Part shown: piece by piece, positions 1-64,000 of the stretch | Layout of the letters: each line of letters begins with the position of its first letter | How positions within the stretch are numbered: position 1 is the first letter of the stretch | Source of the DNA: Myxococcales bacterium | GTDB lineage: Bacteria > Myxococcota > UBA727 > JABDBI01 | NCBI GenBank assembly: GCA_023248595.1 | Contig: JAHFEG010000002.1 | Location: 51,825 to 115,824 of the forward strand | Direction: 5' to 3' | DNA length: 64,000 nucleotides | Translations under genes and position numbers: made by a program | Notes under the pieces: generated by a model | Databases searched by the model: none | Told to the model about the DNA's origin: nothing | Seen by the model: only the letters and a program-made list of their open reading frames with translations

Positions 1-510
1 GTAGAAGATGCCACCCTCGTATGGGAAACACTTCTAAACGTCGGTGCTAAATGGGGCACAGCAGCTTGCGGGCTTGCCGCCAGAGATACATTGCGATTGG
101 AAGCTGGACTATGCCTTTATGGCAATGACATTGACGAGGGCACGACTCCTCTTGAAGCAGGACTCGACTTTGTTGTTAAATTCCATAAATCTGTTCCATT
201 TATTGGCCGGGCAGCGCTCTTGGAACAAAAATTGCATGGCATCTCAAAACGACTTTGCGGTCTTGAGATAAGTGGAAAAGGCATCGCTCGAAACGGCTAC
301 ACCATTCACGCCAAAACAGGCGAACAAATCGGCGTTGTCACCTCTGGGACTTTAACACCCTACCTGAATCGCGCCGTTGCCTTAGGCTACGTCAGTAAAG
401 CTTTTATGAGCATTGGAACAGAAATTGATGTTGATATAAGAGGACGTCTAATTGCTGCACAAATTACGCAATTGCCTTTCTATCGTAAACCCGCAAAGGA
501 GTTATTATGA
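1..510 (+). CDS. gcvT: Glycine cleavage system T protein (aminomethyltransferase), C-terminal part; 5' end lies outside the window
   Basis: Frame-1 translation from nt 1 reads VEDATLVWETLLNVGAKWGTAACGLAARDTLRLEAGLCLYGNDIDEGTTPLEAGLDFVVKF..., which is the conserved GcvT C-terminal region. The stop codon overlaps the gcvH start at 507-510. Confidence 0.85.
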   Translation, partial: VEDATLVWETLLNVGAKWGTAACGLAARDTLRLEAGLCLYGNDIDEGTTPLEAGLDFVVKFHKSVPFIGRAALLEQKLHGISKRLCGLEISGKGIARNGYTIHAKTGEQIGVVTSGTLTPYLNRAVALGYVSKAFMSIGTEIDVDIRGRLIAAQITQLPFYRKPAKELL

Positions 511-905
511 CTGCATTAATACCATCGCACTTAAGATACACGAAAGAACATGAGTGGGCTTGGCTACAAGATGGCAATATTGTGACGGTAGGCATTACTC
601 ATCATGCTCAGCAGCAGTTGGGAGATGTGGTATACTTAGAATTGCCTCAAATCGGAAAAACTATTGAGAAAGACAAGATTTTTGGCACAGTCGAAAGTGT
701 AAAAGCCGTCAGCGATCTGTTTTCTCCGTTGGCTGGCGAAGTTGTTGCTGTCAATGAAGCATTGGTCAATTGCCCTGAAGATATCAACCAAGATCCTTAT
801 GAAAAAGCGTGGATGATTAAAATCTGTATTCAGCAACTTAAACAACTGGATGAATTAATGGACAGCGAAGCCTATGCGCAGTACCTTAGTGAATGTATCA
901 AATAA
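507..905 (+). CDS. gcvH: Glycine cleavage system H protein (lipoyl carrier)
   Basis: 132 aa, with the lipoyl-lysine motif ...GTVESVKAVSDLFSP... and typical GcvH length. It is translationally coupled to gcvT. Confidence 0.9.
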   Translation: MTALIPSHLRYTKEHEWAWLQDGNIVTVGITHHAQQQLGDVVYLELPQIGKTIEKDKIFGTVESVKAVSDLFSPLAGEVVAVNEALVNCPEDINQDPYEKAWMIKICIQQLKQLDELMDSEAYAQYLSECIK

Positions 906-917
906 TTTGGAGATAAC

Positions 918-1289
918 ATGGGATTTCTTGCTCGATGGTTAGTTAATGCTGCTGGTTTTTTTGCTGCAATACTGGTTGTTCCCGGAATTATGACAGCTGC
1001 TCAAAGCAGATGGGATATCATGCTTATTGCCACCGTTGCAGGCCTCGTCAATACTGTGATCAGCCCTATCTTTAAATTTTTCACTTTTCCTTTTGTTTTT
1101 TTAACACTTGGCCTGTGGTTATTGATCGCAAACATGATTATGTTTTGGCTTGCTGGTTATCTGGGTCAAGAAATGGGATTTGGATTTACCGTCAACGGCT
1201 TTTGGGCCACTTTTTTAGGCGCTTTAATTGTAAGTGTTGTCAGCTCAATTTTTGGAGCGCTGCTTTCTAAATCGCCTTCCCGTAATTAA
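918..1289 (+). CDS. Small 4-TM membrane protein, phage-holin-4/DUF360-like
   Basis: 123 aa, almost entirely hydrophobic with four predicted TM segments and an RBS-like GGAGA upstream. It resembles the YvlD/holin-4 family. Confidence 0.45.
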   Translation: MGFLARWLVNAAGFFAAILVVPGIMTAAQSRWDIMLIATVAGLVNTVISPIFKFFTFPFVFLTLGLWLLIANMIMFWLAGYLGQEMGFGFTVNGFWATFLGALIVSVVSSIFGALLSKSPSRN

Positions 1290-1360
1290 GAGTCCAACGC
1301 GTTGCGTAAAATAACTCCTTCTTGCTAATATTTTAGTAAGTCAATTTCTGAGGAAATTTT

Positions 1361-2404
1361 ATGCGACTTTTTTTACTGCTTTCACTGTTCTTTGTTTCCC
1401 TAACTTCCCATTCTGAACCAATTAAAGTGGGCACCATTGGATACCCACCCTACGTCATATGGAAAGATGGTGAAGTCAGCGGATTTAGCGTTGGTTTATG
1501 GAGAATTATCGCTGAACGACTTGAGCTAGAGACACAATTTCAACATTTTGACTACATCAAGCAAGGCTTACAGGCGCTTAAAGATCAGAATGTCGATTTA
1601 TTAATCGGTTCAGTCCGAGTCACCCCCGAACTTGCCCAGGATTTTGCTTTTACTCAGCCCTATCATCGCGTAAAACTTGGCGCGGCTACTTTAAAAAAAT
1701 CGCTTTCCTATTGGCAGCACATCAAGAATATTATTGGCGAAAACTTTTTTTCATATTTCGCCATTTTAATCTTACTCTTTATTTTATTTGCATTTTTTAT
1801 TTGGATTTTCGAGCGCAAGTCAAATAATTCCCAGTTTCGTTCCAACCCTAAAGATGGGATTTTAGAAGGAGCATGGTTTGCTATTTCTACAGTGACGACA
1901 AATGGTTATGCAGACAAGGTTCCTGTTTCTTGGAGAGGTCGGATTTTAGCCACCTGCTGGATAGTCATTGGCGCCCTTATCTATTCATCTATCACCGCGA
2001 GTCTTACCACTTTTTTAACAGCATCAGAAAGCACCAATAAAACCCTTATTGGCGATTCCCTCAATGGCAAAAAAATAATCGTTCCTGATCAAGCCATGGC
2101 AGATTTAATCAATGAAAAATTTAATACGACCCACGAGAAAGCTCACTCGATGGAAAACTCATTTTCTCAGCTGGAAAACGATCGAGTGCATTCCATCATT
2201 GATGACAAAGCGTTATTACGCTATTACATTCAAGACCATGCTGAAACAGAAGCAATTCTCCTTAATACTTCTTTAGAAGGGGAACTTTACGCGTTTCTTT
2301 TCGCCAATTTTGCATCTAAATTCTACACTAAAGTCAACGCAGAGATGATCCGTGCAGTCTCTGATAATAGCCTGGACAGAATTAGGGCAAGATGGATCGA
2401 ATAA
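1361..2404 (+). CDS. Solute-binding-protein fold interrupted by a 2-TM pore module (prokaryotic iGluR/GluR0-like ligand-gated channel)
   Basis: The protein starts with a signal peptide, then SBP_bac_3-like lobe 1 (GTIGYPPY...). A TM helix (FSYFAILILLFILFAFFIWIF) follows, then a pore-loop motif STVTTNGYADKVP (compare the K-channel TVGYGD filter). A second TM (ILATCWIVIGALIYSSITASL) and SBP lobe 2 complete it. Confidence 0.55.
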   Translation: MRLFLLLSLFFVSLTSHSEPIKVGTIGYPPYVIWKDGEVSGFSVGLWRIIAERLELETQFQHFDYIKQGLQALKDQNVDLLIGSVRVTPELAQDFAFTQPYHRVKLGAATLKKSLSYWQHIKNIIGENFFSYFAILILLFILFAFFIWIFERKSNNSQFRSNPKDGILEGAWFAISTVTTNGYADKVPVSWRGRILATCWIVIGALIYSSITASLTTFLTASESTNKTLIGDSLNGKKIIVPDQAMADLINEKFNTTHEKAHSMENSFSQLENDRVHSIIDDKALLRYYIQDHAETEAILLNTSLEGELYAFLFANFASKFYTKVNAEMIRAVSDNSLDRIRARWIE

Positions 2405-2475
2405 TTTCAGCCTCTTGAAACACTAAGATCCAGTGCAATTAATTATCGATGTGATATTTGTCACCGAGGTGATTC

Positions 2476-5400
2476 ATGACTATTCATCTAGGAAAAGGTA
2501 ATTACATCAATGGCCAGTTTATTAATTCTGGCGAAAAAGAAATTATCAGTATCAATCCCGCTTCTTACTTTTCGCCCGTTTTTAAAAGCATAACATCAGT
2601 TGCTCATGTCGACACAGCAGTCAAATCTGCAAACCTTGCGCTGCGGTATTGGTCTTCTTTAGACACAAATGATCGCATCAGCTTTTTAATGCGCCTCAAA
2701 GAAGCTTTCGTCAAAAAAGAAAAACAGATGGCCCATGCGATTACCAGCGAAATGGGCAAAATTTTAAGTGAAAGTTTATCGGAAGCAAAAAATTTAAGTG
2801 CACGCATCGAGCTTATGGCTAACCAAGGTATCAAGCGTGTTGCAAACGAAAAACCACCGGGTATTTTAGGGGAAACACGCTACCACGCTCAAGGTGTCCT
2901 CTCTATTTTAGGACCTTATAATTTTCCTGCCCATCTTGTGAATGCCCATGTCATTCCAGCGCTGATAACCGGCAATACCGTCGTCGTTAAATTTAGCGAG
3001 ATTTGCCCATGGGTGGGAGAAATTTATGCTGAATGCATCCATGAAGCCAATTTTCCTGCTGGTGTTTTTAATTTGGTACAAGGTGGAGCAGATATTGGTA
3101 AAGCTTTAGCGAAACATCCTTTAATTCGTGGCATTTTATTTACAGGAAGTTACGCCACAGGTCGTTCTTTAGCCGAATCTGTCCTCGATGAACCACATAA
3201 AATTTTAGCTTTAGAAATGGGTGGCAAAAACATTGCCGTGGTTTTAAAAGATGCCGACCTCTACCAAGCTCTAGCAGAAATTAGCCAAGGCGCTTTTTTA
3301 ACAACTGGCCAACGATGCACAGCAACCAGCCATGTTCTGGTAGATAAAACCATCGCTAGTCGCTTTATTAATTCTCTCGTTGCCATCACCAAAAGTTTAA
3401 AACCCGGCGACCCAACACATGCAAAAACTATTTTTGGTCCCCTGGCAAGCCAAGAAGCCAGAAATCGGTTCAGTGGTCTTTTAAAAAATGCGACTACTTC
3501 TTGTGAAGTTTTAGTAAAAAGCCAAATGTTCGATGGGGGCGCTTTTGTTACCCCATCTCTTCACCTATTAAACGCTAAAAAAGCGCCTGGCTACCTCGAT
3601 ACCGAGCTTTTTGGACCAGACGTCTGCATTGAAATCATCGACGGCATTGAAGAGGCCATTGAGCGTACCAACCAAAGTGCGTATGGTTTATCCAATGCTG
3701 TTTTTACTGCAAAAAAATCGGCATTTGAACAATATTACCAACAAACACGCTCTGGTGTTTTAAATTGGAACAGAAGCACCAATGGCGCCTATGGAGAACA
3801 GCCATTTGGTGGCGTGGGTAAAAGTGGAAACCAGCGCGCAGCTGGCATCGACGCTGTTCGCTATACGACCTTTCCTGTCGCTGTAAACTATTTAGAATAT
3901 GGCCAAACGCAGTTACCTTTCAACATGGTCACTTTACTCGAAAAAGAAAAAAAGAACCTTGATATTCCTTTCTCAACACTAGTCACACGTCATGCCCTAG
4001 AAGAAATGTTGGAAAATTATCAGATTCCTATCGAAGACGTGCGTGGCGCATCCATATTGCTACCATTGCATTTCATCAAAAAGCTTTCTTTTCAAAATAA
4101 ACCAATTGATGAAATACATCTTATCGAATCATTGAAACCTTACGTTAGCCTAGAAGAAAAAAATTGGATCATTACCCTTCCTGAAGCAGAATATCTAAAC
4201 ATATTTTTAGATATCATGGATGCTTTTTTAAAAAAGTTACATAATGAAAATTTCGTCCATTTAATTCAACCTATTGCCTCTGAAATTCATATCCCAACTT
4301 CTGAAAAATTGCCGCGTTCAGCAGCAATGCTCCGTCGGCTTTATCGCAATGATTTTTTGCCCAAGGAAAAGAAAAATCCTGTTATCGACCTACGTACTTC
4401 GAAGGGCCCTTATCTAGCATCTATCGATGAGGATCCGCTGGTGATTTTTGATGCAGCCAGCCAAATTGCTTCACTGGGATTAGGCTTTCAAGCAGATCCC
4501 TATCTCAAAGCGCTAACCGAAGACAACTTAACAGCATGCCTGTTAGCCAATCAAGAAGACACGCCAGAATCTAAAATATGGATTGAAAAATATTCTCAAT
4601 TGTTGTTGCAACAAACTAGCCCAAAAATGAGCCATGTCAATTTCACGTCTGCAGGCGCAGAAGCAAATGAAAAAGCATTTGATCTTTGCCGGCTAAACGG
4701 ACCTGGTGGACGCCGAATCATTGCTTTTCAAGGTAGTTTTCATGGCCGTACATTGATGGCCTTGCAGGCAACTTATAATCCCCAAAAGCGGGCTCAGTTT
4801 GAGTTCACAGGTCACCAAGCCACCTTCATTCCCTTTCCCAAACGCCCAAATTTTGAAGAGGATCCTGAAATCACCGACGAATGGGTTGCTTGCTGGTCAA
4901 GGGCTGAGAGCCCTTACGTGCCACCTGATGACCTGTTGCTGCGATCTGAAATTCAGTCTCTCGAATGCCTTAAAAGCGAAATTGAAAAAGGAAACATTTG
5001 TGCTGTCATCATTGAACCCATGCAATGTGAAGGCGGTGACAATTATGCCACAGCTCGTTTTTTTAATGGCCTTCGTGCTTTGACGCGTGCCCTTCAAGTA
5101 CCGCTCATTTTTGACGAGGTCCAAACAGGGTTTGGCCTGCTTGGTCCTTTTTATGCTCATAGCGCATTTAAACTGCGCGATGCTCATGGCAACTTAGACG
5201 GACCCGACTGCATAACGCTTGCAAAAAAAGCACAACTCGGCGTCTGTTTATCAAATTGGCCAGATACCAGACCTGCGACAGCACATATTTCACAAATTAT
5301 GAGAGGATATTTGCAAGCCCAAGCGATACTGGACAGAAAATTGTTTTCACCTCATCTGAAGACAGAGATAGAAAAAAAAATCGGAATTTTAAAACAGAAA

Positions 5401-7428
5401 TTTCCTAGCTTTGTTTTTAATTTACGCCATCAGGCATATGCTTTTGCCTTTGATCTTCCATCTCACAATCATGCCATGCAACTCGTCAACCAACGCTTCT
5501 ATCGTGGTTTCATGGTTTATATTGCTGGTGAAAAGACCGTGCGTTTTCGTTTTAATCTGTCAACAACAATCAAAGAATTAAACGTCTTTTTTGAAAACCT
5601 AAGTCAAGCTTTGCATTTTTTAAGTGACCACCAAAATGAGACTGCTCCCAATTGGATAGTGCCTTCACCAAAGCCCCTAGTAAAAACATTTTCAATTGAA
5701 GAACAAACAAACGAAGACCTGTTTACGATTGAAGTTTTGACACAGGATTTATGGTCTTCCTACCAAGATCAAATCAAAAATTTAGAAGACGCGACTTATG
5801 AACTAAATCGTCGCGATTCAATGAATTTTTTACATGAATTTATTGCGCAAAAAGATGGGCTTGGTCTGATACTCACGCAACAATCCACAGAAGGTAATCG
5901 AATTTTAGGCTTTGCCATTGGCGGACCACTTGAACACAGCCAAATAGATGGGCCTTGGCAAGATAAAATGAGAGATCACTGTAATACTTTTTATTCTGCT
6001 AATATTGTCGTCAGTCAAGAATTGCGAAAGCAAGGTTTTGGATTCAAATTAAAATCTGCGCAAATTCACCACGTGCGATCCATGAAAAAACCAGATGGTG
6101 CTTATCGCTATGATTTTATGACAGGTCGCAATCGTGTCGGTTTCACACCGGAGATTAGCCGTATTAATCAATTTTTTGGTGCGCAGACTGTCGATATTTA
6201 CCATCGTCAGTATGGTGAGGCTAACGCTGAAGCGCTTTATTATCGAATCCCTTTAAGAAAGCCTCAGCTCGTCTGCATCAAAGGCACAGATTCAAGTTCT
6301 CCTCAAATCATCGATTGGTCTGCTTCTATTCAAGCACCCTTAGGGTCCTGTTCTCCAGAAATACTAAAAGAGATTATAAATGGCGCTTTTACCTCGGTAG
6401 TCGGCACCAAACTCACACTCTCCAATTGGGTTACACCTAGCATTGTTCGCTATACTGAGCTTCTAAGGCAGCTCGCGCCGAATTCTTGTCAACATGCCTA
6501 TTTTACATCTGGTCGAGACGAAGTTGTCGATAAAGGCCTTCGAGCATTAAGAGTCCACAGGCCTGCTGGCGATGTCGTGATTGGATTACAGCGCCAGTAT
6601 GTTGGACATACCACTGCTGCAGCGAGAAGTTTAAGTGATGAAAATAATTACCAAAGTCCTTTTGCCTGGTTTGATTGGCCAAAAGTTCAACATCCAGTTG
6701 AAACGAGCGACGAGACAAGCTTAGCAGAAATCAGAAGCCAAATCAGTCATTATTCCTCAGAACGGATCTTGGGAATCGCCGTTGAGCTCATTGGAGAAAA
6801 AAGTGGCTACGTTGTTTCAAATAATTTTTTAGATGGCTTAAATCAAATTCGGCAAGAAACGTCTATTCCATTGATTTTTGTTGAAACAGCCTCGGCCTTA
6901 GGTCGAAGCGGTAGCACAATTTTTAAAAGCGACAGCCTCATGGTTAAACCTAACATGGTTTGGTGGTATGCTGGTGCTCAACTGGGACATGTATTCGTCG
7001 ATCATGACTACTACGTATCCACACCGCTCACACTTATTTCTACCTGGGATGGTGATGAAATATCAATGAAGCGTACCTATCAACATTTGCGCGTTGCTCA
7101 TGAATGTCTCAAAACCAAACATGCTGCTTACTTCGAAAATCTACTTTCCCAAATGGATTGGTCTTGGCGACGACATGGCCAAGGACTATGGCATGTACTT
7201 ACCATGAAAAATCAAGAACAATGTCAAGAAGTCTTAAAAAAGGCCGCTGCTCTCGGTTTACAATTAGGCAAAAGCGGCAATCATCGTATTGTCATTAATC
7301 CTCCTATTAATGTATCTAAAGAAGAAATGCATCGTGGACTTGAGATTTTCAACCATGCAATATCCCAAACCTCCTATACTCGAACTAGACAGCACACACC
7401 CTCGCCTCTGTGGACAGATTCATGGTGA
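2476..7428 (+). CDS. 1650-aa multidomain enzyme: AstD-like aldehyde dehydrogenase, class-III PLP aminotransferase, GNAT N-acetyltransferase, and a second aminotransferase-like fold without the Schiff-base Lys
   Basis: Aldehyde dehydrogenase motifs: GPYNFPAHLVNAHVIPALITGNTVVVK, LEMGGKN and the catalytic Cys in GQRCTATSH. Aminotransferase 1: AGAEANEKAF, IIAFQGSFHGRTL, LIFDEVQTGFG and the Lys in TLAKKAQLG. GNAT motif A: ELRKQGFGFKL. Second aminotransferase-like fold: LIFVETASALGRSGS, with AGAQLG where the PLP-Lys is expected. Confidence 0.7.
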   Translation: MTIHLGKGNYINGQFINSGEKEIISINPASYFSPVFKSITSVAHVDTAVKSANLALRYWSSLDTNDRISFLMRLKEAFVKKEKQMAHAITSEMGKILSESLSEAKNLSARIELMANQGIKRVANEKPPGILGETRYHAQGVLSILGPYNFPAHLVNAHVIPALITGNTVVVKFSEICPWVGEIYAECIHEANFPAGVFNLVQGGADIGKALAKHPLIRGILFTGSYATGRSLAESVLDEPHKILALEMGGKNIAVVLKDADLYQALAEISQGAFLTTGQRCTATSHVLVDKTIASRFINSLVAITKSLKPGDPTHAKTIFGPLASQEARNRFSGLLKNATTSCEVLVKSQMFDGGAFVTPSLHLLNAKKAPGYLDTELFGPDVCIEIIDGIEEAIERTNQSAYGLSNAVFTAKKSAFEQYYQQTRSGVLNWNRSTNGAYGEQPFGGVGKSGNQRAAGIDAVRYTTFPVAVNYLEYGQTQLPFNMVTLLEKEKKNLDIPFSTLVTRHALEEMLENYQIPIEDVRGASILLPLHFIKKLSFQNKPIDEIHLIESLKPYVSLEEKNWIITLPEAEYLNIFLDIMDAFLKKLHNENFVHLIQPIASEIHIPTSEKLPRSAAMLRRLYRNDFLPKEKKNPVIDLRTSKGPYLASIDEDPLVIFDAASQIASLGLGFQADPYLKALTEDNLTACLLANQEDTPESKIWIEKYSQLLLQQTSPKMSHVNFTSAGAEANEKAFDLCRLNGPGGRRIIAFQGSFHGRTLMALQATYNPQKRAQFEFTGHQATFIPFPKRPNFEEDPEITDEWVACWSRAESPYVPPDDLLLRSEIQSLECLKSEIEKGNICAVIIEPMQCEGGDNYATARFFNGLRALTRALQVPLIFDEVQTGFGLLGPFYAHSAFKLRDAHGNLDGPDCITLAKKAQLGVCLSNWPDTRPATAHISQIMRGYLQAQAILDRKLFSPHLKTEIEKKIGILKQKFPSFVFNLRHQAYAFAFDLPSHNHAMQLVNQRFYRGFMVYIAGEKTVRFRFNLSTTIKELNVFFENLSQALHFLSDHQNETAPNWIVPSPKPLVKTFSIEEQTNEDLFTIEVLTQDLWSSYQDQIKNLEDATYELNRRDSMNFLHEFIAQKDGLGLILTQQSTEGNRILGFAIGGPLEHSQIDGPWQDKMRDHCNTFYSANIVVSQELRKQGFGFKLKSAQIHHVRSMKKPDGAYRYDFMTGRNRVGFTPEISRINQFFGAQTVDIYHRQYGEANAEALYYRIPLRKPQLVCIKGTDSSSPQIIDWSASIQAPLGSCSPEILKEIINGAFTSVVGTKLTLSNWVTPSIVRYTELLRQLAPNSCQHAYFTSGRDEVVDKGLRALRVHRPAGDVVIGLQRQYVGHTTAAARSLSDENNYQSPFAWFDWPKVQHPVETSDETSLAEIRSQISHYSSERILGIAVELIGEKSGYVVSNNFLDGLNQIRQETSIPLIFVETASALGRSGSTIFKSDSLMVKPNMVWWYAGAQLGHVFVDHDYYVSTPLTLISTWDGDEISMKRTYQHLRVAHECLKTKHAAYFENLLSQMDWSWRRHGQGLWHVLTMKNQEQCQEVLKKAAALGLQLGKSGNHRIVINPPINVSKEEMHRGLEIFNHAISQTSYTRTRQHTPSPLWTDSW

Positions 7429-8419
7429 ATCGCTACGCAATCAGGTACGAACCATGGCACAGATTCGCCTTGATCTCACGTGTCAAGAAACCGCCTTTTT
7501 TTCCAAAGAACAAGTTCTGAAAATTGCCAGGGCCCATCTGCCTATCTTAAAGAATTTTGATGAAGATCTTTATTTGGAATTGTTAGGTATTGCAGAAGGA
7601 AGTCGGCTTACTCCCGAAGAGATTGTGGTCCTTAATCACTACACAGACCTTCGCGATTTAAATCCAAGCAATAATCATCCCGATAGTGATGACACAAAAG
7701 GTTGTTCCGTTATTTATACCAAAGCACCAAGCGGTCCTTTGCTTGGACAAACTTGGGATATCGACAGCTCTGCAATCAATCATGTGGTGATTTTAAAAAT
7801 AAAAAATATTGAAAATAGCACATTGCTCTTCAGCTGCGCAGGCTGTCTGGGCATGACAGGGATGAATACAAATGCTGTAGGAATTTGTATCAACAATCTA
7901 AACAGCACCGATGCGCAAATTGGAATCCTCTGGCCTGCCCTTGTCCGAAAAGTCCTCAAACAATCAAGTGCTCAATTGGGACGCGATCTGATTTTAAGAG
8001 CCCCGCTTGGTTCTGGTCATCACTATTGCGTTGCAGATACAAAAGATTTTTTTGGTATTGAAACCAGCGGAACCAAAAAGAAAATAACCCAACAGGGAAG
8101 TCAAAAAACACATTTCCATACCAATCATTGTCTTGATGAAGAGATGAAATTAACCCACACCGTCAAATCCACCTCCACGACGTTTTCACGCTACCAAGAA
8201 CTGGAACACCGACTCCCTCATACAACTCTTTCTTCCGCGGAAGATATCTATGAACTCCTAGGCCATGTATCGATTGCTCCAAAACCAGAAACGACTGGCA
8301 CTGCAACCTGCGGCGCGCTCGTCATGGATTTAAAAGCACAAACAGCCCTGGCCTGCATGGGACCACCTTCTCAAAATATTTTTAATAATCTACCTCTGCA
8401 TTTGAGTTTAGCGAGATGA
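7355..8419 (+). CDS. Peptidase C45 / acyl-CoA:6-APA acyltransferase-like Ntn hydrolase
   Basis: N-terminal ...LELDSTHPRLCGQIHGESL... is followed by a Gly-Cys self-processing site (DTKGCSVIYTK) typical of C45 Ntn hydrolases. The start is uncertain: the ORF begins at 7289 in another frame and overlaps the upstream gene. 7355 is the first Met preceding the conserved region. Confidence 0.5.
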   Translation: MQYPKPPILELDSTHPRLCGQIHGESLRNQVRTMAQIRLDLTCQETAFFSKEQVLKIARAHLPILKNFDEDLYLELLGIAEGSRLTPEEIVVLNHYTDLRDLNPSNNHPDSDDTKGCSVIYTKAPSGPLLGQTWDIDSSAINHVVILKIKNIENSTLLFSCAGCLGMTGMNTNAVGICINNLNSTDAQIGILWPALVRKVLKQSSAQLGRDLILRAPLGSGHHYCVADTKDFFGIETSGTKKKITQQGSQKTHFHTNHCLDEEMKLTHTVKSTSTTFSRYQELEHRLPHTTLSSAEDIYELLGHVSIAPKPETTGTATCGALVMDLKAQTALACMGPPSQNIFNNLPLHLSLAR

Positions 8420-9753
8420 ATTTAAACAACCCTCCTGCCTTAGATTCACCGTTAGAAAGACAGCGAAAACATGTCTTTTTTCCGTGGTCAAAACAAAATT
8501 CGGCCAAGCCTTTTCATATTATCGAAGCGAAAGGTGTTCATCTTACTTTATTAGATGGTTCGCAAGTTTTAGATTTTAATAGTTCTGTCTTTAATGCCAA
8601 TTTGGGACATCAACATCCAGGCATGCAAACCGCCATGATAGAAGCTGCCAAACATGCTTGCGTCACCCACCCTGCCCTTATTCACGAAGAAAAAATCAAA
8701 CTAGGCGAAAATCTCGCACGTATTACTCCCGGTAAACCCTACGAAGGGCTCGTCAAAAGTTTTTTTTGCTTAGGCGGTGCTGAAGCCAATGAAAATGCCA
8801 TTAAAATGGCTCGACTCGTTACAGGTCGTCAGAAAATCGTCACACGATATCGCAGCTACCACGGTGCAACTTTAGCAATGATTGGTTACAGTGGCGATTA
8901 CAGACGCATTCCCTTCGATGGAACAGTTAACGGTGTCATTCGCATACCAGATCCTTATCCTCGTGGATCAGGACAAAGCATCGACACCATTCGTTTGCTC
9001 GAAGAGATTTTAGAAATTGAAGGCCCAGAGACTGTTGCCTGTATCCTTTTAGAAGGCGTCACTGGGGCCAATGGTGTCTTTATCCCTCCGCCAGATTACT
9101 GGACACGTATTCGACAAATTTGCGATAAATACGGAATTATTCTCATTGCCGATGAAGTTATGTCTGGATTTGGTCGAACTGGAAAATGGTTTGGCATTGA
9201 TCACTTTGGAGTCGAACCAGATATCATGACCATGGCCAAAGGTCTCACGGCAGGCTATGCACCATTGGGCGCCGTCATCGTCACAGACAAAATTGCGCAG
9301 CATTTCGAAAATGAAACATTGTGGTGCGGCCTAACCAATTATGGCCATCCCTTTTCATGTGCCATCGCTAACGCCGCTATTTCAATATATGAACAAGAAA
9401 ATTGGATCGACAATGCCGCCAAACGGGGCGACGAGCTAGCGCAATTATTGCAAGCACTCAAAAATAATAATGCCTACGTCGCCGAAGTTCGTTCTATTGG
9501 CCTTTTGGCCGCTATCGATTTGCGTAAAGGTCCTCATGATGAAAGACCTTATGTATCTTATCGAGCCCAAGGTGAAGAAGCTGAAAAAGCGCAAGCACTA
9601 CAAAGTGCTTTGCTGAGCGCCGGTGTCTATTGCACTGTTCGTTTTGGAACATTGATTCTTGCTCCACCTCTTTGCGTCACGGCTGAAGAATTAAAGCAGG
9701 GAATAGATATCATTTCTTCTGTTCTTGGTAAAATCCTATCCTCTAACGCTTAA
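8416..9753 (+). CDS. Class-III PLP-dependent aminotransferase
   Basis: Motifs LGGAEANENAIKMAR, YRSYHGATLA, LIADEVMSGFGRTGKWFG and TMAKGLTAGY (the Schiff-base Lys). An ATGA overlap couples it to the upstream gene. Confidence 0.8.
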   Translation: MNLNNPPALDSPLERQRKHVFFPWSKQNSAKPFHIIEAKGVHLTLLDGSQVLDFNSSVFNANLGHQHPGMQTAMIEAAKHACVTHPALIHEEKIKLGENLARITPGKPYEGLVKSFFCLGGAEANENAIKMARLVTGRQKIVTRYRSYHGATLAMIGYSGDYRRIPFDGTVNGVIRIPDPYPRGSGQSIDTIRLLEEILEIEGPETVACILLEGVTGANGVFIPPPDYWTRIRQICDKYGIILIADEVMSGFGRTGKWFGIDHFGVEPDIMTMAKGLTAGYAPLGAVIVTDKIAQHFENETLWCGLTNYGHPFSCAIANAAISIYEQENWIDNAAKRGDELAQLLQALKNNNAYVAEVRSIGLLAAIDLRKGPHDERPYVSYRAQGEEAEKAQALQSALLSAGVYCTVRFGTLILAPPLCVTAEELKQGIDIISSVLGKILSSNA

Positions 9754-9801
9754 GTGCATTTTATGGAAGTAAAGTAGCTTCATAATCGTTATGCTTTACG
9801 T

Positions 9802-18579: not shown

Positions 18580-19635
18580 TTATGATTTTTTATTTTTAAG
18601 TTCATAGACAAAATTCAAAACCTCAGCGACCGCTTCGTAAAGTTCTTCAGGAATTTCCTCTTCCAAATCTAGCTTATTTAATGCTTGCGCCAAGGGCACA
18701 TTTCTTAAAATTGGAATATCGTTTTTTCTCGCAATCTCTCTGATTTTTTCCGCATTTTTGCGCAGCCCCTTCGCGATAACCATGGGAGCAGTTTTCTTTT
18801 TTTTATCATACTGAATAGCAACAGCGATATGCGCAGGATTCGTCACCACCGCATCCGCATTTTTGACACGTTGTTGGCTACCATGCATCACCAGCTCTTG
18901 CGCAAGTCTTTTGCGCTCACCTTTTAACTCAGGGTCGCCTTCTGATTGCTTGTACTCTTGCTTAATTTCTTGTTTTGTCATCATCATGCTTTTTTTAAAA
19001 ACATGCTTTTGCCAAAAATAATCGGCACCAGCCACAACTAAAAATAAAGCGGTCACGCGAACACAAATATCCTTGATGATGACTCCAATAATTCCAAGCG
19101 ACGAGAATAAATCGAGCCGCTGCATCAAAATAATATTGGGCAAAGCATTCTTAAGCGCATAATAAACAACCATTGAAACCATGGAAAATTTCACGATTTG
19201 TTTTAAGACTTCTACCAACCGTTTTACACTAAATAGTTGCTTTAAACCTTGAATCGGATTTAACTTGTCCAATTTGGGTTTTAAGGGCTCGGTCGTCAAT
19301 AAAAAACCAACTTGCATATAATTGCCAGCAAGAGCTAGAACAAAAGCTGTCACTAAAACCGGCAAAGAAACTAAAACCCAGGTTTTCAACCCTTGGTTTA
19401 AAATTTCTGCAGCAGCCAAATCTAAATCCTGACGAGAAATTGCTTTCATGCTGGCAATAATAAAATCGCTCATCTCTTTGGCAACGATTGCTAAACTACC
19501 GGCTAATGCCGCAAAAGCGCCAGCAAAAACGATTGCAGAAACAAAATCCTGACTCTTAGAGACTTGCCCCTTCTCTTTTGCTTCACGAAGTTTCTGAGGA
19601 GTAGGTTCTTCGGTTTTTTCTCCGCTTTCTGCCAC
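18580..19635 (-). CDS. sctU: Type III secretion export-apparatus switch protein SctU (YscU/FlhB family)
   Basis: The N-terminus MAESGEKTEEPTPQKLREAKEKGQVSKSQDF is canonical for YscU/FlhB. Four TM helices follow, then a C-terminal autocleavage-region motif VVTNPAHIAVAI (NPTH-type). Confidence 0.85.
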   Translation of the reverse strand: MAESGEKTEEPTPQKLREAKEKGQVSKSQDFVSAIVFAGAFAALAGSLAIVAKEMSDFIIASMKAISRQDLDLAAAEILNQGLKTWVLVSLPVLVTAFVLALAGNYMQVGFLLTTEPLKPKLDKLNPIQGLKQLFSVKRLVEVLKQIVKFSMVSMVVYYALKNALPNIILMQRLDLFSSLGIIGVIIKDICVRVTALFLVVAGADYFWQKHVFKKSMMMTKQEIKQEYKQSEGDPELKGERKRLAQELVMHGSQQRVKNADAVVTNPAHIAVAIQYDKKKKTAPMVIAKGLRKNAEKIREIARKNDIPILRNVPLAQALNKLDLEEEIPEELYEAVAEVLNFVYELKNKKS

Positions 19636-19716
19636 GTGAAAAAATCCTCACATTAAAGTAATATTTATACGATACCGAAAAACAGTTTGAGACACCAGAT
19701 ATTTTCTTAAAAGCAA

Positions 19717-20838
19717 TTACTTTGCTTTCTCATTCAGAACTTGAATACGTTCATCAAAGCGAGATGAAGTGATCAGCTCTCCTCTCACTAGTGGCGTTAA
19801 AACCGATCGCGTTGTGCTTTCTTTTTGCGACAATGTTAGCAATTCACAAGGAGTACATACATAACGACGAACGACCCCTTCATGGAACATATTACCACTA
19901 ACGACTCGCCAATTTTCAACATCGTTTTCAGGTCGCTGCTCTTTTTTAGAAAGTAGCAAATAGCTATATTTCAGCATCGATTTATCAAAACCAATTATTT
20001 GATCAACCTTGGCACAAACAGCAGGCCGCCGCCAATTGAGCTCACCATGGCACCAATCAGTAGAGTTTTTAAGCAAAGGACATTGATCGATTCCTGTGCA
20101 AGGCGCTAAAATACTAACAGATGTCTCCTCAAACAAGGCATCACGCAAGGCCATGAGATCTCGCGAACAAACACGATTACCGGGTTCCACAATCAACATG
20201 CGGCCGCCATCCGACAGCATTTTAATTGCAGATAAAATTAAACTCATTTTTTTGGGTAAAAATCGACTAGAGCTACCAAACTCATTTAAAACATGTGACA
20301 AAATAACCAGGTCGAATGGTTCTTGAAAATCAAAAGACTGGGGCACGCCTAAATTGCCGCGCCGCAAAAAAATTTGCTGAGCTTCATCTTCTTCTAAAAA
20401 GGGCTTTAAAAATTCATAGCCAGAGCGCATGGGGCCGATTTCACGATCAACAGCAATGGCCCGCTTTAAAGGCCCGAAGGCTAGTCTAGAAGCCAAAACA
20501 CCAACGAGTGGGCCACTTCCTAAATCAAGCACACGCAAAGGCTTTTCAATAAAATCGGGTAAAGACCCCTCTTTAGCCAGGCGCTGCAGCAATAAGGCGA
20601 TTTTAGCTGCATACAAGGGCATATAATAGCCCATATAAGCTCGCCTTAATCCTGCATTTTTAAAATAACTAGCAATCGAGTCTGCCCGTTCCAAAGTCAG
20701 AACGCGCCAAAGTTTCTCAATATCTCCTATTAAATCAGAACGATGCAAGCGCTCTGCGTGGCGATAACTATTCGTAAATAACTGCTCGATGCGGTCTTCT
20801 AAAGTAGAAGGCTTATGGGATTGGCTAAAATTTGTCAT
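19717..20838 (-). CDS. Class I SAM-dependent methyltransferase, Rsm22-like
   Basis: Motif I is VLDLGSGPLVG. The Rossmann core is followed by a Cys-rich C-terminal region (CTGIDQCPL...CHGELNW...C), as in the Rsm22 family. Confidence 0.55.
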   Translation of the reverse strand: MTNFSQSHKPSTLEDRIEQLFTNSYRHAERLHRSDLIGDIEKLWRVLTLERADSIASYFKNAGLRRAYMGYYMPLYAAKIALLLQRLAKEGSLPDFIEKPLRVLDLGSGPLVGVLASRLAFGPLKRAIAVDREIGPMRSGYEFLKPFLEEDEAQQIFLRRGNLGVPQSFDFQEPFDLVILSHVLNEFGSSSRFLPKKMSLILSAIKMLSDGGRMLIVEPGNRVCSRDLMALRDALFEETSVSILAPCTGIDQCPLLKNSTDWCHGELNWRRPAVCAKVDQIIGFDKSMLKYSYLLLSKKEQRPENDVENWRVVSGNMFHEGVVRRYVCTPCELLTLSQKESTTRSVLTPLVRGELITSSRFDERIQVLNEKAK

Positions 20839-20859
20839 GTCTTACTATCTGAATCATAA

Positions 20860-21192
20860 GTGTTTTTAAATAAAAGCGCTAAAGGCACCTTTACTCTCGT
20901 GCTTGCCGATAGGATAATTGGACCTAAGAGAGTGGGAAAGGTATGCTTATTCTCTGGAGTAACTATGTGGGCATTATTTGAGCAGTTTCGATTCAATACA
21001 GTGCTTCCTGATATCTGGATCATTGAAGAACAGCTTCGCCAAGAACGAGAGAGGGAACGCTACCGAAGAGAATCAATTCCTCTTGAACTCCCAATCAGCC
21101 TTCCTGAACGGGAAGAGTATCCTAATCATAGTCACAAAAAAAATGAGGTTAAAGAAGAACGTGTAATTATTATTGACCTATCCTCCCTATAA
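20860..21192 (+). CDS. Questionable small charged protein
   Basis: This is the only ORF in a 370-bp gap. It is highly charged (RQERERERYRRE) and has no clear RBS. It may be non-coding. Confidence 0.2.
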   Translation: MFLNKSAKGTFTLVLADRIIGPKRVGKVCLFSGVTMWALFEQFRFNTVLPDIWIIEEQLRQERERERYRRESIPLELPISLPEREEYPNHSHKKNEVKEERVIIIDLSSL

Positions 21193-21207
21193 TATCTCCT
21201 TCTTCTT

Positions 21208-21777
21208 TTAAGCACGTTCAACATATTGCCCAGTGCGGGTATCAATCTTTACTTTATCGCCTTCATTTACAAACAATGGCACCTGCACCGTATAACCTGT
21301 TTGCATTTTTGCTGGCTTGGTCGCGCCACTCACAGTGTCCCCTCTAACGGCGGGAGCACATTCAGCGATTTGTAGAACAACATGGTTAGGAATTTCAATA
21401 TTCACGGCCTTGCCCTTATAAAACAAAAGCGACACCGGCATGCTTTCTACTAAAAAGTGGGCTGCGTCACCCAGCACTTTAACCGGCACTTCAAACTGAT
21501 CATACGATACTGGATCCATAAAATGAAAGATACCATCAACCATGTAAAGAAATTGAACTTCGCGTTCATTTAGATCGGGGCGTTCAACTTTGTCGCCGGA
21601 ACGAAATGTCGGGTCTGTCGTCATGCCTGTAATTAGATTCTTAAGCCGGGTGCGCACAATCGCAGCACCTTTCCCAGGCTTATGATGTTCAAACTCCACA
21701 ATCTCGTAAGGCTCATTTTGAAACATGATACGAAGCCCCCGACGAAAATCTGAAGTGGAAAACATGAAAACTCCCAA
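21208..21777 (-). CDS. efp: Elongation factor P
   Basis: The KPGKG loop (...EHHKPGKGAAIVRTRLKNLITG...) carries the modified Lys. The three-domain length is ~185 aa. The true start may be the second Met, at 21765. Confidence 0.85.
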   Translation of the reverse strand: MGVFMFSTSDFRRGLRIMFQNEPYEIVEFEHHKPGKGAAIVRTRLKNLITGMTTDPTFRSGDKVERPDLNEREVQFLYMVDGIFHFMDPVSYDQFEVPVKVLGDAAHFLVESMPVSLLFYKGKAVNIEIPNHVVLQIAECAPAVRGDTVSGATKPAKMQTGYTVQVPLFVNEGDKVKIDTRTGQYVERA

Positions 21778-21802
21778 ACAAATAGCAAATTGAAAGAAAG
21801 AA

Positions 21803-21832
21803 AAGACCTCTTGGGCTTTACACCAAGGTCTT
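21803..21832 (-). terminator. Possible terminator or attenuator hairpin between the pil cluster and efp
   Basis: An imperfect hairpin (AAGACC-tc-TTGG ...loop... CCAAGGTCTT) is followed on the minus strand by a U-rich tract (complement of GAAAGAAAGAAAAG). It has a bulge, and efp starts only ~25 nt downstream. Confidence 0.3.
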
Positions 21833-21867
21833 CAAATTGGCTATCCTTGTTTTTGTTTGGCTTCTGG

Positions 21868-22824
21868 TCAGTCTTGATCACAGACAACTTGGCATTTAAA
21901 ACCACGTTCTTTATCTAGAGCACCCGCAGTAAATACACGGATAATTTTGCCTGTCTGACTGTAATTGAGACCTGTAACCTGTAAAACAGCATGAAATGCA
22001 TCTTGCCAAGGAACTTTGTTCAATTGGATGCTCACTCGACCAACAATATTATTGCCAAAAACAATATTGCTTCCACTCGCTTTTGCCATAAAACGTAAAA
22101 CATTACGAAGCTCTGCATCACGAAAATCAATAGAGATTAATTTCTGGCTAAGCGGCGATGATGATTTTAAAATTTGCTTTTTCTTCACCACTTCTGGCAG
22201 TTGGCTAATCGGTGCACTATTTTGGGAAACAGGAGCAACCAAAATTGTATCAGATCTCAAAGAAGATGCAGTGAAAACAATTTGAAGTCCCAAATTGTTT
22301 TGCACAACCTGATAATTGGGAAGTGCCTGACTAAAGAAATCGATGACGACACGTGTTTTTTCTGCATGTGTCCCTATGCGAATATTTCCAAACTTGAAAC
22401 GTTGTAGCTTTTTGAGCCTCTTAGTTGAAGATACATCTAACAAATCAACAACTAAGCGCACAGGATTTTCTAAATTTTGTGTTTCAAAACGCAGGGCAGA
22501 GTTTTTCACAATTAAATTTAAAGTTACCCCAGTCTTTGTTTCGCTAGACTGAATTGCTATCAACAAATTTTTGGCTGATGAATTTCGCGAAGTAATCGGC
22601 ACCATCAAAGGCGGAGAAGGAACGGTTACCATAGGCGCAGGGGCAAGATTAGTCTGCGTATCTGGCTCTGGAGAATTGACAGGTTCATTGATTGCAAAAT
22701 TAATCGGCATAATTGGGGCTTGTTCATCAGACTGCAACAAGATCGAGCGCTGCCCAAAAGTCGAGATTGGTAGGAAAACTACAAAAGCGATTACCCAGAT
22801 ATTCACTCGCTTAATTCGATTCAC
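21868..22824 (-). CDS. PilQ N-terminal-like protein (AMIN-like + secretin-N domains) lacking the secretin beta-barrel
   Basis: It has a signal peptide and an AMIN-like segment (NPVRLVVDLLDVSS...RIGTHAEKTRVVIDF). A Secretin_N-type segment follows (ISIDFRDAELRNVLRFMAKASGSNIVFGNNIVGRVSIQLNKVPWQDAFHAVLQVTGLNYSQTGKIIRV). The ORF ends ~20 aa later, and there is no room for a secretin domain before efp. Confidence 0.55.
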   Translation of the reverse strand: MNRIKRVNIWVIAFVVFLPISTFGQRSILLQSDEQAPIMPINFAINEPVNSPEPDTQTNLAPAPMVTVPSPPLMVPITSRNSSAKNLLIAIQSSETKTGVTLNLIVKNSALRFETQNLENPVRLVVDLLDVSSTKRLKKLQRFKFGNIRIGTHAEKTRVVIDFFSQALPNYQVVQNNLGLQIVFTASSLRSDTILVAPVSQNSAPISQLPEVVKKKQILKSSSPLSQKLISIDFRDAELRNVLRFMAKASGSNIVFGNNIVGRVSIQLNKVPWQDAFHAVLQVTGLNYSQTGKIIRVFTAGALDKERGFKCQVVCDQD

Positions 22825-22835
22825 TTTAATCCCCC

Positions 22836-23441
22836 TTAGTGCACGAGCTTTAATGTGATGTAAGTGCTCTGCCCTTCTTTGATCACGATCTGATTGGACT
22901 GAACAGATTCGACACGCCCAGAATTTTTGCCAATTTGGCTTCCCACTTTTAGCGTATAGCCAACACCTGACGGATCCTCAATCAATGCTAACGCAATGCC
23001 ACCTTGCATCAGAAATCCAACATATTTGTAAGTCTCCGCATCAAAATCAAGCAAAGCCGATTCTCTTTCTTGGTGCATCTCTTCTTCGCTGGCAGAAGCT
23101 AAATAACTTGAAAATGGATCGCGAAACAGTGGTTTTTGTTCAACAGGGAGGTTTTTTTTAGAAAGATCCAAACTCGTTACCTGCTCTTTGGCAAGAACTT
23201 TAGGAGTCAATGTAACGAGCGGCAAAAACACGCTATTATTCACAATAGGTATCCGCAAAGCCGATGATTCTACAGATTGAGAAGTCAGCTTGTCTCTAAC
23301 GAGTGTTTTGCCAGAAGGAGAAAACTCTATTTTTTCGGGTAAATCAACAGTCACCACGTTTTCAACGTCAGATGCACCTTCTTTTGTACAAGACATTCCT
23401 GCTAATAATACCAAGATACCAAATGCCCTAAATAAAATCAC
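22836..23441 (-). CDS. pilP: PilP-like lipoprotein
   Basis: It has a lipobox (LLAGMSC). The C-terminal domain ...RDPFSSYL...YKYVGFLMQGGIALALIEDPSGVGYTLKVGSQIGKNSGRVESVQSNQIVIK... matches the PilP beta-domain pattern. Confidence 0.5.
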   Translation of the reverse strand: MILFRAFGILVLLAGMSCTKEGASDVENVVTVDLPEKIEFSPSGKTLVRDKLTSQSVESSALRIPIVNNSVFLPLVTLTPKVLAKEQVTSLDLSKKNLPVEQKPLFRDPFSSYLASASEEEMHQERESALLDFDAETYKYVGFLMQGGIALALIEDPSGVGYTLKVGSQIGKNSGRVESVQSNQIVIKEGQSTYITLKLVH

Positions 23442-24028
23442 GACATCTGCCCCCGATAAGCCGCTAACGTTAAAGTAATAGTAAGCATCGTATGATCTTC
23501 TGCAGAGGAGAAAACAGTTAGATGCATATTTTTGACAGTTGTCAGGCGAGACAAACCAATCAGTCCTTCCAAAAATTGCACTAAATTTTCATACTTCCCA
23601 GTTAAGGTCATCATGATGGGAATCTCAACCACTAAACCTAAAGATTGCTCTTGCTTCTCTTCAAAATTCAGAAGAACCATGTTCGCTAAATTGGCTTCGG
23701 TTGCAACTGCCTCTAAAAGATCAGAAATATCAGCGGTATTTGGAATTGCCTGCTCTGGATTTAAATTCGCCATATGAATGAGCAATTGATTCTTCAATGC
23801 ACCATATTTTTCTGGATGACTTAAATGCGCCAATAATTTTTCGCGTTTCACTAATTGAGTTAAAATTCTTTGCTTCATTTTCCATTTTTCACGCAAAAAA
23901 CCAAAATAAAAGCCCCCCCAAACAGCAGTGGTCAAAAACACTGAAACAAGAGCGATGACTACAACAGAAATGTGGGAAGAGCGCACCGATGCAACTAATG
24001 TTTTAGGCAAAACTGGTTTAGTCATCAC
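23438..24028 (-). CDS. pilO: PilO-like inner-membrane protein
   Basis: It has an N-terminal TM and a coiled coil. The sequence ...IPNTADISDLLEAVATEANLANMVLLNFE...TGKYENLVQFLEGLIGLSRLTTVKNMHL... fits PilO/GspM-type topology and motifs. Its start and stop overlap both neighbours. Confidence 0.55.
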   Translation of the reverse strand: MMTKPVLPKTLVASVRSSHISVVVIALVSVFLTTAVWGGFYFGFLREKWKMKQRILTQLVKREKLLAHLSHPEKYGALKNQLLIHMANLNPEQAIPNTADISDLLEAVATEANLANMVLLNFEEKQEQSLGLVVEIPIMMTLTGKYENLVQFLEGLIGLSRLTTVKNMHLTVFSSAEDHTMLTITLTLAAYRGQMS

Positions 24029-24515
24029 GCCCTCCTTTCAATGCGCATACCAATTTAAATTGATACACATTGCTATTTTTTATTTTTTTAGACTGCGTTG
24101 AAGTCAGACTAACAGTCGAAAACACAGGATTTTTAGACAACATACTGATAAAATCAGCTAGAATATCATTCGACACTGCATAACCATTAAGCACAACATT
24201 TTTTTCTGTCTGCAACCATTCTGTTAACCAGACTTTTTTTGGAATCGCCAAAGATACAGCAGAAAGCAATTGCTTCTCAATGCCCCTTTCTTTTTCAAGT
24301 TGCTCTATCAATTGTTCTTTTGCTTGAAGCATATCGTGACTGGAAACAGTCGAATTCATTTGCTGGCCCAGATGACTAAATTGATTAATTTCTTGCTGCG
24401 CCTGCAATACTTGGCGATTCTTATTGTCAATTTGGTGGGAAATATAAAAATAGACAGTTGTCATCGCAACAGCATTCACAATTAAGACAATTATTATAAT
24501 CAAAAAATAGCGCAC
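24018..24515 (-). CDS. pilN: PilN-like inner-membrane protein
   Basis: It has an N-terminal TM and a coiled coil. The segments ...KKVWLTEW...VLNGYAVSNDILADFISML...YQFKLVCAL fit the PilN pattern. Confidence 0.55.
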   Translation of the reverse strand: MRYFLIIIIVLIVNAVAMTTVYFYISHQIDNKNRQVLQAQQEINQFSHLGQQMNSTVSSHDMLQAKEQLIEQLEKERGIEKQLLSAVSLAIPKKVWLTEWLQTEKNVVLNGYAVSNDILADFISMLSKNPVFSTVSLTSTQSKKIKNSNVYQFKLVCALKGGRDD

Positions 24516-24575
24516 AGGGATATTCTCATTATGTTTATAAATTAAGCCTAATAATTTGCTTACATTACAACCATT

Positions 24576-25445
24576 CTACCAGTTTCCTAAAAAGATGGCT
24601 AATTCTTGGCTCATCTTAGAAATTTGGTGTCCCCATAATGCCACTTCTAGGCCTGCTAAAGCAAGAAACGGTCCAAAAAAAATAGCTTGCGCTGGTGGCT
24701 GCCAACCATCTTTTGTAGGCGTTATCTGCGGCTTAATAATTAAAAAAGCAATAATCCCCTGAATACATGCCAATAAAATAACATACGGCAATCCCAAGAT
24801 ACCCACGTAGGCGCCTATCCCTGCCAAAAGCCAAGGGTCACCCCATCCCATCGCAAATTCATCTGACTTTAACCGACCGAGGCGTCTTAAAACCCATGTA
24901 GAAGCGATTAAAAATGCAGCAAAGAATGAGAAACCAAAGACGCTTCCTAAAACGCGTGCTCCAAACTGTACAGATTGATAAGAAGAATCGTTTTGCCAGC
25001 TACTTATTCCACCAAAAACAAGGCCCGTCACAATTAAAAATACAGGTAACGATAAAGGAATTAACCAGGTATCTATGTCAATGAAAGCAATCGCTATTAA
25101 GATAGCAATGAAAATAAATAATTCTAAAGTCACCCACTGGAAACCGAATTGAAGCCACAATGCTAAAGCAAAACCGCCCATTACCAATTCAATAAAAGGA
25201 AGGCGTCCAGATATAGATGTTTTACAGTAACGACATCGACCCCCCAAAACAAACCAGGAAACGATGGGAATTAAATCGTAATAAGCGATAGAGCATTTGC
25301 AACTCATACAATGTGATCGCGGCCATAAAATTGACATCCCTACGAGCGGAAAACGCAAAATAACCACGCCTAAGAAACTTCCAACAATTGTACCAATGAT
25401 AAAGAAAAGGAAGACAAGCCCAATTTCAAAAAACGAAAAAACCAT
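24576..25445 (-). CDS. pilD: Prepilin peptidase (A24 family)
   Basis: It has the N-terminal Zn tetracysteine motif (CMSCKCSIAYYDLIPIVSWFVLGGRCRYCK), and the polytopic A24 peptidase body with conserved Asp-containing loops. Confidence 0.8.
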   Translation of the reverse strand: MVFSFFEIGLVFLFFIIGTIVGSFLGVVILRFPLVGMSILWPRSHCMSCKCSIAYYDLIPIVSWFVLGGRCRYCKTSISGRLPFIELVMGGFALALWLQFGFQWVTLELFIFIAILIAIAFIDIDTWLIPLSLPVFLIVTGLVFGGISSWQNDSSYQSVQFGARVLGSVFGFSFFAAFLIASTWVLRRLGRLKSDEFAMGWGDPWLLAGIGAYVGILGLPYVILLACIQGIIAFLIIKPQITPTKDGWQPPAQAIFFGPFLALAGLEVALWGHQISKMSQELAIFLGNW

Positions 25446-25447
25446 AT

Positions 25448-26248
25448 TTAATTAGCCTCGTCCGTTTTTGTACCATGCTTTTCCAAATGATGATTCAATT
25501 GGTAAAGTGAAATCGCTGCACACATTCTCACTTTTCGCGAACCGTCTTGTAAAAGTGAGCGCAGAGCCATAACCACGGTTTCATTTTGACCAGGATGACG
25601 TTGAAATTTAAGCAAGCTTAAAGCCCGAGCAGCATAAGCACGAACATCTTCATCTTGAAACGTCACTGCATCCAAAAGAATATCCAGCGCGCGCTCATCG
25701 CCGATTTTCCCCAAAGCCTCACAAGCATTCGCGGGCACAAAATGATGCTTGATTGCTGAAATAAGAAATGGCAAAGCTAAAACATTTTTGCACTGCCCAA
25801 GCGCCCAGGCCACTGCAGCTCCCACTTCCGGATCATCTGTTACAAATGCTTTGACAAGTTCGATGCTTGCTCTGCCATCTTCCAAACGCCCTAAAGTCAG
25901 AGCAGCGCCAATGACCACTTGGCGATCTGGATGATGCAAACTAGCCATTAAATCCTGTAACATATCTCCTTCACCCATGCGAATAAGCGCAATGGCAACC
26001 TGAATGCGAACTTGCCTTTCAGGATCTTTTAGCAAGGGATACATTAAAGCAATTGCTTTTGATTCTCTTTGACAACCTAAAATTTCAACAGCATCAGAAC
26101 GCATACTCGCATCAGGATGTTTTAAATAAAACATTAACTGCTCACATGTTAGTTCACGACGTTCAATACGACTAACCAATTTATTTTGCAAAGAAATATT
26201 TAATGAAAAAGTTGCCATGTCATATCCAGAGACTGCCTTTTTATCCAA
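25448..26248 (-). CDS. HEAT-repeat (PBS-lyase-like) protein
   Basis: About 30-aa repeat units of the form ...VR..A..ALG.. recur (ASMRSDAVEILG, ERQVRIQVAIALIRMG, DRQVVIGAALTLGRL, EDVRAYAARALSLL, SRKVRMCAAISL). It abuts pilD. Confidence 0.55.
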   Translation of the reverse strand: MDKKAVSGYDMATFSLNISLQNKLVSRIERRELTCEQLMFYLKHPDASMRSDAVEILGCQRESKAIALMYPLLKDPERQVRIQVAIALIRMGEGDMLQDLMASLHHPDRQVVIGAALTLGRLEDGRASIELVKAFVTDDPEVGAAVAWALGQCKNVLALPFLISAIKHHFVPANACEALGKIGDERALDILLDAVTFQDEDVRAYAARALSLLKFQRHPGQNETVVMALRSLLQDGSRKVRMCAAISLYQLNHHLEKHGTKTDEAN

Positions 26249-26339
26249 GACAATAAGACACCTTTTCTATAACACTTGAAAAAAAATATCCCTCTAAAAA
26301 AGAGAGATATCTAAAATAAATTATTTCTATTTTATAACT

Positions 26340-26948
26340 TTAAGCAGCTTTGCGTTTTGCTTTTTTACGTGCTGCCGGCTTTTTGGCAGGTGCTTTCGCC
26401 TTGGCTTTCTTTTTGGCAGGCGCTTTATGCTTTTTGGCAGGCGCTTTTGCTTTAGCCTTAGCTTTCACTTTGCCGCCTTTTTTCTTGACGACTTTCTTTT
26501 TACCTTTTGCTTTTTTCTTGACTGCAGCTGCTTTTTTCTTGACTGCAGCTGTTTTTTTCTTGACTGCAGCTGCTTTTTTCTTAGCCGCTGCTGCTTTTTT
26601 CTTAGCCGCTGCCTTTAGTTTTGCTGCTGCTTTTTTCTTTTTAGCAACTAATTTCTTTTTCAATAAAATTGCACGCTGAGCTGCTGTTTTACGTCGGCGC
26701 TTGCCCTTTCTTGCAGTACCGCCACGGCTAGCTTTTACACGTGAAATGTCGCCTTGTTTATCTACATAATAAAGATAATTTTCATCACGTTTCAGGTCAG
26801 TTTTTTGAACAACTTCAGGATTTTCACCTTTCTTTTTCTTTTCTCCGCCCCGAACCATCTTTGCTCGATAAATATTCAAATTTTTATCAAGATAATATAA
26901 CCAACCTTTTTTACGTTCCACGCCTGTGCGTAATACTTTTTCAGCCAT
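26340..26948 (-). CDS. Histone H1-like Lys/Ala-rich nucleoid-associated protein with two N-terminal WLYY/YLYY repeats
   Basis: The C-terminal ~110 aa are AKKK/AAAKKK repeats (compare Hc1/Hc2, AlgP and BpH1 tails). The N-terminus has two ~35-aa repeats (KKGWLYYLDKNLNIYRAKMVRGG and ENYLYYVDKQGDISRVKASRGG). The start is set at the ATG, 26948, which is 9 nt after AAGGAG. The ORF track begins 9 nt further upstream, at 26957. Confidence 0.6.
   Translation of the reverse strand: MAEKVLRTGVERKKGWLYYLDKNLNIYRAKMVRGGEKKKKGENPEVVQKTDLKRDENYLYYVDKQGDISRVKASRGGTARKGKRRRKTAAQRAILLKKKLVAKKKKAAAKLKAAAKKKAAAAKKKAAAVKKKTAAVKKKAAAVKKKAKGKKKVVKKKGGKVKAKAKAKAPAKKHKAPAKKKAKAKAPAKKPAARKKAKRKAA
26511..26613. repeat. 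Intragenic tandem repeat (three 21-nt units, then two variant ~20-nt units) encoding the KKAAAVKKK-type tail
   Basis: TTTTTTCTTGACTGCAGCTGC occurs three times. Two copies of TTTTTTCTTAGCCGCTGC(TGC) follow directly. Confidence 0.8.
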
Positions 26949-27253
26949 TGTATCCATCTCCTTAAATCCGGATGAAGCTCCGGCGAGCTCGTTGCAAAAG
27001 TAGCTAAAGCCACCCCGCTTTCAATCTCTATCCTCTCGCAACAGCACACCTCTGGTCGATTCATGTCTTGTTTTTCTTTTTAGAGTAAAGCTTTCGCTTT
27101 TATCGACATCCGTATTCTTAACTTCTTTATAATTTTAACGATAAATAAAAATGCAAATTTGCAAATAAATATAACTAGTTATGCTTAAATTTTAATTAAA
27201 TTAAATCCTTTTTACCTCCTCTTTTTTTTTGATTTCTATCGAACAACACACCA

Positions 27254-27319
27254 GGGACAGAGTTGCATAATTGCGCAATTTAAGGAACCTAAATTTCTCT
27301 TTTTGCGCAACTGTGTCCC
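27254..27319. promoter_or_regulatory. Composite inverted-repeat / palindrome element upstream of holB
   Basis: GGGACAGAGTTGC (27254-27266) pairs with GCAACTGTGTCCC (27307-27319). They enclose a perfect 12-nt palindrome AATTGCGCAATT (27269-27280) and a second TTGCGCAA core (27303-27310). The element lies in the 490-bp divergent intergenic region. Confidence 0.35.
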
Positions 27320-27440
27320 GAGTTAGACTTCCACGAAAAATTTGGAAAAAGTTCAAGCAATTCAGAAGCACGTTTTTTTTCATCTTGACTCCTTCTTTAA
27401 TAATGTCAAAAAGATATGCACTCTGTCAGATGGATCTCCA

Positions 27441-28328
27441 ATGCCTCAAGATATTCCACTTCGCATCACACGCTACCTAAAGAATGCCCTAAAGAGTAAT
27501 CGACTGGGACATGCTCTACTACTACTTGGGCCCCAATTTGTTAATAAAGAATTAACAGCACTTCATATCGCGGCTGCTCTCCTTTGTAAAAATAAAAAAC
27601 CATTAGCAACGCACCTCTTAGGTTGCCACATTTGTATAGATTGTCGACAAATCTTCCAAAAAAGCCATACGAATTTACACCATATTATGTCAGAAGCAGA
27701 AGAACTGCGGCGACAGCCTGAAAACAATGGAAAAGTAGCCACCCCGTCATCTGAAATTCGCATTGATGCCATTCGCGCGCTGAAGCACGAACAACATATG
27801 TCTAATTTGAATGAAACTTCCCATATCTGGATAATTATTGACGGCCATCATTTTACGAGACAGGCAGCAAACGCACTTTTAAAAACTCTAGAAGAACCAC
27901 AGAATAATCATTATTTTATCATCCTCGCACCCTCGCTACGTTCTGTCCTACCAACGATTGCTTCAAGATGTCAACGCCTTCTATTTCCACACATAAAAGC
28001 GTCTGACAGTGACACAATATTTTCACAGTCTGCTGCCTCATTTTTTGAAAAAATTCACCAGGCTGATCCCTATGGAAAGCTACGCATCATTGAACAATTG
28101 GTTAAAAATAAGGACACCATCGATGAACAAATGACTAATTTGCAAGTCTTCATGATGCAGTTGATACAGGCAAGCCTCCAGACATCAGTTCCTTGCGGAC
28201 TTAATCGTAGACAGTTGACATCATTGGTAGAAGCGCTTGAAAAAACGCAGGCTGACATGAAAGCACATATCAACGCGCAGCTTGCGCTTGAGCATCTTTT
28301 TTTACAATCATGGCCTCAGACTTCTTAA
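27441..28328 (+). CDS. holB: DNA polymerase III delta' subunit
   Basis: The RFC-box region GHALLLLGPQ has the Walker-A Lys/Thr absent, as in delta'. The Zn module is CHICIDCRQI, and the downstream box is WIIIDGHHFTRQAANALLKTLEEP. The start is placed at the first ATG; the ORF track opens on a TTG. Confidence 0.65.
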   Translation: MPQDIPLRITRYLKNALKSNRLGHALLLLGPQFVNKELTALHIAAALLCKNKKPLATHLLGCHICIDCRQIFQKSHTNLHHIMSEAEELRRQPENNGKVATPSSEIRIDAIRALKHEQHMSNLNETSHIWIIIDGHHFTRQAANALLKTLEEPQNNHYFIILAPSLRSVLPTIASRCQRLLFPHIKASDSDTIFSQSAASFFEKIHQADPYGKLRIIEQLVKNKDTIDEQMTNLQVFMMQLIQASLQTSVPCGLNRRQLTSLVEALEKTQADMKAHINAQLALEHLFLQSWPQTS

Positions 28329-28337
28329 AAGTTCCAG

Positions 28338-30437
28338 TTATGGCTTTTGTAGCATGAGGGGAAATTGAATTTTATCTATGCCGTTATCCAACCAAGAGTA
28401 AGTCATCCATGCATTGCTCACTTTTTTAACGTAGTCTCTTGTCTGTTCAAATGGAATTTGCTCAACAAAAACATCAACAGGAAAAGGCTCCGACGGCATT
28501 TTGCTGAGCCACTTTCTGACACTGCCGCCTCCCCCATTGTAAGCTGCTATCGCCAATAAAGGATGGCCCAGATTTTTTAACTGCTCCATAAAATGATCTG
28601 CTCCTAGTAACGCATTTATTTCTGGCAAAAAAAGTGCATCCTGCGAAGCTAGTTTCATTTTGATTTTTTTTGCTTGTGCAAATGCCACATCAGGCATTAG
28701 CTGACAAAGACCTCTGGCCCCTGCCCATGAAAATGCATTGGCATCAAAAGCACTTTCCTCTCTAGCAATGGCAAACAGCAAAGATGTAGACATCTTCGCT
28801 GTTTGAGCTGCTTGGGTAATTTGTTTCTCATAAGCTTTAGGAAACGCTAATTGCCACGGTAAAGTTTGTGTACGAATATCATATGCAAAGGGAAAAGACA
28901 TTCCTGACTGACGCATTAGCTGATGGCCTTTGTCTGGTCGACCCAACTTATGGGACAGATGCGCAAGCGTGATCCGGTCTTCTGTAGATGTCTTTTCTTG
29001 AAACATCTTTTGCAAATAAATTAATGCTTCATCCTGATATCCTGCATCACTCAAGCAAGTTGCTTGGCGAAAATCCTCATCTTTTTCCAAATTGATGTTT
29101 TTCGCAATAATTGGCTTTAGCTGTTCGGCATTTTTTACAATCGCTGGCTTTTGTTGTTTGATTTTTTTTGCTGGCACACTCTTACCGTTCACTATCCCAT
29201 CCACCAAGCGCTGCGCTAAATAGCCATAATAGGTGTGGGGATATTCAGTGGATAAAAGTTTTAATGCTAAAAGTCCTTCTTTTTTTTGTCCTTCGTCTGG
29301 GTTCTCTGGCCAATCAACTAACGAGGGATAAAGCAAAAATCGACCATACCAATAGTTTGCACGAAGATCAGGAAGCGATTTTGAGGCATTATCCATTGAG
29401 GCTTTCAGCATTTCTACAGCGCGGGTAAAATTAGCCTGCGCTGCAAAGAAAAAAGCCTGCCGAAATGTCACGTTTTGCGCCATATCGCCAGCTGGATACT
29501 TGTCCAAGAATGTAACATATGCTTCATTTACTTCTTTGCTGCTTTTAATTTCATGTAAAACCGTAATCTTCCATGAGAGCACATCATCCGCATAGGAATG
29601 CGAGGGATATTCTTCTAAAAACCTATCAAATAGTGAAAGTGAGTCATCACTAGGCTGCATTGCAGCTAGGCGCGAGGCCACAAAAAAAGCATCTCTTTTC
29701 ACGTCCCCTTCACAGTATTTTATGACCTGATGCAAATACTTATTAGCGTCTTTATATTGCCGTTGATTTCGAAGTGCTTTACCCAACATGTAATGCGCTT
29801 CGCAAATGCTCGCACTTTTTTGAGAAATATCAGTACGAGATAATTCTTGAAGCGTTGAGATCACTTTATTGTTTTGATTACGTAAAATTAAAACACGAGC
29901 ACGCGCCAAAACATCTTCCTGCGACCTGGATAGCTTCCAATTTTTACCAACATCTTCTTGCGCTATTTGATCAGCAGCTTTTGTTTCTGGCAGCTCCACA
30001 TATAGTTGATAAAGCGCATTTTCAACCAAAGATGCATGTGATTGAACTTTTGGAGTATTCAGAACCGAAGCCCAAATTTCAGCCAAACGCTCTCTTGGCA
30101 ACGCTTCGAGATTAGCCGGCTTAATTGCCGTGACCGCATTGATAAAATCAATCCACTCATTTCCGCCATTCTGCAGCCAATGCAAAGTAGGTGCATACAA
30201 GAAATTAATGTCTTTTTTGTATAAAGGCTTCTCTAACAATTGCTGAAATAACGGTCCAGCTTTTTCCCAATTGTTCTCACCGCCATAGCAACTGGCTAGC
30301 CTTGATAAAATTCCATCAGCGCATTGTTTATATTTTTTAAAATTCTTCTCATGAATCTGGCATGAAGATTCAACATTTGCCCAAATTTGGGTGGTAAAAG
30401 AAAAAGCAGTTAGGAATAGCAAAAAAGCTGAACGCAT
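28338..30437 (-). CDS. slt: Soluble lytic murein transglycosylase (Slt family), superhelical N-domain + C-terminal SLT domain
   Basis: The C-terminal catalytic motif is LLFAIAREESAFDANAFSWAGARGLCQLMP, with the catalytic Glu in ES, then AYNGGGGSV. A signal peptide follows the Met at 30437, which is preceded by AAGGGGG. Confidence 0.75.
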   Translation of the reverse strand: MRSAFLLFLTAFSFTTQIWANVESSCQIHEKNFKKYKQCADGILSRLASCYGGENNWEKAGPLFQQLLEKPLYKKDINFLYAPTLHWLQNGGNEWIDFINAVTAIKPANLEALPRERLAEIWASVLNTPKVQSHASLVENALYQLYVELPETKAADQIAQEDVGKNWKLSRSQEDVLARARVLILRNQNNKVISTLQELSRTDISQKSASICEAHYMLGKALRNQRQYKDANKYLHQVIKYCEGDVKRDAFFVASRLAAMQPSDDSLSLFDRFLEEYPSHSYADDVLSWKITVLHEIKSSKEVNEAYVTFLDKYPAGDMAQNVTFRQAFFFAAQANFTRAVEMLKASMDNASKSLPDLRANYWYGRFLLYPSLVDWPENPDEGQKKEGLLALKLLSTEYPHTYYGYLAQRLVDGIVNGKSVPAKKIKQQKPAIVKNAEQLKPIIAKNINLEKDEDFRQATCLSDAGYQDEALIYLQKMFQEKTSTEDRITLAHLSHKLGRPDKGHQLMRQSGMSFPFAYDIRTQTLPWQLAFPKAYEKQITQAAQTAKMSTSLLFAIAREESAFDANAFSWAGARGLCQLMPDVAFAQAKKIKMKLASQDALFLPEINALLGADHFMEQLKNLGHPLLAIAAYNGGGGSVRKWLSKMPSEPFPVDVFVEQIPFEQTRDYVKKVSNAWMTYSWLDNGIDKIQFPLMLQKP

Positions 30438-30508
30438 TGATCCCCCTTGAAATTGACATGCAAAAAATACTATACGATAAGTCATTTCACAAAAAGGAAA
30501 GGACTTTT

Positions 30509-32017
30509 ATGAAAAACAGATTGCGATTCATTCTATTACTTGCCCCAGTCTTGTTGACTACGATTATTGCATCAGGTTTTTTTGGAAGCAAGACCCCTAA
30601 CCTTTTTAGTAAAGATGCGCTCTGGATGGAACTATCAACGGAAGATGCTCAAAAATCTCAAATCAATATTCCTTCACTAGCGCCCTTAGTGCAAAAAGTT
30701 GAACTTGCTGTTTTAGTTGTGACAACTGAATCTGTGATTCAGCAACAAGCCGCCCAACTACCTCCAGGGTTTGAACGAGGCCCTTTTGGTGATTTCTTTC
30801 GCTTTTTTGGCCCTCCTCAACAAGGCCAAATGCCTGAACAAAAGACCAGGGGACAAGGAAGTGGCTTCATTATTCATCCGTCAGGTTTTGCTTTAACCAA
30901 TAACCATGTTGTCGAAGGCGCCACTTCTATCAAAATCAAAATAGGGACTGACCTAAAAGAATATGACGCAGAAATCATTGGCTCAGACGAAGATACTGAC
31001 GTTGCGCTCTTAAAAATTAAAAGTGATAAAAAAGATTGGCCGGTGGTTCCATTAGGTAGCTCAATGAATTTACGGGTGGGTGATTTTGCGGTGGCTATCG
31101 GCAATCCCCTTGGACTCGAACTTTCGGTATCAATGGGGATTGTTTCTGCGCGTGGTCGACGTGACGTACATCCTTCCGGTCGCAACGGTCTTTTTGATTT
31201 TATCCAAATTGATGCTCCTATTAACCCAGGTAACTCTGGAGGACCTTTACTTAATCTTGCAGGTGAAGTTGTTGGGATCAACACCGCCATGAGTGCGGCA
31301 GGACAAGGTATAGCCTTCGCCATTCCTATTGATCAAGTCAAACAAATCTTACCTCAATTAAAAAGCAAGGGGCGTGTTGCACGCTCAGGCATGGGTATTC
31401 GCATTGACAACGTGAGTCCTGAATTAGCAAAAGACCTAGGCCTTCCCTTTACACATGGTGCACTAGTGCGAGAGGTCATACTTAAAAGCACTGCAAATAA
31501 AGCTGGCATTAAAGCAGGTGACGTTATAACAGAATTTGATGGTAAAATAGTTAGGGACGCAGGTTCTTTACAAGTGATGGCTGGTCTTTCGGGTGTCGGC
31601 AAAAGCGTGCCCCTTGCAATTTTCCGTGATGGAAGATCCATCCTTCTTAAATTAACCTTAGAAGAATTACCTCGAGAAGGAAAATCTGTAGAAACACTTC
31701 CTGTACCCAAAAAAGAGGAAACCACGGGCGTTGAAAGCATCGGCCTAACTGTTGTTACTTTAGATGATAATGCTAGAAACCAATTGCTATTGGAAAAAAC
31801 CGTTGCCGGTGCGCGTATCGTACAAGTAAATCCTCGCTCAATTGGGGCATTTGCAGGCATTGAAGTCAATGATGTCATCATCAAGATTAATAATCTGCCT
31901 ATCCAAAATGCAAATGCACTGTCTGCATTTGTGGAAAAAGCCAAAAAAGGAGAAATGCTGCGAATCTTGTTGCGGCGTCAAAAAGCAACAATATTTGTCG
32001 CAATTCCTAAGCCTTAA
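30509..32017 (+). CDS. htrA: Periplasmic serine endoprotease HtrA/DegP (protease + 2 PDZ)
   Basis: The catalytic triad sits in TNNHVV, DVALLKI and GNSGGPL. Two PDZ domains follow. A signal peptide follows the ATG at 30509, which is preceded by AAGGAAAGGA. Confidence 0.85.
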   Translation: MKNRLRFILLLAPVLLTTIIASGFFGSKTPNLFSKDALWMELSTEDAQKSQINIPSLAPLVQKVELAVLVVTTESVIQQQAAQLPPGFERGPFGDFFRFFGPPQQGQMPEQKTRGQGSGFIIHPSGFALTNNHVVEGATSIKIKIGTDLKEYDAEIIGSDEDTDVALLKIKSDKKDWPVVPLGSSMNLRVGDFAVAIGNPLGLELSVSMGIVSARGRRDVHPSGRNGLFDFIQIDAPINPGNSGGPLLNLAGEVVGINTAMSAAGQGIAFAIPIDQVKQILPQLKSKGRVARSGMGIRIDNVSPELAKDLGLPFTHGALVREVILKSTANKAGIKAGDVITEFDGKIVRDAGSLQVMAGLSGVGKSVPLAIFRDGRSILLKLTLEELPREGKSVETLPVPKKEETTGVESIGLTVVTLDDNARNQLLLEKTVAGARIVQVNPRSIGAFAGIEVNDVIIKINNLPIQNANALSAFVEKAKKGEMLRILLRRQKATIFVAIPKP

Positions 32018-32042
32018 TTTTTAAAGTCAAGAACAGGAAAAC

Positions 32043-32624
32043 ATGACCGAAAATTCTAAAAACCAATTAGAAATACTGATCGGCCAAGCACTGGCTTATC
32101 TGGGCGAAGACATCAAAAGACCAGGACTAAAAGATACGCCCACACGTGTGGCACAAGCCCTTTGCGAGTTCACCAAAGGAAATCAAATTCCTATAGCCAA
32201 CATTGCTGAAAAGTCTTTACTGAAGGCGCCGTCACAAGAATTGGTTATTTTAAAAGACACAGAATTTTATTCATTATGTGAGCATCATCTTTTGCCATTC
32301 TTTGGCAGCGTAGACATTGCCTATATACCGAATAAATACATCATTGGGCTTGGAACTCTGGGTCAGATTATTGATGCTTGTTCGCAAAAATTGCAACTAC
32401 AAGAAAATCTAACCGAAGAAATTGCCAACATCATGCAAACAGCATTGCAACCAAAAGGGCTCATGATCATCATAAGAGCACAACATTTTTGCATCAAGAT
32501 GCGTGGCATTAAAAAACAAGGAAGCGTTACTATCACCAGATCCACACGCGGGAACCTCGTGACAGATGCGAGCTTACGGCAAGAAGCTACGGTTTTACTT
32601 CAAGCCGAACGGGATTTTTCATGA
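32043..32624 (+). CDS. folE: GTP cyclohydrolase I
   Basis: The CEHHLLPFFG motif and the ~190-aa length match FolE. Confidence 0.85.
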   Translation: MTENSKNQLEILIGQALAYLGEDIKRPGLKDTPTRVAQALCEFTKGNQIPIANIAEKSLLKAPSQELVILKDTEFYSLCEHHLLPFFGSVDIAYIPNKYIIGLGTLGQIIDACSQKLQLQENLTEEIANIMQTALQPKGLMIIIRAQHFCIKMRGIKKQGSVTITRSTRGNLVTDASLRQEATVLLQAERDFS

Positions 32625-33438
32625 GCTTCTCGAAAGTTGCAAAAGCCTGGGACCCATAAAATCCATCAGTGACGCGCTCATCAAGACTCCAGCGAATTAA
32701 AACAACATCGCTCGTGACAATCTCACCAGCGTCATTTACTGCTGGAGCCCTATAAATTCTGCCTAGCACCCCGAACAAAGAAGCCGTGCCGTATTCGTAC
32801 AGGTGATGAAATGGTGCGTGCAATTTCAGGCTACCTAAATTGGCGATAAAAGCGCTAGCGTACAGCGGGTCGTTTTTTATCATGAAGGATGGTAATAAAT
32901 TCAAGCTATCAAGTGTACGCTGCAACCAAAATAAAAAGCGAATCATGAATCCCGGCAATAAAGTCACCATTTCCATTTCTTTTTCAGAAGACGTTCGTTT
33001 TGAACTTCGACCTTCTGCTATTTTTTCGTTGACCTTCCTGGCAATATCAAAAACAGTGTCAGTCTCTTCAAATTCTATCTTGACAGCGGTCAGTTCCGCA
33101 TTTTCTTCCATCTTTTTCTTAACGGCAAATGAGATCAAAACCTTGGAACGCTGGTATATTTTTCCGCCAGAAACAAAACGATTTAACTTTGGCCACTGAT
33201 ACATTACCTGCACTAGGCACGCTAAAAAAACATGGAAAAAAGTGATGTCTTGTTCGTTATTTTTGCGTTTTAAATCACTCAAATACTGAAGTACATTGGT
33301 CACATCCACTGTTTGCTCGAAGTAAACAACCGAATCGTTCCTTCTTGGCATTAAATAAGGCATCATACGACGCAGTACCGATTCGTTTTTGACCAACTCG
33401 CCATCAGCACGCTTAAAATGAAACATCAAATTCCTCAC
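32587..33438 (-). CDS. Standalone 2-oxoacid-dehydrogenase E2 catalytic-domain-like (CAT-fold) acyltransferase with the catalytic His replaced by Glu
   Basis: The C-terminal ...VVLIRWSLDERVTDGFYGSQAFATF... aligns to the E2 DHRxxDG...F motif, with H changed to E. There are no lipoyl or E3-binding domains. Confidence 0.4.
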   Translation of the reverse strand: MRNLMFHFKRADGELVKNESVLRRMMPYLMPRRNDSVVYFEQTVDVTNVLQYLSDLKRKNNEQDITFFHVFLACLVQVMYQWPKLNRFVSGGKIYQRSKVLISFAVKKKMEENAELTAVKIEFEETDTVFDIARKVNEKIAEGRSSKRTSSEKEMEMVTLLPGFMIRFLFWLQRTLDSLNLLPSFMIKNDPLYASAFIANLGSLKLHAPFHHLYEYGTASLFGVLGRIYRAPAVNDAGEIVTSDVVLIRWSLDERVTDGFYGSQAFATFEKLMKNPVRLEVKP

Positions 33439-33553
33439 TTCTAAAGCTTAAAGCTTCAGTGATAAAATTCTTATATCAAGGACGGCTCTGAAATATTTGA
33501 ATCCAGCACCTTGTTTTTTAAGAAATCAGCATTTCATCAAGGAGAATTTGAAA

Positions 33554-36013
33554 ATGGCGAATACTGGATCTGTTCTCAATCGCCCCACCATCTCTAATCT
33601 TAAAGGCACTCTTGTTCCTGCAAACGAGACAAAAGCAGCTCTGACTCCCTCCCATCGCATTGCTTTTACCAATCAGATAGAAGGTGATTTTCTTCCTAAT
33701 TTTCAATTAACATCCCGCACCATAGCAGATCCAGAAACGACAACTTTTCCTTCCGCGTTTTTGCTTTCGCCAGAGGAAACAAATCAAGTCAATTCTGCTG
33801 CGACCTTTGGGCAACTGCTTCATGAAAAATTAAACGCGCAAAAATTCTATTTTGCACCAAATGCTGCACAGTTATGGGCTAAATTACCAGAAAAAGACCG
33901 AACTCTTTTCGCCTATAACAATATTGTCGGGCAAAGAATTGAAAAATTTTTTGATGAAGCTCTGCAATTTTTAAAAACACGTGCATTAAATCCGCAAGAA
34001 GCTGCAAACTGCCGAAAAGCAATTAATCTTGCCCATACTGATGCCTATCGCAACAAGCGCATCGAGTTTGATCGTGCCTCAACAGGAACTTATTGGTCCT
34101 ATTGTCATAATGCAGTCTTTGTTCATGTCTTTGAAAAAATGAGAGATGCGCTAGCAAAAAATGACCCTAAGCGTTTATTTTTACAAAAACAAATCGACTA
34201 TATTTACACAAATATTTTTACCCCCCAGGGCACTGTTGACGAAAATAACATTGAAACTTCGCTGGGGCTGCGTGCCATCGATTCGTTCAGTAGACACATT
34301 GTCTCAATGTCAAAAGAATCCGCCGATTCAACGAAGTCTTCTTATGTCACTTTGCAGATTCCAAGCCATAATCTAAATAGCCCACCTCGCTATGCCTATC
34401 GCGATGGTCTTGATTATTATTTTGAAGACACTCATGAAAAATTAAAGCCAAGCGATGTTCGCGATTTACGTGAGCTTTATTCCCCTTCCATCGTATTTAG
34501 ACCATTGCAAGAAAAAGAAAAGGTGCGGCCAAACATTCGTCACGATTGGGACAAGAACCATTTAATTCAGATGAAAAAAATTGACACATCATGGTGGGGA
34601 TTTTGTGATGTTCGAGCTATTCTAGAGACTTATCTCGCTGACATGAAAAATAGTGGCGGCATTATTGAATTCCATTCAGACAATCAAAATACCATGACGC
34701 TTAGCCGCGAAGATCTCCTTGAGGGAATCGCTGCTCTGGTCAACTTCGACAGCACATATGTTCCTGTCTATTCAGGTGATCAAGCTAATATTTTCTTAGG
34801 CGAATACAACCAAGGTGGTTCTAGATATTATGGAAACCCTGAAACACTGGTCATCAATACGACCGGAGAACATTCTCAATTTAGCATGCGCTTATCATCT
34901 ATTTACGAAAAAAATAAGCCGACTCAGATTACTGATACAAAACGCGCCTTTTCCAGCAAATTGCCTGACGCACAGCTGCAATCTTTCACGATCAACCATG
35001 ACGTTGTTCACGTAGAAGATGGGGGCACAAATTATATAGAAGCCACCGAGCGGAAATTTACTGCCAAAACAGAAGGCAAGACTTTCGATTCCCATGGTCA
35101 AGTTGTCGATTTAGAGATTCCTTTTGAGATTGATTTAAGTCAAAAAACTGGGAATCGTTTCTTAATCAGTTCTCAAATCATCAGCGTCGCCAATCGAACA
35201 CTGGCGCGTACTTACTGTGACCCAAAAACCCGAGAATTATTTTCTGTGACCACTCAGTTTGTTCAAGAAGGTAACCAGTTTAAAGCCATTGAAGAAACTC
35301 CTGTTTCCCTAGGAGCCATTGAAGATTTATTCATTGGTCGTGAAATGCAGGAAAATGATGATGCCGCCGGTAAATTAAAAATCGCGGAACAGGCAATTCG
35401 GTCAGGGGAAAAAATTTCTGCAGACAGCGACCCGGGTCCAAAAGTATGGAACGGAGAAGTGCATTCACTCGCAATCACAACAGAATACCGCAGCGCGGAT
35501 GGAAAATGGGAACGTCTTAGCCTGATGTCTGATGCGACTTATGGCGCAAACAAAGTTAGCACCATCATTAATCAGCTCGATGACGAAGGCAATGTTATTG
35601 AGAGCTGTGAAGTAACGGCCGGTGTTGACTTTTTTTGGAAACAAGGTCCACAAGTGGCGCCGCTTATTTCTAAAAATGGTGTTTTATATGCCAATCAATC
35701 GATGTTGGAACGCGGCGTTTTAAATCTAGCAGAAGGAAAAGTTGCTAGTATTGGTGCATTGCAGGATCTATATGATTTGATTTACCTGGGTTTCCAGTCC
35801 ACCAACACAAAACCAATTTATACAATCGTACATGAAGGAAAACGTCTTATCTACACCGATGAAGAGCAGTGGAAAGCAGACGTCAAACGGCTAGAACCCC
35901 AACCAGAAATTATTAGCCCTGCTCCCGTAGAAACCGTTAATAACACTCCACAACCGATAACAGCAGCGACACCTAAAAAGAAAAACCGTTTCCGAACTTT
36001 TTTCCATCTATGA
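33554..36013 (+). CDS. Large hypothetical protein (820 aa), no signal peptide
   Basis: AAGGAGA lies 8 nt before the ATG. The protein has no TM, no secretion signal and no catalytic motif I recognise. Segments to test are HDWDKNH and SWWGFCD. Confidence 0.5.
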   Translation: MANTGSVLNRPTISNLKGTLVPANETKAALTPSHRIAFTNQIEGDFLPNFQLTSRTIADPETTTFPSAFLLSPEETNQVNSAATFGQLLHEKLNAQKFYFAPNAAQLWAKLPEKDRTLFAYNNIVGQRIEKFFDEALQFLKTRALNPQEAANCRKAINLAHTDAYRNKRIEFDRASTGTYWSYCHNAVFVHVFEKMRDALAKNDPKRLFLQKQIDYIYTNIFTPQGTVDENNIETSLGLRAIDSFSRHIVSMSKESADSTKSSYVTLQIPSHNLNSPPRYAYRDGLDYYFEDTHEKLKPSDVRDLRELYSPSIVFRPLQEKEKVRPNIRHDWDKNHLIQMKKIDTSWWGFCDVRAILETYLADMKNSGGIIEFHSDNQNTMTLSREDLLEGIAALVNFDSTYVPVYSGDQANIFLGEYNQGGSRYYGNPETLVINTTGEHSQFSMRLSSIYEKNKPTQITDTKRAFSSKLPDAQLQSFTINHDVVHVEDGGTNYIEATERKFTAKTEGKTFDSHGQVVDLEIPFEIDLSQKTGNRFLISSQIISVANRTLARTYCDPKTRELFSVTTQFVQEGNQFKAIEETPVSLGAIEDLFIGREMQENDDAAGKLKIAEQAIRSGEKISADSDPGPKVWNGEVHSLAITTEYRSADGKWERLSLMSDATYGANKVSTIINQLDDEGNVIESCEVTAGVDFFWKQGPQVAPLISKNGVLYANQSMLERGVLNLAEGKVASIGALQDLYDLIYLGFQSTNTKPIYTIVHEGKRLIYTDEEQWKADVKRLEPQPEIISPAPVETVNNTPQPITAATPKKKNRFRTFFHL

Positions 36014-37198
36014 AAGAATAGGGAGACCCTTTTTTACACTTTTGATTGGCGCCGGCACGTTTGCTTTTGTCGGCGTATGCACAGGGGCTTTAAGAGCAGC
36101 TTGTGCCAATCGCGTCGCAACTTCGTGTGCCAAAGCTTGAAAAGCCTGCCCTGCTGGGCTTTTGACTTGTGAAGTAGATGCCGGTGTACCCTCGTCTGCT
36201 CCTTGACGAACTGACGGCTCCAAAGGAATTTCTGCCAAAAATGGTAATGAAAGTTTTTGAGCAGCCAAACGCGCCCCGCCAGAGGTAAAAATTTCATGGC
36301 GCTTGTCACAACCATCGCAAATAAAATAACTCATATTCTCGACGACGCCCAAAGTCGGAATATTAACTTTATCGAACATCGCTTTCGCACGCACCACATC
36401 TGCCAAAGCAACGTCCTGAGGCGTCGAGACAATCACACTTCCTGCAATGGCCACACGCTGAGAAATTGTCAGCTGAACATCGCCTGTTCCTGGCGGCAAA
36501 TCGACAATTAAATAATCCAAATCACCCCAAGCAACATTAAAAAACATCTGCATCGAAGCTGATGCAATCATAGGGCCGCGCCATATCATAGCTGATGCCG
36601 TATCAACTAAAAATCCAATGCTCATTAACTTGATTCCATGTTTTTCAATAGGCATCATGAAGGTCTCATCACTGCCCTTCATGGAAAATCCTTGAACTTC
36701 TGTATCTTGCGGTATGCCAAACATGAGGGGAATTGATGGCCCGTACACATCTGCATCGAGTAGGCCAACACGACAACCCAGGCGAGACAAAGACACGGCT
36801 AGATTAGAAGCTATCGTACTTTTTCCCACGCCGCCTTTACCAGAGGCCACTAAAATAACATTTTTGACATCAGCAACATTCTCTTTGTAAATGCTTTTTG
36901 CGGTGGCCGGTTTTACATCTGCATACACATTTAATTCCACATCTGGACAATGCGGTGACTGCTCAATCGCTGCTTTTTTAACCAATAAAGCACAGTCTCG
37001 CTCAGAACGTAGAGCAAATGTTGGCAACACTAAATCGATTACCAATTTGCCGTTCTTCATTTCCATGTTTCGAATCAAATCAAGACTCACCACATCCTGG
37101 TTAAATTCAGGAACAATAATTTTAGCAAAAGCCAACATTAATGCTTTGCGATGGTCTTCCCAGTTCGTCTCAATATTTTTTTTTAAAATGCCAAACAT
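36008..37198 (-). CDS. apbC: Fe-S cluster carrier ATPase Mrp/ApbC (N-terminal MIP18/DUF59 + ParA-type P-loop)
   Basis: The P-loop is VASGKGGVGKSTIASNLA, and the CxxC motif is FICDGCDKRHEIF. Confidence 0.85.
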   Translation of the reverse strand: MFGILKKNIETNWEDHRKALMLAFAKIIVPEFNQDVVSLDLIRNMEMKNGKLVIDLVLPTFALRSERDCALLVKKAAIEQSPHCPDVELNVYADVKPATAKSIYKENVADVKNVILVASGKGGVGKSTIASNLAVSLSRLGCRVGLLDADVYGPSIPLMFGIPQDTEVQGFSMKGSDETFMMPIEKHGIKLMSIGFLVDTASAMIWRGPMIASASMQMFFNVAWGDLDYLIVDLPPGTGDVQLTISQRVAIAGSVIVSTPQDVALADVVRAKAMFDKVNIPTLGVVENMSYFICDGCDKRHEIFTSGGARLAAQKLSLPFLAEIPLEPSVRQGADEGTPASTSQVKSPAGQAFQALAHEVATRLAQAALKAPVHTPTKANVPAPIKSVKKGLPILS

Positions 37199-37352
37199 GA
37201 TTTAAATCCACATCTTTAAAGTCTAATGAACTTGGATTTAAGGGAGACAAGCTCCCATGTCAATTCACAAATAACATCCCTGATGGTTGACGAAACGAAT
37301 TGACCTCAGCCAAAGTATCAATAGGTATTAGCAATACAAGACAAATATCCAG

Positions 37353-38192
37353 GTGTTTATGATAAAAGCTGGCGAATTCATTGGCGACTACTTGCTCATG
37401 CAAAAGATGAACCCTTCTGAAAAAACAACTGTTATTTATTCTGCTAAACATAAAAAAAGCGCTATTTATGTTGCTCTTAAAATTTTTGACACCCAAAACC
37501 AAGTTGCTTTTGAACATTTTGTTTGCGAAGTTCAAATCTTAAAAAAGTTGAACCACCCTAATGTCATTCGCATTCTCGATTCAGGTCAAATCCCCAATTT
37601 TGCCTATCTTGTAACAGAGTTTTTAGAGGGCGTTCACTTAAATAGAATTACCCCAAAAAACATAGGACTTCCTTTCAAAACTCTTTGGCCATTTATTGAG
37701 CAAATAGGCCTTGGGCTAAACGCTATTCATCAAGCTCAAATTGTCCATCTTGATTTGAAACCATCTAATATTTTGCTGACCCACCAAGAAAATCTTGATC
37801 CTCTCATTAAAATTATTGATTTTGATATTGCGAAAGATATTCATGCACCTTGCGATAGTTCAAAGGAAAAGCCGTGGGGAACTCCTGGATACATTGCCCC
37901 AGAACGGATTTTAAAAGAAAGCAAAGCAGATATTCGTTCTGACATATATGCCTTTGGCGCCGTACTTGCATTTTTATTAACAGGTCAAAAACCTTTTGCG
38001 GGTGAAACCGCAGAACAAATCTTAGCCAAACAGCTAAGCCAGTGGCCAGACGTCATGAACGATTCCTATTTGGGAGAATCGCTCGAATTGCAAAAAATTG
38101 TGTCTCAAGCCATGCAGAAAAATCCAGATAATCGCTTCCAAAATGTCTCAGAAATGATGAAAGCGCTTTTGATATACAGCCATTCTTCTTAA
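37353..38192 (+). CDS. Hanks-type Ser/Thr protein kinase, catalytic domain only
   Basis: Motifs: VAIK-like YVALKIF, the HRD-type loop VHLDLKPSNILL, the DFG-type IDFDIAKD, and APE in GTPGYIAPE. At 279 aa it has no TM or sensor domains. Confidence 0.75.
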   Translation: MFMIKAGEFIGDYLLMQKMNPSEKTTVIYSAKHKKSAIYVALKIFDTQNQVAFEHFVCEVQILKKLNHPNVIRILDSGQIPNFAYLVTEFLEGVHLNRITPKNIGLPFKTLWPFIEQIGLGLNAIHQAQIVHLDLKPSNILLTHQENLDPLIKIIDFDIAKDIHAPCDSSKEKPWGTPGYIAPERILKESKADIRSDIYAFGAVLAFLLTGQKPFAGETAEQILAKQLSQWPDVMNDSYLGESLELQKIVSQAMQKNPDNRFQNVSEMMKALLIYSHSS

Positions 38193-38413
38193 AGCGAAGT
38201 TTTCAAAAGACCCAACACGTTATTGGTGATCGTTTTGCATATGGCATCAAGAGGCAAATAAATGATTGGACTCCGGATGATGAGCAAGCGAGCTTAAATC
38301 AACAGGAGGCATATATGAGGAAACATCTTGATGCATATTAGAATCCTGCCTCAAGGAGTATTTCTACATCGAAGCACAATTGGATATTTTTTTTACTCTG
38401 ATCGCAATTGCAT

Positions 38414-39991
38414 CTAGAAATCCGGTTGTGCCGATAAAATATCAGTGCTCACTTCTTTTTCATATTCTTTAAAATTAGTTTGAAACAATTGCACCAGATG
38501 CTTTGCTTGCTGATCATATAAATTTTGATCATGCCAAGCATGTCGCGGATCAAGTATTTCAAGAGGCACTCCCGACACTTCTGCTGGAATTCCAACTTTA
38601 AAATATGGATGAGGATTAAACTTAGTGTTTTTTAAAGCTCCTGATAACGCCGCTAAGAGCAAAGACCTAGTCCAACTAATTTTCATACGGCTGCCCACAC
38701 CATAAGGGCCACCAGACCACCCAGTATTAACCAACCAACAATCTACCTCGTGATTTGCAATTTTTTCACCAAGAATCTTGGCATACACTTGAGGATGTCG
38801 CGGCATAAAGGGCGCCCCAAAACAAGCAGAAAACACGGCTGTCGGTTCAGTAATCCCTCGTTCAGTGCCTGCTACTTTTGCGGTATAACCACTAATAAAA
38901 TGATACATGGCTTGCTCGGGTGTCAACCTGGACAAGGGAGGCAACACGCCAAACGCATCACACGTTAGCATAACGATATGCTTGGGATGATCTCCGAGCC
39001 CCGATAAATAGGCGTTTAAAATTTCAGAAATTGGATAACTCGCCCTGGTATTCTCTGTGTAGCGATCGTCCATCAAATCAAGTTTGCGCGTCTCTGGATG
39101 CATCACCACATTCTCTAAAATGGTACCAAAAGTTTGTGTGGTTTTAAAAATCTCTGGTTCATCTTGGGGATTTAAACGAATCACTTTCGCATAACATCCA
39201 CCTTCAAAATTAAAGATACCGTCGTCATTCCATCCATGCTCATCATCACCAATTAATTGACGCAATGGATCAGCCGATAATGTTGTTTTTCCAGTACCGC
39301 TTAAGCCAAAAAATATTGCAACATCGTTGTCCTTTCCAATATTTGCAGAGCAATGCATGCCTAAGATGTTTTTGGCTGGCAATAAATAATTGAGCACAGA
39401 AAAAATGCTTTTTTTAATCTCGCCCGCGTACTCCGTTCCACAAATCAAAACTTGTTTAAGAGAAAAATCAATAATAACCGCAACTTCCGAATTCGTTCCG
39501 TCTCTTGTAGGATTCGCTTTAAATCCTGGCGCATGAATCACGGTGAAGTCTGGTATAAATTCTGCTAAATCATCTGATGATGGATCAATAAACATGTTTT
39601 TAGCAAACAAAGCATGCCATGCCCTTTCTGCAATTACCCGTACACGAAGTCGGTGTTTTGGGCTGGCGCCTGCAAAAGAATCCTGCACAAACAAATCACG
39701 TGTTTTTAAATAGTCCTGCATGCGCTGGCGAAGTTTTGTACTTAAATCTGCAGAAATAGGCTTATTAATCTTACCCCACCAAACAGTATTTTCAGTCGTC
39801 TCATCTTGCACAATGAACTTATCGTTTGGGGATCGTCCGGTGTATTTACCCGTTCGAATAACCAGGGCACCTTTATGACTAAAGTACCCCTCCTCTCGCT
39901 TAATCGCATGCTCAGCGAGAGAAGAAGCGGAGAGATTGCTCAACACGGTTTTGGCTCCATCTAGTCCAGCATGTCTTAAGTCGACAACCAT
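38414..39991 (-). CDS. pckA: Phosphoenolpyruvate carboxykinase (ATP-dependent)
   Basis: The kinase-1a P-loop is FFGLSGTGKTTLS. The 525-aa length and the ATP-PEPCK pattern hold throughout. Confidence 0.9.
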   Translation of the reverse strand: MVVDLRHAGLDGAKTVLSNLSASSLAEHAIKREEGYFSHKGALVIRTGKYTGRSPNDKFIVQDETTENTVWWGKINKPISADLSTKLRQRMQDYLKTRDLFVQDSFAGASPKHRLRVRVIAERAWHALFAKNMFIDPSSDDLAEFIPDFTVIHAPGFKANPTRDGTNSEVAVIIDFSLKQVLICGTEYAGEIKKSIFSVLNYLLPAKNILGMHCSANIGKDNDVAIFFGLSGTGKTTLSADPLRQLIGDDEHGWNDDGIFNFEGGCYAKVIRLNPQDEPEIFKTTQTFGTILENVVMHPETRKLDLMDDRYTENTRASYPISEILNAYLSGLGDHPKHIVMLTCDAFGVLPPLSRLTPEQAMYHFISGYTAKVAGTERGITEPTAVFSACFGAPFMPRHPQVYAKILGEKIANHEVDCWLVNTGWSGGPYGVGSRMKISWTRSLLLAALSGALKNTKFNPHPYFKVGIPAEVSGVPLEILDPRHAWHDQNLYDQQAKHLVQLFQTNFKEYEKEVSTDILSAQPDF

Positions 39992-40120
39992 CTTATCCCC
40001 TAATTGCGAGAGATTAAAAACTGTCTACTAGACAATTTCTAATCTCATTGAACAACAATATTTGAAAGAGTATTAACGTGCTCATCGCAACATCTCATCG
40101 GATATTTGTCGCAAAACCAA

Positions 40121-40474
40121 TTACCCTGGAGGCCATTGCATTGGTCGGCCACCCAATAAATGCAAATGAATATGAAGTACAGACTGCCCGGCTGCTGGAC
40201 CGGTATTCAGCACCAATCTAAATCCCGATCTATCTATTTTTTGTTGTTTTGCAAGATCTTTTGCCAGCAAAATCATCTCACCGAGCAAAAGGCTTTGTGC
40301 TAGATTTAAATCGTTTACCGAAGCAATATGCACTTTGGGGACGATTAAAATATGTGTCGGTGCGGCAGGAGATACATCAAAAAAAGCAATCAGATTTTCT
40401 GTTTCAGTGATGACATTTGCCGGTATTTCCTGACGAATAATTTTGCAAAAAATACAGTCGTGTACCAACTCCAT
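40121..40474 (-). CDS. HIT-family (histidine triad) hydrolase
   Basis: HxHxHxx is present (HIHLHLLGG), and the N-terminal segment is DCIFCKII. Confidence 0.8.
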   Translation of the reverse strand: MELVHDCIFCKIIRQEIPANVITETENLIAFFDVSPAAPTHILIVPKVHIASVNDLNLAQSLLLGEMILLAKDLAKQQKIDRSGFRLVLNTGPAAGQSVLHIHLHLLGGRPMQWPPG

Positions 40475-40489
40475 ATTCTTAGAACCTCG

Positions 40490-42010
40490 CTACCAATCCA
40501 GAACACGTTCAATATTAAGCGCTTGCTCTGCTGCAAATGCGACATTCATCAAAGTTGACTCTTCAAAAGGTCGTCCAATAATTTGCGTGCTGAGCGGTAA
40601 TCCATGCTTGGAAAAACCTGTTAAAAATGACATCCCAGGAAGACCCGCAAGATTAACGCTCACAGTAAAAATATCGTTCAAGTACATTTGCATCGGATCA
40701 TCAGTTTTTTCGCCAATACGAAATGCAGGTGTCGGCGTAGTTGGACAAACAATCACATCTACTTCTTGAAACGCCTTTTTAAAATCATCAGCAAAAAGAC
40801 GTCGCACTTTTTGTGCACGCAAATAATACGCATCATAATAGCCAGCGCTTAAGACATAAGTTCCCAGCAAAATACGCCTTTTGACTTCTGGGCCAAACAG
40901 CTGTCCACGGGTTTCTTCGTACATAGACAATAAACCGCTTCCATCTCCTAAACGTGGCCCATAACGCACACCATCATAACGCGACAAATTAGAAGATGCT
41001 TCGGCTGTGGCAATCACATAATAAGTTGCTATTCCATGAGGCGTATTTGGAAGAGAAACTTCCTTTATTTCAGCACCAAGAATACGCAAAGCTTCAATCG
41101 ATTTTTGCACAGACTCTCTAACTTCTTCATCCAAACCTTCGACAAAATATTCGCGCGGAATGCCAATCTTAAGGCCTTTCACGTCGCCCGTCAAAGCATG
41201 CAAGTAATTAGGAACTTCATTCTTGACAGATGTAGAATCGAGCGCATCATGCCCTGCTATCGCCTGCAACATCATCGCTGTGCCACTGACATCTTTGGCA
41301 AAGGGCCCGACTTGATCCAGTGAACTGGCATAAGCAACAACACCCTGACGAGACACCCGACCGTAAGTCGGTTTAAGACCAGCAACACCACAAAATGCAG
41401 CTGGTTGCCGAATCGATCCACCTGTATCCGTCCCAAGCGTCCCAAAAACAAAGCCAGCGGCAACCGCTGCTGCAGACCCTCCTGAAGACCCTCCTGGTGA
41501 ACGAGAAAAGTCCCAAGGATTTTTACATACTTTGTAGGCACTTGTTTCTGTCGATGAACCCATGGCAAATTCATCTTGATTTAATTTGCCCATCATAATG
41601 GCACCAGCGGTTTTTAATTTCGTCACAACCGTTGCATCACAAGGAGGTTTATATCCTTCTAAAATTTTACTACCAGCAGTCGTGGCCACCCCTTTTGTCA
41701 GCATCATATCTTTGACTGCAACAGGTATACCATCTAAAAGCCCTAATGTTTTCTTCGCTTTTCGACGTGTATCTGAGGCATCAGCGGCCAGCAATGCTTC
41801 TTCTTCTGTTAAGCAAAGAAAAGCACCAAGATTGGCATCATGTTGACGAATGCGCTTGAAGCAAGATTCGGTTAATTCACGACTCGAGATTTCTCCCGAT
41901 AAAAGACGTTTGCTTGCTTCATGCAACGTCCACGTTTTAATTTTCGTTTCGCTCATGCTTTTTAATTCCTTACTCAATAATCTTAGGCACTTTAATGAGC
42001 CCATCTTCAT
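40490..42010 (-). CDS. gatA: Glu-tRNA(Gln) amidotransferase subunit A
   Basis: The amidase signature is GGSSGGSAAAVAAG, and the Ser-cisSer-Lys triad context is conserved. An alternative start lies at 41956. Confidence 0.9.
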   Translation of the reverse strand: MKMGSLKCLRLLSKELKSMSETKIKTWTLHEASKRLLSGEISSRELTESCFKRIRQHDANLGAFLCLTEEEALLAADASDTRRKAKKTLGLLDGIPVAVKDMMLTKGVATTAGSKILEGYKPPCDATVVTKLKTAGAIMMGKLNQDEFAMGSSTETSAYKVCKNPWDFSRSPGGSSGGSAAAVAAGFVFGTLGTDTGGSIRQPAAFCGVAGLKPTYGRVSRQGVVAYASSLDQVGPFAKDVSGTAMMLQAIAGHDALDSTSVKNEVPNYLHALTGDVKGLKIGIPREYFVEGLDEEVRESVQKSIEALRILGAEIKEVSLPNTPHGIATYYVIATAEASSNLSRYDGVRYGPRLGDGSGLLSMYEETRGQLFGPEVKRRILLGTYVLSAGYYDAYYLRAQKVRRLFADDFKKAFQEVDVIVCPTTPTPAFRIGEKTDDPMQMYLNDIFTVSVNLAGLPGMSFLTGFSKHGLPLSTQIIGRPFEESTLMNVAFAAEQALNIERVLDW

Positions 42011-42254
42011 AACCTGCAGAACCTATTAACCCCTGGCGACCTACGCTGGGCATTTGCTCGTCTGCTCGAAGACTTAAGTCTAACGGGACTGCATGTGTCA
42101 TAGGCTCTACACCTTCAATATCTACTTTTTGTAGACTATCCACATATTTAGTTATCTCACCTAAATGATGCTGCATGTGTTTTACTTCTTCATCGTTCAG
42201 AGATAATCTTGCCAATCGCGCCAATTTTCGAACTTCTGCTATTTCAAAAACCAT
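41970..42254 (-). CDS. gatC: Glu-tRNA(Gln) amidotransferase subunit C
   Basis: 94 aa; MVFEIAEVRKLARLARLSLNDEEV... is a typical GatC opening. It lies directly 5' of gatA. Confidence 0.7.
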   Translation of the reverse strand: MVFEIAEVRKLARLARLSLNDEEVKHMQHHLGEITKYVDSLQKVDIEGVEPMTHAVPLDLSLRADEQMPSVGRQGLIGSAGYEDGLIKVPKIIE

Positions 42255-42318
42255 TATTTTTCCTATAAGATGCGGTATCCTGTACGATGAAAATCACCAT
42301 GAAAAGGGGGTTGCCTTA

Positions 42319-42837
42319 ATGAACTTAAACCTTTTGTTATATCTTTTCGCCACATTGACGTTGAGTGGCGCGGTCGGTGTCGTATTTTTTCGTCACTTTT
42401 TATATGGCATTTTATCTTTACTGCTAACTCTGCTTAGTTTATGCGGGCTTCTATACATGATAGGAGCAGAAATTCTAAGCGCCATGTTATTTTGGCATCT
42501 AGGGATAACGAGTATATTAGTTCTTTTGCACACCTTTTTTCTGATTGGTCCACAAAATAGCCATAAATCTCCCAGACGTCTCGTCCCCGGCAAATTCTTT
42601 TTTGTAGTTGCAGTGCTTTACACAGCCACCTTTCTTATCGGCATCCCTTCTTTTCATGTTTTTAAAATTAATCCCGCACCTATTGATATCAAGGTTCTTT
42701 ATCATCTTTTCCAAACAGAACATGCTTTTGCCATTTTCTTGCTTCTTTCCCTAACCCCATTTATTCTCATCAGTAGCCTATTGCTCATCAGACAAGATAA
42801 AAACAGAAACAAAGAAATAAACAGCGTTGGACACTAG
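42319..42837 (+). CDS. NuoJ/ND6-like small polytopic membrane protein
   Basis: AAGGGGG lies 8 nt before the ATG. The pattern MNLNLLLYLFATLTLSGAVGVVFF...GAEILSAMLFW resembles NuoJ (ND6) helices 1-3. It sits immediately upstream of the NuoK-like gene. Confidence 0.45.
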   Translation: MNLNLLLYLFATLTLSGAVGVVFFRHFLYGILSLLLTLLSLCGLLYMIGAEILSAMLFWHLGITSILVLLHTFFLIGPQNSHKSPRRLVPGKFFFVVAVLYTATFLIGIPSFHVFKINPAPIDIKVLYHLFQTEHAFAIFLLLSLTPFILISSLLLIRQDKNRNKEINSVGH

Positions 42838-42886
42838 CACTTCTTTTTGGTTAAAACTAAAATGAAACTTAAAGCAGGGCTTTAAA

Positions 42887-43186
42887 ATGCCATTCAATCT
42901 TCTCTTCATTTTATCTGGCGCATTAATGATTCTAGGCATTTGTGGTGCCTTGTGTCGTCGGAATTTACTTGCCATTTCCTTATGTTTGCATGTCGCCTTC
43001 CTGGGCATCATTCTTTTGATCGCGACTTGTTTTGTGGAACATGGTGACATCAAAAATATTTCGTTGGCGCTTATTTTAATTGCGATCTTCTCGCTGCAAA
43101 TGATGTTTACAGGCGGCCTCGTTATTTTTATATATCGCAATCAGGGCACTCTTCATATTGATGAAATGAGGCAACTACGTGGTTAA
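42887..43186 (+). CDS. nuoK: NuoK/ND4L-like 3-TM subunit
   Basis: 99 aa. ...CRRNLLAISLCLHVAFLGIILL...ALILIAIFSLQMMFTGGLVIFIYRNQGTLHIDEMRQLRG aligns with NuoK (RRNLL...LE.M...AAE...GLAL...R...L.ID...EMRG), but the conserved acidic residues are altered. Confidence 0.65.
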   Translation: MPFNLLFILSGALMILGICGALCRRNLLAISLCLHVAFLGIILLIATCFVEHGDIKNISLALILIAIFSLQMMFTGGLVIFIYRNQGTLHIDEMRQLRG

Positions 43187-43192
43187 ACGCTT

Positions 43193-44452
43193 ATGACAAC
43201 GTCAATCAATTTATGGGCCATGATAGGATCTTACTTATTAGCAGCCATCTTGTCGCCCATCACTGTTCGACTTCTAAAAACATTGAAAAACAAATTTTTT
43301 ATTATTTCTATTTGCATACTTAATCTGATCTTATGTCTCCAAATTAGCGCCAGTGCTTATTGGAATTCTGTTTCCCTTTCTGCTCTTCAAACAACATGGC
43401 CACCCATTTCTTTTGACTTAAGCTCCTTTGCGCCTTGGAGTTACTTCGGCGCTGCTTTATCGTTGGGCGGGGGGCTGGCCATTTTTTTTATTTCTAGGCA
43501 AGATTTTCATAAAACCTCTGTTTTATTCTTAATTGAATTAGCCTTTTTAGAAACGCTTCTATTTTCAAATCACATCATCATCACTGCTACTTTGACTGTT
43601 TTGTCCGGACTGCTCAGCAGCATTCCATTTTGTTTTAGTCATCAAGCAGACAAACAAGTAAACACCCTCACATCTATTTTATTATGGCATCGCTTTAGTG
43701 ATTTGCTTCTTTTATTCAGCATTGCTTCTTGGAAAATGAATATTTCAATTGACTGGTGCGCCTCACTTTTTCTCATCGGCATTTTCATACGAACTTCTCC
43801 TTTAATGCTCGCACGACCTCTTCAGCTTAATTTAACTGCCATCTCGCCTGTTGCACGCACTTTTTATTTCTTTTCAATGGGCCTTGGCGGCGCTGTTCTT
43901 TTAATGAAAAGCGATTTGTTTTTTTTGATCCCTCAACACATAAGAATGTTTTTTATTTTACTGTATATTTTGTCGGCTATTTTCGCTTTTATTCGTATCT
44001 TCTTAAATCAAAATAACCTATTGATTCGCGCTGACATTGCATCTTTATGGATAGCGCTTTTCTATACCGCCATCTTAGCAGATGCATCTCACATCGCCTG
44101 TTTGTTTTTTATAAGCGCATGCTTGTTCTTTCCATTTTTATTTAATTGGGGGTTACACATAAACCCAACAATCGTCAAAGAAGAACCCTTATGGAAATTG
44201 CTCATTTTATCAGGCTGGAGAATAGACAGTTTGATAGAAATCATTTTTTTAAAAACAACGTGGTGCTTTGCTTATTTCACTAAAGAGATTGTCTCTGTAT
44301 TCATTTATATTCTATGGATACAAATTCCACAAATCAGCTTCAGTTTTGTGCAGATACTTTTAAGAATTTTAAATGCAGGCGGTGCTCAAAAAGCCATTAC
44401 GGTTGTTATATTAGGCTTAATTTTATTTCTTATTCACTACGTCGGAATTTAA
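43193..44452 (+). CDS. Polytopic membrane protein in the NuoL/MrpA-like position of the cluster (highly diverged)
   Basis: 419 aa with 11-12 predicted TM helices. It starts 6 nt after the NuoK-like stop. No WLPDA-type motif is recognisable. Confidence 0.35.
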   Translation: MTTSINLWAMIGSYLLAAILSPITVRLLKTLKNKFFIISICILNLILCLQISASAYWNSVSLSALQTTWPPISFDLSSFAPWSYFGAALSLGGGLAIFFISRQDFHKTSVLFLIELAFLETLLFSNHIIITATLTVLSGLLSSIPFCFSHQADKQVNTLTSILLWHRFSDLLLLFSIASWKMNISIDWCASLFLIGIFIRTSPLMLARPLQLNLTAISPVARTFYFFSMGLGGAVLLMKSDLFFLIPQHIRMFFILLYILSAIFAFIRIFLNQNNLLIRADIASLWIALFYTAILADASHIACLFFISACLFFPFLFNWGLHINPTIVKEEPLWKLLILSGWRIDSLIEIIFLKTTWCFAYFTKEIVSVFIYILWIQIPQISFSFVQILLRILNAGGAQKAITVVILGLILFLIHYVGI

Positions 44453-44454
44453 GT

Positions 44455-45840
44455 ATGACAATATCAGACAGCCAATTACTGCTCTTTTTGATCACTATCC
44501 CTGTTTTTTCAGCCATTTTTGTTTCGTGTGTTCCTCATTTTGATATGTCATCTGTAAGGCAAATTGCCACAACAATCCTAATTGTCTGGCTCGCACTTCT
44601 TCTTAAATGCGGTCATACACTTTTCCACCAAGTCACGCAAATTTCCTGGCATTTTAATGTTTCCTTATGGCTTGATAATAATATACTTAGTCTATCTCTG
44701 GGGCAACTTCAGTTGGTTTTATTACTCGCTCTTTGGTGCGCATTATTTAGCCTATTTTTTTTGAACAAATATACCATCGAAAACAATGGGCTATCTTTTA
44801 CCGTTATGACTTTGCTGCTGCTTGCTTTATCAACGCTAGCTATTTTATCATCCACCCCTGCCATCTCTCTTGTAACGGCAAGTTTAAGTTTATTTCTATT
44901 TCTTTACTTAGTCGCTCGCTTTGGTGGCACTCAAAAAGGTCAAGCGATCCTCCTCAGTAGTTTATTTTTTTTAGCCGTAGACCTTTGCTCTATTTCTGCC
45001 CTCTTTTTGCCAAAAACCATTTGGCAGTCACAAGGCTTTTATCTTTATTGGATAGCCCTCACACCTGCTCTTGCGCGCCTATTAATTCCATTTTTTGCAC
45101 CATTTTCTCGCATACTGTTCAATAATTGTTCTATTGCAATCATTATTTTGTACATTGCTTTTATGGTGCCCACTGGTGCAGCCTTACTATTTCAGCTCAA
45201 AAGCATACTTCTACTTTATCAGCCCATCACGATTTTAAACCCTATCCTCTCTATTTTGGTTTTTGGCAGTGTTCTTTTTAGTGCGTTCTGGGCGATTTCA
45301 GAAAAAGATCCTAGACAACTGGGCCTGACATTGCTTGTCTTCTATAATGCTATTTTCATCAGTTTTGCCCTCGTTCCTATCGATGGATACTTAACGAAAC
45401 TATCAACCTATCTGCTTTTTTGCACAATCATCTGTGCGTCTTTTACGCTGCTTGTCGGACAATTGCTTTTTGTTAGGCATGGCCCCCAATTAAATAACAT
45501 GACCATCAACCACCTCTGGCTGGCTAGCTTGGCAATTTGGTTTCCTTTGCCTGGCTTTGGAATGGGCACACCCTTCTGGTTAGGTTATACGCATTTATTG
45601 ACACCTACTTTTCTGTCTCCTGCTCTTCACGTCCTTTTTTGGTTAATCGTTTTTTTATTATTAACCACAGCCTTGGTTCAAAATTATTTTCGCCATACAG
45701 AACCTCAAAATGCAATCAGCAGTATCGCCGAATTGCGATCACGCACTCTTCCTTCTTTTAAATACGTTTGGACGACCTTCACTATCGTCTTGCTTTTGTG
45801 TTTTGTTAGCTCAACCTACTTCTTGAATGCAGGTGTCTAA
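44455..45840 (+). CDS. Polytopic membrane protein in the NuoM-like position of the cluster (highly diverged)
   Basis: About 460 aa counted from the first ATG after the upstream stop, with 13-14 predicted TM helices and no conserved antiporter motif that I recognise. Confidence 0.35.
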   Translation: MTISDSQLLLFLITIPVFSAIFVSCVPHFDMSSVRQIATTILIVWLALLLKCGHTLFHQVTQISWHFNVSLWLDNNILSLSLGQLQLVLLLALWCALFSLFFLNKYTIENNGLSFTVMTLLLLALSTLAILSSTPAISLVTASLSLFLFLYLVARFGGTQKGQAILLSSLFFLAVDLCSISALFLPKTIWQSQGFYLYWIALTPALARLLIPFFAPFSRILFNNCSIAIIILYIAFMVPTGAALLFQLKSILLLYQPITILNPILSILVFGSVLFSAFWAISEKDPRQLGLTLLVFYNAIFISFALVPIDGYLTKLSTYLLFCTIICASFTLLVGQLLFVRHGPQLNNMTINHLWLASLAIWFPLPGFGMGTPFWLGYTHLLTPTFLSPALHVLFWLIVFLLLTTALVQNYFRHTEPQNAISSIAELRSRTLPSFKYVWTTFTIVLLLCFVSSTYFLNAGV

Positions 45841-47273
45841 TGTTAAATGTACCAACCCCTATATTGGTGGCATCGATAACATTGCTACTCAGCGCTATTT
45901 TATGCCTATTACTAGAGGTTGCTGGCGTCAAAGAAGGATTTAAAAAAACAGGAAATAAACCACACATCGTTCTACTTGTTTTTTTATCAGTTATCAGTAT
46001 TAGTATCTACATCATAACGAGCCCTACTTCAGAGTTTAATCTCATATTTGCTTTCGATTTAACAGCAAAATGGGGCATTTTTTTTTCTTGCTTAATGACT
46101 CTTTTTTGCCTGGTCTTAAGCGTGTTAGAATCTCGCAGTTTACGTCAAGAACGAGGTGAAAAATACGCGCTTTTATTAGTCGCGTTAATGCTTACTATCG
46201 TCATATGCATGACAAAAGATATCTTATATTTTATGATATGCGTCAGTCTATGGACTTTGATTATGATTGCGCTTTGCGCTTTTGATAATTATCGTCGTTT
46301 AGGCTCTGAAGCAGCAGCCAAACTTTTCGTAAAAGGCAATTTTTTTCTTATTGCCATGGCTCTCGCAATTGCTTTTTCCTATGCTTGCTCTGGTTCAACT
46401 CAATTTGAACTCATTGCCAATGCAATAAAAGATCCTTCAAATGCCGTCATGGCAAAAATAGCTTGGTCATTTATTTGGATTTTAGTTCTTTCATTTTTCG
46501 GCATTGCTCCCTTTTTCTGGTTTCATGTCGATTATTTAGATGGCGCATCTTCCTTCCCTTCAACAGTTTTTACCTTTGGAAGTTTTATACCTGGCAGCGT
46601 TGTTCTGCTACGTATGATTGAAATTAGTCAAATGACTGATGCGAGCCGGCATGCACTTTGGGATTTGCTTTGGTTTTTTGCTGCACTTTCAATTTTAATT
46701 CCTGGCTTCATGGCGATTGATCAAAGGCGAATCGCCCGTATGTCTGTTTATTTATTCATGCTACAACCTGGACTGTGGCTCACATTGGCTCTATCAATTC
46801 CTACTTTAATCTCGAAAAGCCCTGTTGTTTTTTTCTTGTTTCTCACCAATGTTGCCGTTGCCATTCCCGGTGTTATATTAGGTTTGAATTTTTTAAAAAT
46901 CCCTTCCCACTTAGAGATGACCTGGGAAGATTATGCAGGTGCTGGCCGTAAGCATCCCTTCATTGTCACAGCTTGGCTCATTGCTTTTTCCTCGCTGGCG
47001 GGTATTCCAGGAACATTGGGATTTTATATTCGCTTGAAAGCCTTACAAGATTTGTTTTTAAAGGAAGAATTTTTAGGCGGCGCCCTTATCGTCCTAAGCA
47101 TCATCATTAGCGCAGCACCAGTTGCGAGATTAGCTGTCTTTTTGTTTGCGAAACCTGCACATCATGAATTCAGTCGGCAACATCCAACAAAACACACTGT
47201 TCTTCTTTTTTTATGCGCTGCGGTAATCATCTTCAGCAGCATGTTACCTCAAGCTTTTCTGCAATTTATCTAA
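45840..47273 (+). CDS. NuoN-like antiporter-type membrane subunit (diverged)
   Basis: The segment FGIAPFFWFHVDYLDGASSFPSTVFTFGSFIPG resembles the NuoN/MrpD core (VPFHxWxPDVYEGAPTPVSA). It has ~14 TM helices, and its ATG overlaps the upstream stop. Confidence 0.45.
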   Translation: MLNVPTPILVASITLLLSAILCLLLEVAGVKEGFKKTGNKPHIVLLVFLSVISISIYIITSPTSEFNLIFAFDLTAKWGIFFSCLMTLFCLVLSVLESRSLRQERGEKYALLLVALMLTIVICMTKDILYFMICVSLWTLIMIALCAFDNYRRLGSEAAAKLFVKGNFFLIAMALAIAFSYACSGSTQFELIANAIKDPSNAVMAKIAWSFIWILVLSFFGIAPFFWFHVDYLDGASSFPSTVFTFGSFIPGSVVLLRMIEISQMTDASRHALWDLLWFFAALSILIPGFMAIDQRRIARMSVYLFMLQPGLWLTLALSIPTLISKSPVVFFLFLTNVAVAIPGVILGLNFLKIPSHLEMTWEDYAGAGRKHPFIVTAWLIAFSSLAGIPGTLGFYIRLKALQDLFLKEEFLGGALIVLSIIISAAPVARLAVFLFAKPAHHEFSRQHPTKHTVLLFLCAAVIIFSSMLPQAFLQFI

Positions 47274-48907
47274 AATTTAGTCACACCATGATTCAAGCGC
47301 ATTAACAAAGCCTCTCCATGGCCTTTTCCTAAAATCAACTTCACTTTATCTTCATAAACAAAACTTGTCGTTGTTTCGATATGGGGTACATGATGACAAG
47401 AACGACAAACACTTTCAGGAACTTCACGCTTAATCAATTTTTTATCACCGCTGACTGCATGCAAACTTCCAGGACCATGACAAGATTCGCACTGCACATT
47501 TTTACGAAAATCGATTTCATTCACTTTGCAATAGCCACCAGGTTCCATAAATCCAATACTGTGACATCCAATACAACTTCGATCGGATTCTTTATGCTTC
47601 TTCTCTAAGGTTGACCATGCAATCGCATGGCCTGATCTTTGTTTAATCGATAAACCTTTTTCGTCTTTCGCATTCATTTCCCAAACAGAATTTTCCCAAA
47701 CATTAACAGCCGCTTGATGGCAATTCTTGCAGGTTTGTACGCCAACATAAGTCGGCATTCCAGCCTTTACTGATTCGCAATTAACTTTTTCTTCACACTT
47801 TGCAACTAAACGGGGTAACGATTTTTCGTAAGCAAGGCGTTTTTTTTGTACCTCAAGCATCGGCGGTATTTCCTTACGAAGCGCAATCGTTCTCACCGAG
47901 AAATAAGGCCCTTGGATTTCACCGAAATTGCTTTGCATTTTTTGGGCTTTCGCTAATTCTGTCTCTATATTTTTGAGTTGTTTCTCTAAAAAAGAACGCC
48001 GCTCTAATGTTGCGTCTTTGATGTGCCTTTTTAAGGATTGCGCACGATTGAGCAATAGACGAGAACGTCTTTCACTTTTTTCTTTTCTATCATCTATCTG
48101 AAAATGGCTCGTTTTTTTTAAAGAAATATTCTTAAACTCAACGACACCTAAATATTGACCTTGCATTCCCGCAGATATGAACCAAGGCCCCTGCTCCTCC
48201 AATAATTCCGGCAATAAAGGGACTTCACTCATTTCTTGTCCTAAAATGACCACGTCAACATCTGATACACTTTGAAACCAGGTTTTCACAATTGATGTCG
48301 GTGCCTGCGCCACTGCCACAATAATATCAGCCCCCTCATTTTTTAATCGCTGTATTTCTTTTATGAAATCGGGTTTTAACAATGCTGCCTTTTCAAGTTC
48401 TGAGCCCACTCCTATTAAACCCAATTTTACCCCTGATTGGTTCAAAATTTGTCCTTGAAACGGAGCGTAATTCAAAATCGGGATTTGATGCTTCTGTAAA
48501 AAAGAACGATAAAATTGATCGCCGCGGGTTAAATCAAAAGGTCCAGGTATAGTCCCTGCAACTTTTAAGTTTTGGTAGGTTGAAAGTAGAACATCAAGCC
48601 TGGCTTCATCTTGACACAAATCAACGTCGGCCTTCTTTTCAGCAGAATCAAAAAAAAGATTGCCGGCGTCTATAAATAATAAGCGATTTTGAAAAGATTT
48701 TTGGAACTCGTCGATAATAAAGGCTAATCTGTCCAATCCGCCTAAAGGATCAGCGGTACAACCACAAGGTTCAATATAACCTCGCACATTCGTTGTAAAA
48801 AGCAGCGCAAAGGTGTCTTTGTTTTCTTTTGCACACTGACAATTGCTTAAAAAAAGCAAAAACAACATCCGTAAAAATTTGCACTGCAGATAAAATGCCC
48901 TCATCAA
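47270..48907 (-). CDS. Tetraheme c-type cytochrome with N-terminal degenerate metallophosphatase/5'-nucleotidase-like domain; probable lipoprotein
   Basis: Four CxxCH motifs lie within ~120 aa (CKNCH, CIGCH, CESCH, CRSCH). The N-terminal region LLFTTNVRGYIEP...IDAGNLFF resembles calcineurin-like motifs I-III, but the metal-ligand Asp/His are substituted. The N-terminal signal has a Cys (LFLSNCQC). Confidence 0.6.
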   Translation of the reverse strand: MMRAFYLQCKFLRMLFLLFLSNCQCAKENKDTFALLFTTNVRGYIEPCGCTADPLGGLDRLAFIIDEFQKSFQNRLLFIDAGNLFFDSAEKKADVDLCQDEARLDVLLSTYQNLKVAGTIPGPFDLTRGDQFYRSFLQKHQIPILNYAPFQGQILNQSGVKLGLIGVGSELEKAALLKPDFIKEIQRLKNEGADIIVAVAQAPTSIVKTWFQSVSDVDVVILGQEMSEVPLLPELLEEQGPWFISAGMQGQYLGVVEFKNISLKKTSHFQIDDRKEKSERRSRLLLNRAQSLKRHIKDATLERRSFLEKQLKNIETELAKAQKMQSNFGEIQGPYFSVRTIALRKEIPPMLEVQKKRLAYEKSLPRLVAKCEEKVNCESVKAGMPTYVGVQTCKNCHQAAVNVWENSVWEMNAKDEKGLSIKQRSGHAIAWSTLEKKHKESDRSCIGCHSIGFMEPGGYCKVNEIDFRKNVQCESCHGPGSLHAVSGDKKLIKREVPESVCRSCHHVPHIETTTSFVYEDKVKLILGKGHGEALLMRLNHGVTKF

Positions 48908-48910
48908 AAC

Positions 48911-49546
48911 TTATCCTATGTCTTCAACTTCCTTTTCTTCATCAAAGCGGCGTCCTAAAAGCTCAGCGGCCAAAGGCAAATCCAGCTCTGAATCTAACCT
49001 ACCTCTATAAGCTTGAAATCCGCAATAAATACAAGAAAAATAACCATCACCACTCGAAGCCCTGGCCAATACAACTCCCATACTATGGCATTTGGGGCAT
49101 TCACTTCTAGAATATTGTCGTTTTTTAGGACCGCCAGCGATCGGACCACCGTCTTTCTTATAGTTTAAGGATATTACAGCTGGCTTTTTTTTAGAAAGAG
49201 TTGTGCGCCCATCTATATTAGCTGCATTTTTCACTGCTAAAGTAACCCCGGCTTCCTTCGTGCTTTTGTTTTTATTATTTTTCTTAAATTGCATACGATA
49301 ACAATCAATTGCTTCTTTTATTTTATCTTCCATCCTTGAAACTTCTTCCAATGTTTTCCAGCTTTCTAAAACGGTTTCTTCCAAGGTCTCGCGTGCTGTC
49401 ATTTCTTCCCGCAGAAGCATGCCTGGTTTTGCCTGAATGCGGTAGCCTGTCAATATTTTGGCAACAGTTGTTTTTGATAGTTTAGTATAAGGACGCTTAG
49501 TAAGAGTCAGAATTTCATGCAATAACGAATCCCTGGCCGTCATCAT
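48911..49546 (-). CDS. Hypothetical protein with C-terminal 4-Cys zinc ribbon
   Basis: CPKCHSMG...CIYCGF lies near the C-terminus. The rest is charged and helical. Confidence 0.4.
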   Translation of the reverse strand: MMTARDSLLHEILTLTKRPYTKLSKTTVAKILTGYRIQAKPGMLLREEMTARETLEETVLESWKTLEEVSRMEDKIKEAIDCYRMQFKKNNKNKSTKEAGVTLAVKNAANIDGRTTLSKKKPAVISLNYKKDGGPIAGGPKKRQYSRSECPKCHSMGVVLARASSGDGYFSCIYCGFQAYRGRLDSELDLPLAAELLGRRFDEEKEVEDIG

Positions 49547-49694
49547 CTTCTAATTCCCCTTGTTAAAAATAAAGCAAACATGCTTTTTGCTTTTCATAAA
49601 TGACTCTTTGTTGCCTTACAAGAAAATTGACGACAAAAAACAAAACACGTTCTTTTTTTTACCCCCAATATTGTAGAAGCCTAAGGATCAAGGC

Positions 49695-52600
49695 ATGATA
49701 GCCGCAATGCGCTATTTTTTTTTAATCAAGACATGGATCTGGATGGTGGTTTTTTGCTGGGCCTCACACCCTCTTATTGCTAATCCAGTTTTGGATATTC
49801 TAAATCAATCGATTCCAGACCTCGTCCTTAAAATCATTCATGAAAACATTAACGGACATATTCAAGTTCAAAAGGTGACGTTCTCTGCACCTTCTACGCT
49901 CATTTTTGATCAGCTCCAGTTAAAAGATCACCAGCAACAAACTGTGGTTAGTATTAAAAAAGTGACCCTTGATCTTTCTTTGCTATCCTTATTGATTGGA
50001 AAAATAAAAGCGGCTTCTATTATAGCCGAGAATCCTGATTTCCATCTGGAAACAAATGAAGGGGAACTCAATCTTTCTAAAATTTTTTCAAAAATTTCCA
50101 CAAAAAAAACAGACACGCTGCTTCCTCTCATCGATTTAAGCCATATTCAAATTAACAACGGCCGTGTGACGTGGATCGACGAGGGAAATACTAAATTTTT
50201 TTTTGATAAAATTTTCAGTTCTGGACAGATTAAGTTAGCGCCCCAAGGTGCTGAAATCCACGTTATGTCCTTAAAAAGTCGACAAGGAAATTTCTCTTTT
50301 GAACAAAAGAAATGGAACATTCAGGAATTGGTTTTGGAGAATGCATTTTACAAGAATCAACTTTTAAAATTTAAAAATCTAACGGCCAAATTACTTGATA
50401 CCCCCATTCAAGCTCAAGGCAGCATCTACTTTCAAGGACAGCGCTTTTTAATCAAGTCCCAAATAGGACCCCTCGAAATTTTTGACTTGTCCGTCAAAAA
50501 AACCCTATTAGATTTAGAAATTGACACCAAACTTGTTTTGCTCAAAAAAGCGAGCCTGGAATTAAATGACAGTGCAACCATTTGGGCACAAGGCACACTT
50601 GACTTAAATACGAATGCCTTAAAAATAAATTCTAAAATAAATCGATTATCCTTTAACACTTTAAGAAAAACACTAAATCTTGACATAGGGGCGGACGCTC
50701 ATCTGTCGGGACAGGTAGACGCATCGGGTATTATTTCTGACAATAATCCCATCCAAATTAAGGCAAACACAGATGTCGATAATTTAACCGCGCATGATTT
50801 CCAATTGCCATCTTCTAGGCTTGCCTTGGATCTTCTTTTTACACCACGAAAAAATATAAAATTGATTAAAGCAAGTTTAAATGGAAGTGCTTTCAGTTTA
50901 AGCCTTACTGGCAATATTGATTTAGAAACCAAAAACAGAACCATCGCTTTCGATCTAGATGCCCAAAATCCACACCTTTTTTACAGTAAAATACCTGAAG
51001 ATATCTTAGCAAAAGGATTTCACGCAACGGGTCAACTCGCAGGCTCTCCTCAAGAATTATCGCTTCAGGCGCAATTGCAATTAGATGCATTCCAAAAAGA
51101 CACGACCTTTGGTAAAAATTTGTCCGCTGCACTCCATATCAACCAGCACACCATCTCTCTTAAAAATATAACCGGAACACTGGCTGCAGGGCATGTTCAA
51201 GGAAATGTATTTATCGATAGAAAAAATAATAAAGCTATCTCCGGTGGGCTTCAATTGAGTGATGCCTCTTTCAATCAAATACCAATTCCAGCATCGCTAC
51301 GTTCGCAGATCAGCGGCAATATTCATTCTCAAATCAGCATCTCAGGAAATTTACAACAGCCCAAATTACAAGCAAAAACCCAATTCTTAAACGTTCATCT
51401 GCAGAATTTATTTTTTCAAAAAATTGAGACCAGACTGACCTATTTCGATCATCAAATCCAATTGAACGGACTAGAAGCTCATATGCCGTATGGCGACATC
51501 AGTGCACCTCTCATAACCATCAATTTACTTAAAAAAAGCATCCAAGGCTTGCTCGTCGTGCATCACTTATCGCTTCAAGAGATACCGCAATTGAGCAAAT
51601 ACGACGTTATGGGTATTGCCTCAGGTTCACTGCAAATAAGCAACAATTTTGATCAACCAAAAATTGAAGGATATTTAAGCTTAAAAAATGTCACCTGGAA
51701 AAAACAAGAAATTGGAAACGGCAGAACTTTTATCTGGTATCAGCCTAGTCAAAATCCATTTTTACAATTGAGCGGTGAACTGAAGCAAGAAGATGCCTTA
51801 ATTCTTTATCGTTCAACAATTGATATTGCTCATGAAAAAATTCGCGCAGAAATTACCTTGAAAGATATCTCCATATTACCGTGGGCATCGCTACCCTCCT
51901 CCTTCACCATGCCCCTTAAAGGAAAAATTTCTGGGGAATTACAAATTAATGGTTCACTCAGTTTGCCCAACATTAAAACCCAAATTATTTCCTCTGATAT
52001 TCAATATCAAGAAAATATCACAAGCGATTACCCTGTACCGCGCCTAGAAAAGCAATGGGTATCCGCAGGACCCCTTCTCTTGTCTGCTGAAACCAAAAAT
52101 GGACAAATTACCGCTTCTTTATGCGCATTTCCTCAAAATTTTTCGCAGGTCACGTGCACAAAAGATGACCGCTTGCATCTCACTATCAACGGTTTTTTGA
52201 CTTCGTTGCATGATTATGATTTACAAGTAGATGGCACATTCAATCTCAAAAAGCTTGAACAATGGATTCGCTTTATTAAAAAAGAATTTAATTCAGTTGA
52301 TGCAAGTTTCAAAATTCATACTCGCCTGACTCAAAAAACACAGCAAAAAAGGCTCACATTTAATGGCCAAGCAGACTTCGCATCTCTTTTTATTGCAATG
52401 CCGGGCTTGGTGCCAGTTACCATAAAACAAGAGGCAAAAATTCAGTTTGACAATCATGGCATTCAATTTCTTTCTCCTGCTCTTTTATCTCTGGCAACAG
52501 GTCAATTATCTATCAGTGGTTTTGCTTTTGATTCGCAACTAAAATTAGATTTAAGCGGCCGCATACCGCTCGTTTTTACTAAATATTTTATACCTTTTTT

Positions 52601-53858
52601 TACATCAGCTGATGGTCTTGCCACAGGAGAATTAAAACTCCGAGGCTCATTTAAAAACCCCTTTATTGATGGACACATAACCCCAGACAAAGGCGCTTTT
52701 ATCAAGCCAAGTGTCATTTTCGATGACATTGTTTTTAATAGTGGCCAAATTAATTTTAAGAGTAATGAATCTCACAAAACTCTTTCTGTTTGGTTTGACA
52801 AACTTGATATGATGGTCGGTGATGGGCACGCCCACTTAAATGGAAAAGCCACGCTACATACACAATATCAGCCTAATTCAAATCGTTTTGCTTTCTGGGA
52901 TTTGCAATTGCAAGGCAATGAAATTGTTTTAAGGAACCAAAGAGATTGGATAGAAACAAATTTTAATGTCTTGCTTCACACAAGTGATAAAAAAGACACT
53001 CTTTCTGGAAAACTCAATATTAGCGATGGCTATTTATTTAAAAAATTCTCCTTTCAAAATTTTATTTTATCTTCTGATAAGACAAATACCTTCGAACTAC
53101 CCAAATGGCTGTGGCCTGTCCAAGTTGATATGAAAATTGCAGCCTCTTCGTTTCATGCCCAGACACAAATGTCTGCATTCTTCATTGATAGTCAGTTGAC
53201 AGCAAACTTCGATTTGATTGGCACTTTAGCCTCGCCCAGACTAATTGGCTCCATGGATATAGTCGAAGGAATTTTTAAATTTCCATTACTTTATTTTGAA
53301 ATCCCATCAACATCTATACCATTTAAAAATACACCAGGCCGCTTTGTTGATCCACAAATCCGCATCTTCGCTTATGCTGATTTACCTCACAAGCGTTTTA
53401 ATTTATCAGACGACACCTCTGTCGAATTAAGCCTGATGGGTAATCTTGAACAAATGAAATTGGACATTAAAACGCTCTCTGGAGATAAAACGTTTGATCG
53501 CAATAGACTACTTTTATTGTTGCTGGGAGCCAGTAATGGCGGAACTGAAATGCTGGAAGAAATGCTTTCATCTTATACCGGAACACGTATTTTAATTAGC
53601 AGCGCACTACAAACAGAAGGGGTTGCCACTCAGGTGCAGTGGCAGCTAAATCCCAGACTAGAGTTTGAGGGAACGGCAAAAACAACTGCTGCAAACGTTA
53701 ATTTGCAAGATCTTAAATTAAAATTAATGCTTTTTGATCATCTGCCTTTTGGCCATCAACTTTTCTTAGAAAGCGTTCTTTTCTCACCTGCTACAGAAGG
53801 ATCTGATACGAATATAAAAGAAGATCTTCGACTAAAATTTAGAGTATTAGAACAATGA
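49695..53858 (+). CDS. tamB: TamB/AsmA-like translocation-and-assembly module protein
   Basis: It has an N-terminal signal anchor (FFLIKTWIWMVVFCWASHP). About 1300 aa of beta-rich repeats with (I/L)xGx(I/L)xL periodicity follow, then a DUF490-like C-terminus. Its stop overlaps the start of the Omp85 gene. Confidence 0.55.
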   Translation: MIAAMRYFFLIKTWIWMVVFCWASHPLIANPVLDILNQSIPDLVLKIIHENINGHIQVQKVTFSAPSTLIFDQLQLKDHQQQTVVSIKKVTLDLSLLSLLIGKIKAASIIAENPDFHLETNEGELNLSKIFSKISTKKTDTLLPLIDLSHIQINNGRVTWIDEGNTKFFFDKIFSSGQIKLAPQGAEIHVMSLKSRQGNFSFEQKKWNIQELVLENAFYKNQLLKFKNLTAKLLDTPIQAQGSIYFQGQRFLIKSQIGPLEIFDLSVKKTLLDLEIDTKLVLLKKASLELNDSATIWAQGTLDLNTNALKINSKINRLSFNTLRKTLNLDIGADAHLSGQVDASGIISDNNPIQIKANTDVDNLTAHDFQLPSSRLALDLLFTPRKNIKLIKASLNGSAFSLSLTGNIDLETKNRTIAFDLDAQNPHLFYSKIPEDILAKGFHATGQLAGSPQELSLQAQLQLDAFQKDTTFGKNLSAALHINQHTISLKNITGTLAAGHVQGNVFIDRKNNKAISGGLQLSDASFNQIPIPASLRSQISGNIHSQISISGNLQQPKLQAKTQFLNVHLQNLFFQKIETRLTYFDHQIQLNGLEAHMPYGDISAPLITINLLKKSIQGLLVVHHLSLQEIPQLSKYDVMGIASGSLQISNNFDQPKIEGYLSLKNVTWKKQEIGNGRTFIWYQPSQNPFLQLSGELKQEDALILYRSTIDIAHEKIRAEITLKDISILPWASLPSSFTMPLKGKISGELQINGSLSLPNIKTQIISSDIQYQENITSDYPVPRLEKQWVSAGPLLLSAETKNGQITASLCAFPQNFSQVTCTKDDRLHLTINGFLTSLHDYDLQVDGTFNLKKLEQWIRFIKKEFNSVDASFKIHTRLTQKTQQKRLTFNGQADFASLFIAMPGLVPVTIKQEAKIQFDNHGIQFLSPALLSLATGQLSISGFAFDSQLKLDLSGRIPLVFTKYFIPFFTSADGLATGELKLRGSFKNPFIDGHITPDKGAFIKPSVIFDDIVFNSGQINFKSNESHKTLSVWFDKLDMMVGDGHAHLNGKATLHTQYQPNSNRFAFWDLQLQGNEIVLRNQRDWIETNFNVLLHTSDKKDTLSGKLNISDGYLFKKFSFQNFILSSDKTNTFELPKWLWPVQVDMKIAASSFHAQTQMSAFFIDSQLTANFDLIGTLASPRLIGSMDIVEGIFKFPLLYFEIPSTSIPFKNTPGRFVDPQIRIFAYADLPHKRFNLSDDTSVELSLMGNLEQMKLDIKTLSGDKTFDRNRLLLLLLGASNGGTEMLEEMLSSYTGTRILISSALQTEGVATQVQWQLNPRLEFEGTAKTTAANVNLQDLKLKLMLFDHLPFGHQLFLESVLFSPATEGSDTNIKEDLRLKFRVLEQ

Positions 53859-56800
53859 TACGATTGTTACTGCCAGCGATTTTTGCTGGATGTCTATCAA
53901 TTGCAGCAAATTCGACACCTGCTGATCCAAATTCTGCATTGATTACCAACATAGAAGCGATCGTAAACCTGCCGATCGATAACAATGAAAACAACGAATT
54001 GGTTCACTACTTAGCAGCATTACTGCAAAATAAAGCAGATAGTCATGCTCTTGCATTAGCAAGGAATCGTCTAGAAATCCTTAAGATATATAAAAAAATA
54101 TCCTGCGATTTCAAAAGCCATTCAGGTCAAACTACATTGTTATGCCAGCTTGAACGAATCCCAATCATCAGAAAAATTATTATTCAAAACTTACCCGTCA
54201 TCTTGCTTGAAAAGGATTTACGTAAACGATTATCAATTGAAACTGGCGAACCTTTTGATATTGATACTACAGATAGCGATATACAAATGTATCAAATACA
54301 AAAAACTGTCACATCGTTCTTGGAAAGACAAGGATATTTTGATGCCAAAGTAACCGTTGATTACAAATCCATCATCAACACCTCCACTCTAGATATCCTT
54401 ATAAATATCGAAACTGGCTCATTTCGCCGTGTTAACCGCGTGACTTTGTCACCGAGCATTACCTTTGAACAAGCTAAGATAAGAGGAATGTTTCAAAACA
54501 TGTGTCGCTACTTTCGTTATACTTTTGAAGCTATCGGTATGGGAGGTTTCAATTGTTATTCTCGTGAAAGAGAAAGAGATACCATACAAGATTTACAAAT
54601 TTTACTAGACGAAAAAGGCTACAATACAGCCTCTATATTGACACAAAAAACCATTTTAGATCCACTCGATTCAAATACACCTAAAAAATGCAGAGCCACA
54701 CGCCAAGATTTAAATAAATTGAAAAAAAATGGGATTAAACCACCCTCGCGGTGCCTAAATATGCATGTAACTGTTGATTTGGGGCCTCAAATCATTACCG
54801 AATTTGTTTTTGATAAAGCACAAACACTCACTCTTTCGCCTACAGAAATATTTTTCAGAAATTTCTTTACTGTCGAGTTTTTCTCAAGATTTCTGAATGC
54901 TTCTTTTACAGGTGCAAGCTGGCCTGCCGATGAAACGATTCTTGTCAATGAACTGAGAAATGCCCTTACTTTTTCTACTTCACACAAAATTGATGAAAAA
55001 GAGATTGCTTATTCTGTGGAAAACATAAAATCTATCTTAGCCAAAAGAGGCTACACGCTCGCAAACGTCAAAACTGAGCAAGATAATATACATGATAAGA
55101 TTATCTCTATCAAATTTTTTATCATGGCTAAAAATCCTTTAGCTGTCACTAAAATTTTCTTTGTTGGTGATCCTATTTTTTCGAATCATAAAATTTTAAA
55201 AGAAGTTTCTTTATCGCTTTTACCTCGCTCTGCTTTTCATTCTGGACATTTTAACAACGTTTTACTTGCCGCTGATACAGAGAAAATAAAATATTTCTAT
55301 ATAAATCGAGGCTATCATGATGTTCAAATTAAGACAGAAAGCAGAGTAGAGACCGACGGCGTACACATATGGTACCAAATTATTCCAGGTCAAAAATACA
55401 CAATTCAAGAACTCGTTATTGAAAATAGCCACCCCGAATTATTACCGCAAATACTGCCTTTGCTATCTAACTGCCAACAGGCCAAAAACAGTCCAATTAA
55501 ACCACTAAAATCAACAGATATCTGCACAAAAAGCCCGTATTTACCTCAGTTTATTGTTGATGATGAAAATCGCATTCTTGATGTCTACCGTTCCAATGGC
55601 TATCTTCATACAAAAGTAAAAACAAAAGTTGTCAAAAATGGATTCAACGCTCTATTGGTTTTTTATCTAAATCCACCTGAAGAAAATCAGCAGACATACG
55701 TCAAGGGAATCCTAATTGATGGTAACACTGTCACGCGAAGTTCAGCCATGATAAGACAGTTAGGAACTCCTTTATTTCTACCAGACACAATTCTTAATTT
55801 GCCTAAATTAGAAGAAGGAGTTGCCAGACTTAGGCAAACCAACCTGTATTCGCGCATCAATTACCGTTACCTAAATGAAAATAAAGATAGCACCTACATC
55901 TTACTTTCCGTTGTAGAAAAGCCTTCTTTAACAATTGATTTATCCCTTAGCTTTAGTACCGACAACCTCTTCTCTCTGGGTGGCGAAATCCATGAATCCA
56001 ATTTATTTGGAAACATGTTACAACTGACAAGCGAAATTGATTTAGGTTTATTCTGGGGTCGAAAAAGCAACATTAAAAATACCTTTCGATGGCCTTGGAT
56101 TTACGGCTTACCACTTAATTTTGAATTAGTCGTTCCTCAAATTATTTACACAAAAAATCCAACCAGAGATCCGCCGGAACGCCATTTGTTAGCGCAAGTA
56201 ATTGCCAGTTTGGAGTGGCAACTTTCTTCCACCCTCTACCCTTACATGAAATATGAAACCCGTTGGGATAAATGGCAGCAGCAATATGAACCTTCTCAGT
56301 CCAATCCGAATTTTATCAATATTTTTAAAAATTGGGATGGACTTTTGTTTGTTTGGGAAGAATCAGCCACGGTACGAAGTGTGTTAACACCTGGTGTCAA
56401 CTATATGAATGTTGATCATCCTTTTAATCCCAAGCGGGGCTTAAAGCTTAATTTGTCAACTGATCTTAGTTTCTCGTTATTGGGCGCCCAAATTCCTTTC
56501 CAAATTGTAAATGCCCAAATGGCCCATTATTTTACGGCCGGCCCTTTTACTTTTGCTTCTCAGCTAATTTTCCGTCGTGCTTTTATTGAAAATCCAGATT
56601 CTACATGGTGGGTTTTAAAATATCAATCTGATATGGATTCTATTGGTGGCGATCGCAGTGTTAGAGGCTATCAACCAGGAACCATTGGTATTTGGGGACC
56701 GATGCTGAACAATCGCGACGGAAAAATCCTGCTCGACAAGGACAACAATCCCGTCATGGGTTACCACCCTGGGAATTTAAGTTTACAAGGTAATCTTGAA

Positions 56801-57094
56801 ATTAGATTTCCCATTAAAAAGAGTTTTCTAATTGGCGATCTTGACGGCGCTATTTTCACTGACTTTGCTTTCATTGATAACTGTAAAACCCTCTTTAGTT
56901 GCAACAATCTCAATTCCGTTTGGGAGCAATACAATACTTCTAGCCAGATTGGCTGGTCAGTTGGCTTAGGCCTTCGTTACGTCCTGCCCATAGGACCTAT
57001 TTCCCTGGATTACGCTATCTCTCCCATCAAGCATGCTCCTAATTGGATAGGCCGCGAATCCAGAATTCATCTTCTTTTTGGATATTCATTTTAA
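53855..57094 (+). CDS. Omp85-family outer-membrane protein (BamA/TamA-like), unusually long (1079 aa)
   Basis: It has a signal peptide and POTRA-like repeats. The C-terminal beta-barrel ends in the OMP signature ...RIHLLFGYSF, with a terminal Phe. Confidence 0.6.
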   Translation: MIRLLLPAIFAGCLSIAANSTPADPNSALITNIEAIVNLPIDNNENNELVHYLAALLQNKADSHALALARNRLEILKIYKKISCDFKSHSGQTTLLCQLERIPIIRKIIIQNLPVILLEKDLRKRLSIETGEPFDIDTTDSDIQMYQIQKTVTSFLERQGYFDAKVTVDYKSIINTSTLDILINIETGSFRRVNRVTLSPSITFEQAKIRGMFQNMCRYFRYTFEAIGMGGFNCYSRERERDTIQDLQILLDEKGYNTASILTQKTILDPLDSNTPKKCRATRQDLNKLKKNGIKPPSRCLNMHVTVDLGPQIITEFVFDKAQTLTLSPTEIFFRNFFTVEFFSRFLNASFTGASWPADETILVNELRNALTFSTSHKIDEKEIAYSVENIKSILAKRGYTLANVKTEQDNIHDKIISIKFFIMAKNPLAVTKIFFVGDPIFSNHKILKEVSLSLLPRSAFHSGHFNNVLLAADTEKIKYFYINRGYHDVQIKTESRVETDGVHIWYQIIPGQKYTIQELVIENSHPELLPQILPLLSNCQQAKNSPIKPLKSTDICTKSPYLPQFIVDDENRILDVYRSNGYLHTKVKTKVVKNGFNALLVFYLNPPEENQQTYVKGILIDGNTVTRSSAMIRQLGTPLFLPDTILNLPKLEEGVARLRQTNLYSRINYRYLNENKDSTYILLSVVEKPSLTIDLSLSFSTDNLFSLGGEIHESNLFGNMLQLTSEIDLGLFWGRKSNIKNTFRWPWIYGLPLNFELVVPQIIYTKNPTRDPPERHLLAQVIASLEWQLSSTLYPYMKYETRWDKWQQQYEPSQSNPNFINIFKNWDGLLFVWEESATVRSVLTPGVNYMNVDHPFNPKRGLKLNLSTDLSFSLLGAQIPFQIVNAQMAHYFTAGPFTFASQLIFRRAFIENPDSTWWVLKYQSDMDSIGGDRSVRGYQPGTIGIWGPMLNNRDGKILLDKDNNPVMGYHPGNLSLQGNLEIRFPIKKSFLIGDLDGAIFTDFAFIDNCKTLFSCNNLNSVWEQYNTSSQIGWSVGLGLRYVLPIGPISLDYAISPIKHAPNWIGRESRIHLLFGYSF

Positions 57095-57144
57095 AAAAAT
57101 ACCGTTTATTTGATTGATTTTGAAAAATTTGTTAGATTAAAAAC

Positions 57145-57747
57145 ATGATAGATACTAAATTGATTATTGTTGCCTTTATTGCTGTTTTATTTATTTTTAT
57201 CATAGCGGAATTTTTAATCCCTGAAAAATACAGAATGGTATTCAAATACGGATTAAGAAATTGCTCTAGCGTTTTCTATTTTATTGTATTGATTTTTATT
57301 TTCAATGATCGAAATAACGCAAGCATCGCAGAAGCAAGAGATCGTGTAATTAAATTAAATAGTTTTACCAATGATGCCATTATGAATTTATTAAACACAT
57401 TGCGACAAGAACCTAAAGAATTAAAAGGAATTTATAACGAAATTTTTGAAGACAAACCTGAAAATGGCAACCCTTTGACATATCATGAGAACTTATTTTT
57501 ATATCAAGTATTTACAACTTTTTTAAATTTATACCGTGACCATGCTGTCGCAGGAAAAGAAGCCGCTTCTCATTATGCTAATCTATATAGTTCATGGGAT
57601 AATTTTATCATGCGTGTTTTGCGCTCTTCTAAAGTAAGGAAATACTGGAATGATAACAAAAGCATGTTTGACAGTATCGACTTTATCCAATTTATAGACA
57701 ATAAACTGCCAGCGAAAATTTCCACTAATAGAAACTACCCACCATAG
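57145..57747 (+). CDS. Hypothetical membrane-anchored protein (AT-rich gene)
   Basis: 200 aa with two N-terminal hydrophobic helices. It is very AT-rich and has no motifs. Confidence 0.35.
   Translation: MIDTKLIIVAFIAVLFIFIIAEFLIPEKYRMVFKYGLRNCSSVFYFIVLIFIFNDRNNASIAEARDRVIKLNSFTNDAIMNLLNTLRQEPKELKGIYNEIFEDKPENGNPLTYHENLFLYQVFTTFLNLYRDHAVAGKEAASHYANLYSSWDNFIMRVLRSSKVRKYWNDNKSMFDSIDFIQFIDNKLPAKISTNRNYPP

Positions 57748-64000: not shown

Follow-up and report, generated by a model that had tools for sequence, protein, structure and literature searches.

The three co-directional genes that begin at position 2,476 of the DNA analysed here (64,000 nucleotides, hereafter the window) appear to form a conserved catabolic operon, which would degrade a compound with two amino groups by way of transient N-acyl protection. 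The unusual overlap of the first two genes reflects a stop codon lost through a silent change in the neighboring frame. We put the probability of this reading at about 0.55. Reaction order, acyl donor, and substrate are inferred from family resemblance. If the reading is correct, the genes represent a module for amine catabolism that is widespread yet unstudied in the Myxococcota, Bdellovibrionota, and Bradymonadia, lineages that include many predatory bacteria. No description of this operon was found.

Gene Layout and Conservation of the Operon

All three open reading frames were confirmed on the + strand (table 1), as a sequence-only reading of this DNA had described them; the second is longest when read from a TTG (7289–8419). 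The ATGA coupling that had been noted at 8416 was also found, the stop codon of the second gene (C45) overlapping the start codon of the third (AT3) at 8416–8419. Consensus scans revealed no convincing promoter or terminator.

Table 1. Features of the operon, in positions of the window
Feature	Position	Strand	Remarks
Shine-Dalgarno-like GAGGTG	2466..2471	+	From sequence; last base 4 nt before the ATG of the giant gene
Giant fusion gene, 1650 aa	2476..7428	+	ALDH, linker, AT1, GNAT, AT2, 20-residue read-through tail
AstD-like NAD(P)-dependent aldehyde dehydrogenase (ALDH) domain	2476..3915	+	Residues 1–480; Pfam Aldedh E 2.7e-105
Linker, unknown region	3916..4272	+	Residues 481–599; poorly conserved; missing from the shortest homologues
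AT1, class-III aminotransferase domain, GABA-AT/lysine epsilon-aminotransferase type	4273..5565	+	Pfam Aminotran_3 (PF00202)
GNAT acyl-CoA N-acyltransferase domain	5578..6300	+	Motif A R-K-Q-G-F-G, residues 1184–1189, nt 6025–6042
AT2, predicted aminotransferase-fold pseudo-enzyme domain	6283..7365	+	Pfam Aminotran_3 PF00202 E 3.7e-17, profile positions 28–403
Read-through tail of the giant gene	7366..7428	+	CAA for the TAA of relatives, 19 more codons, TGA 7426–7428; DNA alignment with L001–L004
C45 proenzyme, 354 aa from the conserved ATG	7355..8419	+	74 nt (7355–7428) shared with the giant gene
AT3, predicted class-III omega-aminotransferase, 445 aa	8416..9753	+	Start overlaps the C45 stop (ATGA)

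The order fusion, C45, AT3 on one strand was shared by the window and the related loci L001–L004 (58–77% identity). Among the 43 loci with enough flanking DNA, C45 lay directly 3' of the fusion gene in 37, AT3 was found downstream in 33, and a CoA-transferase gene was present in 29. The loci assessed came from species representatives of Myxococcota, Kofleriaceae, Haliangiales, Sandaracinaceae, Bdellovibrionales, and Bradymonadia, and gene order was kept across many species, at identities between 77% and about 35%. This synteny bears out the earlier suggestion that the three genes are one functional unit. In L086, five genes even follow each other in series with 4-nt overlaps. C45 and the CoA-transferase gene are adjacent in L007, L008, and L033, and they still adjoin each other in L085, where both lie apart from the fusion gene. 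The CoA-transferase subunits of the relatives scored above the cutoffs (TIGR02429, 261.9 bits vs. 128.5; TIGR02428, 284.4 vs. 243.55). A 3-oxoacid CoA-transferase (PcaIJ/ScoAB) was found by tblastn neither in the operon nor anywhere in the 64-kb window, and the window's own clade is without it. Some relatives had no C45 at this position (L012, L013, L016, L036, and L039), no adjacent AT3 (L008, L017, and L035), or no ALDH domain (L021, L024, L031, and L044); therefore, the module is not rigid.

Domains of the Fusion Protein and Its Partners

A search with the giant protein returned 378 proteins at E ≤ 1e-20. The best 120 listed were all large ALDH-aminotransferase fusions, and the full-length homologues among those listed ranged from 1409 to 1799 aa. 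In public annotation the protein is called only "aldehyde dehydrogenase family protein". Succinylglutamate-semialdehyde dehydrogenase (AstD) was the best match of the ALDH domain in both NCBIfam and PDB (4kna, E 8e-77; next family, 4e-51), and the catalytic Glu247 (nt 3214–3216) and Cys281 (nt 3316–3318) were invariant in the aligned homologues. The domain scored below both AstD cutoffs (TIGR03240, 351 bits vs. 579.3; NF006992, 373.7 vs. 514), with AstD still the best-scoring family. The linker that follows had no Pfam or NCBIfam match and is deleted in the homologues P0044, P0053, and P0119.

The GNAT domain was sub-threshold for Pfam Acetyltransf_1 here (E 0.027; 15.2 bits vs. 20.7), yet this family was recorded in several homologues. 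Its AlphaFold model (pLDDT 90) matched RimI, Naa, and ArsN GNATs with a Foldseek probability of 1.0 and a TM score of up to 0.83. The R/Q-x-x-G-x-G/A acyl-CoA motif is present (R1184 to G1189), with G1189 invariant. The GNAT fold is thus confirmed at the level of the predicted structure and the motif.

AT1 carries an invariant PLP-Lys917 (nt 5224–5226) and Asp880 (nt 5113–5115), which align with the Lys and Asp of pig GABA aminotransferase (GABA-AT); judged by these residues and by its class-III profile, AT1 is predicted to be catalytically competent. Its neighbors in PDB, by sequence and by fold, were pig GABA-AT, Mycobacterium tuberculosis lysine epsilon-aminotransferase (LAT), and ArgD, and it also matched ArgD/AstC models. 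GABA-AT, LAT, and ArgD/AstC all act on terminal amines. AT2 has Tyr1498 in the place of the PLP lysine and Val1469 in the place of the Asp, as do all 17 aligned homologues, in which an S-T-W-D-G-D motif (residues 1522–1527, nt 7039–7056) is invariant. A residue-level alignment with AcOAT (2eh6) paired wy with AK, "fvetasal" with "idevqtgi", and "listwdgdeis" with "hgstfggnpla". From these replacements AT2 is predicted to be a pseudo-enzyme domain and not a third transaminase. The sequence-only reading had counted a GNAT and two or three transaminases; the GNAT, AT1, and the separately encoded AT3 stand, while AT2 keeps the fold but not the PLP lysine and Asp.

The two domains complement each other in what they have lost: STWDGD is present in AT2, where the Lys and Asp are missing, whereas AT1 has the Lys and Asp but no conserved Thr. 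An AlphaFold model of AT1-GNAT-AT2 (pLDDT 91.3, pTM 0.92) indicates a fixed arrangement between the modeled domains. AT1 and the dead AT2 probably form an intramolecular pseudo-dimer with one active site per chain, to which AT1 would contribute Lys and Asp and AT2 a trans-acting Thr. Such a pair would neatly illustrate how the domain of an obligate-dimer enzyme can be duplicated in tandem, the two copies then losing complementary functions.

The assignment of the second gene product to the C45 family was upheld by scores above curated cutoffs (NCBIfam C45_proenzyme NF040521, 152.4 bits vs. 85; Pfam AAT PF03417, 43.4 bits vs. 23.2), and its PDB match was isopenicillin-N acyltransferase (2x1d, E 1e-14). 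The Gly-Cys self-processing site proposed earlier was likewise recovered: TKGCSV occupies residues 114–119 of the 354-aa protein (nt 7694–7711), and the predicted site, Gly116-Cys117 (nt 7700–7705), was invariant in 14 aligned C45 homologues. That C45 acts here as a hydrolase is assumed, since members of the family can also be acyltransferases, as isopenicillin-N acyltransferase is.

AT3 matched Pfam Aminotran_3 (PF00202, E 1.7e-90), and its best PDB matches were taurine:2-oxoglutarate aminotransferase (6jix, E 6e-84) and amine/omega transaminases; against NCBIfam PRK06062 it reached 416.7 bits, below the cutoff of 472. With the MAKG, ADEV, and GLTNYGHP motifs (Lys, Asp, and Thr) all present and PLP-Lys275 at nt 9238–9240, AT3 is predicted to be a canonical class-III omega-aminotransferase.

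Proposed Catabolism by Transient N-Acylation and Its Alternatives

In the proposed route, the GNAT domain would acylate one amino group of the substrate from an acyl-CoA donor, AT1 would turn the remaining terminal amine into an aldehyde by transamination, and the AstD-like dehydrogenase on the same polypeptide would oxidize this aldehyde to a carboxylate. C45, after self-cleavage at Gly116-Cys117, would remove the acyl group, and AT3 would transaminate the freed amine to an oxo group. Finally, most relatives have the PcaIJ/ScoAB-type 3-oxoacid CoA-transferase, which would serve to activate the oxo-acid product or else to recharge the acid that was released. A pathway around an N-acylated amino compound, as had been suggested from the sequence, is the natural reading of a GNAT, a C45 enzyme, and transaminases found together. 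We favor degradation because of the AstD-like ALDH, the omega-transaminase, and, in most relatives, the 3-oxoacid CoA-transferase. AstD acts on an N-acyl amino-acid semialdehyde, and the reaction of AstD-like aldehyde dehydrogenases is effectively irreversible.

The earlier suggestion of a signal, osmolyte, or siderophore-like product found no support. An N-acylated small molecule could be assembled by a GNAT together with a member of the acyl-CoA:amine acyltransferase family, and transaminases can install amines too. However, this family of aldehyde dehydrogenases works in the direction of the acid, and the conserved omega-transaminase and 3-oxoacid CoA-transferase are both typical of degradation. 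No synthetase, exporter, receptor, or regulator was conserved beside the genes, whose flanks differ between lineages. Biosynthesis is accordingly improbable.

The arginine succinyltransferase (AST) pathway (AstA-AstE) of Escherichia coli and Pseudomonas resembles the proposed catabolic route in its logic, as it also N-acylates, transaminates the terminal amine, oxidizes the semialdehyde, and deacylates. The operon could even be a plain arginine/ornithine succinyltransferase variant, in which the fusion would supply AstA-like, AstC, and AstD activities on ornithine, C45 would replace AstE, and the CoA-transferase would recharge succinate to succinyl-CoA. The AstD kinship of the ALDH and the ArgD/AstC matches of AT1 agree with this, and C45 beside the CoA-transferase gene in L085, L007, L008, and L033 fits recycling of the released acid. 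Nevertheless, we regard this variant as unlikely. The ALDH stays under the AstD cutoffs, and the acyltransferase is a generic GNAT without an AstA-type (PF04958) domain. The deacylase would be a C45 Ntn-hydrolase instead of the zinc enzyme AstE. No member of the AstA, AstB, or AstE families was found in the locus or in the syntenic loci, which hold only Aldedh, Aminotran_3, GNAT, and C45 (AAT). AT3, among the most constant partners, would be left without a role, since no omega-transaminase is required once glutamate is the product. The operon further differs from AST in placing three activities and a pseudo-transaminase on one 1650-aa chain, and in adding an omega-transaminase and, in most relatives, a 3-oxoacid CoA-transferase. 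Moreover, in L041, L043, L045, and other Bdellovibrionota loci from the same scan, an AstD-like gene stands alone, with a weakly AT-like gene about 3.6 kb away, and these may be ordinary AST clusters.

The Puu pathway of E. coli (via gamma-glutamyl-putrescine) likewise masks one amine, oxidizes the other end to an acid, unmasks, and transaminates the resulting omega-amino acid (PuuE); AT3 matched PuuE and GabT structures. Masking would here be done by an acyl-CoA-dependent GNAT, whereas Puu uses ATP-dependent gamma-glutamylation, and the amine would be oxidized by a transaminase instead of an oxidase. PuuA and PuuD homologues are not present here. If our reading holds, AST and Puu would be joined by a third enzymatic means of oxidizing one amine of a diamino compound without cyclization. 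Isopenicillin-N N-acyltransferase (MEROPS C45; 2x1d) and the C45 amide hydrolases share the family of C45, its Gly-Cys site, and invariant core residues, but the former is a distant fungal enzyme of beta-lactam synthesis, whereas C45 belongs to a bacterial, putatively amine-catabolic operon.

Beta-lysine is the most attractive candidate substrate, with ornithine and diamines as alternatives: conversion of a beta,omega-diamino acid such as beta-lysine to 3-oxoadipate would fit the CoA-transferase. Pseudomonas B4 degrades beta-lysine by an N6-acetyl-beta-lysine route (EC 2.6.1.65 and EC 3.5.1.51). To our knowledge, no genes have been assigned to this pathway, and no paper mentioning its intermediates was found in the literature searched. 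Compared by activities and not by sequences, the route resembles the operon in having an acetyltransferase, two transaminases, CoA chemistry on a 3-oxoacid, an acetamido deacetylase, and a semialdehyde dehydrogenase. The one hint of beta-lysine comes from a neighboring KamA-family aminomutase gene, found 4 kb downstream in the window and likewise in L001 and L002; its score falls short of all equivalog cutoffs. It is a bold and rather unlikely proposal that the operon encodes this gene-less breakdown of beta-lysine, or of another beta,omega-diamino acid, to 3-oxoadipate or GABA, as a single-chain assembly line with a pseudo-heterodimer transaminase and C45 as the missing deacylase. Orphan enzyme activities would thereby gain genes, and a pathway of lysine catabolism characteristic of the Myxococcota and Bdellovibrionota would be defined.

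A Barker-type pathway, in which the fused domains perform non-consecutive steps, would distribute the reactions differently. The GNAT would form N6-acetyl-beta-lysine, and AT3 would transaminate its beta-amine to 3-keto-6-acetamidohexanoate. The CoA-transferase and a thiolase would then yield 4-acetamidobutyryl-CoA, from which C45, as a deacetylase-thioesterase, would release GABA for a fused GABA shunt to succinate (AT1 and ALDH). Every component has a role in this scheme, the 3-oxoacid CoA-transferase included. The best structural and sequence matches of AT1 are GABA aminotransferases, AT3 falls within the omega/beta-amino-acid transaminase group, and the one characterized relative of C45, isopenicillin-N acyltransferase, has both amidase and acyl-CoA chemistry; the downstream aminomutase gene agrees as well. 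However, the ALDH matches AstD far better than it does succinate-semialdehyde dehydrogenases (1.2e-111 vs. 1e-56, TIGR01780), no thiolase or other cleavage enzyme was found in the conserved cluster, and the aminomutase gene is linked to the operon only within the window's immediate clade. Fusing the first step to the last two is also less parsimonious than fusing three consecutive steps, and we consider this pathway quite doubtful.

Overlap of the Giant Gene and C45

The sequence-only reading had placed a 140-nt overlap between the giant gene and C45 at 7289–7428. The overlap itself is real, but that length assumed the most upstream TTG. The 22 codons at 7289–7354 have no counterpart in any C45 homologue, and the start common to every close relative is the ATG at 7355 (MxYPKPP), which leaves 74 nt. 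In close relatives a TAA ends the giant gene 14 nt past the C45 ATG (DNA alignment with L001–L004), so that the overlap is 14 nt (ATGCCATATCCTAA). In the window, a T-to-C change at 7366 has turned this TAA into CAA in the giant frame (7366–7368), while codon 4 of C45 changed silently from CCT to CCC. The giant gene is longer because this one substitution, silent in C45, removed its earlier stop codon. The resulting 20 residues are not conserved, and of the 16 other aligned homologues 15 lack them; P0005 (L004) also has CAA, with a short read-through of 5 residues. Tight coupling is the norm for these genes. Wherever they are so coupled among the 46 loci compared, with overlaps of 1, 4, or 14 nt, the fusion stop lies +48 to +63 nt from the conserved His codon of C45; a distance of −7 occurs in the window alone. 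The 74-nt overlap is real but unusual, and it has no special function, being a by-product of the silent change in C45.

The other explanation offered earlier was that the two frames at 7289–7428 are a single gene, either divided by a sequencing frameshift or read as one through programmed frameshifting, so that C45 would be appended to the giant protein. Apart from the overlapping frames themselves (74 nt, or 140 nt if the longest ORF is taken), the evidence runs against it. The junction aligns with L001–L004 free of gaps and differs by substitution only, and a single substitution accounts for the extension. The giant genes of relatives end either at the TAA described above or with overlaps of 1–4 nt. 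PF03417 was present in none of the 120 listed giant-protein homologues, none of which exceeds 1799 aa, and no fused homologue was listed. C45 homologues are free-standing proteins of 312–402 aa that start at MxYPKPP. Finally, an identical 1650-aa product was recovered from three assemblies (NCBI, ENA ERZ27296333, and Logan SRR14366772), which argues against an assembly error. A single gene is extremely improbable. The overlap instead offers a small lesson, that a silent change in one gene can extend its upstream neighbor. The public gene call for C45 on this contig is 33 residues short because of the overlap with the giant gene.

The conserved gene set and its neighbours

The three co-directional ORFs proposed from the sequence alone are all present on the forward strand (see table), and the ATGA coupling at 8416-8419, common to the C45 proenzyme and AT3 transaminase ORFs, was confirmed. 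The ATG of the giant fusion gene is preceded, 4 nt upstream, by the Shine-Dalgarno sequence GAGGTG. Promoter and terminator scans gave counts not above those in shuffled sequence, and they are therefore uninformative on the limits of the operon.

Features of the operon, the fusion protein and the genes around it
Feature	Position	Strand	Length	Remarks
Ligand-gated channel gene, directly upstream of giant gene	1361-2404	+		Pfam SBP_bac_3 + Lig_chan + Ion_trans_2
Fusion ORF	2476-7428	+	1650 aa
Fusion: aldehyde dehydrogenase (ALDH)	residues 1-480			Glu247 and Cys281 invariant
Fusion: variable linker	residues 481-599
Fusion: AT1, class-III aminotransferase	residues 600-1030			Lys917 and Asp880 invariant
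Fusion: GNAT	residues ~1035-1275			AlphaFold pLDDT 90; R-K-Q-G-F-G motif
Fusion: AT2	residues 1270-1630			complete aminotransferase fold, Pfam E 3.7e-17
C45, longest ORF	7289-8419	+		TTG start
AT3 ORF	8416-9753	+	445 aa
Four co-directional genes after operon	9802-13042	+		two without Pfam match, HisKA_3, GerE/NarL
KamA-family radical-SAM 2,3-aminomutase	13679-14761	-	360 aa

Loci with the AT1-AT2 fusion were gathered from a scan of species-representative genomes (best 80 loci), from individually fetched loci and from the window, giving 46, of which 43 had enough downstream DNA for neighbour counts. C45 lies immediately downstream of the fusion on the same strand in 37 of the 43 and AT3 lies downstream in 33, so the synteny comparison that the sequence-only reading had called for upholds the linkage of the three genes. 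A CoA-transferase gene occurs in 29 of the 43, the usual order being fusion, C45, AT3, subunit A and subunit B; in L086, a Kofleriaceae locus, successive genes of these five overlap by 4 nt. The relatives' subunits score above curated cutoffs and belong to the PcaIJ/ScoAB 3-oxoacid CoA-transferase family. In the window's clade the CoA-transferase is absent from the operon, and none was found in the 64 kb of the window. C45 is missing from some loci (L036 and L039 among them), and in L085 it adjoins a CoA-transferase gene, the fusion being 6.5 kb away. Four loci (L021, L024 from Enhygromyxa salina SWB005, L031 and L044) carry a fusion of the form AT1-(GNAT)-AT2 without the ALDH domain; C45 and AT3, and usually the CoA-transferase, are still found downstream, and an ALDH gene was not detected within the fetched flanks.

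The flanking genes differ from lineage to lineage, and the conserved unit thus consists of the fusion, C45, AT3 and CoA-transferase genes alone. The upstream channel protein, whose periplasmic-binding-protein domain is interrupted by an ion-channel pore, is predicted to be a prokaryotic glutamate-receptor-like ligand-gated channel. Its gene precedes the fusion in the relatives L001 and L002 and not in L003 and L004. The genes at 9802-13042, namely two ORFs (one of 295 aa, hydrophobic at its N-terminus, and one of 134 aa), a histidine kinase gene and a response regulator gene, are conserved only in L001-L003. Since their conservation is limited to the closest relatives, the channel and the kinase/regulator genes were rejected as operon members.

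Architecture of the fusion protein

All domains of the giant protein come from known families. The ALDH domain is much nearer to AstD than to any other family (PDB 4kna, E 8e-77, against 4e-51 for the next family), with a score under the AstD cutoffs. AT1 is closest to the eukaryotic-type GABA-AT, lysine epsilon-aminotransferase and ArgD. The GNAT domain scores below the Pfam threshold in the window's sequence, and as a search of PDB sequences with it returned no match, structure prediction was required. Foldseek matched the model to RimI, Naa and ArsN with probability 1.0 and TM up to 0.83, and the GNAT fold was thus confirmed in the predicted structure.

In every homologue aligned, the PLP lysine of AT2 is replaced by Tyr and the Asp by Val. 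AT2 nevertheless retains an invariant S-T-W-D-G-D, which matches S-T-F-G-G-N of acetylornithine aminotransferase residue by residue. In class-III enzymes, the PLP phosphate of one subunit is bound by the Thr of this motif in its partner, and at the corresponding position AT1 lacks a conserved Thr. This complementary decay, together with an AlphaFold pTM of 0.92 for the AT1-GNAT-AT2 segment (1031 residues), agrees with a model in which AT1 would pair with AT2 as an intramolecular pseudo-dimer and the two would share one active site. The operon had been credited with "two or three transaminases"; with AT2 as the structural half of a pseudo-dimer, two would be active (AT1 and AT3) and one domain structural. 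Foldseek searches with the 1031-residue model returned single aminotransferase chains only, with no multidomain precedent, and we found no description of a single-chain ALDH, transaminase, GNAT and pseudo-transaminase architecture in the literature or structure searches. Several fusion homologues of 1750-1799 aa (P0024, P0050 and others) carry an insertion of ~120 residues between AT1 and GNAT (alignment columns about 1140-1260), which is missing from the window's protein.

The junction of the fusion and C45 genes

The earlier assignment of the downstream product to the C45 family is sound, as it scores 152.4 bits against NCBIfam C45_proenzyme (cutoff 85) and also passes the Pfam AAT cutoff. 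The Gly-Cys self-processing site was likewise found, in TKGCSV (nt 7694-7711), and is invariant in 14 homologues. A start at TTG 7289 was rejected because the 22 codons ahead of ATG 7355 have no counterpart in homologues; the overlap with the giant gene is therefore 74 nt long instead of the 140 nt first read. Read in the C45 frame, the overlap DNA gives the conserved N-terminal sequence MxYPKPP...G-Q-x-H-G. In the public annotation of this contig, C45 begins at ATG 7454 (7454-8419, forward strand, 321 aa), a start apparently chosen to avoid overlap with the giant gene. This start is unlikely, since it loses 33 N-terminal residues, including the invariant G-x-x-H-G segment.

The junction was compared with those of four syntenic relatives, L001-L004, whose giant proteins are 58-77% identical. 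In three of them (L001, L002 and L003) the last codons of the giant gene are ...ATA TCC TAA and C45 starts 11 nt before the stop, giving an overlap of 14 nt, ATGCCATATCCTAA. Position 7366 is C in the window and T in these three. It is the third position of C45 Pro4, where the change is silent (CCT to CCC), and also the first base of the stop codon in the giant frame, where TAA becomes CAA; the giant ORF therefore continues for 20 codons to TGA at 7426-7428. Of the 16 other homologues in the alignment, 15 lack the added residues, QTSYTRTRQHTPSPLWTDSW. The protein P0005 of L004 also has CAA, with a short read-through of 5 residues. Among the 46 loci, tightly coupled pairs overlap by 1, 4 or 14 nt, with the fusion stop 48-63 nt ahead of the conserved His codon of C45, and only in the window does the fusion ORF extend beyond that codon (-7).

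The sequence-only reading had also raised a frameshift that would append the C45 domain to the giant protein. This was rejected: no C45 domain is fused in any of the 120 fusion homologues listed (the longest 1799 aa), the identical 1650-aa protein is on record from three assemblies, and the relatives' junctions show that one substitution explains the overlap. The overlap is thus real, recent and accounted for by a single substitution, and the long overlap that had been stressed is an ordinary one.

A candidate pathway and other genes of the window

The simplest scheme using all parts in gene order would have six steps. One amine would be acylated by the GNAT domain, and AT1, with AT2, would turn the free terminal amine into an aldehyde, which the AstD-like domain would oxidise. 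C45 would then take off the acyl group, AT3 would transaminate the unmasked amine, and the CoA-transferase would activate the oxo-acid product or recharge the released acid. The logic has precedents and matches that of the AST and Puu pathways, which also mask one amine, although the parts differ. A plain ornithine variant of AST might be proposed for the same genes, but it would leave no role for AT3. The conserved partners give no support for biosynthesis, as had been suggested, of a signal, an osmolyte or a siderophore-like product.

In the six-step scheme, a beta,omega-diamino acid is an attractive candidate substrate, because AT3 falls in the omega/beta-amino-acid transaminase group and its gene normally precedes that of a 3-oxoacid CoA-transferase. 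Beta-lysine would yield 3-oxoadipate, the namesake substrate of PcaIJ. The same parts can be mapped onto the classical beta-lysine route of Pseudomonas B4, which reportedly passes through N6-acetyl-beta-lysine and 4-acetamidobutyryl-CoA; the dehydrogenase, which is AstD-like and not SSADH-like, speaks against this route. The KamA-family gene, located 4 kb past the end of the operon in the window and likewise in L001 and L002, offers a lead to beta-lysine. Its product passed only the subfamily model TIGR00238 and was under the cutoffs for the lysine, glutamate and arginine aminomutases and EpmB. An unrelated Bdellovibrio locus (L070) has a copy with 43% identity in the vicinity of a stand-alone AstD-like gene. 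As an independent pointer to beta-lysine the gene was rejected, since the linkage occurs only in L001, L002, L070 and the window itself.

Literature searches returned no account of the fusion, of beta-lysine pathway intermediates or of clusters of this kind with bacterial C45 enzymes; nor did they yield a description of an operon of this type that employs a C45 enzyme or is linked to a 3-oxoacid CoA-transferase. The operon and its fusion enzyme are of moderate interest and open to direct enzymology.

An Rfam scan of the whole 64 kb gave no family at gathering score, with no tRNA, rRNA or riboswitch, and this holds also for the DNA ahead of gcvT-gcvH at the window's left end. At 49695-57094 (forward strand), genes for a TamB/AsmA-like protein (1387 aa) and then a POTRA/Omp85 protein (1079 aa) overlap by 4 nt and resemble an outer-membrane assembly pair of the TAM type. 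Two adjacent very large ORFs of 669 aa and 1413 aa at 57735-63942 (reverse strand), with a 44-nt overlap, both match the Met-zincin DUF4953 profile over one and the same N-terminal stretch and could be paralogous neighbours or a single split gene.

What the first reader, a model, noticed from the sequence alone, without database searches (positions are those of the whole stretch)
21868..25445. Pil N/O/P cluster with a secretin-less PilQ-N-domain protein and prepilin peptidase, but no pilM or secretin barrel
Four consecutive genes encode PilN-, PilO- and PilP-like proteins, then a protein with AMIN-like and secretin-N domains that stops before any secretin beta-barrel. Only 90 bp separate it from efp, so no barrel gene follows. 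A prepilin peptidase gene lies immediately upstream, and no PilM-like actin-fold gene is present. This may be a pared-down type II secretion / type IV pilus alignment complex that uses a secretin encoded elsewhere, or a novel periplasmic scaffold. T4P-like alignment proteins are unexpected if the organism is chlamydia-like.
Basis: partly seen in the sequence, partly recalled or inferred. Interest (0 to 1): 0.5.

Follow-up and report, generated by a model that had tools for sequence, protein, structure and literature searches.

The report
Pilus scaffold genes without a pore
A low-GC relative of the myxobacteria keeps and conserves the periplasmic scaffold genes of its type IV pilus machine, although the outer-membrane pore and the cytoplasmic adaptor PilM have been lost, which suggests the scaffold has a use of its own.

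Summary
On the minus strand lie a HEAT-repeat gene, a PilD-type prepilin peptidase, PilN, PilO, PilP, and a 318-aa protein with a signal peptide, one AMIN domain and a secretin N0 domain. It stops 90 bp before efp. The 64-kb window holds no PilM, secretin domain or pilin.

It is not a frameshift. Orthologues of 315-318 aa at about 60% identity share the synteny and an invariant C-terminal tail. dN/dS for the four pil genes is about 0.14-0.27.

The nearest outgroups (L005, L006) carry a full-length 619-623-aa PilQ at the same position before efp. More distant relatives (L021, L023) are again truncated just after N0, with unrelated tails. The secretin half was therefore lost at least twice. One lineage retains only PilD, a mini-PilP and AMIN-N0.

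The organism looks Myxococcota-affiliated, not chlamydia-like. The cluster is a reduced pilMNOPQ cluster of the kind seen in Myxococcota contigs.

The most likely function is inferred: an inner-membrane PilN/O/P complex tethered to peptidoglycan through AMIN-N0, acting without a pore. Whether another secretin, pilins or ATPases exist elsewhere in the genome could not be tested.

This is a new variant of a known kind, of moderate interest.

The parts
25448..26248 (-). HEAT-repeat protein (266 aa), the first gene of the likely operon. Its end lies 2 nt from the peptidase start.
   Evidence: Pfam HEAT_2 4.6e-37. A HEAT gene sits in the same position directly before the A24 peptidase in L002, L021 and L006. 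A terminator-like hairpin at 26312-26284 lies upstream of it (suggestive only).
24576..25445 (-). PilD/GspO-type prepilin peptidase (289 aa).
   Evidence: Pfam A24_N_bact 1.6e-28 and Peptidase_A24 3.5e-12. The sequence shows CxxC...CxxC and a GWGD motif. Identity to orthologues is 78% and dN/dS is 0.08-0.12.
24018..24515 (-). PilN-like bitopic protein (165 aa) with no cytoplasmic PilM-binding tail.
   Evidence: Pfam PilN 1.7e-15. It begins MRY followed directly by the transmembrane helix in all four lineages compared. A classical PilN from a contig with a full pilMNOPQ cluster (L025) begins MLRINLLPAKASKK.... dN/dS is 0.18-0.22.
23438..24028 (-). PilO-like bitopic protein (196 aa). It overlaps the end of pilN by 11 nt.
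   Evidence: Pfam PilO 1e-14 and T2SSM_b 1.4e-7. dN/dS is 0.14-0.23.
22836..23441 (-). PilP-like probable lipoprotein (201 aa). It has a long linker and a C-terminal HR beta-domain (about residues 126-200).
   Evidence: Pfam PilP 2.1e-10. PDB sequence matches to PilP 2ivw, 4av2_M and 3jc8_Pa. A Cys follows the signal-peptide hydrophobic stretch in all five orthologues, and likewise in the L021 mini-PilP. dN/dS is 0.18-0.26.
21868..22824 (-). Truncated PilQ (318 aa): signal peptide, disordered Pro-rich N-terminus, AMIN, linker, N0, then a 19-residue tail. It has no N1 and no secretin domain.
   Evidence: Pfam and NCBIfam results. AF2 model with pLDDT 76. Foldseek matches to PilQ, the AmiC AMIN domain and GspD N0. 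Orthologues of 315-318 aa. Full-length 619-623-aa relatives sit in the same synteny.
22270..22569 (-). AMIN domain (residues 86-185); predicted to bind peptidoglycan.
   Evidence: Pfam AMIN 4.8e-7. AF2 pLDDT 92-97 over most of this segment, falling near its C-terminal end. Foldseek match to E. coli AmiC 4bin and to PilQ 3jc8. It aligns to M. xanthus PilQ residues 214-304.
21928..22140 (-). Secretin N0 / STN domain (residues 229-299); predicted docking site for the PilP HR domain.
   Evidence: Pfam STN 9.7e-11 and GspD N0 4e-7. AF2 pLDDT 93-97. Foldseek matches 4ar0, 4jtm and 7pmp. This is the most conserved part of the protein.
21871..21927 (-). Lineage-specific C-terminal tail (residues 300-318). 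KERGFKCQVVC is invariant in the three close orthologues.
   Evidence: Alignment A1. AF2 predicts a helix at 300-310 and a disordered end. The tails of the independently truncated P0008 and P0066 are unrelated.
21778..21867 (.). 90-bp spacer between the truncated pilQ and efp, too short to hold a secretin remnant. It contains a weak terminator-like hairpin at 21827-21810.

Best explanation
Identity (shown). This is a reduced descendant of the pilMNOPQ cluster seen in Myxococcota contigs, in a low-GC, Myxococcota-affiliated lineage. First pilM and the PilM-binding N-terminus of PilN were lost. Later the N1 and secretin half of pilQ was deleted. What remains is a conserved operon: HEAT-pilD-pilN-pilO-pilP-pilQ(AMIN-N0).

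Mechanism (inferred from the retained domains and from published work on the homologous parts):
- PilN and PilO sit in the inner membrane as a heterodimer.
- The lipoprotein PilP holds them through its long linker.
- PilP's HR domain docks on the N0 domain of the truncated PilQ.
- The AMIN domain of the truncated PilQ binds peptidoglycan, probably septal or polar peptidoglycan.

The result would be an inner-membrane-anchored, wall-tethered periplasmic scaffold or landmark. It no longer forms an outer-membrane pore and is no longer coupled to a cytoplasmic PilM/ATPase motor. What it positions or stabilises is unknown. The tightly linked, strongly conserved PilD suggests prepilin-type substrates still exist in the cell.
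For: Domain content and structure:
- Domain assignments.
- Confident AF2 AMIN and N0 domains, with matches to PilQ, AmiC and GspD N0.
- The best PDB sequence match is M. xanthus PilQ; the PilP HR domain matches solved PilP structures.

Evolutionary origin:
- Full-length PilQ of 619-623 aa sits at the same position between pilP and efp in the nearest outgroups.
- Classical pilMNOPQ...efp synteny occurs in high-GC contigs that carry a full pilMNOPQ cluster.

Retention under selection:
- dN/dS is 0.14-0.27 for all four genes.
- Overlapping or abutting reading frames suggest co-translation.
- The EF-P and PilQ-N trees place full-length L005 with the window clade (482 and 484 of 500 bootstraps). 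Truncated L021 and L023 fall outside. This gives at least two independent truncations at the N0/N1 boundary, with unrelated tails.
- L021 keeps only PilD, a PilP HR-domain lipoprotein and AMIN-N0.

Loss of the PilM link:
- PilN lacks the INLLP tail.

Published experiments on the homologous parts:
- In P. aeruginosa, recruitment of PilO to division sites needs the PilQ AMIN domains and PilP. It does not need PilM and it precedes secretin oligomerisation. AMIN fragments bind peptidoglycan (PMC5285504).
Against: - No function was observed directly; the mechanism is transferred from homologues.
- The rest of the genome could not be searched. A partner secretin, pilins, PilB/PilC/PilT or an unlinked PilM may exist.
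- Without a secretin domain the N0 domain may not form a ring, so the stoichiometry is unknown.
- dS is about 1-1.7, close to saturation, so the dN/dS values are approximate.
- The trees are neighbour-joining on short alignments, and deep branching (L006, L021, L023) is unresolved.
- The invariant CxxxC tail and the conserved mature N-terminus (QQSILLxPDEQxPxMP) are unexplained by this model.
Confidence: 0.5

Rival explanations
1. Split or trans-secretin machine. The complex still serves a working type IV filament system (T4aP or T2SS). The outer-membrane channel would come from a secretin encoded elsewhere: a separate N1+secretin gene, GspD, or another PilQ paralogue. The AMIN-N0 protein would supply only the wall anchor and the PilP docking site.
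For: - PilD is retained next to the cluster in every lineage and is strongly constrained (dN/dS about 0.1), which implies prepilin substrates exist.
- PilO also matches T2SS-M models weakly.
- Only about 74 kb of this genome could be inspected.
Against: - No secretin, pilin, ATPase or platform gene occurs in the window, in the 10 kb upstream of it, or in the flanks of four related loci.
- A search with the secretin half returned only relatives from other organisms. Those checked were high-GC loci with a full pilMNOPQ cluster, genes cut by a contig end, or frameshifted assemblies.
- PilM and its docking peptide on PilN are gone, so coupling to an extension motor would need a new route.
- Known secretins carry their own N0 domain, so a free N0 is not obviously needed.
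- L021 has also lost PilN and PilO.
Confidence: 0.22
2. Co-opted accessory of another envelope machine, for example the type III secretion system whose genes lie about 2 kb downstream. The T4P-derived parts would act as a periplasmic cage or wall anchor, as in the Campylobacterota flagellar motor.
For: - sctU, a T3SS-type TPR chaperone and further TPR genes follow efp and Rsm22 in the window and in all relatives with long enough contigs.
- Precedent: the flagellar cage proteins FcpMNO, PflD (PilQ-N1 plus PilP loop) and PflA (AMIN-like) derive from T4P parts (PMC11870540; PMC10823254).
Against: - The pil-efp-Rsm22-sctU adjacency also exists in L020, which still has a secretin-bearing PilQ. It therefore predates the truncation.
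- efp and Rsm22 separate the two gene sets.
- There is no co-variation or interaction evidence.
Confidence: 0.1
3. Decaying remnant. The genes are leftovers of a pilus machine being lost during genome reduction and have no present function.
For: - Stepwise loss is evident: pilM, then the secretin half, then pilN/pilO in L021. GC falls from about 70-75% to 38-44% across the clade, as in reductive evolution.
- These genes evolve faster than neighbouring housekeeping genes.
Against: - Reading frames are intact in every lineage and assembly examined.
- dN/dS is about 0.2 at dS of 1 or more.
- The tail is invariant and N0 is highly conserved.
- Truncation occurred independently at the same domain boundary rather than at random positions.
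- The gene spacing is compact and overlapping.
Confidence: 0.06
4. Assembly or sequencing artefact, or frameshift, that falsely truncates a normal pilQ.
For: The sequence is from a metagenome-assembled genome. Some related loci from noisy long-read assemblies do show artificially split pil genes.
Against: - There is no room for a secretin domain (90 bp to efp) and no remnant by tblastn.
- The same architecture appears in NCBI, ENA, JGI and Logan assemblies of several species.
- The C-terminus is conserved.
Confidence: 0.02

Closest known systems
Type IVa pilus machine of Myxococcus xanthus / Pseudomonas aeruginosa (PilD; PilMNOP alignment subcomplex; PilQ secretin)
   Same: - Gene order pilN-pilO-pilP-pilQ followed downstream by efp matches contigs that carry a full pilMNOPQ cluster.
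- Pfam families PilN, PilO and PilP are shared.
- AMIN and N0 are most similar to M. xanthus PilQ.
- PilP has a lipoprotein-like signal sequence with a conserved Cys, plus the HR domain.
- The retained parts are those shown to mediate AMIN- and PilP-dependent, PilM-independent recruitment to septal peptidoglycan (PMC5285504).
   Different: - No PilM, and PilN has no PilM-binding N-terminus.
- PilQ has one AMIN domain, not the two or three of the model species, and lacks N1 and the secretin domain. No outer-membrane pore can form.
- No pilA, pilB, pilC or pilT nearby.
- A HEAT-repeat gene precedes pilD.
Campylobacterota flagellar motor cage and scaffold (FcpMNO, PflD, PflA)
   Same: T4P alignment-complex parts (PilM/N/O homologues, a PilP-like loop, a PilQ periplasmic N-domain, an AMIN-like domain) are used as a periplasmic scaffold without any secretin pore (PMC11870540, PMC10823254).
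   Different: - It belongs to a flagellum and retains a PilM homologue.
- It uses N1 rather than N0.
- It is in a different phylum.
- Here no partner machine has been identified.
T2SS assembly platform GspC/GspL/GspM with GspD N0
   Same: The GspC HR domain binds GspD N0, as PilP HR binds PilQ N0. PilO here weakly matches T2SS-M models.
   Different: - No GspL-type cytoplasmic domain and no GspC PDZ or coiled-coil.
- All four proteins score better with the Pil models.
- The NCBIfam GspM and GspD hits are far below their cut-offs.
AMIN-domain periplasmic targeting modules (e.g. the AmiC N-terminal domain)
   Same: A stand-alone AMIN fold predicted to target septal peptidoglycan (Foldseek hit 4bin; PMC2572700).
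   Different: Here AMIN is fused to a secretin N0 domain and encoded with PilNOP, not with an amidase.

Membership tests
Secretin (PilQ/GspD/SctC; Pfam PF00263) | C-terminal secretin domain forming the outer-membrane beta-barrel | tested here: not met
   No Secretin hit in the 318-aa protein. Only positions 2-80 of the 428-position TIGR02515 model are matched. tblastn with secretin halves of relatives finds nothing in the window.
Secretin (PilQ/GspD/SctC; Pfam PF00263) | N1 (Secretin_N, PF03958) ring-building domain after N0 | tested here: not met
   No PF03958 hit. Only 19 residues follow N0. The full-length relative P0005 has Secretin_N 1.8e-12 and Secretin 2.6e-44.
Secretin (PilQ/GspD/SctC; Pfam PF00263) | N0/STN domain, and for T4aP secretins an AMIN domain | tested here: met
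   STN 9.7e-11, N0 4e-7, AMIN 4.8e-7. The AF2 and Foldseek results agree.
T4aP alignment subcomplex PilMNOP | PilM, an actin-like cytoplasmic protein, encoded with pilN | tested here: not met
   No PilM_2 or FtsA-like hit in the scanned window ORFs of 120 aa or more, which are nearly all of them. The A24 peptidase gene abuts pilN in the window, L001, L002, L006 and L023. The rest of the genome was not searched.
T4aP alignment subcomplex PilMNOP | PilN cytoplasmic N-terminal peptide (INLLP motif) that binds PilM | tested here: not met
   PilN starts MRY followed directly by the transmembrane helix in four lineages. A classical PilN (L025) starts MLRINLLP.
T4aP alignment subcomplex PilMNOP | PilN and PilO bitopic proteins with the characteristic periplasmic domains | tested here: met
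   PF05137 1.7e-15 and PF04350 1e-14, both above gathering score. An N-terminal hydrophobic helix is visible in both sequences.
T4aP alignment subcomplex PilMNOP | PilP lipoprotein with a C-terminal HR domain that binds PilQ N0 | tested here: inconclusive
   The domain is present (PF04351 2.1e-10; PDB PilP matches). A conserved Cys follows the signal sequence. Binding to N0 was not tested.
Complete type IVa pilus system | Major pilin, PilB/PilT ATPases and the PilC platform present in the genome | not testable with these tools
   None found in the 64-kb window, in 10 kb upstream, or in the flanks of relatives. The remainder of the genome could not be queried.
Complete type IVa pilus system | PilD prepilin peptidase | tested here: met
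   A24_N_bact 1.6e-28 and Peptidase_A24 3.5e-12.
T2SS platform (GspC/L/M) | Proteins reach the curated GspM/GspL/GspC model cut-offs | tested here: not met
   NCBIfam GspM scores 18.8 bits against a cut-off of 60. Pfam T2SSC scores 14.8 against 27. No GspL hit.

The most novel reading that the evidence does not exclude
The PilP-HR / PilQ AMIN-N0 pair, with or without PilN/O, may be an autonomous, secretin-independent periplasmic device. It could be an inner-membrane-to-peptidoglycan tether, or a polar/septal landmark that positions another envelope machine. It would have been freed from the pilus secretin convergently in at least two lineages of a genome-reducing Myxococcota-related clade. That would be a natural dissection showing that the T4P alignment complex has a second function, independent of the pilus.
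Probability: 0.3. Interest if true: 0.7.

Novelty: new variant of a known kind. Interest (0 to 1): 0.45.

Why it matters
Type IV pilus research treats PilMNOP-PilQ as a single trans-envelope machine whose purpose is to extrude a fibre.

Here evolution has removed the pore and the cytoplasmic adaptor but kept the periplasmic parts under selection. It has done so more than once. In one lineage only PilD, the PilP HR domain and AMIN-N0 remain.

These retained parts are the ones that experiments in P. aeruginosa and M. xanthus tie to peptidoglycan-dependent polar or septal targeting. The locus therefore offers a natural minimal system for two questions: what the alignment complex does apart from pilus assembly, and how pieces of molecular machines become available for co-option.

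It also corrects the taxonomic reading of the window. The organism is a low-GC, T3SS-bearing relative of the myxobacteria, not a chlamydia-like organism.

Tried and rejected
1. Frameshift or readthrough. Rejected: only 90 bp separate the stop from efp, there is no secretin remnant by tblastn, and length and tail are conserved.

2. Chlamydia-like origin. Rejected on the genome label, the organism labels of GatA relatives, the PDB best hit and the synteny. A literature search for PilNOP in Chlamydiae gave nothing relevant. Denise et al. note only that the chlamydial T2SS lacks GspL/M.

3. T2SS GspC/L/M identity. Rejected: the hits are sub-threshold.

4. Search for a detached N1+secretin gene. 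A profile of the secretin halves (A3) returned short Secretin_N+Secretin proteins on long contigs (P0273, P0199), and P0231 was also checked. The look-ups showed other, high-GC loci with a full pilMNOPQ cluster. Their genes were cut by a contig end or by frameshifts in noisy assemblies. None came from this clade.

5. Pilin search. A regex for the class III signal-peptide motif across six frames gave no hits.

6. Extending beyond the window. Ten kb upstream holds guaA, dabAB, sulP, folD and gcvT. The downstream look-up failed because the guessed protein is not on record.

7. First AF2 run with a 3-sequence alignment was too poor to use (pLDDT 46.7). It was repeated with 65 sequences.

8. Genome- and metagenome-contig scans with the N-terminal profile added only one clade member each. 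The family is rare in those collections.

9. The first bootstrap attempt was invalid because the replicate trees were not rooted consistently. It was redone on bipartitions.

10. P0055, another short AMIN-N0 protein, sits on a 1.3-kb contig with no context. This was inconclusive.

11. Promoter and terminator scans did not exceed shuffle expectation.

Full report
**What is there**

Between 26248 and 21868, all on the minus strand, lie six tightly packed genes. Pfam assigns them as follows:

| Coordinates | Product | Pfam evidence |
|---|---|---|
| 26248-25448 | HEAT-repeat protein | HEAT_2 4.6e-37 |
| 25445-24576 | PilD/GspO-type prepilin peptidase | A24_N_bact 1.6e-28; Peptidase_A24 3.5e-12 |
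| 24515-24018 | PilN | 1.7e-15 |
| 24028-23438 | PilO | 1e-14 |
| 23441-22836 | PilP | 2.1e-10 |
| 22824-21868 | 318-aa AMIN + N0 protein | AMIN 4.8e-7; STN 9.7e-11; GspD-like N0 4e-7 |

The 318-aa protein matches the NCBIfam PilQ model only over positions 2-80 of 428. Its stop codon is 90 bp from the start of efp.

An AlphaFold2 model built on a 65-sequence alignment has a mean pLDDT of 76. It shows:
- a disordered, Pro-rich N-terminal region after the signal peptide;
- a confident AMIN beta-sandwich at residues 86-185;
- a disordered linker;
- a confident N0 domain at residues 229-299;
- a short helix and a floppy tail.

Foldseek matches the model to Neisseria and Myxococcus PilQ, to the AmiC AMIN domain and to GspD N0 domains.

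**Absences**

Pfam scans of nearly all ORFs of 120 aa or more in the 64-kb window found no PilM, no secretin, and no pilus ATPase or platform family. A six-frame search for the prepilin cleavage motif found nothing. tblastn with the secretin halves of the nearest full-length relatives found no remnant in the window or in orthologous loci. Ten kb beyond the window start carries only metabolic genes.

**Not a frameshift**

The big-database search returned only three proteins: the query itself and two orthologues at 59-60% identity. All are 315-318 aa.
- Both orthologues sit in the same A24-PilN-PilO-PilP-AMIN/N0-efp-Rsm22-SctU synteny. They come from independent NCBI, ENA and Logan assemblies.
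- The last residues, KERGFKCQVVC, are invariant.
- Pairwise dN/dS is well below 1 at dS of about 1-1.7, which is near saturation:

| Gene | dN/dS |
|---|---|
| PilN | 0.18-0.22 |
| PilO | 0.14-0.23 |
| PilP | 0.18-0.26 |
| Truncated PilQ | 0.19-0.27 |
| Peptidase | about 0.1 |
| efp | 0.02-0.03 |

These are maintained genes.

**Where it came from**

A profile search of 1.84 billion representatives found two full-length secretins as the best non-self hits: P0005 (619 aa, E 2e-72) and P0009 (623 aa).
- Both have AMIN, N0, Secretin_N and Secretin domains.
- Both sit in the same place: PilP-PilQ-efp in L005, and HEAT-A24-PilN-PilO-PilP-PilQ-efp in L006.
- The short proteins align with them up to the end of N0 and then stop.

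More distant members of the same syntenic clade are again short:
- L023/L024 carry A24-PilN-PilO-PilP-AMIN/N0 (290 aa)-efp.
- L021/L022 carry HEAT-A24, a 123-aa gene, AMIN/N0 (299 aa), then an inverted efp. The 123-aa product has a signal sequence followed by a Cys. It consists of little more than the PilP HR domain. PilN and PilO are gone.

Neighbour-joining trees with 500 bootstraps place full-length L005 with the window clade. Support is 482/500 for EF-P and 484/500 for the PilQ N-region rooted with five other PilQ sequences from the secretin-half search. L021 and L023 lie outside that clade. The three short forms also end in unrelated tails. The most parsimonious reading is at least two independent deletions at the same N0/N1 domain boundary.

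**Loss of PilM**

The loss of PilM is older than the truncation. L006 keeps a full PilQ but already has the peptidase abutting pilN. In all four lineages compared, PilN starts MRY followed directly by the transmembrane helix. A classical PilN from a contig with a full pilMNOPQ cluster starts MLRINLLPAK..., which carries the PilM-binding peptide.

**Whose genome**

The evidence points to a Myxococcota-affiliated organism:
- The only genome-collection record for a close relative is titled 'Myxococcales bacterium'.
- Every named relative of the window's GatA that carries an informative organism label, at about 60-65% identity, is from Myxococcales, Myxococcaceae or Deltaproteobacteria MAGs.
- The best solved-structure match of the AMIN-N0 protein is M. 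xanthus PilQ (3jc8, E 9e-31).
- The secretin halves of the full-length relatives are closest to Myxococcota PilQ.
- High-GC contigs with classical PilM-N-O-P-Q followed by aro genes and efp share the downstream synteny (L019, L020, L025). In L020 this includes Rsm22 and SctU.

GC content falls across this series from 69-75% (L019, L020) to 50% (L021) and then 38-44% (L005, L006, L023, window). This pattern is suggestive of reductive evolution. The 'chlamydia-like' premise is therefore not supported. For this lineage, pil genes are expected. [quoted passage not shown] The unusual feature here is their reduced state.

**How it most likely works (inferred)**

The retained domains form a chain:
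- PilN and PilO in the inner membrane;
- PilP, whose linker holds PilN/O and whose HR domain binds PilQ N0 (interaction described in PMC5285504);
- the AMIN domain of the truncated PilQ, which binds peptidoglycan.

In P. aeruginosa, recruitment of PilO to future division sites requires the PilQ AMIN domains and PilP. It does not require PilM, and it precedes secretin oligomerisation. AMIN-containing fragments pull down with peptidoglycan. [quoted passage not shown]

The natural minimal set here is exactly that PilM-independent, pore-independent sub-function. I therefore propose an inner-membrane-anchored, wall-tethered periplasmic scaffold or landmark. What it organises is unknown. The tightly linked, strongly constrained PilD implies that prepilin-like substrates persist somewhere in the genome.

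Campylobacterota provide precedent for T4P parts used as pore-less periplasmic scaffolds. Examples are FcpMNO, PflD with a PilQ-N1 domain and PilP loop, and PflA with an AMIN-like domain (PMC11870540).

**Rivals**

- A secretin supplied in trans cannot be excluded, because the rest of the genome was out of reach. My search for a detached N1+secretin gene found only other organisms.
- Co-option by the nearby T3SS is possible. However, the adjacency predates the truncation (L020).
- Simple decay is disfavoured by selection and by the convergent, domain-precise truncations.
- An assembly artefact is excluded.

**Unexplained**

- The invariant CxxxC tail.
- The conserved mature N-terminus QQSILLxPDEQxPxMP, shared by short and full-length forms.
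- The role of the conserved HEAT-repeat gene.

**Verdict**

This is a new, reduced variant of the T4aP alignment complex, with a naturally truncated PilQ. It is of moderate interest, mainly as a natural dissection of a well-studied machine.

Noticed in passing
window 26340-26957 (-): A 205-aa protein with a small N-terminal domain and a long Lys/Ala-rich (AAKKK-repeat) histone-H1-like tail. It has no Pfam hit. A gene of similar size (185-209 aa) with no Pfam hit sits at the same position in L001, L002 and L021. It may have prompted the 'chlamydia-like' reading.
   Followed up: partly
window 13679-19635 (-/+), and L001/L002/L020/L021/L023: A type III secretion fragment: SctU/FlhB-family gene (18580-19635, PF01312 2.9e-114), a 157-aa ORF, and two class-II-chaperone-like TPR proteins (17563-18102, 14853-15479). 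It is conserved downstream of efp and Rsm22 across the clade.
   Followed up: partly
window 13679-14761 (-) with efp at 21208-21777 (-): A radical-SAM / lysine-2,3-aminomutase-like gene (EpmB/YjeK type) lies about 6.5 kb from efp. It is conserved in the relatives' loci and may be the EF-P modification enzyme.
   Followed up: no
window about 20968-21192 (+), between efp and Rsm22: A small ORF of about 72-76 aa on the strand opposite efp is called at this position in every related locus (L001, L002, L005, L006, L020, L021, L023). Its function is unknown.
   Followed up: no
window 2476-9753 (+): A 1650-aa fusion of aldehyde dehydrogenase and class-III aminotransferase domains. It is followed by an AAT (acyl-CoA:6-APA acyltransferase-like) protein and a second aminotransferase. 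This may be a small amine or amino-acid modification cluster.
   Followed up: no
L019, L020, L021, L006, L023, L005, window: GC content falls from 75% and 69% in contigs with classical or secretin-bearing pil clusters to 50% and then 38-44% in this clade. In parallel, pilM, the aro genes between pilQ and efp, the secretin half, and (in L021) pilN/pilO are lost. This looks like genome reduction in a Myxococcota-related lineage.
   Followed up: partly
L021 8897-9454 (-): In this lineage efp is inverted and abuts the 3' end of the truncated pilQ. This suggests the truncation there came from an inversion with a breakpoint just after N0.
   Followed up: no
window 22824-22650 (-), residues about 25-42 of the AMIN-N0 protein: The mature N-terminus motif QQSILLxPDEQxPxMP is conserved in truncated and full-length relatives (P0002, P0003, P0005; partly in P0008 and P0009). 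It is predicted to be disordered and no function is known.
   Followed up: no
window 1361-2404 (+): A GluR0-like ligand-gated potassium channel: a solute-binding domain split by an ion-channel pore (SBP_bac_3, Lig_chan, Ion_trans_2).
   Followed up: no
window 42000-48000: A strong negative AT skew (about -0.2) coincides with a run of membrane-protein genes (NuoJ-like, Proton_antipo_M) and two large ORFs with no Pfam hit (43193-44452, 44314-45840).
   Followed up: no
JGI 3300075153, 1.3-kb contig (P0055): Another complete-looking 323-aa AMIN+N0 protein ends right after N0, in an apparently different lineage. There is no genomic context, so it is unknown whether stand-alone AMIN-N0 proteins occur outside this clade.
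   Followed up: partly

Follow-up and report, generated by a model that had tools for sequence, protein, structure and literature searches.

Small chlamydial proteins with Lys/Ala-rich H1-like regions, Hc1 (HctA) and Hc2 (HctB), condense the nucleoid, and Hc2 is built of repeats. Lys/Ala/Pro repeat extensions have also been gained independently by other DNA-binding domains, such as those of mycobacterial HupB/MDP1, HupS and DdbA of Streptomyces, and CarD of Anaeromyxobacter (Myxococcota). In AlgP and PhaF of Pseudomonas, the H1-like K/A/P tails bind DNA, and the tail of AlgP is a mutational hot spot (PMC9239181). Our analysis of a 64,000-nucleotide stretch of DNA (hereafter, the window), chromosomal DNA of ordinary character from a diderm bacterium (40% G+C), revealed a gene whose product we consider, at slightly better than even odds, a bacterial H1-like-tailed candidate nucleoid protein, the tail being carried by a different, uncharacterised head.

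The gene is real and encodes a very positively charged protein (pI 11.1, net charge +69). The features of the gene and its flanks are as follows:

26340-26948 (minus strand): coding sequence, 202 aa plus the stop codon (26342-26340), delimited by the list of open reading frames (ORFs), the AAGGAG spacing and the starts of homologues
26957 (minus strand): alternative upstream ATG, which would add MDT
26963-26958 (minus strand): Shine-Dalgarno-like AAGGAG, read directly from the sequence
26312-26284 (minus strand): terminator-like hairpin and T-run directly past the stop codon, a pattern match from a consensus scan
27168-27195 (minus strand): weak sigma-70-like promoter match TTAAAA-16-TATATT from a consensus scan, ~220 nt upstream of the start

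In the ORF list, the frame extends over 26340-26957 (minus strand) and yields 205 aa from the upstream ATG. The AAGGAG precedes the ATG at 26948 by 9 nt and leaves no gap to the one at 26957, and the close homologues of the 202-aa protein begin with MAEKV or MSEKV; therefore, the ATG at 26948 is likely the true start, and 26340-26948 is likely the gene, with the same start as in the original prediction. The gene has its own ribosome-binding site, and the terminator-like hairpin suggests that it is monocistronic. The ~220-nt leader between the start codon and the promoter-like site (26958-27195, minus strand) contains a G+C-rich stretch at about 26975-27060, compared with 40% G+C for the genome. 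The Rfam scan of the whole window, leader included, produced no matches; the leader is not conserved in the related locus L001, and its predicted fold is unexceptional (z=-1.3). Two Phe/Leu/Ala-rich mirror ORFs on the opposite strand (26350-26679 and 26427-26618, plus strand; 109 and 63 aa, respectively) were rejected as genes, as they arise artefactually from the Lys/Ala repeats encoded opposite them.

The N-terminal part of the protein, or head, consists of two repeats:

26844-26945 (minus strand): head repeat 1, aa 2-35, AEKVLRTGVERKKGWLYYLDKNLNIYRAKMVRGG, a predicted three-stranded beta-meander, delimited by internal BLASTP, AlphaFold2 (AF2) strands and the family consensus
26718-26819 (minus strand): head repeat 2, aa 44-77, PEVVQKTDLKRDENYLYYVDKQGDISRVKASRGG, a predicted three-stranded beta-meander, delimited in the same way

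There are two copies only, ~34 aa each, with a period of ~42 aa, and a BLASTP comparison of one repeat (aa 2-35) with the other (aa 44-77) gave 42% identity over 38 aa (E=8e-10). Neither the whole protein nor the head matched the Hc1, HC2, Linker_histone or cell-wall-binding (CW_binding_1 and relatives) models of Pfam at E<=10, and the claim that the head is not an Hc1 domain was thus borne out; the matches of the head to DUF5050 (0.015) and CcbP (0.016) were at noise level. Nothing was found for the head in the NCBIfam and PADLOC scans, and the PHROGs scan returned weak, non-significant matches alone (E 0.006-0.04). Among PDB sequences, searched with the single sequence and with a profile, the best matches to the head were YWTD blades of LRP6 (E ~0.05), below significance.

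The AF2 model of the head, built on an alignment of 29 sequences (mean pLDDT 81, pTM 0.61), contains two three-stranded beta-meanders, with predicted strands at residues 6-9, 19-23 and 29-33, and then at 48-51, 61-65 and 71-75, as well as a short helix at the beginning of the tail (92-100, model numbering). The head is thus predicted to be all-beta. A structural search with the model found no significant neighbours; the weak matches were mostly to beta-propeller blades (SMP-30/gluconolactonase, WD40, a nine-bladed propeller fragment) and to tandem WW domains. The YWTD and DUF5050 signals of the sequence searches, likewise below threshold, point the same way, and the repeat unit may therefore be blade-like.

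The head belongs to a large family without annotation, whose members usually stand alone. The first 102 residues of the protein retrieved 190 protein matches (best E=2.4e-38, 83% identity), none of which has a Pfam domain, and all the named ones are called "hypothetical". A profile search covering 1.84 billion representatives (50% identity clustering) retrieved 1278 of them at E<=1e-3 and 518 at E<=1e-10. When species-representative genomes were scanned and the loci confirmed, the family was located in at least 585 of them. The best 80 of these at least 585 loci all come from metagenome-assembled genomes (MAGs) and bear the bacterial labels Myxococcota/"Deltaproteobacteria", Omnitrophota, Marinimicrobia/Fidelibacterota, Nitrospirota, Planctomycetia, Elusimicrobia, and Bdellovibrionales, and the archaeal labels Woesearchaeota, Nanoarchaeota, and Methanosarcinales, DPANN members included. 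The archaeal contigs with the family gene are long, and its neighbours are archaeal-type by eye (a Hef-like helicase, adjoining the gene in L040, and an Mre11-like protein, adjoining it in L064). In two woesearchaeotal loci (L064 and L048, ~6350-7790), three conserved genes come after the family gene and encode, by eye, a GTPase-like, a 127-aa and a Zn-ribbon protein. Between bacterial and archaeal members, identity is about 55%. The tblastn searches of phage and plasmid collections with the family gave no match, and the literature searches, motif strings included, found no paper on it; the only hits to "LYFIDK" are to a peptide of human topoisomerase I and were discarded as a coincidence.

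Most members are stand-alone proteins of ~75 aa (73-83 aa) with a short R/K run at the C-terminus, and their consensus is MAxKVAKAGVKRxKGYLYYLDKQGDVSRAKMARGGxKGGxPEKVxKxGVKRExGYLYFIDKQGDVSRAKMVRGG. The head alone has a median pI of 10.2 and a median net charge of +12 (78 loci). In the 33-aa repeat unit, positions 2, 5, 9, 10, 20, 26, 28, and 31 are occupied by K or R in 62-100% of 152 repeats, while G13, an aromatic residue at 14, L15, Y16, D19, K20, G22, and M29 are near-invariant. Each repeat contains a conserved aromatic strand, G-[YFW]-L-Y-[FY]-[ILV]-D-K-x-G-[DN]-[VI].

The remaining part of the protein is encoded by the following segments:

26343-26717 (minus strand): Lys/Ala tail, aa 78-202, 125 aa, defined by composition, with a proline-free heptad pattern proximally and KAPAKK units distally
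26643-26717 (minus strand): linker, aa 78-102, TARKGKRRRKTAAQRAILLKKKLVA, partly predicted to be helical (AF2) and conserved in the closest relatives only
26511-26615 (minus strand): five in-register 21-nt units encoding (K/A/T)AA(A/V)KKK (TRF)
26409-26453 (minus strand): second tandem array of 21-nt units (about 2.2 copies), which encode KAPAKK(H/K) (TRF)

The linker motif is shared with the family proteins P0004 and P0005 and with L001, and is absent from the related loci L081 and L082. Lys makes up about 42% of the tail, Ala 32% and Pro ~3% (4 Pro), and D and E are absent; these figures, obtained for the 126 residues from 77 onwards (the annotated tail being aa 78-202), give it the H1/Hc1-like composition that the original prediction ascribed to it. 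The further claim, that the tail is encoded by in-frame tandem DNA repeats, agrees with the TRF output and the coding register, which give five 21-nt units plus the second 21-nt array. Read in coding order from 26615 to 26511, the five units are KAAAKKK, AAAAKKK, AAAVKKK, TAAVKKK, and AAAVKKK, the last three showing one base difference in 63; the array itself was called at 26508-26603 (21 nt, 4.6 copies, 92% matches, no indels, score 157). These 21-nt repeats are far beyond chance, and the near-identity of the units points to recent duplication, beyond mere selection for composition. The tail alone had no Pfam match at E<=1; its weak PDB sequence matches (E about 0.03) are designed coiled coils and involve the proximal AAAVKKK heptads. 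Ala/Lys peptides are helix-prone, and the same probably holds for the proline-free proximal heptads, which in this differ from the proline-rich tails of H1 and AlgP.

Most family members end in short R/K runs. Basic tails of at least 30 aa occur in 22 of the 78 loci, and tails of at least 60 aa in seven, the long ones being found mainly in the Myxococcota/"Deltaproteobacteria" and Bdellovibrionales branches; the pooled composition of the long (at least 30 aa) basic tails is 36% K, 22% A, 19% R, and 9% T. The tail encoded in the window is the second longest among the 78 loci, that of L001 being longer (145 aa by the same cut). L001 is a syntenic orthologue with holB on one side and pilD-pilN-pilO-efp on the other, and its head is about 79% identical to that of the window protein. 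Its tail, similar in composition, is unrelated in sequence and consists of KKPAAKKAH repeated 4.6 times, with a 27-nt unit. The repeat unit differs between lineages and, besides the 21 nt of the window, measures 9 nt (L072, L073), 18 nt (L006), 27 nt (L001, L004) or 30 nt (L063, L082).

A scan of metagenomes for contigs of the same species, made with a degenerate pattern, yielded relatives with about 92% head identity only (a by-eye estimate), L081 and L082, which are not of the same population. These two have identical heads and carry about two and about four copies, respectively, of the unit RKPAA(K/R)KKAA. Similarly, the heads of L072 and L073 are 100% identical and their tails are 50 and 53 aa long; tails of 86 and 66 aa in L006 and L007, and of 54, 52 and 49 aa in L013, L017, and L026, are joined to heads that are identical or nearly so. 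The predicted variability of tail length was therefore found at the between-genome scale, where the pairs L072/L073, L081/L082, and L006/L007 differ in tail length or unit number. Judging from these sequences, tail length and charge shift quickly between lineages, the head staying constant.

The upstream neighbour of the gene is the divergently transcribed holB (DNA polymerase III delta'). Downstream, a gene for a HEAT-repeat protein is followed by pilD, pilN/O-like ORFs (assigned by reading the translations), pilP, a fragment encoding the N-terminal part of PilQ, and efp. The PilQ-like ORF (21868-22824, minus strand; 318 aa) contains AMIN, STN and N0 domains and lacks the secretin domain, and efp (21208-21777, minus strand) is directly next to it; in L001, the order is likewise pilD, pilN, pilO, efp. 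Elsewhere in the window, a 1650-aa ORF (2476-7428, plus strand) combines aldehyde dehydrogenase and class-III aminotransferase domains with about 700 residues matching nothing, and two adjacent ORFs (57735-61976 and 61933-63942, minus strand; 1413 and 669 aa), each with a weak match to the Met-zincin DUF4953, may be one split or frameshifted gene. Clustering of the neighbourhoods of the 78 loci and a Pfam census of 106 flanking genes showed synteny at the phylum level only, with mixed housekeeping genes as neighbours: aspartate dehydrogenase, sigma-54 regulators, acetate kinase, LptF/G, uvrA (adjacent in 12 of the 78 loci), holB (adjacent in the window and L001), and others. No operon partner was found across the 78 loci. 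As these neighbours are housekeeping genes and are not conserved across phyla, the neighbourhoods give no functional support.

The head is also found fused to other domains. Protein P0228 has ParB_N and HTH_ParB domains followed by a C-terminal head, and is encoded in the same MAG as the stand-alone L004; in P0248, the head precedes ParB_N (3e-16), and the same 409-aa gene is present in two independent assemblies. P0181 has a cysteine-rich region, which by eye resembles that of P0228, and then the head. ParB-domain proteins with the head at either end are also encoded in L086 (2268-4322), L084 (3821-5050) and L085 (1452-2681); the fusion in L084 sits among many small Pfam-negative ORFs, which may indicate a mobile element. 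In the metagenomic protein P0221 (452 aa), the fusion partner of the head is a region that matches PDC-S18, a candidate defence protein (PADLOC, E=2e-12). Finally, heads occur in membrane-anchored proteins (P0121, P0171) and in multi-repeat proteins (P0130), so the head may be a general binding module; P0130 (354 aa) and P0121 (886 aa) contain at least six repeat units each, with a transmembrane segment preceding the repeats in P0121.

With a probability of about 55%, we consider the window protein a candidate nucleoid-associated protein, that is, a cytoplasmic, sequence-non-specific binder of polyanions, most probably of DNA, with a fast-evolving H1-like tail. Its N-terminus, MAEKVLRTGVERKK / MAEKVLRTGVERKKGW, was read by eye and has no signal peptide or hydrophobic segment; hence the assignment to the cytoplasm. 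The conserved basic positions of the head, the family-wide basic tails and the known role of AlgP/PhaF/H1-type tails together point to direct binding of nucleic acid, most probably DNA, and the ParB fusions were counted as an informative clue to a DNA-related role of the head. The head would be a ~9-kDa folded module that docks on nucleic acid through its two beta-meander repeats, with about eight conserved basic positions and an aromatic strand in each. The tail would neutralise phosphate charge and bridge or condense DNA, like the C-terminal domains of H1, Hc1/Hc2, and AlgP/PhaF; it was built up and has been remodelled by in-frame duplication and loss of tandem 9-30-nt units, possibly through slippage.

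The strong positive charge would suit RNA, polyphosphate or acidic lipids equally well, and other functions have to be weighed. The protein could be a small basic protein associated with RNA or the ribosome, either an rRNA chaperone or an accessory ribosomal protein, its tail then being comparable to the basic extensions of ribosomal proteins. The small size, very basic character and high conservation of the family (about 55% identity between bacteria and archaea) are in line with this, as are the short R/K C-terminal runs, similar to the tails of ribosomal proteins. However, none of the 78 loci lies within a ribosomal-protein cluster, the phyletic distribution is patchy, the fusion partners are ParB rather than RNA-binding domains, and matches to eS19 are weak and non-significant (E about 0.7-1), so we regard such a role as rather unlikely. 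Somewhat less probable still is a tether of the AlgP/PhaF kind, in which the head would sit on a polyphosphate or storage granule, the membrane or a partner protein, and the tail would attach this structure to the nucleoid or itself bind polyphosphate. Closely similar K/A/P repeat tails serve AlgP and PhaF in such a role (PMC9239181), and the head is present in the membrane proteins P0121 and P0171; on the other hand, no granule-related genes are located nearby, and most family members are strongly basic without a long tail, which is better explained by direct polyanion binding by the head.

The repeats could also be beta-propeller-type blades that oligomerise, for instance as six blades from three chains, into a ring scaffold for protein interactions with the charge being secondary. 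This has a low probability, since every similarity to blades is non-significant and the model has three strands per repeat, not four; AF2 applied to the six-repeat P0130, as a test of ring closure, reached a pLDDT of 40, unusable for this purpose. Such a ring is compatible with nucleic-acid binding. The original prediction compared the WLYY/YLYY repeats to choline-, cell-wall- or glucan-binding repeats, and a surface protein binding choline, glucan or peptidoglycan would indeed show a superficially similar motif, an aromatic beta-hairpin with a Gly/Asp turn after it; a single weak match to an endolysin among the PHROGs (E=0.024, 21 aa) leans the same way. This reading did not hold up and is very improbable: Pfam cell-wall-binding models are unmatched, the N-terminus lacks a signal peptide, there are two ~42-aa-period repeats only, and the domain is strongly basic, in a protein with pI 11, a DNA-binding-type tail and, within the family, cytoplasmic ParB fusion partners. 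The least probable alternative, with a negligible share, is an ordinary homologue of Hc1/Hc2 or of linker histones, which the protein resembles in tail composition only. Membership in the Hc1, HC2 and Linker_histone families is refuted at the level of sequence profiles, as none of these models was matched at permissive thresholds by the complete sequence or by head or tail separately, and the head is all-beta in the model.

A broader proposal may be made for the family. As a tentative suggestion, somewhat short of even odds, the ~75-aa head could represent an unrecognised widespread class of all-beta chromatin proteins in many uncultured bacterial phyla and in DPANN and other archaea, to which tails were added repeatedly in Myxococcota/Bdellovibrionales-type lineages, their length being tuned by gain and loss of tandem repeats. 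The finding is valuable above all for bringing to light a large family of small basic proteins with beta repeats that carries no annotation. Chromatin proteins of bacteria and archaea are known mainly from cultured models, and this family is abundant in the barely cultured Omnitrophota, Marinimicrobia and DPANN. If its members bind DNA, they would add a new fold to the nucleoid proteins, and the window protein would be another independent case of an H1-like tail on a DNA-docking module, bearing on the origin and evolution of linker-histone-type tails. The repeat-encoded tails also offer a natural length series for relating tail length to the degree of DNA compaction.

Compared with known systems, the window protein shares the Lys/Ala-rich H1-like region with Hc1/Hc2, but its head is an unrelated domain with two repeats, predicted to be all-beta. 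The likeness to AlgP and PhaF lies in the combination of a folded N-terminal domain with a 125-195-aa tandem-repeat Lys/Ala(/Pro) tail (PMC9239181) and extends to the net charge, +55 in AlgP and +69 in the window protein. AlgP and PhaF, however, have alpha-helical heads and proline-rich tails of 4-aa units (KPAA), whereas the window protein has a predicted beta head and a tail of 7-aa units (AAAVKKK) and KAPAKK(H/K), with ~3% proline, a proximal heptad helix-prone pattern and no tetrapeptide repeats of the KPAA type. With eukaryotic H1/H5 it has in common the bipartite logic, a globular domain, putatively DNA-docking in the window protein, joined to a long Lys/Ala-rich C-terminal domain, at a similar charge density. 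In composition, the tail corresponds to an H1-type acid-free Lys/Ala/Pro-rich C-terminal domain (~100 aa), but the winged-helix globular domain and S/TPKK motifs are absent and proline is low. In contrast to the HU-type proteins, DdbA and CarD, its folded partner comes from another, unannotated family. The head resembles YWTD/SMP-30/DUF5050 blades in the succession of an aromatic strand, D, a turn, a second strand and Gly, in the ~42-aa period and in the recurrence of weak matches; it differs in that these matches are below significance, there are only two repeats, each three-stranded in the model, and the protein is strongly basic. For the stand-alone ~75-aa members, the nearest functional analogy is provided by the crenarchaeal chromatin proteins Cren7 and Sul7d (Sso7d/Sac7d), which are basic, all-beta, 7-8 kDa in size, and lineage-restricted.

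Follow-up and report, generated by a model that had tools for sequence, protein, structure and literature searches.

A five-gene operon in nuoJ-nuoN order

The window analysed here, a 64-kb stretch of DNA, carries five consecutive open reading frames (ORFs) on the + strand, arranged in the order nuoJ-K-L-M-N and spanning positions 42319-47273—exactly where the original prediction had placed them. The first two encode a NuoJ/ND6-like protein (g1, 42319..42837, 172 aa) and a NuoK/ND4L-like protein (g2, 42887..43186, 99 aa), followed by three larger proteins with a predicted antiporter fold: a truncated NuoL/ND5-like protein (g3, 43193..44452, 419 aa), a NuoM/ND4-like protein (g4, 44455..45840, 461 aa) and a NuoN/ND2-like protein (g5, 45840..47273, 477 aa). 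Gaps of 49, 6 and 2 nt separate g1/g2, g2/g3 and g3/g4, respectively, and g4 and g5 overlap by 1 nt. For g4, the ORF start is listed at 44314; the start at 44455 was adopted, in agreement with the gene calls in relatives.

The genes on either side of the module are those anticipated by the original prediction. Upstream lies gatC (PF02686, 41970..42254, - strand), transcribed divergently from g1, and beyond it gatA (PF01425 Amidase, 40490-42010, - strand), a HIT-family gene and PEPCK. The presumed site of the operon's promoter is the divergent intergenic region between gatC and g1 (42255..42318, + strand). A consensus sigma-70 scan of this region gave no promoter match, and a Shine-Dalgarno-like run, AAAAGGGGG, is located 8-9 nt ahead of the g1 ATG. 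Downstream, a convergent gene outside the module (47270..48907, - strand) overlaps the g5 stop by 4 nt and encodes a UshA-like metallophosphoesterase domain fused to a cytochrome c554-type haem domain (PF13435, 4e-11; NF041198, 224.5 bits). The same fusion gene was found in the window and at the related loci L001, L005 and L009, and is missing downstream of the module in L003.

Assignment of the five proteins

Sequence profiles recognise g1, g2 and g5 as J, K and N, upholding the NuoJ-like and NuoK-like calls made earlier. The match of g1 to Pfam Oxidored_q3 (29.5 bits) falls under the gathering score of 33.2, and its clade profile matches NdhG/NuoJ chains of the PDB over its full length (residues 4-162, E 4.6e-6). 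Conservation is lower in this protein than in the other four, and an alignment of eight clade members has no invariant column. In complex I, NuoJ faces NuoH and NuoA, and the lack of any invariant position in g1 thus fits a lost partner. The NuoK-like g2 scores 40.9 bits against Pfam Oxidored_q2, over the cut-off of 26.1, also matches NF004320 (NuoK) and, as a profile, NuoK in the PDB (8e-9); it retains the motifs RR, in TM1, and IDE..R.LRG, at the C-terminus. The predicted NuoN-like core motif, APFFWFHVDYLDGASS, is present in g5, which scores 117 bits against TIGR01770 (cut-off 332.6) and 44 bits against PF00361, with profile matches to NuoN in the PDB (5e-24) and, by hhalign, to the NuoN family (100%, E 2.8e-40). 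Several structural motifs of the family—GE.YAL, PF..F..DY.DGA, LDQRRIARM and GIPGTLGF—are retained in g5.

The original prediction had set L and M in brackets, and this caution was justified, because neither g3 nor g4 matched any Pfam, NCBIfam or PDB sequence even at E<=10. Profile-profile comparison nevertheless aligned the g4 clade profile to the NuoM family by hhalign (probability 92.2%, E 6e-7, positions 4-463 to 1-471), as against 8% for NuoN and 1% for NuoL. The AF2 model of g4 (pLDDT 64, pTM 0.69) has a TM2-TM3 beta-hairpin, and its best-ranked Foldseek matches in the PDB, with E from 7e-7 to 8e-6 and TM about 0.6, come for the most part from NuoM/ND4/NdhD chains, MrpD taking rank 5. 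Taken with the profile alignment, this predicted fold identifies g4 as NuoM-like. By sequence, g3 does not align significantly to NuoL (P 0.07) and is an orphan; it is NuoL-like only by its modelled fold and by a predicted C-terminal long helix with a membrane anchor. Both AF2 monomer models are of low confidence (pLDDT 58 and 64).

At 419 aa, g3 is ~200 residues shorter than E. coli NuoL (613 aa), and its homologue in L005 has just 199 aa, in which the predicted helix-plus-anchor part persists; the L core is thus being lost. The C-terminal part of g3 (aa 332-416; 44186..44440, + strand) consists of a predicted 62-residue helix (aa 332-393) and a TM helix (aa 398-416), both modelled at pLDDT below 50, and the hydrophobic moment is unremarkable. 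This part is the best-conserved region of the protein across distant members—the distant matches P0134 and P0136-P0138 cover just g3 positions 198-398 or 328-398—and its junction motif, [HN]-N/A-G-x-x-Q-[KR], is akin to ENGYLRWY of E. coli NuoL. Position, conservation and junction motif fit the reading that the two helices are the likely equivalents of HL, the lateral helix of NuoL, and of its anchor TM16. Two families of 'hypothetical protein' (g3 and g4) can thereby be assigned NuoL and NuoM ancestry, and the description of the locus as a highly diverged nuoJ-K-L-M-N module holds—by profile matches for J, K and N, by profile-profile and fold comparison for M, and by predicted fold for L.

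Genomic context and conservation in relatives

No homologue of nuoA-I was detected in the 64-kb window, in the 10 kb upstream of it (74 kb altogether) or in the stretches around eight related loci; ordinary nuoA-N operons, used as controls, were readily picked up. Hydrogenase and formate-dehydrogenase/Fpo subunits likewise gave no Pfam match in the window or at the related loci, so that the module lacks these partners throughout the sequence examined, as had been proposed. A contig bearing the first genes of the window also encodes a DabA-DabB pair, ~9 kb upstream of the window; no DabA (PF10070) adjoins g1-g5. Since this DabB is a conventional Pfam match (PF00662 + PF00361) in the same genome, the divergence of g1-g5 is not a genome-wide artefact.

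A synteny comparison, one of the checks suggested at the outset, uncovered the same layout (gatC | J-K-L-M-N) at eight further loci, with protein identities down to 25-38%. The gatC neighbour is common to all clade loci, and the five ORFs are intact at every full-length one. The dN/dS values of g1-g5 (0.07-0.25, versus 0.05-0.12 for GatA, GatC, PEPCK and HIT) place all five genes under purifying selection. Sequence evolution is faster in g3 and g4 than in the housekeeping neighbours: g3 and g4 share 64-66% identity with L008, against 85-87% for the neighbouring genes. One relative, labelled 'Myxococcales bacterium', stems from a deep-lake metagenome, and the operon is inherited vertically in a rare lineage of lake bacteria.

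Loss of the charged relay residues

In research on complex I and Mrp, the buried Lys/Glu/His chain of NuoK, L, M and N is treated as the defining, universally conserved feature. In E. coli, K247 and K395 of NuoN are essential and NuoK E72 backs up NuoN E133 (PMC13073174, where the MrpA/MrpD equivalents are also tabulated), and NuoL E144 and K229 are universally conserved (PMC4938563). The original prediction held that such charges were degraded in the module, and the degradation turned out to be far more thorough than first noted. The two acidic residues of NuoK are indeed altered, with E36 replaced by H/Q/W and E72 by Q/F/L/I across members (H and Q, respectively, in g2 of the window). In NuoN, E133 has given way to S/T/L/I, K217 to F/L and K247 to F/L/A in all members; g5 of the window reads E133 -> S, K217 -> F, H224 -> F, K247 -> F, K295 -> A and K395 -> R. 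The canonical K and N positions are thus uncharged in 8/8 members, except that N-K395 is Arg; L015 keeps K395, K295 and H224.

For g3 and g4, the residue maps come from remote alignments. On these, the g4 positions of NuoM E144, K234, K265, H322, H348 and E407 are all uncharged, and across members the M positions are uncharged save for an occasional His or Asp in single members. In g3, the TM5 Glu (NuoL E144) is lost and its position uncharged, an Arg (R200) stands at the broken-helix Lys position, several other L relay positions fall in alignment gaps, and the TM6 R..D motif (R167, D170) is retained. With regard to the antiporter Lys/Glu in TM7 and TM12, which the original prediction had singled out for inspection, the TM7 Lys is lost in N and M, and the TM12 residue is Arg in N (Lys in L015), variable in M, and absent or Arg in L. 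Conservation persists in structural features—the motifs of loops and helix breaks, the termini of NuoK, and the predicted L-type long helix together with its anchor. An unconventional path could draw on the charged residues that remain, namely R395, E154, K158 and D229 in N; R167, D170 and R200 in L; D176, R208 and R219 in M; and His36 in K.

A putative non-pumping membrane arm

Among the readings considered, we favour, tentatively and at somewhat less than an even chance, that the operon encodes strongly diverged orthologues of NuoJ, K, L (truncated), M and N, kept as a structural arm that does not pump. Going by homology and the low-confidence AF2 monomer models, the five proteins would most likely still form a complex-I-type arm, in which J and K occupy one end and N, M and L come next in that order; the long C-terminal helix of L would pass back over M and N, held by the last TM helix. 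The buried Glu/Lys/His relay, the proton carrier of complex I and Mrp, has given way to hydrophobic or uncharged residues in every subunit (in L and M by remote alignment), giving a putative 'pseudo-antiporter'; with the relay replaced, proton pumping by the canonical mechanism is not expected. Such an arm may persist by itself in the inner membrane as a structural platform that does not pump. Keeping ~1,600 codons purely as a scaffold would be costly, and this counts against the proposal. That the clade is devoid of any peripheral arm, with the free-standing and catalytically 'dead' arm recruited to a non-pumping job, is more doubtful. Possible jobs include organising or bending the inner membrane, scaffolding envelope or respiratory complexes, and handling a hydrophobic substrate in the apolar former proton channels. 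If true, the complex I/Mrp antiporter module would here have its first pseudo-enzyme version.

An unlikely alternative is a split complex I, in which nuoA-I reside elsewhere in the genome and g1-g5 are the sole J-N copies, the product being an uncoupled or weakly coupled NADH:quinone oxidoreductase whose arm serves mainly as a membrane anchor. Split nuo clusters are known in bacteria, the gene order here corresponds exactly to a nuo operon's 3' half, and the top HMM matches are to Nuo rather than Mrp. Moreover, an E. coli deltaNuoN strain retains partial NADH oxidase activity (PMC13073174), so that a peripheral module is able to function despite a defective arm. Against this stand the loss of both E-channel glutamates of NuoK together with relay residues in N, M and L (the latter two by remote alignment), as a result of which no coupling to the quinone site could be transmitted, and the fact that NuoJ, the expected contact of NuoH and NuoA, is the fastest-diverging subunit. 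The absence of nuoA-I from the 74 kb here and from the surroundings of the eight related loci points the same way, and an uncoupled enzyme of 13-14 subunits would offer no gain over single-subunit NDH-2. An ordinary split complex I is ruled out by the residue losses, even if nuoA-I are present elsewhere in the genome.

The original prediction had suggested a repurposed cation/proton antiporter, and we consider it improbable that the module is a partner-less antiporter, or another ion transporter, using non-canonical polar residues. Purifying selection implies a function, L, M and N apparently retain the antiporter fold, MrpA/C/D offers a parallel to the J-K-L-M-N set (MrpC being NuoK-like), and some charged residues persist in N, L, M and K. 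However, the ion-translocation residues are replaced across members—TM5 Glu, TM7 Lys and TM8 Lys/His of the large subunits by residues such as F, L, S or P (in g3 and g4 via remote alignments)—and the replacements differ among members, so that no new conserved chemistry has arisen at the lost sites. The Arg at the TM12 position of N is a poor proton carrier, L has lost ~200 residues here and most of its core in L005, MrpE, F and G are absent, and Mrp HMM scores lie far under those of Nuo, from which the best matches come. Finally, that g1-g5 are non-functional, still-decaying remnants of a lost complex I is very improbable: the rapid evolution of g3 and g4, the lost catalytic residues and the shrinking L-like gene are outweighed by five ORFs that stay intact across a clade diverged to 25-38% identity, by their low dN/dS, and by preserved translational coupling and strongly conserved structural motifs.

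An arm under purifying selection without its relay chain, as the structural reading proposes, would be a natural experiment that separates the value of fold and assembly from that of the proton relay. Were the arm to stand alone, complex I could leave a selectable, non-bioenergetic relic; were it still to dock to a peripheral arm, it would belong to a naturally uncoupled complex I.

Comparison with known systems

The module resembles complex I's membrane arm in its five subunit types and their canonical order, in its best profile and fold matches (Nuo/ND chains), and in the beta-hairpin, the helix breaks and the RR and C-terminal motifs of NuoK; the predicted L-type C-terminal helix with anchor may be a further likeness. 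Unlike that arm, it has no nuoA-I in the sequence examined (window, 10 kb upstream and related loci), neither of the NuoK glutamates and none of the canonical TM5/TM7/TM8 charges (M and L by remote alignment); furthermore, g3 is far shorter than NuoL, and L and M are invisible to Pfam and NCBIfam.

Like Mrp (Mnh/Sha/Pha), the module combines NuoL-like (MrpA), NuoM/N-like (MrpD) and NuoK-like (MrpC) subunits that stand alone, with no redox module. However, it has three large subunits versus two in Mrp, it is devoid of MrpB, E, F and G, g5 scores 117 bits for NuoN against 33 bits for MrpD, and the catalytic Glu (TM5)/Lys (TM7) pairs conserved in MrpA and MrpD are gone. Mrp systems are encoded by a set of seven (or six) genes, mrpA-G, as against just five here, delimited by gatC and the convergent gene. 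No MrpE/F/G match exceeded the curated cut-off, the faint match of g2 to Na+/H+ antiporter subunit G (E 0.29, 11.5 bits) falling well under the cut-off of 97. The group 4 [NiFe] hydrogenase family (MBH, MBS, FHL, Ech and Fpo) shares antiporter-like and NuoK-like subunits with the module, and MbhH/MbsH and MbhG/MbsG chains are among its PDB matches, yet those systems retain the charged relay, and the module has no adjacent hydrogenase, Fpo or formate-dehydrogenase subunits. DabA/DabB CO2 uptake, in turn, also employs a PF00361 antiporter-like protein outside complex I, but DAB pairs a single such subunit with DabA, whereas the module has three large subunits, of which g3 and g4 are not conventional Pfam matches.

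Gene organization of the module

Five consecutive genes on the plus strand, encoding NuoJ-, NuoK-, NuoL-, NuoM- and NuoN-like proteins in that order, occupy positions 42319–47273 of the window. The NuoJ-like gene (g1, 42319–42837, 172 aa), preceded by the Shine-Dalgarno-like sequence AAAAGGGGG, is followed by the NuoK-like g2 (42887–43186, 99 aa) and the NuoL-like g3 (43193–44452, 419 aa); the NuoM-like g4 (44455–45840, 461 aa) begins 2 nt past the stop of g3, at a start (44455) that agrees with the gene calls of relatives, and overlaps by 1 nt with the NuoN-like g5 (45840–47273, 477 aa). Promoter and terminator scans gave no enrichment over shuffled sequences. AT skew is markedly negative between 42000 and 48000 (−0.19 to −0.22) compared with the remaining window, as would be expected from the T-rich codons for hydrophobic residues in the five plus-strand membrane-protein genes; the skew is a compositional footprint of g1–g5 and no separate feature.

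The flanks are as first described, with gatCA upstream and a convergent cytochrome gene downstream. The genes upstream of g1, on the opposite strand, are gatC, gatA, one of the HIT family and that for PEPCK. Downstream of g5, a minus-strand gene (47270–48907, 545 aa) encodes a UshA-like metallophosphoesterase fused to a C-terminal cytochrome c554-type multi-haem domain; the protein scores 224 bits against the 'UshA-like (seleno)protein' model NF041198, below its cut-off of 275. Most relatives also have this fusion gene on the downstream side of the module, with locus L003 an exception. Next to it, a conserved 211-aa protein (48911–49546, minus strand), with a C-terminal CPKC...CIYC zinc-ribbon-like motif and no confident family match, is syntenic with the fusion in loci L001, L005 and L009.

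Identity of the five proteins

The original reading of the genes as J-K-(L)-(M)-N was correct, with profile evidence for J, K and N, a family-level alignment for M, and fold and architecture only for L. The g2 protein scores 40.9 bits, above the Pfam NuoK/ND4L threshold, and its family profile retrieves NuoK (E = 8e-9). The g1 protein falls slightly below the NuoJ threshold; when eight clade members (the clade being the window together with its related loci) are combined into a profile, it matches NdhG/NuoJ chains over the full length (E = 4.6e-6). All best matches of g5 are NuoN models, yet far under their trusted cut-offs (117 versus 332.6 bits for TIGR01770), and its family profile leads to NuoN (E = 5e-24). 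In searches with Nuo and Mrp profiles, as initially proposed, g5 scored 117 bits for NuoN versus 33 bits for MrpD, and g3 and g4 had no match in Pfam, NCBIfam or PDB sequences even at E ≤ 10.

Homologues of g3 and g4 are scarce, with only 5–6 in a protein database of 5.8 billion entries, and hhalign comparisons based on small g3 and g4 profiles stayed below significance. Only with enlarged clade and NuoM profiles was g4 assigned to M, the two families aligning end to end (hhalign 92%, E = 6e-7; NuoN 8%, NuoL 1%). In addition, AF2 models of modest confidence (pLDDT 58 and 64, built on 5–7 sequences) were obtained; that of g4 (pTM 0.69) contains a TM2–TM3 β-hairpin, and the top of its Foldseek list consists mostly of NuoM/ND4/NdhD chains, followed by MrpD and NuoL.

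For g3, the alignment to NuoL was still non-significant by hhalign with enlarged profiles, and when 1.84 billion representatives were scanned in full by HMMER using the g3 profile, only nine proteins came back, all from the clade, with no bridge to NuoL. Hence, the L assignment leans on fold and C-terminal architecture. What distinguishes NuoL from NuoM and NuoN is a C-terminus made of a long helix and a last TM helix, and g3 has a predicted version of it—a 62-residue helix and then a terminal TM helix, with a junction motif, [HN]-N/A-G-x-x-Q-[KR], resembling ENGYLRWY of E. coli NuoL. In the non-significant alignment, g3 also retains the R..D motif of NuoL TM6 (R167, D170). Modeled fold and architecture support a NuoL-like identity for g3. 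Compared with NuoL, the protein lacks some 200 residues, about the length of one five-helix repeat, and the NuoL-like gene of the distant locus L005 (L005:8086–8685; the same as L006 and L014) encodes only 199 aa, retaining the TM6 HR.SD motif, a TM7-like G..LR motif (TM6–TM8), and the long helix and its anchor. Judged from these sequences, the antiporter core seems to be dispensable in L005, with the helix 'strap' retained.

Loss of the proton relay

The original prediction had described the conserved charges as apparently degraded and the NuoK acidic residues as altered, and the alignments bear this out for NuoK, NuoN, NuoM and NuoL relay positions. In g2, E36 is replaced by H/Q/W and E72 by Q/F/L/I in all eight members, and the RR motif is kept, as is IDE..R.LRG at the C-terminus. 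The alignment of g5 to NuoN is gap-free and anchored by GE.Y.L, PF..W..D.Y.GA, Q..IKR and G.P...GF; here E133 is replaced by S/T/L/I, K217 by F/L, K247 by F/L/A, H224 by F/S/C (H in two members), K295 by A/S/G/Q (K in one) and K395 by R (K in one), with L015 still having H224, K295 and K395. Residues E154, K158 and D229 are kept. By comparison, E133, K217, K247 and K395 were present in 18 of 18 reference NuoN sequences. In E. coli NuoN, hardly any activity is left with K247A or K395A, and the tolerance of E133A depends entirely on compensation by NuoK E72 (PMC13073174); the clade has lost both E133 and the compensating E72.

Similar replacements occur in g4 at the NuoM positions E144 (S/N/H/F), K234 (L/I/M/T), K265 (P/S/L), H322 (Y/F), H348 (C/S/T/A) and E407 (variable). 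The only conserved charges in its predicted helix cores are R35, K51, E109 and D176, none at a canonical relay position. NuoL E144 and K229 have been described as universally conserved (PMC4938563); in the non-significant alignment of g3, V/I/L/S stands at E144 and an arginine (R200) at the broken-helix lysine position. The replacements differ between members, and the former relay sites have therefore acquired no new conserved chemistry; the motifs that the clade does conserve match canonical structural motifs. A genome-wide compositional artefact was ruled out, as the DabB encoded on the upstream contig matches PF00662 and PF00361 in the ordinary way.

Selection, genomic context and distribution

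The module evolves faster than the adjoining housekeeping genes: relative to locus L008, g3 and g4 are 64–66% identical, whereas GatA and PEPCK are 85–87% identical. Ratios of dN/dS were 0.07–0.25 for g1–g5 and 0.05–0.12 for GatC, GatA, PEPCK and HIT, and none of the five ORFs is disrupted in any full-length locus. The five genes are under purifying selection, and these two observations rule out decaying pseudogenes. The NuoJ-like g1 diverges very fast, with zero invariant columns.

The absence of nuoA–I partners nearby, part of the original prediction, holds throughout the sequence covered. No NuoA–I homologues were found in the 64-kb window by Pfam scans (covering, in the first 36 kb, 30 ORFs that reach 150 aa or more) or by phmmer, in which Nuo proteins from E. 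coli and other sources were compared with each of the 364 open frames; the gene list for the 10 kb upstream, on a contig bearing the window's first genes, contains DabA–DabB, a SulP transporter and glycine-cleavage genes and no nuo genes. Synteny in relatives agrees: a gatC / J-K-L-M-N layout is shared by eight other loci found in MAGs and metagenomes (L001, L003, L005, L008, L009, L012, L015 and the partial L013, without its upstream end), and the stretches fetched around them contain no nuoA–I. Ordinary 11-gene nuoA–N operons, which served as a control, were readily recognised in the same metagenome scan. In the most distant loci, identity of g4 and g5 to the window drops to 25–38%. Among 185,579 species-representative genomes, the g4 family occurs in one, 'Myxococcales bacterium CH-Jul18-58', for which we infer a lake origin from its name prefix; other MAGs with that prefix came from the Lake Constance hypolimnion (200 m, July 2018; PMC8547001).

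Interpretation

Retention of fold, assembly elements and gene order, together with loss of catalytic residues under purifying selection, is the signature of a pseudo-enzyme. Our leading, tentative reading is that the J-K-L-M-N proteins would still assemble as a complex-I-type arm that would no longer pump and would act as a stand-alone structural platform. Alternatively, nuoA–I could be encoded elsewhere in the genome, and the enzyme could be a naturally uncoupled complex I. We regard this as possible but rather unlikely: loss of the E-channel glutamates, fast NuoJ divergence and the absence of nuoA–I in the examined sequence suggest independence from a peripheral arm. The antiporter of the original prediction would have to operate through non-canonical residues, and is somewhat more doubtful still, since the residue data, with the relay residues replaced, speak against it. 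That g1–g5 are decaying remnants is highly improbable in view of the selection data.

Other features of the window and upstream contig

DabA (PF10070, 919 aa) and DabB (PF00662 + PF00361, 639 aa) are encoded approximately 5–10 kb upstream of window position 1, on an 83-kb contig (ENA sample ERZ27296333, locus coordinates 335–6578), and adjoin the SulP transporter. This arrangement suggests a DAB-type inorganic-carbon uptake system; it also shows that an antiporter-like protein of the conventional kind is present in this organism. Within the window, a single, very large plus-strand ORF of 1650 aa (2476–7428) fuses an aldehyde dehydrogenase domain (PF00171, 353 bits) to a class-III aminotransferase domain; after it come an AAT-family acyltransferase and another class-III aminotransferase, making an unusual fusion or cluster. 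A prokaryotic glutamate-receptor-like channel (1361–2404, plus strand) has its periplasmic-binding-protein domain (SBP_bac_3) split by an ion-channel pore (Lig_chan / Ion_trans_2). On the minus strand, a lysine-2,3-aminomutase-like radical SAM gene (EpmB-like, 13679–14761) and the gene for EF-P (21208–21777) share one neighbourhood, and a pilN-pilO-pilP-secretin cluster with a prepilin peptidase spans 21868–25445. Together with flhB (18580–19635), the gene content makes the organism appear motile and piliated.

Comparison with known systems

No account of a nuoJKLMN module that stands alone or lacks its charges turned up in full-text literature searches. Equivalent tests for membership in Mrp, group-4-hydrogenase-type complexes and DAB failed, and MrpE, MrpF and MrpG are not present in the module. 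From a functional complex I arm the module differs in two defining features, co-encoded nuoA–I and the charged relay, both of which are missing in the sequence examined. By ancestry, g1–g5 correspond to complex I's membrane arm, not to Mrp.

Follow-up and report, generated by a model that had tools for sequence, protein, structure and literature searches.

An exported tetrahaem cytochrome joined to a nucleotidase-like domain with a Cys-Gly-Cys loop in a Myxococcota-like bacterium

A 64,000-nucleotide stretch of DNA, hereafter the window, encodes on its minus strand an exported four-haem cytochrome that is fused to a nucleotidase-like domain lacking the metal site and carrying a Cys-Gly-Cys loop. 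The protein is the Cys version of a widespread, catalogued UshA-like selenoprotein family that already includes the haem domain. We consider it on balance probable that this is a periplasmic, probably lipid-anchored thiol oxidoreductase, in which a C48-G-C50 centre is wired to a c554-like tetrahaem domain, and in which the N-terminal domain descends from metallophosphatases of the 5'-nucleotidase/SoxB type, with its dinuclear metal site and its C-domain for nucleotide binding both lost.

The gene and the export signal of its product

The gene lies at 47270-48907 on the minus strand, where the list of open reading frames contains it as the preliminary description had stated, and encodes 545 residues from TTG at 48907 or 544 residues from ATG at 48904. 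The ATG is one codon 3' of the TTG and has AGGA 9 nt ahead of it; the 544-residue product from this start (P0001) is the version of the gene caller, and an identical product has been called in public assemblies. The product begins with a lipoprotein-type signal, followed by a degenerate 5'-nucleotidase-like domain and a helical hairpin, with a c554-like tetrahaem domain at the C-terminal side. The architecture proposed earlier is borne out: a degenerate metallophosphatase-like N-domain, its metal ligands lost, is joined to a tetrahaem c-type cytochrome domain. In the annotation of the window this supersedes the generic label 'cytochrome c554 family'. A promoter and terminator scan of positions 47000-49900 gave counts no higher than those in shuffles.

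The signal peptide (48839-48907, minus strand), recognized by its sequence and by conservation in the clade, ends in a lipobox-like L-S-N-C23. Its end reads LFLSNC, with a non-canonical Asn at position -1 when compared with the lipobox [LVI][ASTVI][GAS]C. C23 is kept in at least 90% of 25 aligned clade relatives, and among them L-A-G-C or another canonical lipobox is common; more distant relatives lack C23 and begin with ordinary signal peptides. Export signals are present at the N-terminus of the window protein and of those relatives whose N-termini were examined. The earlier suggestion of a lipoprotein-type protein is plausible in view of the clade-conserved Cys and the canonical lipoboxes of the relatives. 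The protein is probably Sec-exported, periplasm-facing and lipid-anchored.

A nucleotidase fold that has lost its dimetal site

The metallophosphatase fold is a layered alpha/beta sandwich. Its core, of the 5'-nucleotidase/UshA/SoxB type, spans residues 30-265 (48113-48820, minus strand), and the dimetal ligands in it are replaced. Fold matches to 5'-nucleotidases, UshA and SoxB, together with a PDB profile search that matches the same proteins, confirm the calcineurin-like/5'-nucleotidase fold suggested for this domain. The degenerate motif I, T38-T-N-V-R-G43 (48779-48796, minus strand), stands where active enzymes have D-x-H-G, as already noticed in the preliminary description, and further metal ligands are replaced too. 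G43 is 97% conserved across the family, and positions 40 and 42 are variable. Overall, the metallophosphatase motifs DxH / GD / GNH(E/D) / H / GH read NVR / GN / GP--FD / Q / GQ. Residue by residue, UshA D41/H43 correspond to N40/R42, D84 to N83, N116/H117 to P123 and a gap, H217 to Q201, H252 to Q224 and Q254 to M226; this mapping, made onto a provisional UshA sequence, has an hhalign probability of only 34%, so it is supportive, not decisive. D125 corresponds to UshA D120 and is 90% conserved; where the bridging ligand used to be, position 83 has Asn or Asp.

A long helical hairpin (residues 274-324; 47936-48088, minus strand) occupies the sequence position of the C-terminal substrate-binding domain of 5'-nucleotidases, and in the AF2 model the hairpin and then the cytochrome domain stand where this domain would be. 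Compared with E. coli UshA, human CD73 and the Thermus 5'-nucleotidase, the window protein has lost the dimetal ligands, the catalytic His and the C-terminal substrate domain, and has gained the CGC loop and the cytochrome.

These losses bear on whether the protein could still be a phosphoesterase/nucleotidase or a SoxB-like thiosulfohydrolase fused to a cytochrome. The fold and the distant sequence similarity to UshA, CD73 and SoxB would fit such a hydrolase. However, other residues stand in for the dimetal ligands and the catalytic His, the protein has no nucleotide-binding C-domain, and the Pfam scan gave no match to Metallophos (PF00149) or 5_nucleotid_C (PF02872). SoxB, the thiosulfohydrolase of Sox sulfur oxidation, keeps its di-Mn site and is a hydrolase. 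Its profile TIGR04486 gives only 18.7 bits here against a cutoff of 550, and no sox genes lie near the window gene. We regard a retained hydrolase activity as exceedingly improbable.

An invariant Pro-Cys-Gly-[Cys/selenocysteine] loop

The proposed redox centre is the loop P47-C48-G49-C50 (48758-48769, minus strand), invariant among fused relatives. It sits in the beta1-alpha1 loop, which bears the first metal ligands of active phosphoesterases. All 62 fused relatives compared, which come from many phyla, have P-C-G-[C/U]; the residue at the position of C50 is Cys in 44 and selenocysteine, encoded by an in-frame TGA, in 18. In a wider motif count, an in-frame TGA (UGA) occurs at this position in 23 of 80 related loci. 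At these 23 loci the coding sequence is conserved on either side of the TGA, and a hairpin with a GGUCU loop follows 13-16 nt downstream. The C50 codon of the window gene encodes Cys and no selenocysteine, which makes the protein a Cys-type homologue. The preliminary description had overlooked this invariant PCGC loop after the degenerate motif I, which is the protein's defining feature.

When selenocysteine and Cys alternate at a given position, this classically marks a catalytic redox residue. Selenocysteine may also be a metal ligand, as in formate dehydrogenase (FDH) and [NiFeSe] hydrogenase; thus the alternation alone is no proof of a dithiol/disulfide cycle. An alternative would be a new metal site, in which C48 and C50 or selenocysteine, perhaps aided by D125 and N/D83, coordinate one metal ion, either redox-active or substrate-activating, where the dimetal pocket used to be; the haems would then feed the resulting metalloenzyme. 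The known alternation at metal-ligand positions, the conservation of D125, the Asn or Asp at the old bridging site and the ability of the periplasm to load simple metal ions are consistent with it. Against this, six of the seven former ligands have been lost, which leaves no more than two or three conserved candidates; a C-x-C pair (i, i+2) in a flexible loop would sooner be expected of a redox disulfide than of a metal site, and the clustered loci have no recurring metal-chaperone or metal-transport genes nearby. On this evidence a metal site is unlikely. The pLDDT of the PCGC loop is low, suggesting that the loop is probably flexible.

A redox reading of the loop finds parallels elsewhere. 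The adjacent Cys-selenocysteine pair at the GCUG end of thioredoxin reductase is one. CxU and CxC motifs have redox activity, the CGU of SELENOF being one case (PMC9304195); there, as here, a close pair of Cys and selenocysteine or Cys lies in a flexible segment and is proposed to cycle between a reduced and a selenenylsulfide or disulfide state (PMC9304195). The folds of SELENOF and thioredoxin reductase are unrelated to that of the window protein, and their electrons come from flavin/NADPH or thiols, not from c-type haems.

A c554-like tetrahaem domain

Residues 386-535 (47303-47752, minus strand) form a c554-like tetrahaem domain, assigned by matches to Pfam PF13435 and to the Nitrosomonas europaea cytochrome c554 structure 1bvb. 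Its four haem motifs, all on the minus strand and invariant among relatives, are C393-K-N-C-H397 (47717-47731), C445-I-G-C-H449 (47561-47575), which aligns with the second CxxCH of c554, C473-E-S-C-H477 within an invariant Q-C-E-S-C-H-G (47477-47491), and C501-R-S-C-H505 (47393-47407). The preliminary description had four CxxCH motifs packed into about 120 C-terminal residues; indeed, they share one frame and span 113 residues, starting at nucleotides 47731, 47575, 47491 and 47407. A six-frame translation of the whole window contains only 11 CxxCH, and 200 shuffles of the window never gave more than two per 120 residues in any frame.

The Pfam family Cytochrome_C554 (PF13435) matches residues 392-478 with 44.1 bits, above the gathering threshold of 20.8, and the match to Nitrosomonas c554 (1bvb/1ft5) has an E-value of 1.9e-14 over haem motifs 1-3. 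Both proteins have four haems, and the first three CxxCH align together with their spacing. c554 is a free carrier of 211 residues that serves hydroxylamine oxidoreductase, and its haem 2 is five-coordinate. In contrast, the domain described here is about 150 residues long, is fused and has four conserved extra His, which suggests from sequence that all four haems may be bis-His ligated. Conservation of these candidate distal His across 62 relatives is 100% for H427 and H483, 77% for H530 and 61% for H509. The AF2 model was made without cofactors, thus giving the haem domain a pLDDT below 50. Covalent haem attachment requires Sec export and a Ccm or Ccs maturation system. No ccm/ccs cytochrome c maturation genes were found in the 64-kb window by a Pfam scan of essentially all open reading frames of at least 120 residues, a result that is uninformative about the genome at large.

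Conservation is highest in the haem domain, with 85% identity to the closest relative against 67.5% for the N-domain. This could mean that the N-domain is a pseudoenzyme scaffold for non-catalytic binding or anchoring, and that the protein is a c554-like electron shuttle tethered to the membrane; tetrahaem c554-like proteins of 160-190 residues with the same motifs also occur on their own (L071, L074, L076 and L078). A pure scaffold, however, is not expected to keep an invariant P-C-G-[C/U] across phyla, nor to bear the cost of selenocysteine insertion at the C50 position; a scaffold is therefore quite unlikely.

Relatives and the catalogued UshA-like family

Homologues number at least 685, of which the best 120 are 35-73% identical, and the N-domain alone as query retrieves 911 clusters when sequences are grouped at 50% identity. 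Both xCGC and four CxxCH are present in 67 of the 82 N-domain homologues that are 430 residues or longer. The relatives span Myxococcota, Acidobacteriota, Gammaproteobacteria, Thermodesulfobacteriota (former Deltaproteobacteria), Calditrichota, Nitrospirota and others.

The family is catalogued as NCBIfam NF041198, 'UshA-like (seleno)protein', with the same two-domain architecture, P-C-G-[U/C] loop, four CxxCH and N-terminal export signal as the window protein. The profile (519 positions) spans both domains, as seen from locus L018, which aligns at positions 8-518. The window protein differs in having Cys for selenocysteine, and its score of 224.5 bits (E=2.3e-66) is below the 275-bit equivalog cutoff, which points to an outlying Cys-type relative. 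Its match consists of two stretches, the best of which pairs residues 13-407 with profile positions 4-425. Both selenocysteine-type proteins that were scored pass the cutoff (L022, 375 bits; L018, 352 bits), and other Cys-type proteins score 243 (L042) and 230 bits (L009). The Myxococcota clade is further set apart by its lipobox, by sequence inserted after haem motif 1 and before H427, by one additional conserved Cys (C98) and by the C-terminal H509/H530. The protein's place near this catalogued family had been overlooked in the preliminary description.

NF041198 (UshA_like_PCGU) corresponds to the 'COG0737 UshA-like, CxU' entry of selenoproteome surveys (PMC2398784, PMC9312934, PMC13188914), and the family has been in selenoprotein lists since 2008 with no function given (PMC2398784, PMC13188914). 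Our search of the literature on a UshA-like selenoprotein or a c554-selenocysteine fusion returned table entries only, without a function, and the Haft 2022 selenoprotein preprint does not mention the UshA-like family.

The closest relative, with about 72% amino acid identity, is labelled a Myxococcales MAG, and its locus is collinear with 18 kb around the window gene. More distant source-named relatives are labelled Myxococcota, Myxococcaceae or Deltaproteobacteria, and the window also encodes PilNOPQ, a Ser/Thr kinase and TamB/Omp85. These observations speak against a chlamydia-like host, which had been considered before; the organism is Myxococcota-like.

Proposed mechanism

For the thiol oxidoreductase, we propose the following. 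First, the vicinal pair C48/C50 would cycle between dithiol and disulfide (selenenylsulfide in the selenocysteine forms) and act on a periplasmic substrate, which may be a protein or low-molecular-weight disulfide/thiol, an inorganic sulfur or selenium species, or peroxide. Second, the four c-type haems would ferry electrons singly between the CGC centre and periplasmic or membrane redox partners. We infer the role of the loop as catalytic redox centre, its exchange of electrons with the four haems and which way the electrons flow; the AF2 confidence is low in the CGC loop as well as in the haem domain, hence the distance between them is not readable from the model. Further points against this reading are the NF041198 score below the cutoff, the absence of cytochrome c maturation genes from the window and the failure to find a family-wide neighbour gene that would point to a substrate.

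We tentatively raise the possibility, to which we give less credence than to the oxidoreductase itself, that the family is an undescribed enzyme class, coupling periplasmic two-electron thiol/selenol chemistry directly to a one-electron c-type haem chain in a phosphatase site rebuilt for redox. If so, it may, for example, reoxidize or reduce DsbA-like proteins or small sulfur or selenium compounds through the respiratory chain, independently of quinones. In a large and catalogued family, the combination of selenocysteine or Cys in a gutted phosphatase site, a near-constant four-haem fusion and Cys-only versions makes a concrete biochemical hypothesis, and the Cys-only versions occur in organisms that may prove more tractable.

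Genomic context

At its 3' end the gene converges with a nuoN-like open reading frame (45840-47273, plus strand), with an overlap of 4 nt. The preliminary description had read this as a hint of functional pairing, and the protein could accordingly be the periplasmic electron partner of the adjacent nuoJKLMN-like module. The convergent 3' ends are real, and the adjacency recurs in L002, L083 (P0007) and L084 (P0011), which are 42-73% identical. However, among the seven clade relatives compared through their encoding contigs and genome loci, it is found in these three and absent from at least four (L003, L082, L085 and L086). The downstream neighbours there are a bZIP-like protein and lipoyl synthase (L082), a glycosyltransferase (L085) and FeoAB (L086), and those of L003 differ too; a homologue of the nuoN-like frame is present in none of the 79 other genome loci. 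The convergent orientation means that the cytochrome gene and the module cannot share a transcript. Where the adjacency is kept, the unrelated gatC-gatA-HIT-PEPCK genes are equally collinear, thus it looks inherited within a housekeeping block, not selected. To our knowledge, NuoJ-N-type subunits have no redox cofactors. The link is tempting but weak, and a partnership of this kind is very unlikely.

Immediately upstream lies a 211-residue open reading frame (48911-49546, minus strand) with a C-terminal zinc ribbon, CPKC..17..CIYCG, and without a signal peptide. Its stop is 6 nt ahead of the ATG at 48904, and the Shine-Dalgarno sequence of the cytochrome gene lies inside its 3' end. The same frame is immediately upstream in all Myxococcota-clade relatives inspected (L002, L003, L082-L086 and one further contig), and it is likely the operon partner of the cytochrome gene. 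Searches of Pfam, NCBIfam and PDB profiles gave nothing above threshold for it, only sub-threshold zinc-ribbon matches. Its 'CPKCH' was rejected as a haem motif, since the His is Arg in two of eight orthologues and a signal peptide is absent. With a divergent TamB/Omp85 pair, this frame makes up the conserved neighbours.

All-against-all clustering of open reading frames from 80 genome loci, the L001 contig fragment and the window region gave no family-wide neighbour gene from which a substrate could be read, only clade-specific and mostly housekeeping ones. Those of Blastocatellia and other Acidobacteria, namely Maf (by sequence), DUF721 (NCBIfam) and GatC/GatA (BLAST to the genes of the window), and those of gammaproteobacteria, Rsd and miaB-phoH-ybeY-corC-lnt, were rejected as functional clues because they are clade-specific. 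Seven selenocysteine-type loci, most of them with the label of a Deltaproteobacteria or Thermodesulfobacteriota MAG, encode an NrfH-like multihaem cytochrome no more than about 1 kb away, and in five loci a DmsE-like cytochrome with a fused cytochrome b is encoded at a distance of up to 10 kb; we take both as hints from context. A DsbA-like gene is immediately upstream in L042 (by Pfam), in L037 (by C-terminal sequence) and, as a weak match, in L062; we count these three as a hint, not as evidence.

Haem domain and the cytochrome gene

The open reading frame at 47270..48907 (-) was confirmed; it encodes 545 residues with TTG as the start. An ATG lies one codon after the TTG at 48904, with AGGA 9 nt upstream of it, and the 544-aa product from this ATG matches the public gene calls with 100% identity (P0001, the called protein). 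The preliminary description had pointed to four CxxCH motifs within about 120 C-terminal residues. Indeed, C393KNCH, C445IGCH, C473ESCH and C501RSCH (-) lie in a single frame over 113 residues of the C-terminal part, and Pfam Cytochrome_C554 (PF13435) recognises the protein at 44.1 bits, above its 20.8-bit cutoff. Only 11 CxxCH motifs occur across all six translated frames of the window. The cluster of four is far beyond chance, because 200 shuffles of the window never exceeded two per 120 residues in any frame. Nitrosomonas cytochrome c554 aligns to the haem domain at E=1.9e-14, across its first three haem motifs.

Conservation was calculated from a 62-sequence alignment across many phyla. 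P47, C48, G49, C/U50, G56, G82, the four CxxCH motifs, H427 and H483 are invariant; G43 and G57 are 97% conserved, D125 and D218 about 90%, H530 77% and H509 61%. Within the Myxococcota clade H427, H483, H509 and H530 are all invariant, and with these four extra histidines each of the four haems could have bis-His ligation. Three aligned selenocysteine (Sec) forms (L018, L022 and L031) have a Cys close to where the C-terminal His (H530) falls, which hints that one haem may be ligated differently there. Conservation of the window protein is highest in its haem domain: the closest relative is 85% identical there and 67.5% identical in the N-domain, and for the next relatives these figures are 59-70% and 35-41%. 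This speaks for selection on the haem motifs in the window lineage. No ccm or ccs genes were found in the 64-kb window.

The N-domain and its metal site

An AlphaFold2 model built on 25 homologues has pLDDT >90 across most of aa 30-370 and low confidence in the loop aa 44-52 and in the haem domain, which was modelled without cofactors. The calcineurin-like or 5'-nucleotidase (5'-NT) fold suggested at first is borne out by a Foldseek search of the model, and by sequence-profile matches to 5'-NT (about 1e-4) and SoxB (3e-4) in the PDB, rather than to an unrelated fold. The similarity is confined to the N-terminal catalytic domain of these enzymes. The 5'-NT C-terminal substrate domain has no Pfam match in the window protein, and the model places a long helical hairpin and then the cytochrome domain where it would stand. 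The window protein has the metallophosphatase fold, but the defining metal-ligand motifs of that family and the 5'-NT C-domain are absent, and Pfam Metallophos gives no match at E<=0.1.

The replacement of the metal ligands, first noticed in the 'TTNVRG' segment, appears to extend to most of the site. By a profile alignment to UshA (hhalign probability only 34%) together with inspection, UshA D41 and H43 correspond to N40 and R42 within 'TTNVRG', D84 to N83, N116 to P123, H117 to a gap, H217 to Q201, H252 to Q224 and Q254 to M226, and D120 is retained as the 90% conserved D125. Within the limits of this low-probability alignment, the protein seems to have lost the dinuclear metal site. The possibility that the protein is still a hydrolase is contradicted by this loss of metal ligands.

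A P-C-G-[C/U] loop and a selenoprotein family

Four residues past the conserved motif-I glycine begins P47-C48-G49-C50, which the preliminary description had overlooked. In the model it is located in the beta1-alpha1 loop, which in active phosphoesterases holds the first two metal ligands. The best NCBIfam match of the whole protein is NF041198 (model UshA_like_PCGU), an UshA-like (seleno)protein family, at E=2.3e-66 and 224.5 bits, under the 275-bit cutoff.

A scan with one genome per species found 432 relatives, of which the best 80 loci were kept; on translation, most of these 80 have the fused architecture, with x-C-G-[C/stop] followed by four CxxCH motifs. In 23 of the 80 an in-frame TGA stands in place of the second Cys codon, and coding sequence is conserved both before and after it (L018, L020, L022-L024, L026, L029, L031, L033, L035, L036, L046, L047, L050, L051, L055, L057, L060, L066, L067, L069, L075 and L079; near position 10000 in most). 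These Sec-type loci carry a SECIS-like hairpin 13-16 nt 3' of the TGA, usually with a GGUCU loop, and the mean fold z-score after the TGA is -1.35, versus -0.21 at the same place in Cys forms.

Scored with U written as C, the Sec forms L018 and L022 reach 352-375 bits on NF041198, and the curated family already comprises both the pseudo-nucleotidase and tetrahaem domains, because these matches cover profile positions 8-518 of 519. The Cys forms tested fall just under the cutoff, at 243 bits in gammaproteobacteria, 230 in Polyangia and 224.5 in the window. An exhaustive HMMER search with the N-domain only gave 911 clusters at 50% identity; xCGC and four CxxCH are both present in 67 of the 82 matches of at least 430 aa, and the two halves are therefore an almost obligate pair. 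The window protein thus shares the architecture and motif of NF041198 but scores under its cutoff and has Cys instead of Sec; the gene is a Cys-type addition, from a probable lipoprotein clade, to a known, functionally uncharacterised family. The literature found assigns no function to the 'UshA-like CxU' selenoprotein, which has table entries only, and the searchable papers make no comment on its haem domain.

A proposed oxidoreductase mechanism

The evidence best fits an oxidoreductase that is periplasmic and probably lipid-anchored, because Cys and Sec alternate at one invariant position, fusion to the haem wire is near-obligate, the hydrolytic machinery appears lost and N-terminal export signals are present in the window protein and in those relatives examined at the N-terminus. 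The lipobox-like sequence is L-S-N-C23, with a Cys conserved in the clade and an atypical Asn at -1. Alternation of Cys and Sec at one position is a marker of catalytic redox residues. CxU motifs such as the CGU of SELENOF are redox-active (PMC9304195). We propose that the C48-G-C50 pair sits in the former metal pocket and may cycle between dithiol and disulfide (selenenylsulfide in Sec forms), and that the four haems would relay electrons, in one direction or the other, between this pair and partners in the periplasm or membrane. The loop would then be catalytic and coupled to the haems, and the closest analogy for the protein would be a c554-type electron carrier combined with a CxU/CxC thiol-selenol redox protein on a SoxB/UshA scaffold.

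The N-domain could be read in two other ways. First, the Cys/Sec pair may form a new mononuclear metal site: D125 and N/D83 survive, and FDH and [NiFeSe] hydrogenase use Sec to bind their metal; we consider this unlikely. Second, the N-domain may be a scaffold, as the fold has known metal-free members; however, selenocysteine insertion is costly and the loop is invariant, which makes this quite improbable. What makes the gene interesting is the family-level hypothesis, not the window locus in particular.

Gene neighbourhood

Gene order was compared across eight clade relatives, 39-73% identical at the protein level (L002, L003, L082-L086 and one further contig). It had been suggested that the cytochrome pairs functionally with the nuo-like module with which it shares a 3' end. 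This module (nuoJ, nuoK, 419-aa, 508-aa and nuoN-like genes; 42175-47273 (+)) is flanked by gatC-gatA; its two middle ORFs have no Pfam match, and no nuoA-I genes lie near it. The shared 3' end is real, as the cytochrome and nuoN-like genes converge with a 4-nt overlap, and convergence leaves no common transcript. Downstream nuoN-M-L-K-J-like genes occur in the window, L002, L083 and L084; their place is taken by a bZIP-like protein and lipoyl synthase in L082, a glycosyltransferase in L085, FeoAB in L086 and other genes in L003. Each locus with the module also has gatC-gatA-HIT-PEPCK after it in an unchanged order, which indicates collinearity by inheritance rather than selection to keep the two together. 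The case for a partnership with the module is thus weak. Its third gene is much shorter in L083 and L084 (199-228 aa).

A better candidate partner lies upstream. The 211-aa ORF at 48911-49546 (-) ends 6 nt ahead of the cytochrome ATG; it lacks a signal peptide, its N-terminus is conserved and its C-terminus carries a zinc ribbon (CPKC..17..CIYCG), and it matches no known family. An ORF of ~205-226 aa on the same strand, with start and stop overlapping or a few nt apart, precedes the cytochrome in 8/8 clade relatives (aligned for seven and the window). Being cytoplasmic, its product is more likely regulatory than catalytic. Divergent from this pair are a TamB-like gene (1387 aa) and then a 1079-aa POTRA/Omp85 protein at 49695-57094 (+), also found in 8/8, so that all the clade relatives inspected share the four-gene arrangement.

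Outside the clade, no universal neighbour gene was found in the compared loci. An NrfH-like multihaem cytochrome gene lies on the opposite strand, no more than about 1 kb away, in 7 Sec-type loci, mostly labelled Deltaproteobacteria or Thermodesulfobacteriota MAGs, and a DmsE-like cytochrome fused to cytochrome b lies within 10 kb in 5 loci; this fits a respiratory electron-transfer role. DsbA-like thioredoxin-fold genes adjoin the fusion gene in two gammaproteobacterial MAGs (L037:1152-2360 and L042:9257-9904) and, as a weak case, in a deltaproteobacterial MAG (L062:11196-11822), a thin hint of thiol-disulfide chemistry. All other recurrent neighbours with an identifiable product are housekeeping genes.

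Host and other features of the window

The premise of a chlamydia-like host, under which c-type cytochromes had seemed unexpected, finds no support, and here they are not unexpected. The closest relative, L002 (72% aa identity), is labelled a Myxococcales MAG and is collinear with about 18 kb around the window gene, from PEPCK to the Omp85 gene; more distant relatives with source names carry Myxococcota, Myxococcaceae or Deltaproteobacteria MAG labels. Also encoded in the window are a Ser/Thr kinase, PilN/O/P/Q together with a prepilin peptidase, and TamB with the Omp85 protein.

The type IV pilus block at 21868-25445 (-) comprises PilN, PilO, PilP, the N-terminal part of a secretin and the prepilin peptidase; the secretin ORF (318 aa, AMIN+STN only) looks truncated relative to full PilQ. 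The gene at 1361-2404 (+) encodes a prokaryotic ligand-gated ion channel similar to GluR0; its domains are SBP_bac_3, Lig_chan and Ion_trans_2. In the 1650-aa ORF at 2476-7428 (+) an aldehyde dehydrogenase domain is joined to class-III aminotransferase regions, and the next ORF (7289-8419, AAT acyltransferase-like) overlaps the end of this one by 140 nt. An FlhB/YscU-family export-gate protein (18580-19635 (-), 382 bits) stands alone amid TPR-repeat genes, with no further flagellar or type III secretion genes in the window. Large ORFs of 669 and 1413 aa at 57735-63942 (-) match DUF4953 Met-zincins and overlap by 44 nt, the match of the upstream one being limited to its first 19 residues; a frameshift or assembly error may have split one gene in two here. 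Genes of similar DUF4953 type adjoin the cytochrome in L085.
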